NCBI GenBank assembly: GCA_035221665.1
Contig: CM069157.1
Location: forward strand, 18,042,001 to 18,106,000
DNA length: 64,000 bases
Origin: Okamejei kenojei
Lineage: Eukaryota
Reading direction: 5' to 3'
Positions within the stretch are counted from its first letter, which is position 1, and every line of letters starts with the position of its first letter. Positions 1-64,000 of this stretch are shown piece after piece. A program made the translations under genes and the position numbers. The notes beneath the pieces are model-generated. The model searched no databases and was not told where the DNA came from. It worked only from the letters and a program-made list of their open reading frames with translations.

Positions 1-135
1 CTTTTGCCTGCAATCACAAAATTCTGTTAGCTCGAAGATACAAATTTCATAGAAGTTCTGATGTTTCACAAAGTTTAGGTAGAAGTCAAAAACATTTTCT
101 TTTCGTCTTTGGGGGAAATCCTACAGATTGACGAT

Positions 136-277
136 CTTCTTCTTCTTGCGTATGGCTTGCACAGCCTAAAGTTGTAGGACAACTTGTTTTATTTGATCTT
201 ATTTGATTGTGCACGCCGGGTTGATTGCCTTCGTCAAAACAGGGTGGACCACGTGAAGGTTGCAATCTTCCACACCA
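136..277 (-). mobile_element. Short non-LTR retroelement with (AAG)n tail, possibly Ingi/Vingi-related
   Basis: 11-bp TSD agattgacgat at 125-135 and 278-288; minus-strand 3' end CCATACGCAAGAAGAAGAAG. Confidence 0.65.
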
Positions 278-1269
278 AGATTGACGATGAGCAAGTCAGA
301 TGAGTTGAAGAAGCTTTTCAACAGGTTCTGTGCCAATGGCACACCATTTCAGCTGACCCAACAGTGGACTTGGCCAGCGTTGGTCCAATGGGAGAGGAGT
401 AGTAAACACTGAAGATGAGGCACACCAACACTCTCTAACCAAACACACATGACAAATATCTGTTCTTGCCCACTCTCTCTTCCTCAGCTCCCTCTCCACG
501 CCCCGTCTTTCTCCATCTCTCTTTCCTGGTCCACCTCCCTCTCAGCTCCCACCTACTTTGCTCATCTTTTTTCTCAACCCTTTCCTTTCCATCTTGATTT
601 CCCCTTGCTCTCTATCTCTGCCACCACCACCCAACCCCAGCCCCCAAATCTCCATCTCCTGCTCAACAGCTCTATCCCAGTGTAAAGTTACTTCACCACC
701 ATTATTTACCCTCTTCTGGTTTTCTCCCTCATTACAATAAAAAACTTTTATGCACTTATTCACTGCATTTTCATAATTCCCTGGTTACTATTTCTAAACT
801 TGGTATTAGTATAATCAAATTACCATTTTCCACGCAACTAGAAAAAACAGGAAGCAACAAACATTAGATAAATTTGCAGCTCCTTCACCTCTATTTTATA
901 ACACCGTTTGAGCATTTGATTAGTATAAAACTGCTCTTGCATTACAGTACAGTATACCCTGTTATGGGTGGCACTGCCTTCCCAGAAAATGCTGCAATTA
1001 CAATGTTCTGAAATGGGAACCCTTGACAAAATCACCACAATTCATTGTTATTTTCACATTTTGTGTTTGTTTAGCTACTTTTCCGCACAAATTACATGAG
1101 AGCAAAATGTTCTCTATATCTTAAACGTTCTGGCAGTCACTTGTAAAGTCCATAAGGGGGAATTTTTTATACCCCATGTGCAGTAACATGGGGATACAAT
1201 CTAATATTATAATGTGGGGGGTACTGTACTGACTTTCAATACTTCTATCGATTTTCTGTTGGGTATTAC

Positions 1270-1503
1270 CTTTTCTGTTTCTTGTTGGACAGCTTTCGTT
1301 AAGGCACTGTCTACTTGTTTCTGAAGTTTCTCCGCACTTTGACTCAAGACTTTGTGCTGAGCCTTAACTTCCAATAGTTTTGTCTCAACTTTTGCCAATT
1401 CTTCAGTACCTAGCTTTCCCTCGTTCTCCTGCAATAAGTGTTCCGTGGCCTTGATCACATCCTCCACAGCAGCAGCGCGAGATTGCATGTCTTTTTGTAA
1501 TGC
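1270..1503 (-). CDS. MACF1: Exon, spectrin-repeat rod (ALQKDMQSR...AVQQETEK)
   Basis: tcttag|GCA...AAG|gtaata, 234 nt. Confidence 0.93.
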
Positions 1504-4500
1504 CTAAGAAGGAACATAACAGAAAAAATATTTTAATAGCCTTATTGTGAAAGAAGGCGCACAAAACAACACTGACAATCTAGCTACATGTACTTCATGC
1601 CCAAATCAAATCAAATTCCTGTAGCCTCCCTTACAATCAGTCTGAAGAAGGGTCTCAACCTGAAACATCGCCTATCCGTGTTCTCCAGAGATGCTGCCTG
1701 ACCTGCTGAGATATTCCAGAACTTTGTGTCTTTTTTTTCCCCATAAGCCAGCATCTGCAGTTCCTTATTTCTACAAATTCCTGTAGCCTTGTTTTAGGCA
1801 CACTTTATTTTAAGCAGAAGATGAATCCCACAATTATAGAGGCTTTTACCCAAGTAAACTTGCCCATTCTATTTTGGTTGTTGACTCACTGAGGCTACAG
1901 CCTGGTAAAATTACTCAAGTCATCCACTTCTCAACTGTACTTCTTATTACTGCGCGGTTGAGATGTAACTGATATTTATGTCCATGACAAAAGCAGTTCA
2001 TGGTCAACCAACTGCTGTTTTTTTTCTTAACATACGGAGCGGATTGATGAGGAAATTCAGAAAACTGTACCATATTTCCCATCTGCTGTTATGTTTTGAT
2101 GGAAGACAGCTACTATCCTGAGTTGAGAAGTGGAAAATATTTTTTATGATATCAGCTATACTTCTGCTAAATACCTGAATTTCATTTAAACCATCAAACT
2201 GGTGATCTAAAAGATATTTTAAGAACCACGTTTCAGTGATATTAAATTTCAGTGATGCATAGTTCCAAAAATGATGGCTCCACTTGTAAAAATGATTTAG
2301 CTAAAAGACCAAATATAGGCTTTATTGCACAGAATCAACAAAAAACAGTGTTGGAAAATTAATTATCTCTGCATCATCTAAAGTTTTAGAATGTTGTGCA
2401 TTAATTACAAAGGGCATATGGAATTATTTTACTGTTGGAGAAGAGCTAAATTGTTTTTAATGTTTTTATGTGCTTTCCATCATAAATAGTACTGATAAAA
2501 ACAGATGATCGCTTATTTCCTGAACAGCAGCTTCTTCGTGGTACATCATAAACACACTGCTACTTATATACCTCATCTCACGCTCTTCATGAACTTCCTC
2601 GGTCTATGAAACCATTCTCTAGCTTCAAGTATTTAACACAGCTTTCCTTTAAATGTACCAACACCAGTTAACATCCATGCATCTGGCAGCAGTTTAACCA
2701 GTTTCCGGATCAACCATGTCACCTAATCCCATCTCCCAAATATTATTGCATTTGGTCTTAACGCTCTGCTCATCCTTCCAATTTCTCTCACCCAGCTGGA
2801 ATCCAGCGCGGGCTGTTCCCCTGCTGTACTGGCTGGAGGCTGTAGTGTGCAGCTGCTGTTCCAAGTTGAAGCACATTCAGATTAAGTATTTACTTAGCTA
2901 CTGATCCACTCTCAGTTAAGGAATCTCCTGGAGTCATATTATGTAAATAGTAAATAATAAGTGCAATAAGTCTTGCAATGTATTTCGATGGAGCTGCTCC
3001 CATTCATTAGAACAGAACAATACAGGACAGAATGTCTGTGGTCAACACGATGCCAAGTTAAAGTAATCTCCTCTGCCTGCACGTCATCTATATCCCTCCA
3101 TTCCCTCAATATCTATGTCCCCCTCATAAATGCCACTACTGTATCAGCTTCCATCACCTCCCCTGGTGGTGTGTTCCAGGCACCCACCATTCCGTAAAAA
3201 AAAAACACAGATCACATTTAAACTTTGCTCCTCTCACAAAGCAATGCCCTCTAGTCTTTGATATTTCAATCCTGGGATAAAGATTCTGTGCCTTTCATAA
3301 TTGTTTTAATACTTCTATCAGGTCTCTCCTCAGCCTTAGACCTCGAGAGAACACAATCCAAGTTTGTCCAACCTTTCCTTATATCCAATGCCCTCTATTC
3401 CAGGCAGCATTCTGTTAAACCTCTTCTACACCCTCTCCAAAGCCTCTACATCTTTCCTGTAGTGTGGTGACCAGAACTAACTAGCTAACCAATGAAAGGC
3501 TTGGATAGAACAAACGTGGAGAGGATGTTTCCACTAGTGGGAATGTCTAGGACCAGAGGGCATACCCTCAGAATAAATGGACGTTCCTTTAGAAAGGAGA
3601 TGAGGAGGAATTGGAGGAATATAGGCCAAACACAGGCAGGTGGGTCTATTATATTTGGGGCAAGTTGGTCGGCCTGGGAATGTTGGGCCGAAGGGCCCTT
3701 TTCCACATTGTATGACCAAATCTAATGGTGAAAAAACAGTTTGAGTTAAGGCAAAAGCTAGTCCATTATTATAAAATTGGCTTCACAAACCTGAATCGCA
3801 CTCTGCTGCTCGTGAAGAGCTGGCAAGTCACACTCGCTAACTGCCACCTGGTGACTGGCCACCATGTTAGCTGTCTGGGCCAGCCATGTTCCAAGCTGAT
3901 CCAGCTTCTGCTCGCATTCCTCCTGCTGTTCCTGCCGCGTCTGCAACAAAACTAGAATGTACATTCCTTCTTTCCATTTATGTGCTTCTAATTCTCATAA
4001 CTGGCATTTTGAAATACAACTTAATGATGTCTATAGATCATCTCTGGCTGGGTGGACACAATAGATCCATGCAGGTTTTTTTTTTCATAAGCCAATAAAA
4101 CTTAAATTTTACTTGATTCAACTCAACCCAAAAACAATTGTCATGTAGTTGTGCAATTTGCCTTCAAATCACCTGAATATGTATGAGGCCCACAATAGTA
4201 TAACTTTAGATTTAGTCATTTATTTGAAATATTTAAGTTCTGAATGAGATTTAGAAAGCTAAGCTTGAGAGATAATAATCTGAGATCTATAAAACTAGAT
4301 GGATTCAAACTGGTTGATTAAATTTTAATGCACATGATTTCATGGCAGATGAAAGAAAATTGATGGGTGATGTTAGAATGCGCTGCGATATGCAGATAAA
4401 ATGCTTACATTACACACTCAGAATTCTGTGAACATTTGAATGAGCAATTTTCAAAGAGCTGCTTGAAATTAAACAGCAGTCACAAGCAAATAGTCCTCAT

Positions 4501-7500
4501 CTCCAGCCTTTAGATGGACTACAGATATCACATTATGAATTAGTACAATTGAGCAAGATGTGTCACAAATATACAGGGAAGCCACTGTGTGGAGATTTCA
4601 CGGAAATACATTATAGAAGCAGTGAAGAATCAGCTGTTATAGAACGACAATGACAAGAACTATTAGCATGTGGTCTCATGGTTAAAAACCACAGTTAACA
4701 CTTCAATGACCATTTTCAGATCCACTGCAAAGCATTATCTTCATTATGTGAGCCGTGGCGGTTAACGGAACATAAGTATCTGGAAAAAGCAAGGCAAAAC
4801 AGATTACAAGAATGACTCAAGGAACATTGGTTAGAGGGTTACTGAAAGCATTGCAACTGAAGACAGAGAAATAATCCACAGTCATTTCAGACATCACACT
4901 TACACACACACACAATACACACATGGCTGAGGCTACTGACTGGCATTAGATTAAAGGAGAAAAGATTCTTGGAGCAGCTTTATGAAGATACCAAACAGAC
5001 AAGTTGGACCATTGATGTGCCTTCATACCATGGACGGAAATTACATGGAATCTCTTAGATGTACTTGGTATGTCAGCTGTTTTGCCCAGTTCACATTAAA
5101 CTGTGCTAAAATCAGCAAGCGCACTGCCAACCAACGTTTATATCAGCTGAATACAGATCAACATATTTTCTTTCAAACAGCCAAGTTCCTTTATTTCTAA
5201 TTTAATTCAATTATTATACAAATCTATCTACAGGACCCCTGTCAAGGGTGCATGGAAACCCGCTCCTGGCGAGTGGCAAAGGAGAGGGGGATCCCGCTTC
5301 CCAGTGCGCAGACCTGGAAGCTGGAAATAGAGTCCCATCAAGTGCCCGGAAAGTGTAGGAAAGAGCTGCAAATACTGGTTTACGCAGAAAACAGACATAA
5401 AATGCTGGAGTAACTCAGCGGGACAGGCAGCATCTCTGGATAGAAGGAATAGGTGACATTTTGGGTCAAGACTCATCTTTAGAAGAAGGGTCTCGACCCG
5501 AAATGTCACCCATTTCTTCTCTCAAGTGGTCGGAAAGTGCAGGGACGGGAGTGCCAGCAAGATAACTGGGGCCTCAGTGCAAGGAGAGGAGCACAACCAT
5601 CAGGGAGCTGCAAGTGGCATGGGGCCACAGGAACTGGTGCTGATGCCAAAGATGCGGGATTTCCAAATTGTATAGTGGATTACAGTTTTATTTATGTATA
5701 TTCACTGCGTAAAGACTTTGACAGTAAAGCAACTTTTCAGCAAGTGGCTTAAAAGCTACAATGTCCGTTTTTACTTTTTCAGCAGTTTGCACTTGAATTA
5801 CAATTACTTGCATATCTTAATATTCATAATAACTAGGTTCTCATTTGTACCCATTGTCAGATAATGCATTAAATCACACCTGACATTTTGCTTTAGAAAT
5901 ATTTTCTATGGCTCAAAACGATGGTATTTTACATCTAATTGCTGGCTGGTCCAAACCTGCTTGGATTCCACAGACACGTTATCCTGAAGCTGAAGATCTG
6001 GTGTTGAAGTGCATGCCCCAATATTTTCAGAAATATTTCCGAATGACCCAAGTGGGTCATCTAATTGTTTATGCAACAACAAGCTGCTTTGTTGAGGGCT
6101 TGAGGCTTGAGCATGATCAGTATTAAAACGTTGGAAATCAAAATTCACTTCATCAATATCTGCTTTAGTGTGTGACGATGATCCCTTTAGCTCCTACAAA
6201 AAAGAATGGGAGGACTAATTGTAAACATGTCAAATAGCAAAAGCATACATTTACACTTTGTGATTAAATACTATGAGGATAGGAACAAAGATATTTTCTT
6301 GAAATAACAGTGATTTTGGCTCATTAAATTATGTAATTGCAAAGGAATTCTACATATTTGGAACGACAATTTTACTTAAACATCGATCTTATTTTGGCAT
6401 ATTCAGGTATTGGTGTCACATTCTCACTGTTCAAACCCTGTGCCTCATGCAGGTGATCAGCACAATGACACAGCTGGTGGAGCTGCTGCCTCACAGAGCC
6501 AACTGCAAACCACGTTCGATCCGGTCCTCGGAGGCTGCCCAAGTGGAGTTTGCAGGTTCTCCCCGTGACAATGTTGGTTTCCTCCGGGTGCCCCGACTTT
6601 CCCCCCACTTCCCAAAGACGTGCGGGTTTGTAGGTTAATTGACTGTAAATTAACCCTAGTGCGTACAGAGTGGATGCGAAAACTGGGGTAACATCGAAGT
6701 AGTGTCAATGGTTGATGGATGGCCAGTGTAGATTCAGTGGGTAAAAGGGCCTGTTTCCATGCAGTACCTCTAAAGTAAACTCATAGGGTAGTTATTGCAT
6801 CTTGCCAGGAGTTCTGCTTCCCCTAAAATTCAAATAATGACTACACCTACAAGTTATGATTATCTGAATTTTTTATTTTGGGGTTCCTGAAGAAATCAGC
6901 AAATAAAATAATGTGATCTACCTAATGGGAGAATGCAATGAAATTACTCAAGTGCCCAACTAGTTAAAATGGTATCCGTTAACCAAACACCTATTCAACG
7001 GAAAAACTAGTATTTCGACTTATGCATGATATTCAGAAACAGTCCTCACATATCTCAACTAAACAAATTTGAAACCTTTCTTTTACCTTTCCTAGCAACC
7101 AACTTAAATTTGTGGGTTCAGGCCCTCCTCAAAAATCTGAGTGGACCTTGCAGCTCTGATAGTACGCTGCCCACCCAAAGATGCCATCATGTGGAATGAT
7201 TTTAAAAACAGACGCCCAACTTCTCTCAAAGATTTTGGAAGAGAAGGGGAATAATCCCAAGAGTCCGGGCCAACACATACCTCAACAAACCAAATGAAAA
7301 ACAGATTGTCTAGTCATTTGGCTATTGCTATTTCTGGGTGCACGCTGCAGTATGTTCCCTACATGAGAACAGCAATTTCTAATGCAATTCATTTCCTGAT
7401 CACCTTGAATCCTAGAGGGGATGATAGAAGTATAAACCTCTCTTTAACTGGACTGTTTCTATTAGATCTCCACAACTGTCAACGTTCAGCCACATTTTGA

Positions 7501-10500
7501 GAAATTTATTATACTTACGCAAGTCACATGTTGTTATTTTATTCCCTTATGCAGAAGAACTTTTATTGGGCAAAAACACTTGTTAAGCTTTCCGAATGCA
7601 GCCTTTGGTATACCAGAACCCACTGCCAGCAACTGGCAACCTGCACCCAGCATGGCCTCACTTTTACATACCTCTTTACCTTGTGGAGAGATGCTATATT
7701 GAATTACACTTCCCAGCAACATCAGTGAACAACAAACAGCTTAAAAACTTAGACAGCTGGCTAAATTGAGCCCATTGACCAAACACCCATTCAAAAGGAA
7801 AAACTAATATAGCCACATGTGCAGTATATTCAGAAACATTCCTCTCTTATCTTAAACAACATAATTAAAAACAGATTAACTCGTCATTTTCCCGTTGCTA
7901 TTTATGGGCAAAAGTAAAAAACACATTTGGAGCAAATTATTACTTTTTCATTTTTCTTGTCCATCAAAGTAACTTCCCTCTGAAAGATACAGTGTGGAAA
8001 CAGGCTATTCGGCCCATCGAGCCCACGCTGACCGTCACTAGTTCCATGTTATCCCATTTTTGCATTTACTCCCAACATACCAGGGCAAGTTACAGAGGCC
8101 AATTAACCTATTTGGGATGTGGGAGGAAACCAGAGCACCCAGAGGAAGGCCACATGGTCACAGGGAGAACATTCAAACAGTTCTCACAGGCAGCACCCGA
8201 AGTTGGGATCGAACCTTTATCTCTGGCGCGACGAGGTAATGAAATGTAGGCTCCATGAGCAATCCCAGGTCAGAAACACTGGAAATGGTTTCCAGCAAGA
8301 TCTTGTCGGCTGTCTAACATAATACCGAAGGCCCTTTTTTAAAACTCACTAACTTAATTGTAATGTAACAAGTCAAGGCAACTGTTTGAATTTTGCTCTC
8401 AATTATATTCCTAGTGATCTGACTACTGATTAAACTCTGCAAAATGTGTTAGCAAACAATGCTACAAATCACTGTGATGACTAATCACTGAATATATTGT
8501 CTGATAATTTAGCAAATCCAGTTTTTATAGACCACCTAAAATAATTGCCTGCTCATTCAACCTTTGGTTTTGGAGCTGCAGAGCAGGTGGTTTAAAGAAA
8601 CAACTTGTCTCATCACACACACGTTGTTCATTTTTCTGTCTGATCCAGTGTGTATTTTATAATTGATGTTGAAGTATAGTGCTGAAATGCTGCGATCACA
8701 ATTTTGGTAATGGCACAGATTTAATTGTTAATTGTCCAGATGGAACACTGATCAAAGCTTAATCATACATTAACTATTTCATCTATAGGAAAGAAGCTGA
8801 ATATTTCACTATTATACATCTCCAAATTTGGTCCCCGTCCCCCCTATGTTGTGGATACCTAGCAAATTAAAACTGATCCTTGGAAAAACTTTTGAAAAAG
8901 CTTCTTTCCCAATTCATAACAGACAGCAAGCCAACACTTTCTCTTTGTTTTTTGTTTCATCTAATTTTAACTGATATACAGTACTCTGACTGCTTTATGA
9001 CAATGTGTCAAAAATCAGCACACTTAAGGGGCTGTCCCACTTGGGCGACCTAATTGGCGAGTTTAGAAGAGTATGAAAAAATGACATGTTGAAGACCTCC
9101 TTCGACTATATTGAAAACCAGCTTCGACTAGCTATGACTAACTTCGGGAAAATTGGACACCGAATAGTGGAGAGTGAAGACGACCTCCTTCGATCTCCCT
9201 TCGACTATGATGAAGACTATCTACGACTACCTTTGACTACCTTTGACTACCCTCGATTACCTGCGACTAACATGACGACCTACTACAACTAAACCTACGA
9301 GTAAAAAAAAGTATTGATTTTTTCCATGGGGACCTTTTTTTACTCGCGGGCATTTTTTAACAGATTGAAAAAAAGCCACGACCTAGCTGAGGCCTTGAGT
9401 TCGCGGAGACCACTCTCGAGCATGAAGGAGAGTTACGAAGACCTCCTACGACCTTGTGTCGACCATGCTGTGAGTATGAGTTGAGCGCAAACTCGCCAGA
9501 ACTCACGGATTAGGTTGCACAAGTGGGACTGGCCCTTTAAAACAATTACCAAATGAATTTCAATTATTACAAAATATTAAGGTCATAACTTGAGGATAGT
9601 TGACCACCGTTGAAGGTAAATGCCTGATCAGTTGAAGAAACATTATTTGGTTTCCAATCGAGGACAATAAAAAATGACGCAGGATCAGCATTGTGATTTA
9701 ATGAACCATCACAAACTCCAGTTACTAAGTCAGTGATTAATAGGTCCAAGATTGATTTGGACATACATTAACACAATGTAATAGTTGAAAAACTCTAGCT
9801 TAAGTGGCAGTTCAGCAACTGCAAATACTAATGGAGGTGCAACCATTCGCGACAATGTTGCATGTCCACTGACAACTGTTCAATAATTTACCTATGATTA
9901 CATGTTATCCCACAGGTTCAATTGATGGCAGACATACAGATTTGTAGGTTAATTGGCTTCAGTAAAAATTGTAAATTGTCCCTAGTGTGCAGGATAGTGC
10001 TAGTGTATGGAGTGATCGCTGGTTGGCACAGACTCGGTGGGTGAAGGGCCTGTTTCCTTGCCTTATCTCTAAACTAAACAAACCAACCACCAAGTATATA
10101 CTTTCATTAGATGACCTTTATACAGTGATCACGGATAATGCTCACAAAGGAAGGGAGAACACCAGGAAATATATATTTTTAAATTATTTGATTTTCTGTC
10201 TTTCACTTAGCTTACTTTCTTCGTTGCCAGAATATCTGTCAAAGCTCCATGCCAAGCTTTTGACTGCTCGCAGACTGAGGTAAATGAGATCTGCAAGCTT
10301 TTCGAGTCTTTCTCAAGTGCCTTCTGTAATTGATCAGGTACATGTGTGTATCCTTCGAGTACCTTAACCAATATCATCTCCTGGTCAATCTGGAATGATA
10401 GCTTCTCAAGTTCTGCTTCAATGCCCTAAGAACAGTGTGAAGACAGTGTGAAAGACTCCAGCATTTTCAATAATTATAAAAATCAGATATCAAAACAAAT

Positions 10501-13500
10501 AAATAGAATGCAATGCACAGTTTAACCATCAAAACTAAGCAAACTTTAAGGAAAAAAGTCCAAATCAGAATTCAAGGAAAGACACAAAATGCTGGAGTAA
10601 CTCAGTGGATCAGGCAGCATTCCTGGAGAATATGGATAGGAGACGTTTGAGGTTGGGAACCTTCTTCAGAAGTGACTGAAGAAGAGACCTGACCCAAAAC
10701 ATTAGATATCCATGGTCTCTAGAGATGCTGTCTGACATGCTGAGTTACTCCAGCACTTTGTGTTTTCCTTTGGTAAACCAGCATCTGCAGTTTCCAGTTT
10801 CTACAAAGCAGAATTGAGTTCTGATAAATGAATACCAATCATGACTATTAAGCATGATGGACTAACCTTTGCCACGTGCAATTGTTCAAGAAGCATCGGC
10901 AGGTTGTCAGCGACTGGCTTCTGTTGCTTCAGCCTGACCTCAATATCCAGCACATGAGACAGGTAAGAAACAAGATTCTTGTCATGTTCCAGGCATTGCT
11001 GCTTACCACATAAAGGCTGGTGACATAGGAAATAATAAATATATATATAAACTATAATTTCATGTAATTCAATAGAAATTATTTTTTTCAAACTACAACA
11101 CCGATTGATTTTTTGCATCTACAAAACTGTGGCCATGTGGATGATTTTGCACCACACTTGGAGTATTATGTTCTGTTTTGGTCACCCTGCTATAGAAAAA
11201 TATGGAATTAAGCTGGAAAATGTGCAGAAAATATGATTTGAGGATTTTGTCAGGATTCAAGTGCCTGAGCTGCAGGGAGAAGTTGGGCAGCTAGGACTAC
11301 TTCTTCGAGTGCAGGAAGGTAAAGGTTAAGATCTTAAGGCAGTGTATAAATTCATGAGCTGGATAGCTAGGGTGAATGCACATATTTTTTTTTCCCCCGG
11401 GATAGCGGAATCAAGGACTAGAAGGCATAGGTTTAACTCAACAAGGGAAAGATTTAATAGGAACCTGAGGGGGTGGCAACTTTTTCACACATGGTTGGGG
11501 ATTATATGAAATGATCTGCCAGATCAAGTTGAGGTAGGTACAATAACATTTATGACTATGATATCAGAAAGAGAGACTGAAGCCCAAAGTCCCACACCTT
11601 CAGGTTCAGGAACAGTTTATTTCCTATAATCATAAGGTCATAAGTGATAAGAGTGGAATTAGGCCATTCGGCCCATCAAGTCTACTCTGACATTCAATCA
11701 TGGCTGATCTCTCTCTCCCTCCTAACCACGTCCTCCTGCCTTCTCCCCATAACCCTTGACACCCGTACTAATCAAGAATCTATCTATCTCTGCCTTAAAA
11801 ATATCCATTGACTTGGCCTCCGCAGCCTTCTGTGGCAAAGAATTCCACAGATTCACCACCTAAAGAAATTTTAGAAATTCTAAAGAAATGCCTCCTCATC
11901 TCCTTCCTAAAGAAACATCCTTTAATTCTGTGACTATGACCTCTGGCCCAGGACTCTCCCACTAGTGAAACATCCTCTCCACATCCACGATCCATAATCA
12001 TCAAGTTCTTGTACAGACCTGCACAACCCTAATTCTACCTCATCAGACCACTACATCCCACCTCTTGCACTGTTGCTGACTTGTTCTCTAGATTTTGCAC
12101 TAATGTTTGTTTCTTTGCAGTTTTTTCACAGTTGTGCAATGCGCACAATGTGATTTTTGTGTGTTTGCCTGAGGCCATGTGCCTGTGATGCTGCTGCAAG
12201 CACCATTTGCATTATTCCTGCACTTCATACTTGTGCACATGATGATAAACTCATCTTGACTTGACAGATGTCAAACATCAGCTCTGTCACTGAAAATTAA
12301 CTTTACAAGACAGTCTTATGTACATTTTCCTTTCTTTACCCGACGTGACAATGTTCAATAATGTACTCATAATTCAGAGCCTTTGACTCTGTCAATCTGT
12401 TTGGATGAGATGATATACAGTAGCATGGTAACAAAGGTGACAGATGTATTGCGAACATCATAATCCATGATCTCCAATCTATATTCTATTGCAAAAAGAA
12501 AATCATTCAAAAGGGCTCAGCCAAATATGCAGAATGATACCCGACTGCAATAAACAACCTGGCCATTCCATTATTACAGATGTAATCAGAAGGTTGTATG
12601 CATATGGGGGAAGTGAGAAAATTCCCCTATCCTGGGATACTCTATGCTTTCATGCTTGCGTTCACTGGGTCAGGCAGTATCCCTGGAGATCATGGATAGG
12701 TGACTTCAGTCAGGACCCTTATTTAGATGGATGAAGAAGGGTCCCAGCCCAAAACATCACCTAACAATCTTCTCCAGAGATGCTGCCTGACTTGCTGAGT
12801 TTCTCTAACACTTTGTGTTTTCTTGTGTGAACCAGCATCTGCAATTTCTTGCACCCACTAAATACAGTTCATGATGTGTTTGCCTCAATAAACAAATTAT
12901 ATTGTAAGAACTTCAATTTTTTTAGCCAGCTTTGGAATGATAACAGGTCTCATATCTGACACCGAATTCAAGCCCAACTCTGTGAAAGACTGTTTTAATT
13001 AAGCCATCCTGCTTGGGGGATAAAGAACATCATCTATTATATGTACGATAGTACATTGTAGCCGACAAAATATAGATTTCACTTTTCAGCATTCATAGGA
13101 AGGGCATGTAACAACTTTCCCTAACAAGAAATTGAAATTTTCCTTGGTATTCCATCAAAATGCGATTAATGTTATACACTGAATCAGATCTTTTACTTTA
13201 ATAACATTTTATTCAGTTGTGGTAAATGTAGGAAATGTGAAAATGCCAAATTTCATCCTCACTGCTGTTTCATCTTTCACTGGGTTGTTATAACAAAGTT
13301 ACTTAAGTAATTTCTATTTCAAAAAGATTTTACATGCATTATACAAAGCAGCGAGGAAACAGATAAGAGTATCTGCACAAAGAGCAGTTGGAAGAAAGGG
13401 AGGATCTGGCACAAATTCAGCACGATGGCTGTGTGGAATAACAAGTGAAATAGTACAAAGCCTTCTGCAAACCTCAGAAAATAGTTATGACGATTTGCAT

Positions 13501-16500
13501 GGTCACATAGACCTTAATCAGACACTGGGAGATATGTCCAGAAGGGAGTATAATGTTGATTAGAGAATCTTATAGCACAGGAGACTACCATTCAGATAAT
13601 CATGCCTGTGTAGGCTCTTTGAAGTTGTTGTTTGAGCTATTAAAATAATTGGAGACATTCGCAAAGTCTAAAATACACTTACATTAATTTGTATTTCTTT
13701 TTTCTTCAATCCTATCCTCCAACCTGAACCAAATCATTCCCCAGCAATCTATTTGCTTTCCAACTACCTAATCTCTAGAGATAACATGGTTTTAGACTGT
13801 AAAATGATATGCAGTAAACAACAGATGATATAATTCAGAGTAACTTTTGCTCGATTTTGAATATAGAACAGATCAAACAGCTGTCTTGATGCAGAATTTG
13901 TTAGAAGAATCAAAGTTACCCCACCACAAGCATGTCCAACTGTGGTTCATCATATACTGAGTCTCATGTCAGTCTCTAATGGCTACTTCACTTGTAATGC
14001 TACTGATTTATCAGTAAAAAGCAACACTCAATTGGGTCATTTTAAATACAAGAATGCAAGTGAGTAGGTGAAAAAAACCCCACCAAAATGTGGCCTTTTC
14101 TTGGATTTCCATTTTAACTGAATTGTGCCTGTGCAGAATTGAGTATCAGTTTCCCAAAATTAAGTAAGCATTTTCAACCAGTTAACAATGGTTTACAAAA
14201 TGTCCCTTTTTGAAGGCCAACAGTAAAGATAAAGTTCATCTTTATTCATGGGATAGAGATCTCATTTCAGATGTCTTAGTTAGTCTTTATTTCCAATACC
14301 TTGAAAATGAAACATTAATGCTTTCATTCCATTCTCAATACTACATTTATGATCAATTTAAATTTTGTTCTTGGGATACCCAGTATTTCCTAATTATTTC
14401 CTAAATATCTGAAACGAATGCATGAGTTAAGGAAATGCAACACTGCAGCATGTCATTAAATCGTAAATAAAGACCTTGGAGCAGTCAGTTATCCCATCAA
14501 TTGACTTTTTCCATCCCCTGTCCCCAACTTGACTGAACAACATTTACAAGAATGCTCAACATCAAGTTTGGAAGCAGGCTTTCAAAAGGGGAAAGTTGTA
14601 CCAGGCCACTGCTGTTTACCTGCAGAGACTGGTACAGACCAGCATTCAAGGAAATCATCCGTCCTCTCAATTGGGTCAAAGCAATCAAAGGATGTGAAAA
14701 GACAGAAATGTAAAAATAATTATAATGTTTAAAGAAGAATGATCCAATTTGCTTACCTGTATTTCAGTTATTACTTCTTGTTTGTCCTCAGTATCGTTGT
14801 TGATAATCCGTCCTTGTTCATTCAAGACCATAAATGTTGGTTCATCAATCTGTTTCTGCAGGAAGTCTTCGTTTATCATCACTGGGCTACTTTTATTCTC
14901 CTCTTCAAAATTAGAATTCAATTTATTGTCCAAGATAGGCTGGATACATTCTGTCAATTCATTTTTTCTTTGTTCTTCTGCAACTTTTATTGGTTCACAT
15001 CTTTCATTTATCCTCAAGTCGACCACATCTCTGGATTTGGCATTTGGTTGCTTGCCTTCTGAAAGCATTGCCATGTTTTCACTGTTATCAGACCTTTTTA
15101 TAGGCATCACCAACACATTCCGTTCACTTACAGTTGAAACTTTATTTTCATCTTCTGACATTCTACCTGCTGATTTTCCATCTTCAGTTACACTGCCCAG
15201 TTCCCTGACTTTACCATCTGGTTCTTCATTACATCCAACATGTTGGACCATTTCAACAAAAGACTGCGAATTCACCTGAACTTTCGTGAATTGATCTTGC
15301 AGTGGTCTCCTTTATTTGTTGTAAAAGCATTCTTCCATCATCCTTATTTTTCGACATGCTCCCTCCTAATCTTTCATAATTCATTGTTTGTTTAGCCGTT
15401 TCCTCACTTTCGTTCAGTAAGTAATCAGGAAGTTCTTTCCTACTTGACAGTGTATGTGTCCTTGCATCTAACTTGAATTCGTTCATTCCACAATCCATTG
15501 TCAAATACAATGCCTTGATCACTCTCATCCGTCACATCGTGAGAAATCACCATTTGTTTTTCATCAGCAGAATGATCCTTCTTTCTTTTCACAAAAATCC
15601 TTTCATCAGTTCTTTCCAAACTCATAACATCTTGCACATTCGCCATAACATCGAAGCCATCCTTTGAATAATTATCAACCTCCATTTCCTCCTCAACCAT
15701 TCGTCCCACATTGCTTACGTTTGTTTCTCTGTCCATATACACCATTTCTTCAGGGGCTAATATAGTGGGGATATTAATTTTTTCTTTGTTCTCACGTACT
15801 ACATATTTCATATCGACAGACTTCAGGGATAGTGAATTCTTTGTACCAGGTGTTCTTTCTACCAGTAGTCCTGATGATAAAGACACTGGGTTGTCATGAG
15901 AATTAGGCACTTTGTTTTTATAACTGATAACTGGATTTTCATCCCTAATCCTCAAATAGGAGCTCTTTTCCATTCTTGGAGATAATATCTGACTCCCTTC
16001 GTTTGCGAGTGTCCCGTCGAAAGATGTACTTGGTACAAATGGCATAATGAATTTTTCCATCTCTATATTAGAGCCCAGGTCAGGATCAGAATATTCACCA
16101 GTCGATCCGACATTGGACTGGATTTCTTCAGCCATTTTAAGGCTTATCAGACCATTGTCAACCGCTTGAAGCAGTGGAACTCTCTCTCCAGTGAGAGGAT
16201 CAATTACTCCTCCGTCCAAAAGCTGATTTGTGACAATAATCTCAAACATATCATCATCCAGTAGCTCACATTGTGCAGCTTTTTGCAGTGTCATCCTGTC
16301 ACCAGTGGTACTGTCTACAATCCCACCACTGTCAGCCTGGGCTTGCAGCAGTCTCATGGCAGCGACTGGGTCCACTTGCCTCATTTTTACTGCTTCAGCA
16401 AGTGTTAAGTTCTTGCCTGTTAGTTCATCTCGGATACCTGTGAAATATCTGGCTTCCATATATCTCTGGCCCGATTCCAAGTCTATTTTTCCCTTTTTAA

Positions 16501-19500
16501 TTAGCTCCGAGTAAGGTATTATCCTACACTGCTGAGGATCTACAATTCCTCGATGCTGCTCGGAGCACATTGCTTTTGTCAGTGCAGATGTTCTTCCTTG
16601 ATTAGTATCTTGTGTTAATGTCAGATTTTCGGAAGCTACCGGCTCCTTAAGGCTTCTACTCCAGGCTTGAGTTTCTTTAGTTTTGAAAGCAAATGCAGTG
16701 TCCTCTAGATCTAATGATGCTGCATCAGATAAATTAATTGGCTCCATAGTCTTTGGATGGATATATGCCTGCTGACAAGCTTTCTCCACTTCAATCAATT
16801 CGCTTGCTATATCCTGATCAATCAGACCGCATTTAACAGCATCCGTCACGGAAAGTCTCATTCCTGACAGGTGATGATTAATTCCCCCAAAGGCCACCTG
16901 CTTTTTCAAAATGGTAAGCACGGCTTCTTTATCAATGATTCCCCTCTTTCTTGCTTCAACAGCTGTTATGCGTTCTTTTGTTTGTGGGTCCAGTATGCCA
17001 TTCATTTCCATTTGTAAAGAAATCATGCGTAGTTTTGTGTTTTCATCCGATTCTCTTCCCTTTGTGGCCTTTTCTAGCTTGATCAAATTATCCAGATGGA
17101 CATTATCCACTAAGCCCATTTTTGATGCTAGAGTCACTGATAACTGTTTGCCTCGTTTTAAGTCGATGATCCCACCAGAGATGACTTGTCCCTCCAGGAC
17201 TCTTGCTGCAGTTTCTTGATCCAGAAGCCCTACTTCAGCTGCATCCTTGACTGAACGCACAGAAGTGCAACCTGGAGAGATGACCCCACAGATAACTTTC
17301 TCAGAGTTCAAGATCTTCCGAATCATCTGTTCGTTCACCAGACCCTCATCTACTGCCTCAGCCACCGACACAGTTTCACAAGTCTGTGGATCAAAGAACC
17401 CACCGAAGATGGCCAGTTTTTCCACTAGTTTGAGGGCAGTGTGGCTTGGAAGCACTCCCCTGGTCACTGCTTCATTCAGTGCTAGTCTCTGGCCTGTCTG
17501 TTCGTCAACGACACCACCATTTTGAAGCTGGTCAATCAGAACATTTAAAGTGGATTCATCATCCAAATAGTCTTCTCTTGGCTCTGACATTATTGGCAAT
17601 TCCTGGCATTGGAAATATTTAGCAGGATCATTTACTTCAGGATTTTGCTCACCACTATGCAATTCTGCAATTTTCCCTTTTAAGGACCCATTCACATTGC
17701 CTTGGCCAATTCCATTTTTAATATCACACGATGTTGGTCCAATGCTGCTAACACTTACGACAGCTTTGGCTCCATTATTTAGTATTACACCACACTGAGT
17801 CTCTTTCAATGACCCGTGAACTGCTGATGTTGGAAAACCTACAACTGAACTGGTTGAGGTAATATGAGAGTCTGGCAGATGGAATGCTTCAACTGTCTGC
17901 AAAACGATGGCTTCTTCCTCAAAACATTTATGGTTGACTTGATCCTGTGAAGTGGATTGAATTTCTACATCACTTATTGTATAATGAGAAGTTTCAGTAA
18001 CTATGCTAGACATATTTGCTTTCTGTGATCCTTTTGTAGATTTTTCAGCAACATTTGATTCTATACTAATTACACTTTCAAATTTAGATTTGCCGCGCAG
18101 TATTTTCAGTTTTTCTTTTTGACCATTTTCATATTCCGTTGTGTCCAGTTCCTTTCGAACTGCTTGTTGTTCATTAGTTACAATATCCTTGCAACAGATT
18201 TCAGTTTTATATTTTTTTTCTTCAGAGGCTGGAAAATCCACATTCTTCTTTAAAGGCATTTCCTCACTGTTTCTAATTTCCTTAATCCATCCATCTGATT
18301 GTCTTTCATACATTCCATAACCAGCTTCTATCTTATCACTTGTTTTAGAGCTGTCATTTTGTTTTAATGTTAGCTTCTCTGGATGGTATAATTCAGTATA
18401 ATTTGTGGTGGTATCATATTCTTTATTGCATTCTTCCAACGTTTTTTTACTCTTCAAAACTGCAGTGTTTACTCTTGCTTTTATGAATTCTTTAGTGATG
18501 TCATTCAACTTGGCATCAATCAAAAGCAATCTGTTACCATTATGCACATTCATATAACTTTGTGCCATTAAGAAAGACAATAGCCTTTCTTCTACCATTT
18601 GACTATGTGAGACTGGTGCATTGGTGTCAGCAACCAGGGATTTCAGACTGGAATTTGGCAGCATTCCACCAGCCGTCCTCCAGTTCAATCTGTCTACAAT
18701 TGGAAAACCAGGTTCTTTCATATTTGGCATCGCATCTGGAATACAAATTGACTTCAATACTTCAGCAGCTTTGTCGTCTAAAATTCCTTGCTCAATTGAT
18801 TCTTCCCAAGACATTACCTCAGTGGTTTCGGGGCAATAAAGTTCTGATATGGTGGGTCTCTTCTTCAGGATTGCATGTGCGAGATCAATGGAGACAAGAC
18901 CCTGTTGCACTGCACTGGCCACAGGAAGGACTTCACCAGATTTTGGCCACAGCAGTCCCTTAAAGGACAGCTGTGACTCCAGTACAACCAATGCGCTTCT
19001 CGGAGTCATCAAATCCCGCTGTACAGCCTCATCCAGAGTCAATCGCTGAGCTGAGACAGGATCGATAATACCGCCCGTCTGGATTTGACGAATTAATATG
19101 GAGCAAGCTATATCATGATCGATGAGATTATGTCTCACTGCTTCATCCACTGTTAGACGGTGCCCTGTTCTCGGGTCTACGATGCCACCTGCAAACAATT
19201 GTGCCTCTAAAAGTCTGACCATCACCTGTTGGTCTATCAAGCCCTCTTGGATAGCACGGAATAAGCTGACCTTCTTTCCAGATTTCAGACATATCATCCC
19301 ACCGGCAAGTTGCTTTATTGGAAATAAAGTTAATCCACTTTCTTTATCTACAATGCATCGCTGTATCAGTTCTGAAAGTCCAAGCTTTTCTCCCGTGTTA
19401 GGATCAATCAAACCTTTCTGTACTCTTTGTCTAGCCTTCATCTTAGAGTGGAGGGATGCACTGATCAGGCCCAGTTGGAAAGCTTTCTCTAGATCCACAG

Positions 19501-22500
19501 CTTCAGCTGTTGGTAGTTTTCCAAAGCCACAGTTAAGCTGGATCTCCAAAATCTTCAGTCCCACATTCTCTTCAATTTTCTTCTCTTCAACAGCAGCAGC
19601 CACAGGAAGAAGTGTATTGCTTTTAAAATCGGTGCTTTTCAAGAGCTGTGCGGCAGCCTGCAGCTCTTTCAAGAGTTTAGCTGTTCGATTATCTATCGCA
19701 CCTCTTTCTAAAGCTTGTTCCACCGTCAGGTATTCACGGGTTTCAGGAATAAGGAGGCCAGAATTAATCACTTGAATCTGAAGCAGGGCAAGGCCTGTGT
19801 CTTGGTCTATAAAACCCTTCTGCATGGCACGGAAAATTGAAAAGATTTCTACTGTTCCCAGGTCAATCACACCTGCAATTGTTTCATTCTCCTGGAAAAT
19901 GTAAATCACAAGTTAAGTCTCTGAACTTACAGCAACCGATAAATCTGCAGACATCCTTGTAAAATATAAACAGATTATTCTACTAATATTAGTTTTATTT
20001 TTTTTGAACTGTTCTCAACAGAATAGGTTTAAGGTTTAGGTTTATTATTGTCACATACACAGATGTACAGTGACAAGCTTATACTGTAATTATCTATACA
20101 TAGCTAATTACTAAATTTGGGGATGGAGAAGCAAAATAAATAAATAGGCCTCAGAATTGTAGTTTAGAAAAAAAGGTTGTAATTCATGAATTTGGTTTTT
20201 AACTGGTTTACAATTGACAATCACTTTCATTTGCATGACTTTGTCAAAAAGTGTTGAATCAATTTTCTTATTGTGGTGCCAAATTTTACATTTGCATCAA
20301 TTTTGCACTTGCAGTTTTGAATTTGGCATGAAATTTCCACTGCAAAGTAATAAATTCACACCATCATCTCGCTAATCTCCAGTTAATTAACTGATGTTGA
20401 ATAGCTCGGTGCCAGCTTTTATACAGCCTTGAAAATAGACTCATGCACGAAATGAATGTGCATCAATGCATGTCAATGGGCATTATGTGCAGACCTCCCT
20501 GAACTGGTACAACATCGAATTAACCCTGGTGCTATTTCATCCCTTTAACTGTTTGTGTATTCGTAGGACACTTAGAAATTATGGATATAATTGTGTACCT
20601 CCAGATACATAACGTGACTATTAACATAAAAGAGGATCGCAAAATAACCTGGCAAAGAGGCCGTAGTCATTCAGCTCTTTGAACCCGAGCCAGTTCTTTT
20701 CAAAAGAAATGTAATTGTCTCACTGCCCAGTATTTTTCCTGCATCAGTTAAATTTATTTTGTTTTCTCTCAAGTATTTATACTGTTGCCATTCAAAGCTA
20801 TTTTTGAATAGACACCCTTCATTGCATTTGAAAACTTAACTGACTACTTTGAAAAACATTTTTGCTCATCTTGCAATATATTAAAGCTATAAGAAATCAC
20901 ACCTTTTAGAAATAATTGGAAGAATGTCATTTGGAACAAATGTGGAACAAATAATCTTGGTTTCTGATAATCATGTTCATATGTTCTAGGAGCAGAATTA
21001 GGCCATTCGGCCCATCAATTCTACTCTGCCTTTCAATCACGGTGATCTATCTTTCCCTCTCAACCCCATTCTTCTGCCTTCTCCCCTTAGCCCCTGACAC
21101 CCTTACTAATCAACAAAAATCAATCTCCACCTTAAAAAAACCATTGACTTGGCCTCTGCTGCCGTCTGTGGCAGGATCTATGGGCCAATTATATTTATAG
21201 CAATAATGGCCCTCTCTCTTAACGGGAGCCATCATTTACAATATATATGTCAAGCTGCACTGACTGCAAAATTATACATTTTCCTTCAATGATTAATGTA
21301 GCAAACTTCTAAAGTAAAGACGTCATGCACACAGTAATGACGGTATCGGCCTTTTAAAAACTGTGAAGGAATTCAAGAACCAGACATATTATTCACAGAT
21401 ATTAGACAGTGTACAATAGAATGAATAATTTCTGCAATACCTCTGAACTTGTGGTATCATGGGACAGAAATACAGTAAGCATAACATTTTGCACAAAAAA
21501 AGCAAGCAACACAGCAGACATAAAGATGATATTGTCCAGACAAAATGCTTAGTAAAATGTCTGCACTTCTGTAAAATATGTAAATCTTTGAATTCATAGT
21601 TGTTTAAAGACTTCCTGAATCATTATGGGTATTAGATTTAGACAGCAGAAACAGATTGTGTGAAATGTGGTACTGTTTTCAGAACTGCTTATTTAACGCA
21701 GGCTAACCCTTTCAAAAAGAAATCCAGATCACTATCAAAATACAAAGCATCTCGAATTTCACAACATTTTTCGTAACATCTGCTACTTAGGACAGCTTTA
21801 AAGCTACGCTCACAAATGGTTCTGCTGAATCCTGACGTTTCAAGTCATTAACAAGATGGAAAGGAAATAAGGTAAGAAATCAGATATTGTTTTCTCCTGG
21901 TCTATGGACTGAATTTCATTTCTTTCTACAGACTAAACAATAGACTTCTATATATTTTACATTTCACATGGATAGTTACTTATTGCGTTAGGAATGTTAA
22001 CCTATCTAGTTCAGTAAGTGAACTGGATTAGTGTATTTGTTTTTAATAGCATTGTACATGATTTCAATCATTTCATAATTAGATTCCTATAACGGAACTG
22101 AGACTGTGCACATGAAAATGTTCCATTATTTGTTCCCCATCCCCTTTTAATTTTAGTTAATTTACAAAACAATAAAGAGGTTGGATAGACATGGATTGTT
22201 TTCTCTGGAGTGTTGGAGATAGAGTACAGAACATAAAATTATGAGAGGCAATGATAGGATACAGTCAGAACCTTTTTCTCAGGGTGGAGATGTCCAACAC
22301 TAGATAGCACAGCTAGAAGGTGAGAGGGGGAAAGCTTAATAGAGATTTGCAGGGCAAGTCTTTACACTGAGGGTAGTAGGGGCCTGTAACACACCTCCAG
22401 AGGCGGTGTTGGAAGCAGATAGGATAGTGGTGTTTAAGAGGCTTTCAGATAGGCACATGTAAGTGCAGGGAATAGAGGGATATGGATCATGTGCAGACAG

Positions 22501-25500
22501 ATGAGATCCGTTTAACTTGGCATCATGTTTGGCACAAAAATTATGGGCTGAAGGATCTATGCTGTAGAGTTCTATGTTTGATAATTCCTGAACCAGAAGA
22601 TAAACACTTAACCTGCTCCTTCTCCTTGCATACACTGATTTTGTTGACCACCTTGTGAGAAAGCACTGGCATTTCCTCCAATTCTAGACATGTGATATTG
22701 CTGCCCACTCTAATGGATGCGAGGGGAGATTGTCATTAAGTGTAGACTTGCCTGAAGGCTTTTAGGAGGGCATTTGTGTAGTTAATTCGAGCAACATCAT
22801 GAAACAGTTAAATGTTCCTTTTAGGACATGATGGATTTGCAGCTCCGTTGAAACTCAGATCAAAGATGTCTGACGTTTATTATGAGTTTTGTTTTGTTCA
22901 TTATTGTCTAATATTTTAATTGGAGTTAGAGTTACAAAGGACAAATACAGAAACATAACGAAGATTTAATATAACACATTGAGTACAGAAGAAGACAAAA
23001 ACATTTACTTACCAGCAATGGCGGCTTGCCAGTGGCAAAAGCAGAGCTAATGCGAGTATTTCAGCAGTATCACACACACAGTGTAAGCTTGTTGTTAGGT
23101 CCAGCATGCGCCGTTTATAGGGATATTTGATATCAAATTTTAATCCATCTTCTATTTGAGAATGGTTAGTTTTTGAGTTGTAAGCAAGGATGCTGGTTAA
23201 TTTGACATATTTATTCACAATTCATAGTGACACATCATGCTCAACTGGTCATGGAAATTCATAATTGATAATGATCGCACTATGCTGTTTACAGCAAGCA
23301 AAGGTTATACCACACTTCAAACATGGGTTCCCTTCCACAGTGAAGCATAAAAGACACAAAATAAACATTTACTTTTTGCCTGAATAATACAGGCACGGCA
23401 GGTTAGAAGATAAATTGATTTGAGATAAATAACCAAAAGCCTTTAAAAGATACTGAAATAGGTCAATAAATTTGTGGTGTGATCACATTAAAATCTAAAT
23501 GATATTTGCCATTTCACAGTGCATCACTGTGTACAGGCAACATTACATATATATATATATATATATAATATATATATATATTTTACACACACACATATAT
23601 ATGTTGTCCTAGATGATCGGAAAGAAATTTTAGAAAACAAGGAAACAAGGACAAGGAAACTTACTGATTTACACCAAGTACACACACACACACACACACA
23701 CACAGTCATGGGCAGATGAAGCAATATACAATGAACATGAGGTCTCAACAAATTCAGAATATGTTTCTCAGGCAATGCATCGTCTTCTCATTGGGTGGAA
23801 ATGATCATCACTGTGATTTATAAGATATGCTCTGCATTACTCAAAAATTTTTGGATTAAACCATAAAACTAGGATCCCATTCTCTCATCTCGGGTGAACG
23901 CAAAAGATTCCAGGGCACAAATCAAAGAAAAAGCAGAAAATTTTCCATCACGGAAACCATTAATACAATTTAACGTTGCTTCTTTCAGACTATCGTACAT
24001 AAATGAGCTCATGAGAAAACTGACGTATAAACGGAAAATGTTGGAACCTATCAGCAGGTCAGGCTCATCTTGACATGCTGAATGCTGCCAGCATTCTCTG
24101 CTTATATTTCAGATATCCAGTATCTGCAGTTTTATGATTTACACTTCAAATGTATCTGGCTCCACGTAAAACACCCCAAGACTGAAAATAGCAAAATTGT
24201 CTTTCATCTTTATTTACTCAAATAAGGCTATTTGATCACTGATTTTTGAAATAGAAATATTTATATTCCAAGTCAGATTAGCTTAGTGATTACCTTGTTT
24301 AAATCCTCACAATATATTAAGCACACACTTGTGCATGCGCCTAGACGAGGCAAAGCATAAATAATTTACCCCAATATGCAGCAGATTGAATTGGAGATAA
24401 TTGGCTGAGAAACAAAACATTGTCTTCAAGTGATGAGTAGTCTGATGTATGTGTGAGTAATGAAGTTCGTGCTATTACAGGTAAAACATTCCATGCAGTG
24501 TAATTTATGTTCATACATTCACAATTGCATTCATACATTGATTCATGCAGGTCAAATTGTCAAAACATTGATATGATAAAAACATTGAAAATATTAACTT
24601 CTGGCAATGTCCTAGTCCTTCAAAGTGTACCTTTCGTTGCACTTCGTGAGTGAGCTTGTTTTGCAGCTGCTGGAGCTCTGCTGCAGACTCGTCACACAGT
24701 TTCCCATAGGTTTCCTTCAGTGTGTTCAACTGTGACGTCACCTGTTGCTGTTCTTCTGGAGATATTCTGTGAAACCAAACAGTTCAATATTTATAAATTA
24801 AGATGGTCAAGGGACCGGTAAAGGGGAAAGGAAATCAGATTCTTAACTATTAAAACAGAATTTTTCAAAAATGTGTTTCTTTCTTAGATTCTACAGTGCC
24901 CTCCATAATGTTTGGGACAAAGACCCATCATTTATTTATTTGCCTCTGTACTCCATAATTTGAGATTTGTAATAGAATTAATCACATGTGGTTAAAGTGC
25001 ACATTGTCAGTTTTTATTAAAGGGTATTTTCATACATTTTGGTTTTACCATGTAGAAATTACAGCTGTGTTTATACATAGTCCCCCCATTTCAGGGCACC
25101 ATAATGTTTGGGACACATGGCTTCATAGGTGTTTGTGATTGCGCAGGTGTGTTTAATTGCCTCCTTAATGCAGGTATAAGAGAGCTCTCAGCACCTAGTC
25201 TTTCCTCCAGTCTTTCCATCACCTTTGGAAACTTTTATTGCTGTTTTTCAGCATGAGGACCAAAGTTGTGCCAATTAAAGTCAAATAAGCCATTATGAGA
25301 ATAAAACTGTTAGAGACATCAGCTGAACCTTAGGCTTACCAAAATCAACTGTTTGGAAAGAGTTAGTTCAGAAGAAAGAAAGCACAAAGGGACTGGCAGG
25401 CCAAGGAAGAGCTCCACAGATGATGACAGAAGAATCCTCTCTATAATATACATAAATTCCCAAACACCTGTCCAACAGATCAGAAACACTCTTCAGGAGT

Positions 25501-28500
25501 CAGGTGTGGATTTGTCAATGACCACTGTCCGTAGAAGACTTCATGAACAGAAATAAAGAGGCTACACTGCAAGATGCAAACCATGAGTTGTCTCCAAAAA
25601 TAGGATGGCCGGGTTACAGTTTGCCAAGAAGTACTTAATAGAGCAACCACAGTTCTGGATAAAGGTCTTGTGGACAGATGAGATGAAGATTAACTTATAT
25701 CAGAGTGATGGCAAGAACAAAGTATGGAGGAGAGAAGGGGACCAGCCCCCAAAACAAGCATAAGCTAAAGATGGCTGCAATACATGACTGGAAGAGCATC
25801 ACCAGAGAAGGCACCCAGCAACGGGCGATGTCCATGAATCGCAGACTTCAAGCAGTCATTGCATGCAAAGGGTATGCAACAACATACTAAACATGACAAC
25901 TTTCATTTACAGGACATTGCTGTGTCCCAAACATTATGGTGCCCTGAAATGGGGGGACTATGTATAAAGTCCTGTAATTCTGTAATTCCTGTAATGCTGT
26001 AATTTCTACATGGTGAAACCAAAATGTATAAAAATGGCCTTTATTAAGATCTGACAATGTGCACTTTAACCACATGTGATTATTTTTCTATTACAAATCT
26101 CAAATTGTGGAGAACAGAGGCAAATAAATAAATTATGGGTCTTTGTCCCAAACATTGTCGAGGGCACAGTATTTGATTAAATGGTTGAATAAAATTTACA
26201 TGACCAGCACATTTTTCTTTGTTCTTTTGCGTAGATATTATGACGAGGATTTTCTTCCAATGATTCAAATCATGTCAACTGTCTCAATTTTTTAACAGGT
26301 TAATTCCACAGCTGGGCACAAAGTGCTAGAGTAACTAATCTGTTGATGTTAATTTTCCAAAATTGATTTGGAGCAGATTGGAAAAGATAAATGCAATCTG
26401 ATTTTTTAAAACATTTTTTAAAAGGGATGGAAACCAAAAGCAGAAATGACAAACCATTTAACTTAACACATGTTTCAGAGCAAACATAAGAAGTTTTTTA
26501 TTAAAACGTCATAACAGGATGTTGAATAAATTCAAGAAGATAAGCTATAGTCAACATGATTTTGTGAAAGGAGAATCATGTTTGACCAAGTTACTGGAGC
26601 TCTTTCAAGTAAAGTCCTTCCTCAAAGGTTACCACAGTTAATCTAAGCTCATGGAATAGGAGATATCAGGCAACTGTTCCCAACTGTTATCAGGCAACTT
26701 GTCTTGCACTAAATGTTGCCCACTTAATCATTTATCTGCACACTTTGGACATAATCATGTATAGTAATTTCTTTGTCTGGGTAGCATGCAACAAAAAGAT
26801 TTTCAATGTACATTGGTAGATGTGATAACAATAAACTAAACTAAACCTATGGTCGAATATTGGTTAGCGGAGAAGAAAGGATAGGCATGAATGGGTCTTT
26901 TTCTGTCAAGCAAAATGTGAGCATGGGGTGCATGGATTGGATTTGGTGCTGGGGCCTCAACGTTTTAAGTATTTATATAAATGCTGTGAATGAAGGCACT
27001 GATCGTAGGGATGCAGAATGTACCAATGACAAAAACAGGTAGAAAACTAAGTTGTGAGGAAGACACAAATAAATATAAGCTAAAGAAAGACACTAAGTGC
27101 TGGAGTAACTCAGCAGATCGCGCAGCGCCAGACATGCTGCCTGACCCGCTGAGTTACTCCAGCACTTTGTGTCTTTATTTTGCACGTCAGCTTCTGGTCC
27201 CTTGCATTTCAAAGGGAATTAAGCGAGTGCATGGGTAAAGATCTGGCATATCGAGTATGTGGGAAAATGTTAATGTCCTTTAAAAAAAAAAAAGCACATT
27301 GTCTACTCAGTGAGAGACCCCACAGCTCAGATGCAGAGGGATCTGGATGTCCTTGTGCACAATTTGCAAAATGTTAATATGCAGATTCTGCACCCAATTA
27401 GGCACATAAACAATGTCATCATTTATTGGAAAATATCCTGAGGAGGAATAATCGACTCTTGAAATAGGTCAAAGAACATAAGACAAAGGATATTTATTGT
27501 CACATAATAAATGTCCTTTGTCCTTTGACCTATTTCAAGAGTAGATTATATACTGAGGGGGCGCCGTCGAGTATGGCTGCCCAGCCTGACGCTGTCTGAA
27601 ATAGATAAGGACTGATCTGGGATCATCAGCACAAATTTGATGGTGGGAGTTCCTGCCTGTATAATTTCACTAGATTTATTTTAAAGAGTAACTAAATATA
27701 AGGACAATGTGGTTTACATGGACGTCAGTGAGGCCTTTGATCAAGTCTCAGTACTCCGCCAGTTTCGCCACCGCCAACGTGACCCCTCCACTCGCCACAT
27801 CTTCCCATCTCCCCCCCGTCTGCCTTCCGCAAAGACCGCTCCCTCCGCAACTCCCTTGTCAATTCTTCCCTTCCCTCCCGCTCCACCCCTTCCCCGGGCA
27901 TTTTCCCTTGCAACCGCAAGAGATGCTACACTTGTCCCTTCACCTCCCCCCTCCACTCCTTTCAGGGACCCAAGCAGTCCTTCCAGGTCCGACAGAGGTT
28001 CACCTGCACCTCCTCCAACCTCATCTACTGCATCCGCTGCTCCAGATGCCAGCTGATCTATATCGGTGAGACCAAGCGGAGGCTTGGCGATCGTTTCGCC
28101 GAACACCTTCGCTCGGTCCGCAATATCCAACCCGACCTCCCGGTGGCTCAGCACTTCAACTCCCCCTCCCATTCCGTGTCCGACCTCTCGTTCCTGGGCC
28201 TCCTCCACGGCCAGAGTGAGCAACACCGCAAGTTGGAGGACAGCACCTCATATTCCGCTTGGGGAGTCTGCATCCTCTGGGCTTGAACATTGAACTTTCT
28301 CAATTCTGTTAACCCTTGCTGTCTCCTCCCCGAAACGTCGCCTATCTCCTTCGTTCCTTAGATGCTGCTGCACCCGCTGAGTTTCTCCAGCCTTTTGTGT
28401 ACCCTCGATTTTCCAGCATCTGCAGTTCCTTCTTTAACTCTCAAATGGAAGGCAGGTCCAAAAATGTACAGCCCATGAGAAACAAGCCAAGGTGCAAATT

Positions 28501-31500
28501 GGATCCAGTGTAAGCTTTAATATTAAGAGAACAATGTTTCATAGAGATTAGTGCTGAGACCCTTGCTGTTTGCTGTATACATTAATGACTTGGATGTGAA
28601 TGGTCCTGGATGTGCTCCTATAATCGTGTCCCCCGTCCCCTTCTACCTATACCATATAACCATATAACCATATAACAATTACAGCACGGAAACAGGCCCT
28701 CTCGGCCCTTCCAGTCCGTGCCGACCATTTGTTTTCCCCTAGTCCCATCTACCTGCACTCAGACCATACCCCTCCATTCCCATCACGTCCATATACCTAT
28801 CCACTTTACTCTTAAATGTTAAAATCGATCCTGCCTCCACCACTTCTGCTGGAAGCTCATTCCACACAGCCACCACCCTCTGAGTAGAGAAGTTCCCCCT
28901 CACGTTCCCCCGAAACTTCTGTCCCTTAATTCTCATGTCATGCCCTCGTTTGAATCTTCCCTACCCTCAATGGGAAAAACGTATCCACGTCAACTCTGTC
29001 TATCCCTTTCATCATTTTAAAGACCTCAATCAAGTCCCCCCTTAACCTTCTGCGCTCCAAAGAATAAAGACCTAACTTGTTCAACCTTTCTCTGTAACAT
29101 AGTTGCTGGAACCCTGGCAACATTCTAGTAAATCTCCTCTGTACTCTCTCTATTTTGTTGACATCCTTCCTATAACTAGGCGACCAAAATTGTACACCAT
29201 ACTCCAGAATTGGTCTTACCAATGCCTTGTACAATTTTAACATTACTTCCCTACTCCTATATTCAATGCTCTGATTTATAAAGGCCAGCACACCAAAGGC
29301 TTTCTTTACCACCCTATCTACATGCGATTCCACCTTCAGGGAACTATGCACAGTTATTCCTAGATCTCTCTGTTCCACAGCATTCCTCAATTCCCTACCA
29401 TTTACCATGTACTTCCTATTTTGATTTGTCCTGCCAAGATGTAGCACTTCACACTTAACAACATTAAACCCCATCTGCCATCTTTCAGCCCACTTTTCCA
29501 AATGGCCCAAATCTCTCTGTAGACTTTGAAAATCTACTTCATTATCCACAACACCACCTATCTTAGTATCATCTGCATACTTACTTATCCAATTTTCCAC
29601 CCCATCATCCAGATCATTGATGTACATGACAAACAACAGTGGACCCAACACAGATCCCTGAGGCACCCCACTGGTCACCGGCTTCCAACCTGACAAACAG
29701 CCATCCACCATTACTCTGTGACATCTCCCATTCAGCCACTGTTGAATCCATCTTGCTACTCCGCCATTAACACCCAAAGATTGAACCTTCTTAACCAACC
29801 TTCCATGGGGAACCTTGTCAAAGGCCTTACTGAAATTATAGACAAGCTTTAAGGTTTGTCAAACATGACCTTCCAGGCACAAATCCATGTTGACTGTTCC
29901 TGATCAGACCCTGTTTATCCAGATGCTTATATATATATATTATTTCTAAGTATCCTTTCCATTAATTTGCCCACCACTGACGTCAAACTAATAGGTCTAT
30001 AATTGCTAGGTTTATTCTTTGAACCCTTTTTAAACAATGGAACAACATGTGCAGTATGCCAATCCTCCGGCACTATTCCCGTTACTAATGACATTTGAAA
30101 TATTTCTGTCATAGCTCCTGCTATTTCTACACTAACTTCCCTCAAAGTCCTAGGGAATATCCTGTCAGGACCTGGAGACTTATCCACTTTTATATTTTTC
30201 AAAAGTGTCAGTACTTCCTCCTCTTTGAATCTCATAGTTTCCATAGCTACTCTACTTTTTCCCCTTAACTCACAGAGTTCAATATCCTTCTCCTTGGTGA
30301 ATACCCCTCCACTGGCTTCACATTTCATGCTTCCTCTCTCCTTACCTCGTAGCCATTTGTCAGCTACCACTTGCCTGGCTCTATGCTGCCTCCACCTCTC
30401 TTCCAGCTTTGACCCCCCACTACAATCTGTCAAGAATGGTCCATTGTTGAAACAAAGCCTGTTCATGTCCAGAGATGCTGCCTGACCAGCTGAGTTACAC
30501 CAGCACTTTGTAAACCAGCATCTGCACTCCCTTATGTTCTAAATAAGTAGATAAAACCTCTGTAAAGGCAGATGCCATTTTATAATGCAAATGATAATCA
30601 TGTGCAAAAAAAAAAAAAATGCATGCGTTCACTTTTTTTTCTTCTGGTCAAACTATAGATTGCCGTTTCCTGCATGCGCATCACTAATTGAATGATTGAG
30701 TAAAACGGTAAATGGGATTACTCCATTTATGTTAATATTGAAAACTTTATTGTTCGGCTTTCTTCCACTGATGAAATGATGATGAGCAGTCATCAGACAG
30801 TAATGAAGCCGTTTCACAGACTGTGTTTCAGTTCATGGCTAAATGAGCCAATTTTGCAAAGAAGAGACTGTCACATGTGCCACCATGTAAAGGGTCATCT
30901 ATAATTCTGTGGTCTTACTTATGGCACTGGCATCAAATATAGAGCTGTCAAAATCAATGGTGATTATCATAATGGCACCAATGCTGAAAACATATTTTAC
31001 TGGGCAGAAAAATCAAGGAAAACAATAGAAATTCCATTACAAGAATTATTATCCACATTTATGTAAAAGCACGATCTCAACAGGAATTTCAACTGATTCT
31101 CTCTCATTTTCCATATCTTTTTCCATACCATTTTCCAATATATAATTAAGAGGGAACAGATATTTTCCAATCCCAGCTGTGTTATTTTAGTGATGTATTG
31201 TCAGGGTATCAACTGATGATTTAACATGAATACATAATAAAAAAAACACCAACCTGTTTCCATGTTTGGCAAGAAAAATCTGTGTCGTTTTGATTGCCTC
31301 TGCTACATGATCTTTCTTGGCATTGAGTTCTTCAGTGATTACCTACAACATTAATAAATATTTTGAGGCTCCATTTCTGCGCTTTGTTGACTTTCTTCCA
31401 CTTATAGCCATGTCTTCCAATGAAGTTGTTAACTTAGCACAGATGTGGCTACATAGTTTGTAGAACATGCACTAATCTTCGTAGAAATTGCTTGCATATG

Positions 31501-34500
31501 CTCGCTCAACACAGGTAAATATACTTCACATGTCAATTTACTTATATGCATCATGGCTCAGAAAACAAGAAAATCTCCTATCAAAATAGGAGATTTCCTA
31601 TTTGTCATCTTACAATTTTCACTCTTTTCATCTTACAATTTTAATGAAAAGTACATAGGTCATAGAATATACGTAAATGTTGCATAAATAAATATATTTG
31701 GCGAGAAGACAATAAAAAAAGTAAAATTGGTGTATCAATTTGGTTTATCGTTATCAGAAAAGGTTTTAGGTTTTTTCTTTGACAGAACAATATGCTAACT
31801 ATGTCAAATTAACAATAAAAATGCAAAACTGCATATGCCTGGAATCAGTTTAAAAAGTAGTATTTTTTTTAAACACTAGAAACAAAACAAAGTATTTACT
31901 TAACTTTGAGGGCAAAGGAACAACAATAAAGCTAAATATGAAGATAACTGAAAATAGCCTGGATTTAGGAGGGAAACGCTGCCAGTTTTGCATGGAATGC
32001 TGACATTTATTTGTGCAGGTGCCAATGTTCAGTAGTCCCGAGTGATCAAGGAAGTCCCAAAATTACAGGCCAGCAACTTTCCTGGCCGCAAGGCAGGAAT
32101 GTTGATGAGGTCCAATGGCAGAGTTCCACCTTGCTGAGATTCTCCAGTCATGCTATTTTGTTGATCTGAAATGCTAATTCCGTTTCATTCTTCACAGATA
32201 CTGCCTAAGTTGCTGATCATTTACAATAATCTATTCTTATTCCATATTTCCAACACTTGCCGTTATTTATTTTTAATTTCATTTTCTCTTTTATCTCTAC
32301 CTCTCCTGTCATCTCTGACCTCAATCATTCTTCTCATATAAACCAGTAATTTACTTGCACTATTTTCACTTCAGTGTTTTAAATTCGCTGCCTAAAAAAT
32401 GTTACACATGGGGATTGGAATGTTTCAGTTCAGATCAGGAGCATGGCCATGTGTTCCAGTCACTGGTCATTGTAATTATCGCTCTTCCTGACTTCCTTGT
32501 TCTTGACCCCCTACATTGTTCCAAATAAGCTTAACAGTAACCTATAACTAACTGAGCCTTAACCTCAACTGAAATCTTCTACAGCCTTCCAGATTGAACA
32601 CAAAATTAAAATATCTCAGTCAATCCAGCATTTTAATTCCAATTCCTTTTACATGTATTCAGTAACTTATTATTGCACATTTACACCTCCTATAGATTTT
32701 TAAATCGGTGCTTTCGCGTCCGTCCATTTGAATCTTTACTATCCCCCATCCGATCGCAGACTTCTTCCCCTCTCCTTCCCCTGTCCTTTTTGTGCATCTT
32801 AAAATCTGACCTCCAAGCATTGCCAGTTCTGGTGACAGGCAAGCAGTTTTTGACATGTTGAAAACTGTTTTTAAGCTGCATGTAAAATATTACACACGGA
32901 GAAATAAAATAATAAGCAATAAGCATTTTCTGGTTTGCACTTTTAGTTTGCACTATGTGAAATATTTTGCAAAGATGACATTGAGGAAAAAAAAATTCCT
33001 TGCAATGCTTGATACACAAAATCAAAGGTGCAATTGATTCCCAAAACCTTTCAGTTTCAATGTTTATGGGTTGGCAGCCAGTGAGGGGAGAAATGGGAAC
33101 ATAATTCTGATAAAAATTCTCCATTTGAAATATTAGCTTGCCTTTACCCTACCTGGATTGGTTATGCATTTGAAGGATTATCTGTTGTAAAGGCCAGCTT
33201 TTCATCACATGCAGTTTTACTTTTTCTCTCGATAATTCACGTGGCCAGACATAGGTGTGTGCGTACCTGCTGCTCACTGAACGACTGCTCAATGGTTTCC
33301 AGGCCCGCTGCTTCTGGTAAAACATTCTTATTTTTTCGGATCTGATCCGCGTTCAAAACCCAGCATAAGAGTTCCTTCATTTTTTCAACATGTTCCTGCT
33401 TTTCCTCCTCGACAATTTTCTAAACTCAGCAATATAAAGAAAAATATGCATTGCTGAAAAGGATGATTAAACATACTCAGTTCAACTAGTTAAATGCAAC
33501 AGAATACATGCTCGAACAGAGAAATCTCCCAGGGTTCTGGGGTGTGGGCAGGGTGATGAAACTTTGTGGGTAGCCTTTAAGCAAGCTGGGTCAAGTGGTA
33601 ACATCTGGATTGCAATTCCACAATTTACATTGTGATTGTGCCACTGTGTTACTTCATCTCTTTTGTAATTTTGCAGATCCCAGACAATGGATCGAAAAAT
33701 GCAATGGGCTGTAATCCTTACTCCAAGTGATATGAAAGTAACATACAAATGTTGCATATTTGTTGTCATTGAAAATCAAAACTTTCTAAAGTTCTCACTG
33801 AACTTGAAATATCCGTGCATTTTCTGAATCATATCTCCCCTTTCTGCTAATGGTCTTGTAAACTGCACAGGACATCAATTCGGCAGATCAGATGTGACAC
33901 TCACTTTGGGAGTTGTGATTGAGGCCCTTCACCCATCAATCGCCTGCCCTCCCAAAAGAGAATCTATCCATTTCATTGTCCATGTTCATAGTTCTATGAC
34001 TCAAACTAGTTCAAAAACAATGAGACTTACACACACACACACAAGGACACACACACACTTCCAATGTATGTGTTAAACAGTCAATGCCTTTGTTTGGAAT
34101 CAAAAAGCTCTTTGGATATATTTCCTAACTGCATCAATATAGTTTCTATAATTAATTTATAAAGAGATAGTTTTAGCCTACTTCAAATACACTAGTGTCC
34201 AAGTCTGTTTAAATCCTTTTAAAAAAATCTTTCCTAATTTCTTAGCCCACTTACCTCCTCTTCTTCCAGCCGCCTCAAAGCATCACTGATGTACTTCACA
34301 TGTTGAGTTGTTAGAGTCACCAGTGCAGTGTATTGTGTTCTGAGATCCATGAACTATAGAAAGGATAAGAAGCTACTAAATATTGACAAAACGTGAAAAC
34401 GTGCAATTAAGTTTACAATGTAGGTGTCTGAAACAAAAAAGATCCTTGGTGATGTTGAACAAACTTCTCTCACCTCTTGGGTTATGACATCCGATGATGA

Positions 34501-37500
34501 ATGCATTCTACGGCGCTTCACGGGTGACTTTTGGTGAGATTCAACAAAGGCTCTGTAGGTCATCAACTGCAGTTCGTAATCCTAGGCAAGTCAAATGAAG
34601 CAGTTTTAAATCCTGTTGCTTTTCAGAAGAAAACCACTTCACTTTGTTTAAACATTTGAACCAATAAATGTGAAGGCTTACCTTCACAGCCGCAGAGTAC
34701 TGTTTAGACAGACTCTGGCATTCATCAAGTTTGATTTGATTATTTTCTATTTCAGCAACCAGAGCCTAAACAGAAATAAACACATTGAAATTAAGGGAAT
34801 GCCTCCTTTGCATGATTCACCATTCCTGGACCATTCTTAGTTTTGTGCAATATATATGCAACAGCAAGGATGGATCTGAAGGCATGTAAACATGAGTGCA
34901 AGGTGAAACACAAATAAGCACCACAGAAACATTACTGTGTAATCTCTCGGTCGTGCTTTATTTAAATATGGCATTTTATTTTAAACAGCCACTTCAGGCA
35001 CCAAAAATAGGCACAGAATGCTGCAGTAACTGAGCAGGTCAGGAGTAAAGGAATAGGTGACGTTTCGGGTCGAGACCTTTCTTCAGACTGAAGATTCTGG
35101 GGTCTGAAGAAAGGTCTCAACCCAAAACATCACCTATTCCTTTTGTTCAGTTGAGTTACTCCAGCATTTTGTGTTCTATCTTCTGTGTAAACCAGCATCT
35201 GCAGTTCCATCCTACATTTCAGGCATATCCTTGTTGCAGTGGATACATCAAGTAGATGAGATATTTCCTACCATTTGTTGACTCAGCTGTTCAGAGAGGA
35301 TCTTTGTATCTTCTGCCTTCCCTGGCTCCATCTTCCCTTGCTCTGCAGTGGTTTCCTCAATCCAATCTATTAGTGACTGATGGCAGCCCTTATAATTCTT
35401 CAGCAATGCTTCGATGGTCGCCAATTCTGACTCTCTGTATGGTGTAGCAAGAGCAGAGTGAAGTGACTTAGGATGGAGTAATAGTCAACTCTCCTACTCT
35501 TCATTGTTCATTATAGGGGAAGGATAATGGCAGGGCACTAAAGAATATTAATGGACCACAGGGTCTCTCTGTCCAAGGCCATTGCTCTCTGAATCTGGCA
35601 GCACAGGTCAAATGGGTAACACAGATCAAATGGGTGGCAAAGGTAGCCTATAGCATTCTTAGCTCAGAGGTCAGAAAACAAGTCCAACCTTTGAAGGCAA
35701 CTTTACAAAACATGGGTTAAACTGTACTCTGGAGTGTTATGTGCAATTGTGTTTCATGCTGCCTAACCCGCTGAGTTATTCCAGCACTTGTGCTCTTTTT
35801 GTAAACCAGCATCTGCAGTTCTTCATTTCTAAAAATTAGAGAAGTTTTTGCATAAAACTGCAACATACTTTTGGTCATCCTTGAAAAGAAAGACGTTGTT
35901 AAGCTGGAAAGAGTGCAGGGAACATTTACGAGGATGTTGCCAGGACCCGAGGGCCTGAACTATCGGGAGAGGTTGGGCAGGTTAGGACTTTATTCCTTGG
36001 AGCGCAGGAGGATTAAGGGTGATCTTATAGAGGTGGATAAGATCAGGAGGGGAATAATGACATAAATGCACAGTCTTTTCCCCAGAATTGGGGAATCAAG
36101 AACCAGAGGACATAGGTTTAAGGTGAGAGGAAAAGAGTTAATAGGAATCTGAGGGTGCTACGTTTTTTTCACAGAGGGTGGTGGGTGTATGACATGAGCT
36201 GCCAGCGGAGAGAAGTGATGCAGGTACTATAACAACATTTAAAAGACATTTGGATTGGAACATGGATAAGAATGATTTAGGGGGATATGGGCCAAATGTG
36301 GGAAGCTGGGACGAGTGTAGATGGGGCATCTTGGTCACCATGGGCAAGGGGCCTGTTTCCATGCAGTGTGACGCTGTGATTTGTAGGATTATGTTAAGTA
36401 GTTCTGACATTGCTTGTGATAATGTGATGAACTATGTGTAGAGATGAGCTTGCAGCATGAAAGCACTAACTGGCTGTCAGATAGACATCATTGTGAGAAG
36501 CTCCCTCACCTATTAAGTCAGAAAACTAAAATAGCACAAAATAATCTTCATAGGATATTGACATTAGCTTTAACACTGCTGAGAAATCATGTAAAAGGCC
36601 ACTGCTTGTTGTGCAATCTACTTCCAAGCTTCAAACCATTAAGTTCGAAAATTGGGCAGATTTGGAAGTCATTAATGGGAATGCAAATAGGAAAAGGGTT
36701 GGAAGTGGTCATTCCAGAGTGTTAACTTTGATAATAAAAAGTCAGAATGCAAGATCATGTAAGATACTTGGTTACAATACAGTTAAGATATGCAGGGGAA
36801 CTGTGCTTGCCACCAAATAGTAGAAAAGTATTCTGGTATTCAGGTTCAACAAAATGACCTTTGGAAAAGTAGAAACTTAGTAAAAAGGGAAAAAAGTAAG
36901 AAATCAATGTAGAAACGTTTTAACGCACATTCCCTTTGAAGGGCTCGGTTTAATTTGTTCATTCTGTTATCAGGAATTCAAGCACATCTTTTAACATGCA
37001 CTCTGCATCCTAATCAAATGACTGGTAAATTATTTTTTCAACATGGAAAGCAGCAAACTGAGATAAACCAATAGCTTTCCATAAGAGGCCTTGAAGATGA
37101 ATTGCCAAATAGAGATAAATTCAGCAACTCAGGGAAAATAATGCCTGAATATATTTTTTAAATCACGATTTCCTCAAAGCGAAAAATGAAAAATTCTCAT
37201 GGAAAAAAAAATGGAATCGACAAACATGGGAAAATGAAATGGGTTTATCTATAACGAAGGAAATTTGGGAAGAAAGCCTACAATGTATACATCGTTGCTC
37301 ATTAAATGCTAGACATATATTGATACAATTTAAGGTATTACACAGATTACATTATTCAAAAGCGAAATTAAATAGAATTTATTCTAACACTTCTCCTATT
37401 TGTGATAAATGTCAGAACTTGGAAGCTAATTTAACGCATAGTTTTGTAACATGCATAAAACTTAATTATTATTGGATAGAAATCTTTAGAGTTATCTCTG

Positions 37501-40500
37501 AAGTTCTTAAAATTAAACTAGACCCAGATCCAAAATTAATAATATTAGGAGTTCCGGATTCAAATCTAATATTAACAGTAAACCAAAGAAATTTCTTGGA
37601 TTACTGTTTGATAATAGGGAAAAAAATTAATATTGAAATTTTGGAAGGGAACATTATCCCCCACAATTAAAATGTGGACAGTGGAAATGTTGGAGACGTT
37701 GCATTTGGAAAGAATCAGATTTGTCCCAATGGACAAATACGAACTCTTTGAACAGATATGGTCTCCATATACAGAATATTTGAAGGGGTAGCTGTTCTTG
37801 GCATCACAACTCAATGGGTACCCGGCAGGATTAGATGAAAACAACTCTCTGTTTTTCTTTTTGATTTGTATACATGTCTCCATTAATATCGTTATTTGAA
37901 ATTGTGTTATTCACTATTAAGATGTTTAGTATAATCTCTTTTTTTCTATATAATGCTTTATTTTAATTAAATACATATAACAAGAATATATACATATATA
38001 TATATATTTTTTTCTCCTCTCTTTTCTCTTTCTCTTTCTTTATAATCAAAATTATTATTTAATCACCATTCTTATTGATTAAAATCTATTCTTTTCTTTT
38101 TCTACTTCCAAAAAAATAGACGTTTATAAGAACTATTCGTAACATTCGTATACTTACTGTAATAAGTTGATTGTGTATTTGAAAAGTTGTAATACCGTTG
38201 TTATGATGGATTCCTTTTAATAAAAATATTATTACAAAAAGAAAAAAAATGGAATCAAGAGGATGACTGACCTGGTCTCGATCTGTGTTTGGATGTTTCG
38301 CCATCGGTCTTTCAGCTGTACCGCTTTCTCTTGATGTCGTTCCAAATCCAAGCTGCGCTCATTGTGTAGCTCAAAGAGATGTTTGCAAACCGCCTGCGCT
38401 CGTTGCATTTCCTCTTCCAAAGAGGAAAACACTTGCTGCTTATCCTTCACATCGCCAAGCCATTGCTGCAAGTAGCAGAAGTTACTGGTTCATTTGTAGT
38501 CTACATTTTAAATATCAATTAAAAAAAAGTATATACACTGTTGTTATCCTCATTTGGGCCTCCATAATAAGCTCAGAAGCAATGGTCAGTAGTGGATAAA
38601 ATGTATGAATAATCTTACATGCTTAAAATAATGATGCTCACATGTATTGGATAGTGTATTTATAAACATCTATTTTGACAAAAGTGTCCATTTCACCAGC
38701 TCTCAAACTGTGATCACCTATCATCAACCTGACTGTATGAACCTTGCTCTTGAGACAACATCTATCCATACCCAATGGGTCACTGTCCAATATACCTTCT
38801 TAATCTCTGCAAATGCTCTTTTATACAAAAAGGAACACGCAAGTCAGGGGTACAGAGTAGGCCACAGCTCCTCAAGTATGTTCTGCTCTTTAACGTCATG
38901 GTATTTTGATTATAAATACGAATTTGCATTTCTGCCCACTCACCCAACTTTTCACCCCTTGAGAATCAAGTCTCCATCTATTTCCACCTTACAAATATTC
39001 AAAAACTTTGCTTCCGACATCCTCTGAGAAAGAGTGTTCAAATTAATATTCCCCTTATCTGCCATTCTTGATTTGTAAGCACTGAACCAGGTTTTTGATT
39101 TGTCTACATGAGGAAACACCCTCTCCGTATCTACTTTGTTAATGTCCCTCAGGTTCTTATATTTCAATCGTCCAAGCTCGCTCTTCTAAACTCCATTCTA
39201 GTTTGACCAACCTTTCCACGCAAGACAACCTGTCCAATCCAGATATTATTACAGCAAGTCTTCTCTGAACTACTTCCAGCACATTCATTACTATAAACAT
39301 ATTTCAGATATTATCTCGTCAGTAAGGGGCGGGGCAACGTGCCTCAGTACATAACGGTGAACCACAAGATGCTGGGGGCTGCTGAAGCCATGTATTATAA
39401 TAGAGATAGGAAAAGAATTCGGGGTTGGCAGGTATGCAGTAATTGACATAACTGAACCAAACTGGGGGCTGAACAATTATAATAGGACGGGCATCATCAT
39501 CCAATCCAGTCCAGTCAAATATCTAGTGTACTTGTCTGTGAAAGTTACAGATCCATGTAACATTGACCACCACCCAGTCTCATTGCATCTCTTCTGTTCT
39601 TAACTGTTCATTGTTTATACAGCACTGATCTATACTTCTCAAGTTCAAAGTCGTTGGCCACAATCCACTTGCCACAGCATTTCTTCTCATTATCAGAGAT
39701 TACAATGCCGCTCAAGAATGTTTACTGGCGAACTTGAGAATGCAGTTTCGTTTTCCAACATCTAGACTGTTGGTATGGTGAATAATAGAAGTTCCAATAC
39801 AAATCCGTATGAAATGGCACAAGTCACTTGTTTACGGCACTGCCGAGTTATCTCCTAGCACCTCATCTCTTCAGCTTTAACTATTAGTTTTCTCATCAGG
39901 TAGCTTAAGGTCTTCTGATAACTTAAACAAACAAGACTCTTTGATATTCTCCTGTACTCCGTTTGAAATATTTCTAAAATTACTGAAGACAATATCATAT
40001 TCTGCTCATATCTGCTCTACCAAATATGTCCAGGTAAGTTCCTGATGTCTTTTTCCTTTTTAATCGCATCTGCATCCAACTCCATAACATCACCAGCCCC
40101 CATCTCCGCCTGAATTCTTCCAGCTGATAACCTGAACCATGTTTTGTCACCTCCAAATAATCTATTTCAGTGCTCATTGATAAGTCTTATTCCTTCCATT
40201 CCCCCAAAGCATAGGTACAGAACAAACATTGCTACCCGTGTTCTAGCCCATAAAGTCCCGTAGTCTTACTGCATTTATGTTTGCAGTCTGCACCAGCTTG
40301 TTTTTAAAATAATACTACTGCAATTCCCCCATGGTCTTGCTGTGTCCTCCTTTCAACTCTACCCTGAATCCATGACAACATCCGCACCTCCTAAAAACCT
40401 ACCGCTCAAATTTCCCCTGCCGAAACCTGTTTACACATCTTCAAACTAAAGCCCTCAGTCTTCCTTTCACCAACAGCATTGAGATCTTTTACAGGTTCAC

Positions 40501-43500
40501 GCCGTAAAAATTGAATTTAAGCAGAGTTAATTATCTTATTATAATCGTGTAAGCTGCTCGGCGGAACTTTTCCACATTAAAGATACACCAGCGCAGTGGT
40601 GCACTCTGCTGCCTCCCAGTTTCAAAGTTTCAAGTTGAACCTTGATCTTGGTTGCCGTGTGGAATTTGTACGAGCTCCCTGTGACCACAATCTGGGGCAC
40701 TCAAATTGCAAGGTATGATCATTGGTGGGACAATTAACTACTGTAAATTGTTTCTAGTGGACAGAGACGGCAGGAGAATGGATGGGGGGAGATAAGGGCA
40801 TGAGTGATCTGGGGAAAGGGAAGAGGTGATGGGGATGCAAGTGGAAGAATGAATGGGATTAGTGTACCGTGCTCGGTGGCTAGCACGGATGCAATGGGCA
40901 GAAAGGCCTGGCTCCGTACTATGTGGAAATTGTACGTTGCTTTTATTGTCTCCAACTTGGCAAAGACTAGGATTTCCAGAAGCAATCATGTAGGATCGTG
41001 TTCAAGGTCACCAAGTACTTTATCGTACCTGCAGCACGCTCCTGTGTCCTTTCACAGCCTGCTGGTTTACTGGGACCATGTCCTCCTCACTCAGCTTCAT
41101 TTCATACATCTTAACCAGCATCTCCGCTCCTTGGCTATTTTTCAACATCACATCCACCGTCTTCAACCTAAAAGAAATTAACGTATTTTCCACTGAAATT
41201 AAACATATTTTACACAGAACATAAAAGTGATACATTTAAATGCACTCCAAACTGGATCCAACCAGACAATTTGACATTTTTCTTTTTTGACACATTCATG
41301 GCCTTTCATCGATGAATGAGATATATACTACAGGCTGGCCACAGATACTATTACAGCTAGTCCAGCAAGACTGAGATATACCAGTCATTTTAAAATCCTC
41401 AGATTCAGAAATGGACAATTCCATTAATGGTGTTTGTATAAATGAAGACTCACTTGTCCAAGTAGGCTGAGGACAATGAATGCACTTGATCCATCTTCTG
41501 TACCACCAGGTCCAACTCAGAGCGTAGAACTGGGATACTGGCCGCAGAAGGAGACTGGTAGAAAAAGGTCTCGCATCTCTTTGTCACGTCATTCAATTCA
41601 GATTTCAACCCACTTAATTCCTGCTGCATGTGCTGTAAAAGGAGTAAACAGTCAAATAACCAATGCACAGATTTTAGATCAATTGTCTTGAAAGACAGGT
41701 AAACTATGGAAAGGTAGCAAGAAATAATGAGATACTTGCATGCATTTGTCATGAGGGTAATGTTAAAATATGGCAACTTTGGTTATCATAGAAAAGCTCT
41801 TAAAATACAGGGAGACATGATCATCAGTTCCAACATACTGTTGATATATATTGAATTGAATTGAATACTTTATTTTCACATGTGACAAGTCAGTGAAATT
41901 CTTTGCTTTCATTCCCAAGGTATGCAAATAGTTGCCACATAAAGGGTGCTGACAAAGCTACAAAGCATCCCATGCAAGTCCTCCCTTGTTCTCCCCTCTC
42001 CCCCCCCTCCCCCTCAACTAACCTCCTGTTCAGCAATTCTGAAGGTATTTTCTTGCATGACATCTCCTTCAACTGAGGCTTGAAGTCTCCGTATTAATCG
42101 GTCGCTATTCTTTTCCAGGCGCAGGTGTATATTTTGTAGCTCCGAGATGCAGGTCTTACACAGTGTTTCGTCTTTTTCTTCTGTTTAATAAATACATAAC
42201 AATTCTAAAATTCAACCCCTCTCTTGCTATTTTGAAGTCACATTTCAAGAGATAAACACACGTTAAATGAATGGAATTATTAACTGGACGTTTATTGGAA
42301 ACTCATTTGCTTATAACACAAAATACTGCACCCATCACCCACTGTTGCCTGGCAGACCAGCATACCTGGAAATTGAACATTGCATCTTAATGATTAGACA
42401 AAGTAATGGTGCACCCTAACCTTCAGAGTGAAATGTCACACTGTAGTCCTAAGTTAATTTTTTTCCTGCAGTAACACGGCACATATTGTGCCACCACCCA
42501 TTGCTGATCAAAGCAGCAGCAGCACTGTCCCAATTTTTAAACAGGAATGCTCTGGCAATTTGCACACGACAGGTAGAATTGTCAGTCTCTCACATCCAAA
42601 CATGGGATTACCAAAATATAACATCTATAATTTTTGACAGCAGGTAGATATGTACCTCAACAAAATGACAAAGCTGTTAAGATTCATGAAAGTTCAAGAT
42701 TCCAACAATAAACTGCACATAAGATGCATGCCTCACCATTTTCAATACACCAAATCACCTACCTAAAATAATACATTTGTTAACACTTTGTTGAATAATA
42801 CAACTTAAGGGTCAACCACTGGATGGTTTATAATTTAATTGGTATGTTCAGTGTTAGAGCATGGGTTATAGCAACAAAGCAATATTTTATTTCTTGGCAG
42901 TCAAGTAATAAAAAACAATCACAAGCAAACTGGTTTCAATCATACTGCTGAACAGTAATACACCGAGGAAAAACATTTTGCTTTTGTAGTTGAATTTAGT
43001 TTAGAGATAAAATGTGGAAACGGGCCCTAAGGCGCACTGTGCCCTTACCAACTAGCGATCCCCGCACATTAACACTATCCAACACACACCAGGGACAATT
43101 TACAATTATACTAAGCCAATTAACCTACAAACCTGTCCGTCTTTAGAGTGTGGGAGGAAACAGAAGATCTCGGAGAAAACTCACAGAGAGAATGTACAAA
43201 CTCCATACAGACAGCACCCATTGTCGGGATCGAATCCAGCACTGGAGCTGCAAGCGATGTAGGGCAGCAACACCACCGCTGCGCCACTGTGCCGCCAGTC
43301 TCCAATGATACAATTTTGAATTCTCACTAAAATACCTCTTTGGACTCATAGAATCATAGAAAATAGATGCAGGAGTAGGCCATTCGGCCCTTCGAGCCTG
43401 CACCGCCATTCAATATGATCATGGCTGATCATCCAACTCAGTATCCTGTACCTGCCTTCTCTCCATATCCCCTGATCCCTTTAGCCATAAGGGCCACATC

Positions 43501-46500
43501 TAACTCCCTCTTAAATATAGCCAATAAACTGGCCTCAACTACCTTCTGTGGCAGAGAATTCCACAGACTCACCACTCCGTGTGAAAAAAGATCTTCTCAT
43601 CTCGGTCCTAAAAGACTTCCCCCTTATCCTTAAACTGTGACCCCCTTGTTCTGGAGTTCCCCAACATCGGGAACAATCTTCCTGCATCTAGCCTGTCCAA
43701 CCCCTTAAGGATTTTGTCAGCCTCTATAAGATCCCCCCTCAATCTCCTAAATTCCAGTGAGTACAAGCCGAGTCTATCCAGTCTTTCTTCATATGGAAGT
43801 CCTGCCATCCCAGGAATCAGTCTGGTGAACCTTCTCTGTATTCCCTCTATGGCAAGAATGTCTTTCCTCAGATTAGGAGACCAAAACTGTACGCAATACT
43901 CCAGGTGTGGCCTCACCAAGACCCTGTACAACTGCAGTAGAACCTCCCTGCTCTTGTACTCAAATCCTTTTGCAATGAATGCCAACATACCATTCGCTTT
44001 CTTCACAGCCTGCTGCACCTGCATGCCTACTTTCAATGATTGGTGTACCACGCACCAGGTCTCGTTGCATCTCCCTTTTTCCTGTTTTTGCCGCCAAAGT
44101 GGATAACCTCACATTTATCCACATTATACTGCATCTGCCATGCATTTGCCCACTCACCCAACCTATCCAAGTCACCTTGCAGCCTCCTAGCATCCTCCTC
44201 ACAGCTAACACTGCCCCCCAGCTTCGTGTCATCCGCAAACATAGAGATGTTGCATTCAATTCCCTCATCCAGATCATCAATATATATTGTAAATAGCTGG
44301 GGTCCCAGCACTGAGCCTGCGGTACCCCACTAATCACTGCCTGCCATTCTGAAAATGACCCGTTTACTCCTACTCTTTGCTTCCTGTCTGCCAGCCAGTT
44401 CTCTATCCATATCAATACTGAAACCCCAATACCGTGTGCTTTAAGTTTGTATGCTAATCTCTTATGTGGGACCTTGTCGAAAGCCTTCTGAAAGTCCAGT
44501 ATAACACATCCACAGGTTCTCCCACAGGTTTAGGTTTATTGTCATATGTACTGAGATATAACGAAAAGCTTAGTTTTGCTATCCCATCAAATCAGATCAA
44601 ACTACACATAAATACAATCAAGCCTCACTCAAGGACAATGGGTAGAGCAAAGGGGAAGAGACAACATGCAGAATATAGTTCTCAACATTGTAGTACAACT
44701 GTCCCAGAGCCAAAGTCCAATGCTCACAATGAGGTCGAGGACAATCAGACTGCACCTTATGGACGGACTGTTCCTTCCTAATCGCGATACCTCCTGCAGT
44801 CCCTCAACTCTCTCTGATTTTTATGTTCCACCAATGCTCAACATTATCAACCTCGTGGCTTGGCTAAATTCACTACTAAGCTTACAGGCTTGAGGTTTGT
44901 TTTACTTGAGATAACGGAAGGGAGCAGAGTGACCCGCCAGGGGAAAGCACAAGCTGTTGAGGGAGAACAGCAGAATCGCTCGATGGGCAGCTTGATATTT
45001 GGATATGAGCGCAGTAACAGAGCTACGATAGAACCAGTAATCATTGATCCTGCTGCTGAATGAACCATACCAAACCAATGGTTCTTTATTGTCACGTATG
45101 CACAGAACTTGTTTTGCACAACCACAAATTAATATTCGCTACAATTTGGTGCTCTTAAATTTTTTTTTTTTTTTTAAACAGAAAACACAAACAGTCCAAA
45201 ATGCAAAGTCCAGTCCATGTGTTGGAAGTCCTGGAGGGTCCCCGGAGTGCTACGTCAAGTCAGGGCTCAGACTAGGGTGATGAATCAAGCAGACTACTGG
45301 GTTTCAAGCTGTTCTGCTCCTGATGCATAAGACAATTAAACACTCTCAACTCTCTTAATATTTAATTTTATTTAATTTTTAAGTTACCTAATTTTGACAT
45401 TGAGTGCGTTTAATGCTTTTGCATACACGTTGAACTGATGATTCTGTTTATTTAACATCATTGCAGCAAATCATCACATTCATTTCTGTTCACAAAGATT
45501 AAATCTCAGATATTTTGCAATGTACTTCAGGCACACGGGGAAGATCAGCTAAAATAACCGCGTCAATTGATTTTAGCAACCAGCAGGTGGCGTCTGAATG
45601 AGCTCAGGACTCAGCAAGAAGCAACTGCTGATTGAATGCAAGACCAAAGTGCCATGAGGAGAGCAAATTAAAATTTCTGCAGGCACTATTTTCTTTGATG
45701 CATTCCTTTCATTGATAATCACACTAATTAATTTTAGATGAATTATATCTTTCTATTTGTATGAACTATTTTACCTGTAAATAAATGGCCAAATTGTTTT
45801 AACCTGTACACAGAACTCTAATGCTGCGTTCTATTCTTACTTATGAACATTTGGTGGGCATTCCATTTATTCTCCGTTGGTTATTACACAGAGGTAGGTT
45901 ATTCTATGTACTTTACTAAATATGTTAAATATAGGAGGCTCTATTATTTCGATATAAATTTCAGTGACAACATGGCATTGGAGCTGTGCTTGCAGTTATG
46001 CGTGTAGAGTGTAGAGTGGGGGCTAAGCACATAGCCCTGAGGTACTATGGTTTTGTTGGTCAGTGAGGAGGAGCTGTGGTTACCAATCTACAATGACCGA
46101 GGTCTGCCAAAGAGAATTCCAGTTGTGAAAGGGAGGTACAGAGGCCCAAAAACTGGATCCTGGTAAGTTTAGAGAGGGGATGACTGTGTCAAATGCTAAG
46201 CTGTAGCTGATGGTGAGCAGGCTGACGCAAGTGTTTCTGTTAACCAGATGGTCCAGAGCAGAGTGGAGAACTAGAGAAATAGCATCTGCTGTTGACCTAT
46301 CACTGATACCCATATTGGTGTAGATTTGGGTCATTTCTGAGGCAGGAGCTGATTCCCGTCACAACCAACTTCCTGAAAGACTTCATTACGGTGGGTGCAA
46401 GTGCTAACTGATGATAGTAACCGTGATCTTCTTGGGAACCCAGTACAATAGATGCCATTTTGAAGCAGTTGGGAACCTCAGACCATAGAAGTGAGGGGTT

Positions 46501-49500
46501 GAAGATGTCATTGAATGCTCCAGCCAGTTGGTGCGCACAGACCTCAGCACTTAGCCAGGGACGCTGCCTGGGTTGGGTACTTTGCATCGATTCAGCTGCT
46601 TGAAGTATACTCCGATGTTGGTATCAAGAACTGAGATCATAGGGTCATCAGGAGGAGAGGGCGTGCGTAGGTGCGTTGTTGTTGTTCTCCCTTTCAAAGC
46701 GCGTAGAAGAGGAAATGAGCTGCTGCAGAGGTGATGCATCGTTGTCACACATGCTACCCACTTTCACACGGTAGGAAGTGAGAGTGTGCAAGCACTGCCC
46801 TATCCTTTCATCTATGACTCCAGTTTTTCATGAATTAAAGTCAATAATTTATGACCAACACTACCGTTGCTAGAAAAAAAATGTTACATTCAATGGATCG
46901 TCTTATTTTTCTGCGGTGGCTGGTGTTTCGTTGTTGGGATGAATGGGCGGATATTTTAATAAAGTGGAAATCTAGATCCACAGGTTACTTTTGAAAGAAA
47001 CTTTGAATGCTATTAATATAGAAAATAATTACGCCGATGACAATAATCGAAGGGCACATGATGTGATATCGCGAGGGTTTTTTAACTGACCCGTTTCCAT
47101 GGTAGCCAATAGCTGCTCGTAATGCTCCTTACAACCATCCACCTCTTCCTCTAACCGCAGTCTGTCCGCAATGGAAAACACTTGCGACTCCTGGCTGTCT
47201 TCAAGGAAATCCTCATAATGCACCTGGAGGTTTTTCATCAGTTGCTGCTGCTCGGTTGCTTCGAGTGTTTTAATCTGAAATGCCAATTGTATTGAGATTG
47301 TGAAAACTTGATATACAACTGTCACAAGTGGCCTTCATTCTCCAAGCTAATTTGGCGAAGATAGCATCCTGCACTGATCTGTAAGTAGGTTTTACGGAAA
47401 CATTGGTACCCAATAAAACAAAATATATTCTAAGGAAGTTAATAGCGGTACAATTTGCATTTCATAGTTAAAAATATTCTCATGTAAAACATTGATCATA
47501 TTAAAGAGGTTATTTAAACCGAATCTGGAAATGTTAACCATCGTTTACACAAGCCTACATGTGATACATTTTACAAAAACAACTTCTGCAAACCAAAAGG
47601 GTCCATCTGTAGAAACATAACCAGGAATGAATGGTAGATTACAGGGTAGGCCGACAGATTTATATTTTTTTGATAGGGTCTGACTGCAATATGTAAGAAA
47701 AAATAATGGATACGTACAGTGTCTTTGTTCCAAGTGTGAATAGTTTCAATATCCTTCACTAGGTAATTCCAAGCCACAACACTTTTCATATTAAGGTGCA
47801 GTTGGTGCCACAAAGCCATAACATTCTGATATATTTGTTCAATTCTGAAACACATGATTAAAGATCTCAGAAAATATCATCCATTTTACAAAATAGCAGG
47901 GAATCATATTCTGGTTGCCCCAATCCAGGAAGGGTGTGGAGTCTTTGGAGAGGGTGCAGAGGTGGTTTACCAAAATGCTGCCTGGATTACTGGGTTTCAG
48001 CTCCAAGGAGAGGTTGGGTAAACTTGGATTGTTTTCTCTAGAACATCGGAGGTTGAGGGGAGACTTGATGAGTATATAGAATTAGGAGAGGTATGGATAG
48101 GATAAAAGTCAGAACCTGTTTCCCCCAGAATGGAAATGTCCAACACTAGAGGGCATAGCTATCAGGTGAGAGGGGAAAAGTTTAATGGAGATATGCGAGG
48201 CAAGCTTTTATTTTACACAGAGGGGTGGGGATGTATTGCCATGGATGGAGGTGATGGAGGCAGATACAATAATGTTATTTAAAATAATTTTAGAAAGACA
48301 CATGCAAGTGCAAGGAATAGAGAGGCATGGATCATGTGCAGGCAATGAGACCGGTTTAGCTTGGCATCATGTTTGACATAAACATTGTGGGCCTAAGGGC
48401 CAATTCCTGTGATGTGCTATGTTCAATGTTCAATGTCCCATGAAATTCCCAGTGTTTTAAAATCAATCAGTTGATAGTATTCTGTGACAAGATTACCATC
48501 TATAACAGCAATTAAATGTTTTATATCATTTATTACCTGCTGCTAGTGTCAATGGCCTCCTGGTTGGGTGCAGGGATTGTGAAGCAGACCGATGGAACCA
48601 TGGCCTCGTTACCAGTGGGACTAATAACCTTCCATTTCGTTCTGTGTGAGTTATCCTCCAGAACACACTCGTCATTCTTACAAACAGTGATCTGTCAATA
48701 ATTACAAAGTTATAACTCGAGCACATTAATCATTGTCAATACTTCATTCCATTTTTATCATAAAACAGAACATTTCTTAACAGAAGCGCAACCAAACTTG
48801 CAGGGGACACATTTACTTAAATAGAAAATGAAGCATCTACATTTGAATTTCCTTATGCTTTTGGATATTAGGTTTGGTCCATGGCCACTGAAAAGAAATT
48901 GTGCATCAACAATGAATGTGAAGTGCCGCAAGGGATCCAGTGCTTTATGGTGCTGACCCAATGAACCAAAATAAATCATCAAGACAAATGATGATCTACT
49001 AATAGTAGAATTCCAGATACTTGGACTACAGTTAGTCAATTTTTCGTTGAATGAGGATAAGAAGTTGTGACGAAATAAAAATAGCGCATATAGTTTGTCA
49101 CAAAATTTAGTTTACTGTACATTTGTGATCAATAAGATTCTTTTTCAATTCTTGAAAGTCCACTCCTCAACCAAATGGTCGTGGTTTTGAATAGTGACAA
49201 TTATTAAAGCACAATTGCTTGGGAGTGATATTTCCAAGTTGTATTGCATATACATTTTTTTTTTAAAAAGCGAGGTGCATTGCACAATGCACCATCTCCG
49301 ATGAAGGGAAAAATTGGCATGGTTGGATGACCCCAATAAAAACGTACCTCCTTTTGGCCAATCCCGGAGTGACATTGACCGAGGTAATGGAGTGAAGACA
49401 GCGGCCCAGACCCTGTAACCTTCCCCGTTGATGGATGCTGCATGGTGCCAAGCGGCTCCCATGAGAAATAACAGAGACAGGGCAGGGGGAAGTGAGGGAA

Positions 49501-52500
49501 TAGGGATAAAAACATTGTTTGCAACATTTATTAAATTTCTCACTTAATAAAACACTACAGAGTTGAAATTTTATATTATACGAACAAGATGTCAGTGCCA
49601 ATGTTAGGTACAAGCCACCCGAGGCTAAATATGGAGATTGTATTTATCATATTTTAATACCGATTTCGACTCATTGCTGAAAGAAGTTCATTTCAGTATT
49701 TTCTCATCTTTTAAATCTTTCACTATGTGCCGATAAAGAGGTCATACCTCGATTTGCCTGTAGTCACAGATCGCTCTGATTGGGATCGTCCCTTTTAGAA
49801 CATTATCAGGATTTCGTGGTTTCAACTGGACAATTGTTTTTGCTCTTCCGACGAGACCCGCTATGCAACTCTTGTACTTTATCAGTTGTTCCTTTTCATC
49901 CTGCAAAGGGAAAAAAAAATACATTCAAACCCCTCGGTATTGAAAGAGAAAACAATACCGTGTAAACAAATTAGAACTGACGAGCGGGAAGACCTGCACA
50001 TAAAACGAACAAACCACAAACAAAAAATAACTTTAAAAATACAGATTAAATACAGCTTTAAATTTAGATATTTAAAACTACAAAAAGGTAATTTCATTAA
50101 AAAATGAAACTAAATTAAGAAATCTTCAAAGACCAGCTGCAATGAAATAAATATATTTTCTACGATTAGAATACATTTAGGAGCTGAGATTCAATTTTGC
50201 AGACCAGATTTTGCTTTGCTTATGTTTAGCCCTCTAGGGGACATGCTTAGACAATACAACCAAAGTGTAATGTAACAGAAACAAATTGAAGGAGTTTTAT
50301 GGCTAAGCTCTAGACTTTTTGTTGCTTTAGGGCGCAGAAGATGAAAACAGGCCATTATGCGCAGCAAGACCATGCTGGCCATCGGTCACCCATTCACATC
50401 ATTTCAATGTTATCCCACTTTCTCATGCACTCCGATACACTAGGGGCAATTTATAGAGGCCAATTAACCACCCACCCCGCACATTTTGGGAGTGTGCGAG
50501 GAAAGTGGAGCACCAGGAGGAAATGCAGAGAGAACATGCAAATTTCACTCAGACTGCACCCGAGGTCCGGATCGCACCAGGGTCTCTGGCACTTTGAGGC
50601 AGCAGCTCTACCAGCTGCACCACTGTGCCACCACCTCATCACTGTTAGAACTTGAAATGAACATAAACTGATATTACATTAATTGACATATGCAAAACGT
50701 TTGTGCTGTTCTAGATGAAATCAAATGGATAAAATGTATTGTACTAATTCAGTTGCTTTAGCAAGATCAAAAATGATTTGATCCATGTGCGTTTGATCTT
50801 AACATAATGACAAATAAAAGAATGGTTTTGATAAATTTCAAATGAAGGAGAAATTTAGCATTTTATATCGTTAGCTCAGAATGTAATGACTAAGAATCTC
50901 CAAACAACAGTTTGTGAAAATCAAAATTAAGATTGATGGATCTGGAAATGGTTATTCTCTTCCTATAATAACATGTTTGAATTCGGTACAAGTTGACCAA
51001 ATTTTAGGAATCTATTCAGGTGCTCCCCGATTTACGATGCTTCGACTTGCGATATTTTGACTTAACGATCAGCAACGGCAGCGAGCCGCACGTCACTTCC
51101 AGTCACGTGATCACAGTGTATTAAACGCGTTTTCAACGCAATATTTTCGGTTTACGACGAGTTTATCGGGACGTAACCCCATCGTAGGTCGAGGACTAGC
51201 TGTATATTAAAATGAGATCTGGTAAACAGTTAAACAAATAAACTGTGCAGTTTCCCTCCATAAGGCACTGCTTGATCAGGTATGAACAGTTCCATTAGAT
51301 CATTGATTTATAGTGTTATCTGGAGCAGAGCAAGAAATATTTTAGCCTCCACTGGCAAAACCACTTAAAAAAAAAAATTCTTGAACCAAGCTGGTTAGTA
51401 CACATTTGGGTGTTCTAGAATTGACTTTTCATATGCAGATCTAACACGTGAGCTGAAAATGACCTACTTACTTTCTGAGATGAATGAATGCCATTTTCTT
51501 ATACTCAATATTTTTGGCACTATTTCAATAACTGCTTCACCTGAAGAAACTTCAGAACAACTATTTACATCTCTAATCCAATTAACCCTGCTTCAATGTC
51601 ATGACGTTTAAATATGTATGCCTTCAGCTTTCATATAAAATGCCCTAACATTCTTTCATCTCAGAGTTTCCTCACTTTCTTTGCAACGATAGAAGAACTA
51701 AAGCAGGACAGCTCACAAGCTGTAAATCACTACGATGACCCTGATATAATTAGTGAAATAGTTGGCGGAAGATTAATTTATCTGCTTAATTCAGGTTATT
51801 TCTGGAAAGGATTTTGAATAACAGGCAATCATCCATGAAGATTTCGTCAGAGGGTGGTGAATCTGCGGAATTCATTGCCACAGACGGCTGTGGAGACCAA
51901 ATCAATGGACATTTTAAGGCGGATAATGACAGATTCTTGATTAGTGAGGCTCAGGGGTTATGGGGCAAAGGCAGAATGGGATTGAGAGGAAAAGATAAAT
52001 CAGCCATGATTGAATGGCAGAGTAGACTTGATGGGCCGAATGGCCTTATTCTGCTCCTAGAACAAATTTATGAACTTAAGAAGCTGCCATTTCTATATAT
52101 CTCAATGAGACAATTATTAATAAGCTAGATTCATACAACAGGCACAAAATCTCCATACCATTGAATCTTGAAGTAGATCCTCCAGTTTTGACAGACTACT
52201 GGTCCGATCACACTTATATTTTCTCCTTATTGTCTCCTGCAGGTTTCGTAAATATTGTTCTGCTTCTTTAACATCACTTAAAAACTGCAAGACAAGATGA
52301 ATACAAATAGCATGCTTCTTAATAATCAGAAATAGCTGAAAAAGAAACTATTCCTCCAAACCTCTACTGGACAGAGTATCGGAGGGAGGGGGTGGTGACG
52401 GTCGAGCGGGGAGCGGACAAAGTCACAGCCGACAGCAAGTAGCAGCAGCAGGTGAGAAGGGAGGGAGCCCCATGGTGACCGACCGCGTTCTGTCAGTGGC

Positions 52501-55234
52501 GGCAGCCCGAAGAAAGTTCTGTCACCGTGGGGTTACAATGTCAGCCGCAACAACAGCCGTGTCACTAGATGAAGATGGGCTCTCTGGTGCACTTTGCAGG
52601 TCAGGAGTGCGGTTGGAAGCCTGAGCTCTAAATGGCCGGGGAGCAGGGGATGGGTCGGCAGGTCATTCCCTTTAGTTTACTTTTTATATTTGTTTTATAT
52701 AAGTTTTTGGAACTCCATGATGCTTTGGAGACACGGGAGAGGTAATTACCAGGCCCAGAGTTGTAGTGTCGTTTCATTATTACATGACCTCTGTTAGTCC
52801 GGAAAAATAAATAATCCAGACAGGGTCTGGAACAGAGGGTGCCGGAAAACCGGTGTTCAACCGTTATCACACTTTGTGTCTTTCTTTGGTAAACCAGCAT
52901 CTGCAGTTCCTTGATATTACATTTATAGTTAATATGTTTGCTGCAAATAAAAGCAATATATTTTACCTGGAAGTAGGTAGTGTTATCTTTCACATGTTGC
53001 TCCACACAACAGCACAGCTGTTTGATCCAGTGCCACTGTGTCTGAAGTGCTGCACTGTATGCCTTGAAAGTAAATGGCAGTTTAATCAGAAGTTGCACAC
53101 CTTTAAAGTTCCTTATATTGAGCTTTTGATTGAACCTATGTCACATTAGAGAGCAGCCTCGATTTTTAATTTAAAAAAAAAAAAGATTTTGGACAAGAAC
53201 ATCTGTAACATCTGTGATGAATTGCACCCTCCCTATTAGTATTTCTGATAGGATGCAACATCACCACAAAATAGTTAACAACTATATTCTGGAATATTGT
53301 CATTGCTATTATATAGCAAATAGGGGCGGACTGAATGTTGGAAGATTTTGACAAAAATACATGAGGGTACTGATCTGCTTACTTCGTTATTCCCCAGCTC
53401 CTATATCTAAATCGTTCCCCCACAACTCGAAATATGTCAGTATACCTGTGACATAGTTAATTGGGGCAGCATTGTTGGAAATCAGTTTTGAAATGTTACG
53501 CAACAAACACTCCAACTTATGAAACAGGAGCTGGAGTCGGCCAGTCGGCCCCTCAGGTCACCTCCACCATCTAGTCTTTAACCCAATATTAATTTCCCAT
53601 TCTCTGTTAAGTCTCTTGCAGTTAATAAACTCTGTCCCTGCATTAAACAACAATATTCTTAGTTGTAATGAACAGATTTAATTGTATTAAGGGCCTGTCC
53701 CACTGTACGAGGTAATTCAAGAGTTCTCCCGAGTTCCCCCCTGATTCGAGCTCGTGTAATGTAGGTAGCGGGTACGTAGGGGCTCGTACGAGTAAAAAGT
53801 AACCATTTTTTTCATCACAAGTATTTTTTTACTCGTGGACATTTTTCACAGTGTTGAAAAATCGTCACGAGTTTACCGGATTTCCCGAGTACCTACTGTT
53901 ACTCATATGAGTTGCTACGTGACATCCATGAGCTCCTACGTACCCGCTACTTACATTACACAAGCTCGAATCAGGGGAGAACTCTGGAGATCTCTTGAAT
54001 TACCTCGTAGTGGGACAGGCCCTTTACTAAACTGACATGGGTACATTAACGTATTGCAAAGATACATAGACCAGTATAGCACAAGAACAGGCCCTTCGGC
54101 CTGCTATGTCTGAACTGAACATGGCGCCAAGCCCATCAATCTTGGTGTTTATCTACAAGATTGATTGTATCCCCTTATCAGAAATGCACAGAAAATATCA
54201 TTTACCTCGAATTTCACTGACTGATATCACTGAATGATAGACATGCCGAACCCTGAAGGCACCACAATTATTAGTAAGATGCCTCTCCATCCTCTACAAT
54301 GTTACATTAACAAGGTTGGCAAGATCAGGGTCAATTGTTTGGGAATTAAAATGATTCTCTGATAATTAATCGGGAAGCAGAAGTAATCCTGCCAGCATCT
54401 AACATTCCCTGATAGAGACTTTAAAATCTAGACGCTCAATGAACAGTCGGAGAGCACAATTTGAGGCTGGGGTTTTAACAGCTGCTCAAGAAAACAAGAG
54501 ATAATGCTGCAAATCATTGGAACAATTGCCATGAATTGCAAATCTAAACTTAAACCAGCAAAATTATCTTATTATTTAACTGCATAATAAATTAAACAAT
54601 CAAGAAATCAACCAATTTAATTCAGCCATGAAATTAAAATTCAATAATGATTTGTCAAAACTTCACAGATGAGTTGGACAAATTACCTCCACCGTCTGCC
54701 TGGCGGGATGGCTCTCCAGCGAAAGCTGTTCTCCTGTCTCCTGGTGGGACTTAATAAACATTTGCTTCTGCTCCAGTTCTTTCTTTAGGTCCTACAGGAT
54801 ACAGGGGAAGATTTATTTTTAACCAACCTTCAGTCCATTGCTTCAATGGCCATATTAGTTGTCAAGTCGAATGGGGACAGAATATAAATGACTGAGGAAC
54901 AAGAAAATGCTGCAATTGTCCATTGCAAAGATTAGAAATCTATCTTGGAATTTATAATGAAACTCAACAACTGTAAAGAACAAGTTCAAGTGATTTTTCA
55001 TTAACTATCCAGGTTATAACCCTGTACTATTAGAATTAATTTTGCCAGGCATGTATCATTTTATCCCACAAAACACTGCTGCAGTTTGCATTAAGCCACA
55101 ATTTCAATTATGTAAAAGTTACTGTCACTGTTAAGTTATTTGTTTACAAGAGAGAGATTTAATGATTTTGTTGAACTCTGTGCTCCAATAGTCAAATTAA
55201 ATTAATCAGTGGGATTAGTCATTTAGGCGGATTG

Positions 55235-55313
<79 letters not shown>

Positions 55314-58300
55314 ACACACACATATATATTATACAGGGAGACAGGGAGACGTAGANNNNNNNNNNNNNNNNNNNNNNNNNNNNNNNNNNNNNNNNNNNNN
55401 NNNNNNNNNNNNNNNNNNNNNNNNNNNNNNNNNNNNNNNNNNNNNNNNNNNNNNNNNNNNNNNNNNNNNNNNNNNNNNNNNNNNNNNNNNNNNNNNNNNN
55501 NNNNNNNNNTCCTAAATGACTAATCCCACTGATTAATTGTGCTCTCCTACAAAAACAAGAGACATAAAAAATTGTAACTGCCTCAAACATGATGTGATGT
55601 TAAAATTGCAGTTCAACTACAGTCTTTCCAATGCAGCACAATTTAAAAATGCCTTAAAATAATTAGGAAGGGTTTGGGATTTGAACGGAGGCAATATTTC
55701 ATTGATGAATAAATCTCTATTATTAAAAGTTAGATGAACCTGTATTTGTGTGATTGCAAACATGCCATTCATTTCCTCAAGCAGCTCTTTTACTCCACAG
55801 GAGTGAGCCAGGTTAACGTATTTCATATCATTTTTCTCCATTTACTCTTGAATTTTTCATTTACTCTTGATAAATTCAATGTAATTCACATAATCCTCTT
55901 ACAGGAATATCCCTCTGAAGACACAGGACTTTCATGTGTCTACACAGCCAATGGAAGTTGTACATTACTGATGGCCTTGCAAGCAATTCTGTTAACAATG
56001 TGAAAATATTGATGCAGCGTAAGATTTTGTCCAAAGCAACAAAGATGTCCCAACTGAGTCAAAAACACTGGCTTAGCATTTGCATTGGGGCACTTCGTAT
56101 GTTCATGTACTTCAGTTTTAGTCAGCTTTTGTTGACAGTTGCTACTAATTACATGTGAATTGGGCATGTGGTACCAGTTTATCTATCTTCCTTGTTTCTT
56201 GCAATTTCTTCATGACTATCTTTCTCAGAGTACCATGCATGCTAATTTAATATGCTTGTATTTTTATGTAATGTTCACTTCTGATTAATCCAGATTTTTG
56301 TGCTGAGCTCTCTTGCATCCAGTTGATGACTTAATCTGATCTTGATTAAGACAAATCAAATAATTATTTTAAACAATGGTCAAGCCAATGAACATGAACT
56401 TGAGTTTGGCTTCTGATGTTGATTTGTGAGGAAACTAAATCTTGTCCCAAATCTGTGGTGAGAATAGAAATATTCAACCTCTCCCTTTTGCTCACACCCC
56501 GTAGTCCTAGCAACATCCTTGTAAATCTTCTCTGAAACCTTTCAAGCTTGACAATATATTTCATATAACATGGTGCCCAGAACTGAACCCAATATTCTAA
56601 ATGCGGTCTCACCAACATCTTATACAACTGCAACATGACCTCTCAACTTCTATACTCAATACTCTGACTGATGAAGGCCGATGTGCCAAAAGCCTTTTTG
56701 ACCACCTTATTAACCTGTGACTCGACCTTCAAGGAACCATGCACCTGCACTCCTAGATCCCTACTCTACAACACTCCCCAGAGGCCTATCATTCACTGTG
56801 CAGGTCCTGCCCTTGTTAGACATCCCCACATGCAACGCCGCACATTTCTCCGCATTAAATTCTATCCACCATTCCTCAGCCCACCTGGCCAATCGATCAA
56901 GATGAGAACATGGTGGATTTTGATTTGATGTAAAGGGGAGGTAATTTATTTTATTACTCGTGGAGAGGCCAGAAGAATATATCCCAAACAGTGGTAGAAT
57001 AAGCACACAATCTTATAGATCCATGGTGCTCCACCATTCCCTGCGCCTTACACTGGAAGTGGTCCAGTGAGCGACCCATTTCACAGTGATCTTCCCAGTT
57101 CATATCCTGTTAGACTGATAGAGTTACCAGTTTTGTGCATTCTCTACATTTTTCCTGGTGCTGCCTGAGAATTGTAGCACATTGTTGATTTTTCAGTTCC
57201 AAAACCACACTAAGATTCTTATTAGACTTGCTTAGTGTCCATGGTTACCTCATCGCCAGTGAAGCAAATAATTTTCTCATAGTTCTCAGTGGAGAGATGC
57301 CATTTATTTATTGTAATTCAACACTCCACAAAAAAAAAATGTTTTAACTAGCTCTTTTTTTAAGCAAAATGAAAGGTTTGAATACACTGTTATTAGACAA
57401 GCGTAACACCGAAACACTGAAGGAGTAACCGGGCTAGATAACCAAACACCTGGACAAAGAGGCAGCAAAGAAATAAAGCGAAAGTCAAAAAAGTTCAGGG
57501 AAAGTTCAACAGTGGCTGAATGGGAGATGCCAGAGAGTAATGGTGGATGGCTGTTTGTCAGGTTGGAAGCCGGTGACCAGTGGGGTGCCTCAGGGATCTG
57601 TGTTGGGTCCACTGTTGTTTGTCATGTACATCAATGATCTGGATGATGGGGTGGAAAATTGGATAAGTAAGTATGCAGATGATACTAAGATGGGTGGTGT
57701 TGTGGATAATGAGGTAGATTTTCAAAGTCTACAGAGAGATTTGGGCCATTTGGAAAAGTGGGCTGAAAGATGGCAGATGGAGTTTAATGCTGATAAGTGT
57801 GAAGTGCTACATCTTGGCAGGACAAATCAAAATAGGACGTACATGGTAAATGGTAGGGAATTGAGGAATGCTGTGGAACAGAGAGATCTAGGAATAACTG
57901 TGCATAGTTCCCTGAAGGTGGAATCGCATGTAGATAGGGTGGTAAAGAAAGCCTTTGGTGTGCTGGCCTTTATAAATCAGAGCATTGAATATAGAGTAGG
58001 GAAGTAATGTTTAGAATTGTACAAGGCATTGGTAAGACCAATTCTGGAGTATGGTGTACAATTTTGGTCGCCTAATTATAGGAAGGATGTCAACAAAATA
58101 GAGAGAGTACAGAGGAGATTTACTACAATGTTGCCTGGGTTCCAGCAACTCTGTTACAGAGAAAGGTTGAACAAGTTAGATCTTTATTCTTTGGAGCGCA
58201 GAAGGTTAAGGGGGGACTTGATTGAGGTCTTTAAAATGATGAAAGGGATAGACAGAGTTGACGTGGATAAGCTTTTCCCATTGAGGGTAGGGAAGAATCA

Positions 58301-61300
58301 AACAAGAGGGCATGACATGAGAATTATGGGACAGAAGTTTAGGGGTAATGTGAGGGGGAACTTCTTTACTCAGAGGGTGGTGGCTGTGTGGAATGAGCTT
58401 CCAGCAGAAGTGGTGGAGGCAGGATGGATTTTAACATTTAAAAGTAAAGTGGATAGGTATATGGACGGGAAGGAAATGGAGGGGTATGGTCTGAGTACAG
58501 GTAGATGGGACTAGGGGAAAACAAATGGTCGGCACGGACTGGAAGGGCCGAGAGGGCCTGTTTCCATGCTGTAATTGTTATATGGTTATATGGTTATAAA
58601 GAATCACAACACACAGGGACTTAGCAGCTAAAGGCCTGAATGCCAACATTGGGACAAACATAACAGCTGTTTTGTGGTGCAAAGATGCTCTCTTGAAAGC
58701 TCAGAATTTGCAAGCAAAATGTCAAAAGATCCAGTGGCCACTCAGGCAATCAATAAGCAGGCATGGTCAGGAGATGTACATTTTCCCCAAAGCTACTCTG
58801 CAGCTGGGAAACAGTTGTCAAGCCAACCACATTAGAAAAATGTTACAATAAAAATGACATGATGAATAGTTCATTCCCAGTTCACGACATTCTCCATTTC
58901 ATTCATATCGTTGCCGGGAAATGAGAGCAGACAGAAAAGCAAACAGTGGGCTGAGAAAGTGAAAAGAGTCCTTGAAGAAGCTAACTTCTTCTGAATCTCT
59001 CTCACAGGGTCAAGGATGACATGCTTTAAGGTACTGAGAAACAGAAGACACCTACATGCTCTCCATTTTATTGTGGGGTTAGTGTTCCACTCCCACACTA
59101 CCAGAGAGTCTCAGCAGAGGAAGATCTTGATCTTATGGCAAGGAGATCAAACAAACGGTCTCTGTTCTCATGTACACATGTGGATAGCTATGCATATGTG
59201 CAGGGAAAATTATTTTATCTGCTCTTTCTTCCCTGGCTGCGCTCTCTCATCCTCCTTCATCCTGATCCCATCTCCTAACTGCCTCCCTTAGAGTGCAGGA
59301 TGGAACTGCAGATGCTAATTTATATCAAAGATAGACACAAAATGCTGGAGTAACTCAACAGGTCAGGCTGCAGCTCTAGAGAAAAAAAAGTCTGAAGAAG
59401 GGTTTTGACCTGAAACATCACCAATTATTTTTCTCTAACCAAATGCTGCCTGTCCCCGCTTAGTTGCTCCAGCATTTTGCATCTGCCTCCCTTAGTCCTC
59501 TTTTCCCAGCTGCTCCTCCCCCTTCATCCACCCATGACCTTCCTCCATTCTCCAGCTGCCATGCATGCCATCTCTCAGCTTGATGTTATTTTCCACTCGA
59601 CCCCCACATTTTCCCAGTTTCTCTCTTTGAGCACACCCCGGCTGCCAATGGTCCTCATCCCTCAGGTTGACTTCAGCAGTGGCCTGCAGCCCAACCCTGG
59701 CTCCGTTGGAAACCTTGGCAACGCCTTCAGCTGCCCTCCCTGGTGCCTTGCAGTCAGGCTGGTGACGGCTGGGAGTGGGTTTAACTTTAAACATAAAACT
59801 TACGATGAAATATTCTTTCTTTGTAGAAATATTTGTATTGTTGTCACTCCAATCATAGGCCAATTCTTCCTCCTCCTTTTCATTTAGCCAAATAAGCTCA
59901 GTTGTCACATTTGATACAAAACTGTGCAAACTTAACAAGTGTCTCAAACGCAGCCTTGATGTTTCCTGAGGAAGAAAAATAAAGGGTTACATACTGACCA
60001 TAGAACAAGGGTTAGAGTCATAGTGATACAGTATGGAAACAGGCCCTTCAGCCCAACTTGCCCATACCAGCCAACATGTCACAGCTACACTAGCCCCATC
60101 TGCCCGCATTTGGTCCATATCCTTCCAAACCTGTCCTATCCATGTACCTGTCTAACTGTTTCATAAATATTGGGATAGTCCCTGCCTCATCTACATCCTC
60201 TGGCAGCTTGTTCTATTCACCCACCACCCCTTGTGTTAAAAAGTTACCCCTCAGATTCCTATTAAATCTTTTCCCCTTCACTTTAAACCTATGCCCTCTG
60301 GTCCTTGATTCACCTACTCTGGGAAAGAGACTCCGTGCACCTACCCAACCTATTGCTCTCATGATCTTATAGACCGCTATAAGATCACCACTCATCCTCC
60401 TGTGCTCCAAGGAATAGAGTCCCGGCCTACTCAACTTCTCCCTATAGCTCAGACCCTCCAGTCCTGGCAACATCCTCGTAAATTTTCACAATACTCAGGT
60501 CTCACTACATCTTATACAACTGCAACATGACCTCCCAACTTCCATACTCAATACTCTGGTTGATGAAGGCCAACATACCAAAAGCTTTCTTGACCACCCG
60601 ATCTACCTGCGACTCCACCTTCAAGGAACTATGCACCGGCGCTCCTAGAACCTTCTGCACTACAACACTATACAGAGCCCTGCCATTTACTGTGTATGTC
60701 CTGCCCATGTTAGACTTCCCAAAATGCAGCACCTCAAATTTCTCTGCATGAAATTCCATCAACCTTTGCTCAGCCCACTTGGCCAATTGATCGAGATCCC
60801 ACTGCAATTTTTCACAACCATCTGCACTATTTTCAAAACTACGCACTTTTGTATCATCTGCAAACTTGATAATCTTGTCATGTATGTTCCCATCCAAATC
60901 ATTGATGACAAACAGTAATGGGACCAGTAATGGGCCCAGCATCGAACCTGAGGCACACCACTAGTCACGGGCCTCCAGTTCGAGAAGCAACCTTCCACCA
61001 CCTCCATCTGCTTCCTTCCAAGGATGGGTTGAAGAAATGAAGGGTTGTATCAAGTAACTAAATTGAAATGTTGGTGGGATTGTTTGCACAGTGGTTAATA
61101 CTGCTGCTCAGAGCTCCAGGGGCCCAGTTTAAACTCAACTCTGCATGTTTGCAGAGGACTTTGGACTGCATGTTCTCCTTTGATCAAATTTCTTCTGGCT
61201 TCCTCCCCCCCTCCTAAAGATGTGCTGGTAGCTTAACTGGCAACTGTAAAGTATCCCTTAATAATATAGGAAGTGGCAGTAAAATCAAATGGAAGTTGAT

Positions 61301-62571
61301 GGATACACTTGAGAATGAAATTGCTGGGAAAATAGCAGAGGGGGAATGAAAGTGATGGGATTGATCTGCTGCGAACCAACGCAGAGCTGATGGACCAAAT
61401 AGCCTCCTTCCATGTCAGAATAAGTTGAAATCGCATGGACTCAGAGTCATAGTGTCAGACAGCGTGGAAACCAGCCCTTCAACCCAACTTGCCCACAATG
61501 ACCAACATGTCCCATCTACACTAGTCCCACCTGTCTGCGTTTGGCCTATATTCCTCTAACCCTGTCCTGTCCATGTCTAAATGTTTCTTAAACATTGCAA
61601 TAGTACCAGCCTCAACTACCTCTTCTGGTAACTTGTTCCATACCCCCGCCACCCTTTGCGTGAAAACGTTACCCCTCAGGTTCCTATTAAATCTTATCCC
61701 CATCACTTTAAACCTATGTCCTCTGTTTCTCGATTCCCCAACTAAATGATGCTCATATAAAATAAAATGTTCACAATAAAATGCAACTGCACGTATTAGA
61801 TGAATTAAAAAGGTAAATGAAAGTTCTTTGTCAGCAACATTTTTTGAATATGGAATATATTAACTTCAAGGTTTAAAGGTCAACGTTTCAAGGTCAGTTT
61901 ATTGTCACATGTACCAATTAAGGTACAGTGAGATTAACTTTCAATTATTTTAAAAATATTGCTTCCAACCATTATTCCTCACGTATTTTGATTGGTGTCA
62001 ATGCATTGTCTTTGTCAAAGTACAGAGGTTAATTCCCCATTCTCAATCTATTGTAATTTAGAAGTACAATTGGTTAAATAGATAAAATTAATTATATTTT
62101 TAAACTACATAAATAGATCTTTTGAATGCGCATTGACAGTGCAGAAACTGAACTAGATATGTTACAGAATTTTATACAAACCAACTCAAATAAACCGGGA
62201 CTAACATAAATGCATTATATTGCTTAAGGGATTGAAGAACAGGTCTGCTTTGTTTCAACAAAGATGTGCTTCAAAACAATGAGCACAGTTTGTACCAAAG
62301 GATCATTCAAGTGAAAATGTTTTATTCTGCTCTGATTTAATTTAATTATCTTTATTGACAGGATTTGATCGGACAACTGATAGCTTTTAATACTTGTGAA
62401 TGAAAAGGTTATTTGCTTTAGTGCCCTTAAAACATTGTGCACTTACTGCCTATTTATAAAGAAACAATTGGATACTTCAACTGATTAACTTACCAGTAGC
62501 TTGAGGTATTGTACTTCCAGTTTACTTAGCGTATCTGAATAACTGGTCTTGAAGTTTGAAGAGATTTGGCC
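1270..62571 (-). CDS. MACF1: Internal portion of microtubule-actin cross-linking factor 1 (spectraplakin); 26 coding exons; gene continues beyond both window ends
   Basis: Exons have AG/GT boundaries with matching phases. Peptides [69 protein letters not shown] and IFLAKHG match recalled MACF1 better than DST/plectin. Confidence 0.93.
1628..1773 (+). mobile_element. Penelope-derived short element with minimal hammerhead motif
   Basis: CTGAAGA-AGGGTCTCAACCT-GAAACATC at 1642-1669; 16-bp TSD caaattcctgtagcct at 1612-1627 and 1774-1789. Confidence 0.75.
3010..3715. mobile_element. Two CR1-type LINE 3' fragments (about 3010-3478 minus, 3490-3715 plus)
   Basis: [24 protein letters not shown] motif and CR1 3' UTR-like ends. 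Confidence 0.7.
3791..3940 (-). CDS. MACF1: Exon, spectrin-repeat rod ([20 protein letters not shown]...QSAIQ)
   Basis: ttgcag|ACG...CAG|gtttgt, 150 nt. Confidence 0.9.
5356..5521. mobile_element. Head-to-head Penelope-derived short element with hammerhead motif remnants
   Basis: Minus copy plus inverted GAAGAAGGGTCTCGACCCGAAATGTC; imperfect 18-bp TSD tcaagtgNNcggaaagtg at 5338-5355 and 5522-5539. Confidence 0.7.
5957..6193 (-). CDS. MACF1: Cassette exon, diverged (ELKG...[19 protein letters not shown]...ESKQ)
   Basis: ttgtag|GAG...CAG|gtttgg, 237 nt; resembles recalled human FDIQFFISEHAQDLSPQQ. Confidence 0.72.
6460..6780 (+). mobile_element. tRNA-derived V-SINE (HE1-like)
   Basis: tRNA-like head (GTTCGATCC), V-core GTGGAGTTTGCAGGTTCTCCCCGTG...GGTTTCCTCCGGGTGC, CR1-like tail GGGCCTGTTTCC. 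Confidence 0.8.
7110..7445 (+). mobile_element. Old DeuSINE (SacSINE1-like) remnant
   Basis: Degraded similarity to recalled Deu core and tail (gaagagaaggggaataatccc...gtcattt..attgctattt). Confidence 0.45.
7985..8230 (-). mobile_element. V-SINE (HE1-like)
   Basis: Reverse V-core gtgggaggaaaccagagcacccagaggaa and tail ggaaacaggc. Confidence 0.75.
9027..9536. mobile_element. Non-autonomous PIF/Harbinger-like DNA transposon (MITE)
   Basis: TIRs AGGGGCTGTCCCACTTG / CAAGTGGGACTGGCCCT, TTA on both flanks, internal CGACTA-like repeats. Confidence 0.75.
9940..10080 (+). mobile_element. 3' part of V-SINE
   Basis: tttgtaggttaattggcttc...gggcctgtttcc...ctaaactaaac tail. Confidence 0.7.
10216..10425 (-). 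CDS. MACF1: Cassette exon (GIEAELEKL...[17 protein letters not shown]...ATKK)
   Basis: tcttag|GGC...AAA|gtaagc, 210 nt; resembles recalled human VPAQLLKALEKDAKNLQ. Confidence 0.82.
10573..10803. mobile_element. Head-to-head Penelope-derived short element (long hairpin)
   Basis: Inverted arms centred on cttcttcag/ctgaagaag; 12-bp TSD caaa(t/g)cagaatt at 10561-10572 and 10804-10815. Confidence 0.75.
10867..11016 (-). CDS. MACF1: Cassette exon after PRD exon ([26 protein letters not shown]...LHVAK)
   Basis: caccag|CCT...AAG|gttagt, 150 nt; resembles recalled human CLEHDEKLVSYLSLL. Confidence 0.8.
11130..11550 (+). mobile_element. Degraded CR1-type LINE 3' fragment
   Basis: ccacacttggagtat (PHLEY) through gactagaaggcatagg (TRGH) motifs. 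Confidence 0.7.
11570..12265. mobile_element. Rex1/Babar-like 3' tail interrupted by a minus-strand CR1 3' end (11634-11993)
   Basis: caggttcaggaacagtttatttcc tail motif; ataatcat duplicated at both ends of the CR1 insert. Confidence 0.55.
12665..12855. mobile_element. Degraded head-to-head Penelope-derived short element
   Basis: gaagaagggtcccagcccaaaacatcacc...gagatgctgcctgac with inverted upstream arm. Confidence 0.65.
14757..19891 (-). CDS. MACF1: Giant plectin/plakin-repeat (PRD) exon of MACF1b type; main ORF ends at TAG 15440, 3' part in shifted frames
   Basis: ttccag|GAG acceptor at 19891. Two clusters of plakin repeats ([26 protein letters not shown]; [22 protein letters not shown]) at about 18740-19890 and 16100-17540. 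CAG|gtaagc donor at 14757 closes ORF 14685..15275. Confidence 0.88.
22180..22575 (+). mobile_element. CR1-type LINE 3' fragment
   Basis: Degraded C-terminal CR1 ORF2 and 3' UTR. Confidence 0.65.
23013..23119 (-). promoter_or_regulatory. Candidate internal promoter (TATAAA) and short non-coding first exon
   Basis: Minus-strand TATAAA at 23114-23119, consensus donor CTG|GTAAGT at 23013, repeat-poor surroundings. Confidence 0.35.
23545..23704. repeat. (TA)n and (CA)n microsatellites
   Basis: Seen directly. Confidence 0.9.
24631..24766 (-). CDS. MACF1: Exon preceding the PRD cassette ([16 protein letters not shown]...HEVQRK)
   Basis: tcacag|A...AAG|gtacac, 136 nt, phase 2-0. Confidence 0.92.
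24894..26169 (+). mobile_element. Tc1-family DNA transposon, IR-DR type, internally deleted and non-functional
   Basis: TA|CAGTGCCCTCC...GAGGGCACAG|TA; about 220-bp TIRs each with two CATAATGTTTGGGACA-like direct repeats; transposase remnants [32 protein letters not shown]. Confidence 0.92.
27751..28438 (+). mobile_element. Penelope-like retroelement 3' fragment (GIY-YIG endonuclease plus pLTR), nested in an old CR1
   Basis: Translates [34 protein letters not shown]...VAQHFN; followed by ccgaaacgtcgcc...gatgctgc...ctgagtttctccagc; the flanks rejoin to a CR1 YMDxSxAFD motif. Confidence 0.88.
28650..30303 (-). mobile_element. Young CR1/HER1-type LINE, 5'-truncated with internal deletion
   Basis: RT motifs [29 protein letters not shown]; (TTATATGG)n tail. 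Confidence 0.93.
31254..31342 (-). CDS. MACF1: Exon ([29 protein letters not shown])
   Basis: ttgtag|GTA...AG|gttggt, 89 nt, phase 0-2. Confidence 0.93.
33267..33419 (-). CDS. MACF1: Exon ([21 protein letters not shown]...SFSEQQ)
   Basis: gtttag|AAA...CAG|gtacgc, 153 nt. Confidence 0.93.
34255..34353 (-). CDS. MACF1: Exon, end of plakin region ([33 protein letters not shown])
   Basis: ctatag|TTC...GAG|gtaagt, 99 nt. Confidence 0.96.
34474..34581 (-). CDS. MACF1: Exon ([36 protein letters not shown])
   Basis: gcctag|GAT...GAG|gtgaga, 108 nt. Confidence 0.96.
34682..34765 (-). CDS. MACF1: Exon ([28 protein letters not shown])
   Basis: gtttag|GCT...AAG|gtaagc, 84 nt. Confidence 0.94.
35001..35217. 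mobile_element. Head-to-head Penelope-derived short element with near-intact hammerhead motif on the minus strand
   Basis: Minus strand CTGAAGAAAGGTCTCGACCCGAAACGTCACC (35056-35086); ttcaggca direct repeats at 34993-35000 and 35218-35225. Confidence 0.78.
35272..35434 (-). CDS. MACF1: Exon ([11 protein letters not shown]...WIEETT...LSEQLSQQM)
   Basis: catacag|A...ATG|gtagga, 163 nt, phase 2-0. Confidence 0.93.
35560..36375 (+). mobile_element. CR1-type LINE 3' fragments interrupted by a Penelope-derived tail
   Basis: [24 protein letters not shown] motifs. Confidence 0.8.
37219..38241 (+). mobile_element. 5'-truncated L1-clade LINE (ORF2 C-terminal Zn-finger region and 3' UTR)
   Basis: [10 protein letters not shown]...CDKC...H...C...W motif; AATAAA at 38219; A-rich tail; 15-bp TSD aaaaaaaatggaatc at 37204-37218 and 38242-38256. 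Confidence 0.88.
38272..38465 (-). CDS. MACF1: Exon (QWLGDVKDK...[12 protein letters not shown]...QIET)
   Basis: ttgcag|CAA...AG|gtcagt, 194 nt, phase 0-2. Confidence 0.94.
41029..41167 (-). CDS. MACF1: Exon ([25 protein letters not shown]...SVLQ)
   Basis: ttttag|G...CAG|gtacga, 139 nt, phase 2-0. Confidence 0.94.
41454..41632 (-). CDS. MACF1: Exon (HMQQEL...[15 protein letters not shown]...AYLD)
   Basis: ttacag|CAC...AA|gtgagt, 179 nt, phase 0-2. Confidence 0.94.
42023..42180 (-). CDS. MACF1: Exon ([22 protein letters not shown]...FRIAEQE)
   Basis: aaacag|AA...GAG|gttagt, 158 nt, phase 1-0. Confidence 0.93.
42995..43297 (-). mobile_element. V-SINE (HE1-like)
   Basis: Minus head GGCGGCACAGTGGCGCAGCGG...GATTCGATCCC, V-core and tail. 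Confidence 0.8.
43348..44520 (-). mobile_element. CR1-type LINE 3' portion
   Basis: [36 protein letters not shown]; (TCTATGAT)-type tail. Confidence 0.92.
45980..46800 (-). mobile_element. Degraded Rex1/Babar LINE reverse-transcriptase fragment
   Basis: [49 protein letters not shown]. Confidence 0.8.
47091..47274 (-). CDS. MACF1: Exon (IKTLEA...[12 protein letters not shown]...LLATMET)
   Basis: tttcag|ATT...ACG G|gtcagt, 184 nt, phase 0-1. Confidence 0.94.
47718..47844 (-). CDS. MACF1: Exon ([16 protein letters not shown]...TWNKDT)
   Basis: tttcag|A...ACT|gtacgt, 127 nt, phase 2-0. Confidence 0.94.
47910..48430 (+). mobile_element. CR1-type LINE 3' fragment
   Basis: ttggagagggtgcagagg (LERVQR), actagagggcatagc (TRGHS). 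Confidence 0.75.
48537..48691 (-). CDS. MACF1: Exon, plakin SH3 ([37 protein letters not shown]...)
   Basis: gacag|ATC...AG|gtaata, 155 nt, phase 0-2. Confidence 0.95.
49748..49900 (-). CDS. MACF1: Exon, start of plakin SH3 (DEKEQL...AICDYRQIE)
   Basis: ttgcag|GAT...GAG|gtatga, 153 nt. Confidence 0.95.
50340..50635 (-). mobile_element. V-SINE (HE1-like)
   Basis: Minus head GGTGGCACAGTGGTGCAGCTGGTAGAGCTGCTGCC and V-core. Confidence 0.75.
51017..51202. mobile_element. Tigger/pogo-like MITE
   Basis: Imperfect TIRs CAGGTGCTCCCCGATTTACGATG / CATCGTAGGTCGAGGACTAGCTG followed by TA. Confidence 0.65.
52159..52284 (-). CDS. MACF1: Exon ([16 protein letters not shown]...LEDLLQDSM)
   Basis: ttgcag|TTT...ATG|gtatgg, 126 nt. 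Confidence 0.94.
52967..53062 (-). CDS. MACF1: Exon ([32 protein letters not shown])
   Basis: tttcaag|GCA...CAG|gtaaaa, 96 nt (AAG acceptor). Confidence 0.93.
53690..54023. mobile_element. Non-autonomous PIF/Harbinger-like MITE with long TIRs
   Basis: TTA|AGGGCCTGTCCCAC...GTGGGACAGGCCCT|TTA; inverted arms of about 95 bp. Confidence 0.82.
54687..54791 (-). CDS. MACF1: Exon, plakin domain ([10 protein letters not shown]...SHPARQTVE)
   Basis: ctgtag|GAC...GAG|gtaatt, 105 nt. Confidence 0.93.
55239..55311. repeat. (TG)n microsatellite
   Basis: Seen directly. Confidence 0.95.
55356..55509. other. Assembly gap (N run)
   Basis: Run of n. Confidence 0.99.
56474..56900 (-). mobile_element. CR1-type LINE fragment
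   Basis: [23 protein letters not shown] motifs. Confidence 0.85.
57505..58598 (+). mobile_element. Young CR1/HER1-type LINE 3' portion, near-identical to 28650-29745
   Basis: Nearly the same peptides as ORF 28938..29798; (TTATATGG)n tail. Confidence 0.93.
59292..59482. mobile_element. Head-to-head Penelope-derived short element with hammerhead motif
   Basis: CTGAAGAAGGGTTTTGACCTGAAACATCACC at 59392-59422; 13-bp TSD ctgcctcccttag at 59279-59291 and 59483-59495. Confidence 0.78.
59804..59965 (-). CDS. MACF1: Exon, plakin domain ([10 protein letters not shown]...STKKEYFI)
   Basis: cctcag|GAA...ATC|gtaagt, 162 nt. Confidence 0.95.
60015..61015 (-). mobile_element. CR1-type LINE 3' portion
   Basis: [29 protein letters not shown]. 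Confidence 0.88.
61440..61742 (-). mobile_element. CR1-type LINE 3' end
   Basis: [19 protein letters not shown] motif and 3' UTR. Confidence 0.85.
62494..62571 (-). CDS. MACF1: Exon, plakin domain ([26 protein letters not shown])
   Basis: tctttacag|GGC...CTG|gtaagt, 78 nt, phase 0-0. Confidence 0.9.
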
Positions 62572-64000
62572 CTGTAAAGATTGGGAATATTTATTAATTA
62601 ATGATGGTTGTTGGGGTTTCTGCCAAACCACATCAAGACACAAATGCATTTGCACCACATCAAAGCTGATGTGGAATTTGTATTCCTTCATACTTGCTAA
62701 TTTTAAATTCTGTAAGTCAGTAACTAACAGCACAGGGGTACTTGTGCCACCATTACAGGTGAACAGCAAAGATGGCGTGTGACCAGCATGAGGAGGCTGG
62801 GCAATAAATGCAAACTTGCAAGCAATGCTGACATCTTATAAATATATATATTTTTAAACCTAAGCCTCTAGTAAAGCTCCCCAAATTGACCAGGTCACCA
62901 AAAGCAACTAATCTATAATTATATAGAGCCACATAATTACATAGCATTGTTTATTCTTCTGACTGCAAAGACGGAGAAAACTTAATTTACTGAAAGTTTA
63001 GGTCCTCCCTGTTCATGCACTTTTGAGTTTGTTCACCATTCTCCACCTTTGTAACTCTTGCCTCCACACCTGTGCTGCAGACCACAAGGTTCTGAGGGTT
63101 GTTGGAGTTACGCAATATTGGAAATGGCGCTCCACAAACATTTGCATTGAGATCACTCTTAGTCATCGTTTAACAAAATGATCTGCACTTGGGAATCAAA
63201 AGTAGAATTTTAAAATCTGTGGAATACAGATTTTTGGAGTAGGATAGTGAAGAACACAATTAATAAACTTGCAGAATGAAAATATCAGGTAATTTGCAAA
63301 TTAATTACTATTTACATAGGTAAATATGAAGCATTACATTTTGATAGTAAGAATAAAGAGGACACATACACCTTGGAAAATGAGAATTACAATTGTGAGG
63401 ATGAGCACAGGGACCCAAAGATATAAAAGATATACAGTTAGACAGTACATGGATAGGACAATTTGGAGGGATATGGGCCTAATGCAGGCAGGTGGGACTA
63501 GTGCAGCTGGGACATTTTGGCCGGTGTGGGCAAGTTGGGCCAAAGGGCCTGTTTCCATTCTATATCGCTCTATGACTCCACAAACAGTGACACAACAGCA
63601 AAAAACTTCTATTTATTCTTCTTTTGGGATGCGGGCATTTCTGGCAAGGACAACATTTATTGCTCATCCTTCATTGTCCTAGGGAAGATGGTGAACCATG
63701 TTCTTGAACTGTTGAAATTGTTCTGGTGAAGGTACACCAACAATTCTTTAGGGAAGGAAAATCGTTGAAATGAGATCTTACGACAATGAAGTAATGGCGA
63801 TACTTTCCAAGTCAGGAAGTCGTGCAACTTGTAGGGGAACACTCAAGTGGTGTCCCATGCACTTCATGCCCTTGTCTTTGCCCTTCTTTGTGGTAAGTAG
63901 CAAGTGTGGGATACTTACAGCCTTGTGTAAGTATCGGCAGTTCACTTAATATAAGGCACTCAATGCAGTGAAGAAGCAAAAGTGATGCACTATATTAATG

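What the first reader, a model, noticed from the sequence alone, without database searches (positions are those of the whole stretch)
14757..15550. Giant plectin-repeat exon is broken near its 3' end: truncated plakin+PRD isoform, hidden exitron, or assembly error
Seen: acceptor 19891 to donor 14757 is 5135 nt (3n+2), while both neighbouring exons need phase 0. The frame is open for about 4.45 kb and stops at TAG 15440. Similar E/K/S-rich protein continues in a second frame (15253..15528) and then a third (open from about 15310 to the donor), equivalent to two +1 shifts within about 250 nt, just after both PRD clusters. Known: in MACF1b this exon is read through into the spectrin rod and the EF-hand/GAR microtubule-binding tail. 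Inference: (a) a lineage-specific MACF1 product ending after the PRDs, architecturally like plectin/BPAG1e/desmoplakin with no microtubule-binding tail; (b) an in-frame exitron, e.g. CAA|gttaga (15472) or ATG|gtgatt (15550) to ttcag|GTG (15276), removing 197 or 275 nt and restoring 3n; (c) consensus indel errors.
Basis: partly seen in the sequence, partly recalled or inferred. Interest (0 to 1): 0.72.

Follow-up and report, generated by a model that had tools for sequence, protein, structure and literature searches.

The report
Assembly typos in a MACF1 exon
The apparent break in this giant exon of the cytoskeletal linker gene MACF1 comes from two extra single letters that are in the reference sequence but in none of the public sequencing runs compared, so it is most likely an assembly error and the gene is ordinary.

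Summary
The break is not in the animals' DNA as sequenced elsewhere. I laid 8 of 24 listed runs: 4 labelled as the best-matching species and 4 other species, 7 studies. 8 of 8 lack one letter at ~15269 and one at ~15509; both places are AA pairs. Without them the exon is 5133 nt, 1711 codons, no stop, in frame with the next exon. Two spliced contigs carry the whole exon joined 14757 to 11016 with no exitron skip. Both proposed exitrons would break the frame in the run-supported sequence. One of 9 other plakin giant exons in this assembly has a similar one-base break. Verdict: consensus insertion errors (~0.94) in an ordinary MACF1b-type exon. A private allele of the assembled animal is not excluded (~0.05), as only contigs could be laid. 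An earlier scan note reports such errors at another locus of this genome.

The parts
14757..19891 (-). Giant plakin-repeat-domain (PRD) exon of MACF1, the MACF1b-type exon; 5135 nt in the window, 5133 nt in runs X1 and X4
   Evidence: 12 plectin repeats PF00681; spliced contigs in X7 and X8 cover it end to end (table 8)
15509..15510 (+). AA pair; one letter is absent here in every run laid (first spurious insertion in reading direction)
   Evidence: One letter left out at 15507-15509 in 8 of 8 runs (table 4); window letters. That the missing letter is one of the two A is inferred from the reported places
15269..15270 (+). AA pair; one letter is absent here in every run laid (second spurious insertion)
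   Evidence: One letter left out at 15268-15269 in 8 of 8 runs (table 4); window letters
15440..15442 (-). TAG that ends the first frame; out of frame once the extra letter at ~15509 is absent
18473..19888 (-). First PRD cluster
   Evidence: tblastn of MACF1-named P0013, 53% over 472 aa
16064..17557 (-). Second PRD cluster
   Evidence: tblastn of P0013, 49% over 504 aa
10867..11016 (-). Next exon (150 nt, phase 0), start of the rod that follows the PRD exon
   Evidence: Joined directly to 14757 in contigs of X7 and X8 (table 8); matches P0013 residues 3078-3138
24631..24766 (-). Preceding exon, ends in phase 0

Best explanation
The window holds two single letters (at ~15269 and ~15509) that are absent from all 8 public runs laid, and they are most likely consensus errors of the assembly in an otherwise intact MACF1b-type exon. 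Shown: without them the exon is 1711 codons with no stop and is spliced whole to the next exon. Inferred: each error is a one-letter run called as two (A to AA), the usual residual error of long-read consensus; the real product is full-length MACF1b that reads on into the spectrin rod.
For: 8 of 8 runs laid (of 24 listed) have both one-letter gaps, each in the single contig that covers the place, depths 8-59: X1, X4, X7, X8 (organism A, 3 studies) and X10, X13, X16, X17 (organisms B-E, 4 studies). Leaving out both letters gives 5133 nt, 0 stops; leaving out only one gives 25 or 33 stops. Every other gap listed inside the exon is a multiple of three (12 nt at 18618 in X7/X8; 9 nt near 14786 in X13/X16; 3+3 nt at 14881-14885 in X13), including those downstream of the TAG, as expected if the frame is kept to the donor. 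X7 and X8 contigs run 19893..14757 then 11016..10866 with no letters between and 14 gap letters (12+1+1). The equivalent stretch in 8 of 10 MACF1-like proteins is 1690-1794 aa, against 1711 here. A similar +1 break lies in 1 of 9 other plakin giant exons of the assembly.
Against: Only Logan contigs could be laid, no raw reads, and contigs drop rare or second alleles. Whether any run is from the assembled animal is unknown; X1 and X4 differ from the window by 17 and 21 letters over ~7.3 kb, X7/X8 by 67 over 5.1 kb, so the window's haplotype itself may not have been seen. 8 of 9 control exons (~48 kb in all) are unbroken, so such errors are rare here, and the closeness of the two insertions is not significant by itself (P about 0.09). 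In one search, 6 gap rows were not shown.
Confidence: 0.94

Rival explanations
1. The assembled animal really carries a private allele with two one-base insertions; it would knock out the b isoform only (the exon is skippable), most likely through nonsense-mediated decay since the stop lies ~680 nt before the donor.
For: No raw reads of the assembled animal were seen; the window has other private differences, e.g. a substitution at 14796 that differs from 8 of 8 runs.
Against: Needs two independent insertions on one haplotype only ~0.3% from X1/X4; neither insertion appears alone in any of 8 runs; both sit at AA pairs; another +1 break occurs in a different plakin gene of the same assembly.
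Confidence: 0.05
2. An in-frame exitron (15472 or 15550 to 15276) removes the broken stretch.
For: On the window's letters both removals give 3n and no stop.
Against: In the run-supported sequence the removals are 197 and 274 nt and would leave 3n+1 and 3n+2. Spliced contigs of X7 and X8 keep the stretch; no joint in 14650-16050 in any of the 4 runs. The proposed acceptor has a pyrimidine fraction of 0.38 against 0.57-0.86 for 4 correctly placed real acceptors (a fifth was misplaced by two letters and dropped).
Confidence: 0.005
3. A lineage-wide MACF1 product ends after the PRDs, like BPAG1e or plectin.
For: Precedent exists in the family through dedicated terminal exons: BPAG1e and VAB-10A (PMC3352950, passages).
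Against: The stop is out of frame in 4 of 4 runs of organism A and 4 of 4 other species; transcript-like contigs splice on to the rod exon.
Confidence: 0.005

Closest known systems
MACF1b (Lin et al., as reviewed in PMC4914211 and PMC3352950; passages read)
   Same: Plakin domain exons, then one large exon with plakin repeats, then the rod; two PRD clusters 44-58% identical to bird and mammal MACF1-named proteins; exon-equivalent length 1711 aa against 1690-1794 aa.
   Different: Nothing real found; the linker after the second cluster has no significant similarity to tetrapod MACF1, as expected for a fast-evolving region. The EF-hand/GAR tail lies outside the window and was not examined.
DST/BPAG1b giant exon (paralogue, taken to be G000:C5 ~23.08-23.11 Mb)
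   Same: Giant phase-0 exon with plectin repeats, one open frame of 2670 codons.
   Different: MACF1-like proteins score lower on it (33-38% against 42-50% at the second cluster, 11 of 11), and it is preceded by BPAG1e-like rod and terminal PRD exons. The DST label is inferred from architecture; no DST-named protein was compared.
Residual homopolymer-length errors of long-read assemblies (PMC8812927, PMC12007338; search listing and start of abstract only)
   Same: One-letter length errors that create frameshifts and premature stops.
   Different: Those papers concern small genomes; the sequencing method of this assembly is not known to me.

Membership tests
MACF1b isoform exon | [quoted passage not shown] | tested here: met
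   Exon order by tblastn; 12 PF00681 stretches
MACF1b isoform exon | Orthology to MACF1 rather than DST or plectin | tested here: met
   MACF1-named hits 41-47% against plectin 22-28%; higher on the window exon than on the C5 paralogue. No tree built, no DST-named protein compared
MACF1b isoform exon | Read through in frame into the rod | tested here: met
   Run-supported sequence is 1711 codons, no stop, spliced to 11016; not met on the window's own letters
MACF1b isoform exon | EF-hand and GAR tail on the same transcript | not tested
   Lies beyond the window; the contigs continue 446-474 letters past 10866 but were not followed
MACF1b isoform exon | Five PRDs of types A, A, C, incomplete B, incomplete A; Golgi targeting | not tested
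   Described in PMC4914211; PRD types not assigned here
Exitron | Internal intron within a coding exon with junction support | tested here: not met
   Spliced contigs keep the stretch; no joints; contigs cannot exclude a minor form
Exitron | Frame-preserving length and a usable acceptor | tested here: not met
   197 and 274 nt in the run-supported sequence; pyrimidine fraction 0.38
PRD-terminated plakin (BPAG1e, plectin, desmoplakin type) | Conserved stop after the PRDs in a terminal exon | tested here: not met
   Stop out of frame in 8 of 8 runs; exon has a used donor
Assembly consensus error | Absent from independent sequence of the same and related species | tested here: met
   8 of 8 runs
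Assembly consensus error | Absent from raw reads of the assembled individual | not testable with these tools
   Only contigs were served for the runs laid, and the source individual is not known

The most novel reading that the evidence does not exclude
The assembled animal carries a real, private allele that truncates only the MACF1b isoform just after its plakin repeats, a natural isoform-specific knockout or a plectin-like short product in one individual.
Probability: 0.05. Interest if true: 0.25.

Novelty: not a real feature. Interest (0 to 1): 0.04.

Why it matters
It matters only as a correction: gene models built on this assembly will truncate or skip the MACF1b exon, and one-base breaks in long exons of this genome should be checked against reads before being read as biology. 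A small by-product is that spliced contigs show the full MACF1b-type exon included in transcripts of this fish group.

Tried and rejected
No RNA holder was listed as such; X7 and X8 are labelled 'RNA? (probably DNA)', and I read them as transcript-derived only because their contigs skip the 3.7 kb intron exactly at the splice sites and leave intron bins uncovered. The protein search was limited to 2597-5000 aa, so no full-length MACF1 or DST and no shark or ray orthologue was returned; 120 of 187 hits were shown. Pfam found nothing in the second and third frames, and blastp found no tetrapod match in the linker, so homology could not place the breaks. In the length comparison 2 of 10 proteins were dropped: P0018 (wrong first match picked, 987 aa) and P0020 (no match to the next exon); the range 1690-1794 rejects the 1483-aa form but separates the exitron forms (1646, 1620 aa) only weakly. 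Clustering of the two insertions is not significant (P about 0.09). Programmed ribosomal frameshifting or editing was considered and dropped, since DNA-type runs already lack the letters. One literature search (MACF1 + skate + spectraplakin) gave 1 paper, PMC8782857; its passages do not mention a truncated MACF1.

Full report
Observation. The exon runs from the acceptor at 19891 to the donor at 14757 on the minus strand, 5135 nt, 3n+2. Its first frame is open for 1483 codons and ends at TAG 15442-15440; a second frame is open 15531..15256 and a third 15311..14688. The exon before ends in phase 0 at 24631 and the exon after, 11016..10867, begins in phase 0. Two +1 shifts are therefore needed to read through.

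Gene identity. The exon holds 12 plectin repeats (PF00681) in two clusters, at about 19888-18473 and 17557-16064. Among 120 listed hits of 187, proteins named MACF1 match residues 950-1483 at 41-47%, plectins at 22-28%. MACF1-like proteins align exon by exon along the window from the plakin domain to the rod. The genome holds a second locus with a giant PRD exon on C5; 11 of 11 MACF1-like proteins match the window's second cluster better than that locus (42-50% against 33-38%), and C5 has BPAG1e-like rod and terminal exons in front, so I take C5 as DST and the window as MACF1. This is by best match and architecture, without a tree. [quoted passage not shown]

The decisive test. One search listed 24 runs, 20 holding the stretch. 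I laid 8 of them, all as Logan contigs. In one search (organism A: X1, X4, X7, X8; at most 4 samples, 3 studies) every run has one letter left out at 15268-15269 and one at 15508-15509. In one search (organisms B, C, D, E; 4 studies) every run has one letter left out at 15268-15269 and one at 15507-15508. In each run the gap is in the one contig that covers the place; no contig with the window's form is listed. The window reads GAAT at 15268-15271 and CAAT at 15508-15511, so both gaps fall at an AA pair; that the missing letter is one of the A is inferred. Leaving out one A at each gives 5133 nt, 1711 codons and no stop, in frame with the next exon; leaving out only one leaves 25 or 33 stops. 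The other gaps listed inside the exon keep the frame: 12 nt at 18618 (X7, X8), 9 nt near 14786 (X13, X16), 3+3 nt at 14881-14885 (X13). The last two lie downstream of the TAG, where a dead stretch would have no reason to keep frame. Six gap rows were not shown, but the X7/X8 totals (14 gap letters = 12+1+1) leave no room for others in the exon.

Splicing. Contig 17 of X7 covers 19893..14757 with letters 29-5151 and 11016..10866 with letters 5152-5302; contig 24 of X8 shows the same junction (table 8). Intron bins 13526-14467 have no cover in these runs. The tool labels them 'RNA? (probably DNA)', but an exact intron skip marks the contigs as transcript-derived (inference). The main spliced form thus includes the whole exon and goes on into the rod. 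The proposed exitrons restore the frame only on the window's letters; in the run-supported sequence they are 197 and 274 nt and would break it, and their acceptor is poor in pyrimidines, 0.38 against 0.57-0.86 for four real acceptors. Contigs drop rare forms, so a minor exitron is not formally excluded.

Length. The stretch between the start of the first PRD cluster and the next exon is 1690-1794 aa in 8 of 10 MACF1-like proteins (2 dropped, see Tried and rejected), against 1711 aa here, 1483 for the truncated reading and 1646 or 1620 for the exitron readings.

Control in the assembly. Of 9 other giant plakin exons (about 48 kb; DST-like b exon, rod and tail, desmoplakin-like, two envoplakin/periplakin-like, plectin-like rod and tail, epiplakin-like; names by resemblance), 8 are one open frame and 1 is broken: on C23 (L018 ~2845) a collinear match to its paralogue L019 moves from frame +1 (aa 11-272) to frame +2 (aa 267-1120), again one letter too many. 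No reads were laid there. These exons were picked by plectin-repeat hits, so this is not a genome-wide rate. An earlier AI note on this genome (e1-9007574) reports one-letter breaks read as errors in an MHC class I gene; I did not check it.

What remains open. No raw reads were served and I do not know whether any run comes from the assembled animal. X1 and X4 differ from the window by 17 and 21 letters in about 7.3 kb, X7/X8 by 67 in 5.1 kb, and one substitution (14796) is private to the window against all 8 runs. A real private allele with two insertions is therefore possible, about 5%. It would need two independent events on a young haplotype, and its stop, ~680 nt before the donor, would likely trigger nonsense-mediated decay (recalled rule), so it would not give a plectin-like protein in quantity. 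One-letter length errors are the common residual error of long-read assemblies (PMC8812927, PMC12007338; start of abstract only); the method used for this assembly is unknown to me.

Verdict. Not a real feature: two consensus insertions in an ordinary MACF1b-type exon (0.94). Interest 0.04. No supplements were read; none bears on the claim.

Noticed in passing
L018:2844-2846 (G000:C23 ~31380845): Envoplakin-like terminal exon with a one-base (+1) frame break in a collinear match to its paralogue L019; probably another consensus error, no reads laid.
   Followed up: partly
window 18618-18629: 12-nt in-frame gap in X7 and X8 but not X1 or X4; with 67 letter differences over the exon, the 'organism A' label seems to cover diverged populations or species.
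   Followed up: no
window 14786-14787 and 14881-14887: 9-nt in-frame insertion in X13 and X16 (and the loose end of X17), and 3+3-nt gaps in X13, near the 3' end of the exon.
   Followed up: no
window 14078 and 14796: One further window-only letter in an intronic C run (absent in X1 and X4) and a substitution that differs from all 8 runs; errors or private variants.
   Followed up: no
L014 and L015 (G000:C5:23076001-23106000): DST-like locus with BPAG1e-like rod and terminal PRD exons followed by an intact ~7.9-kb giant exon that matches both MACF1b PRD clusters.
   Followed up: partly
G000:C2:~364800-379900: Plectin-like last exon with an open frame of 5048 codons, holding about a dozen near-identical ~984-nt PRD repeats, far more than the six PRDs of mammalian plectin.
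   Followed up: no
G000:C549:~33400-41000: Epiplakin-like open frame of 2544 codons with 1230-nt tandem repeats on a small contig.
   Followed up: no
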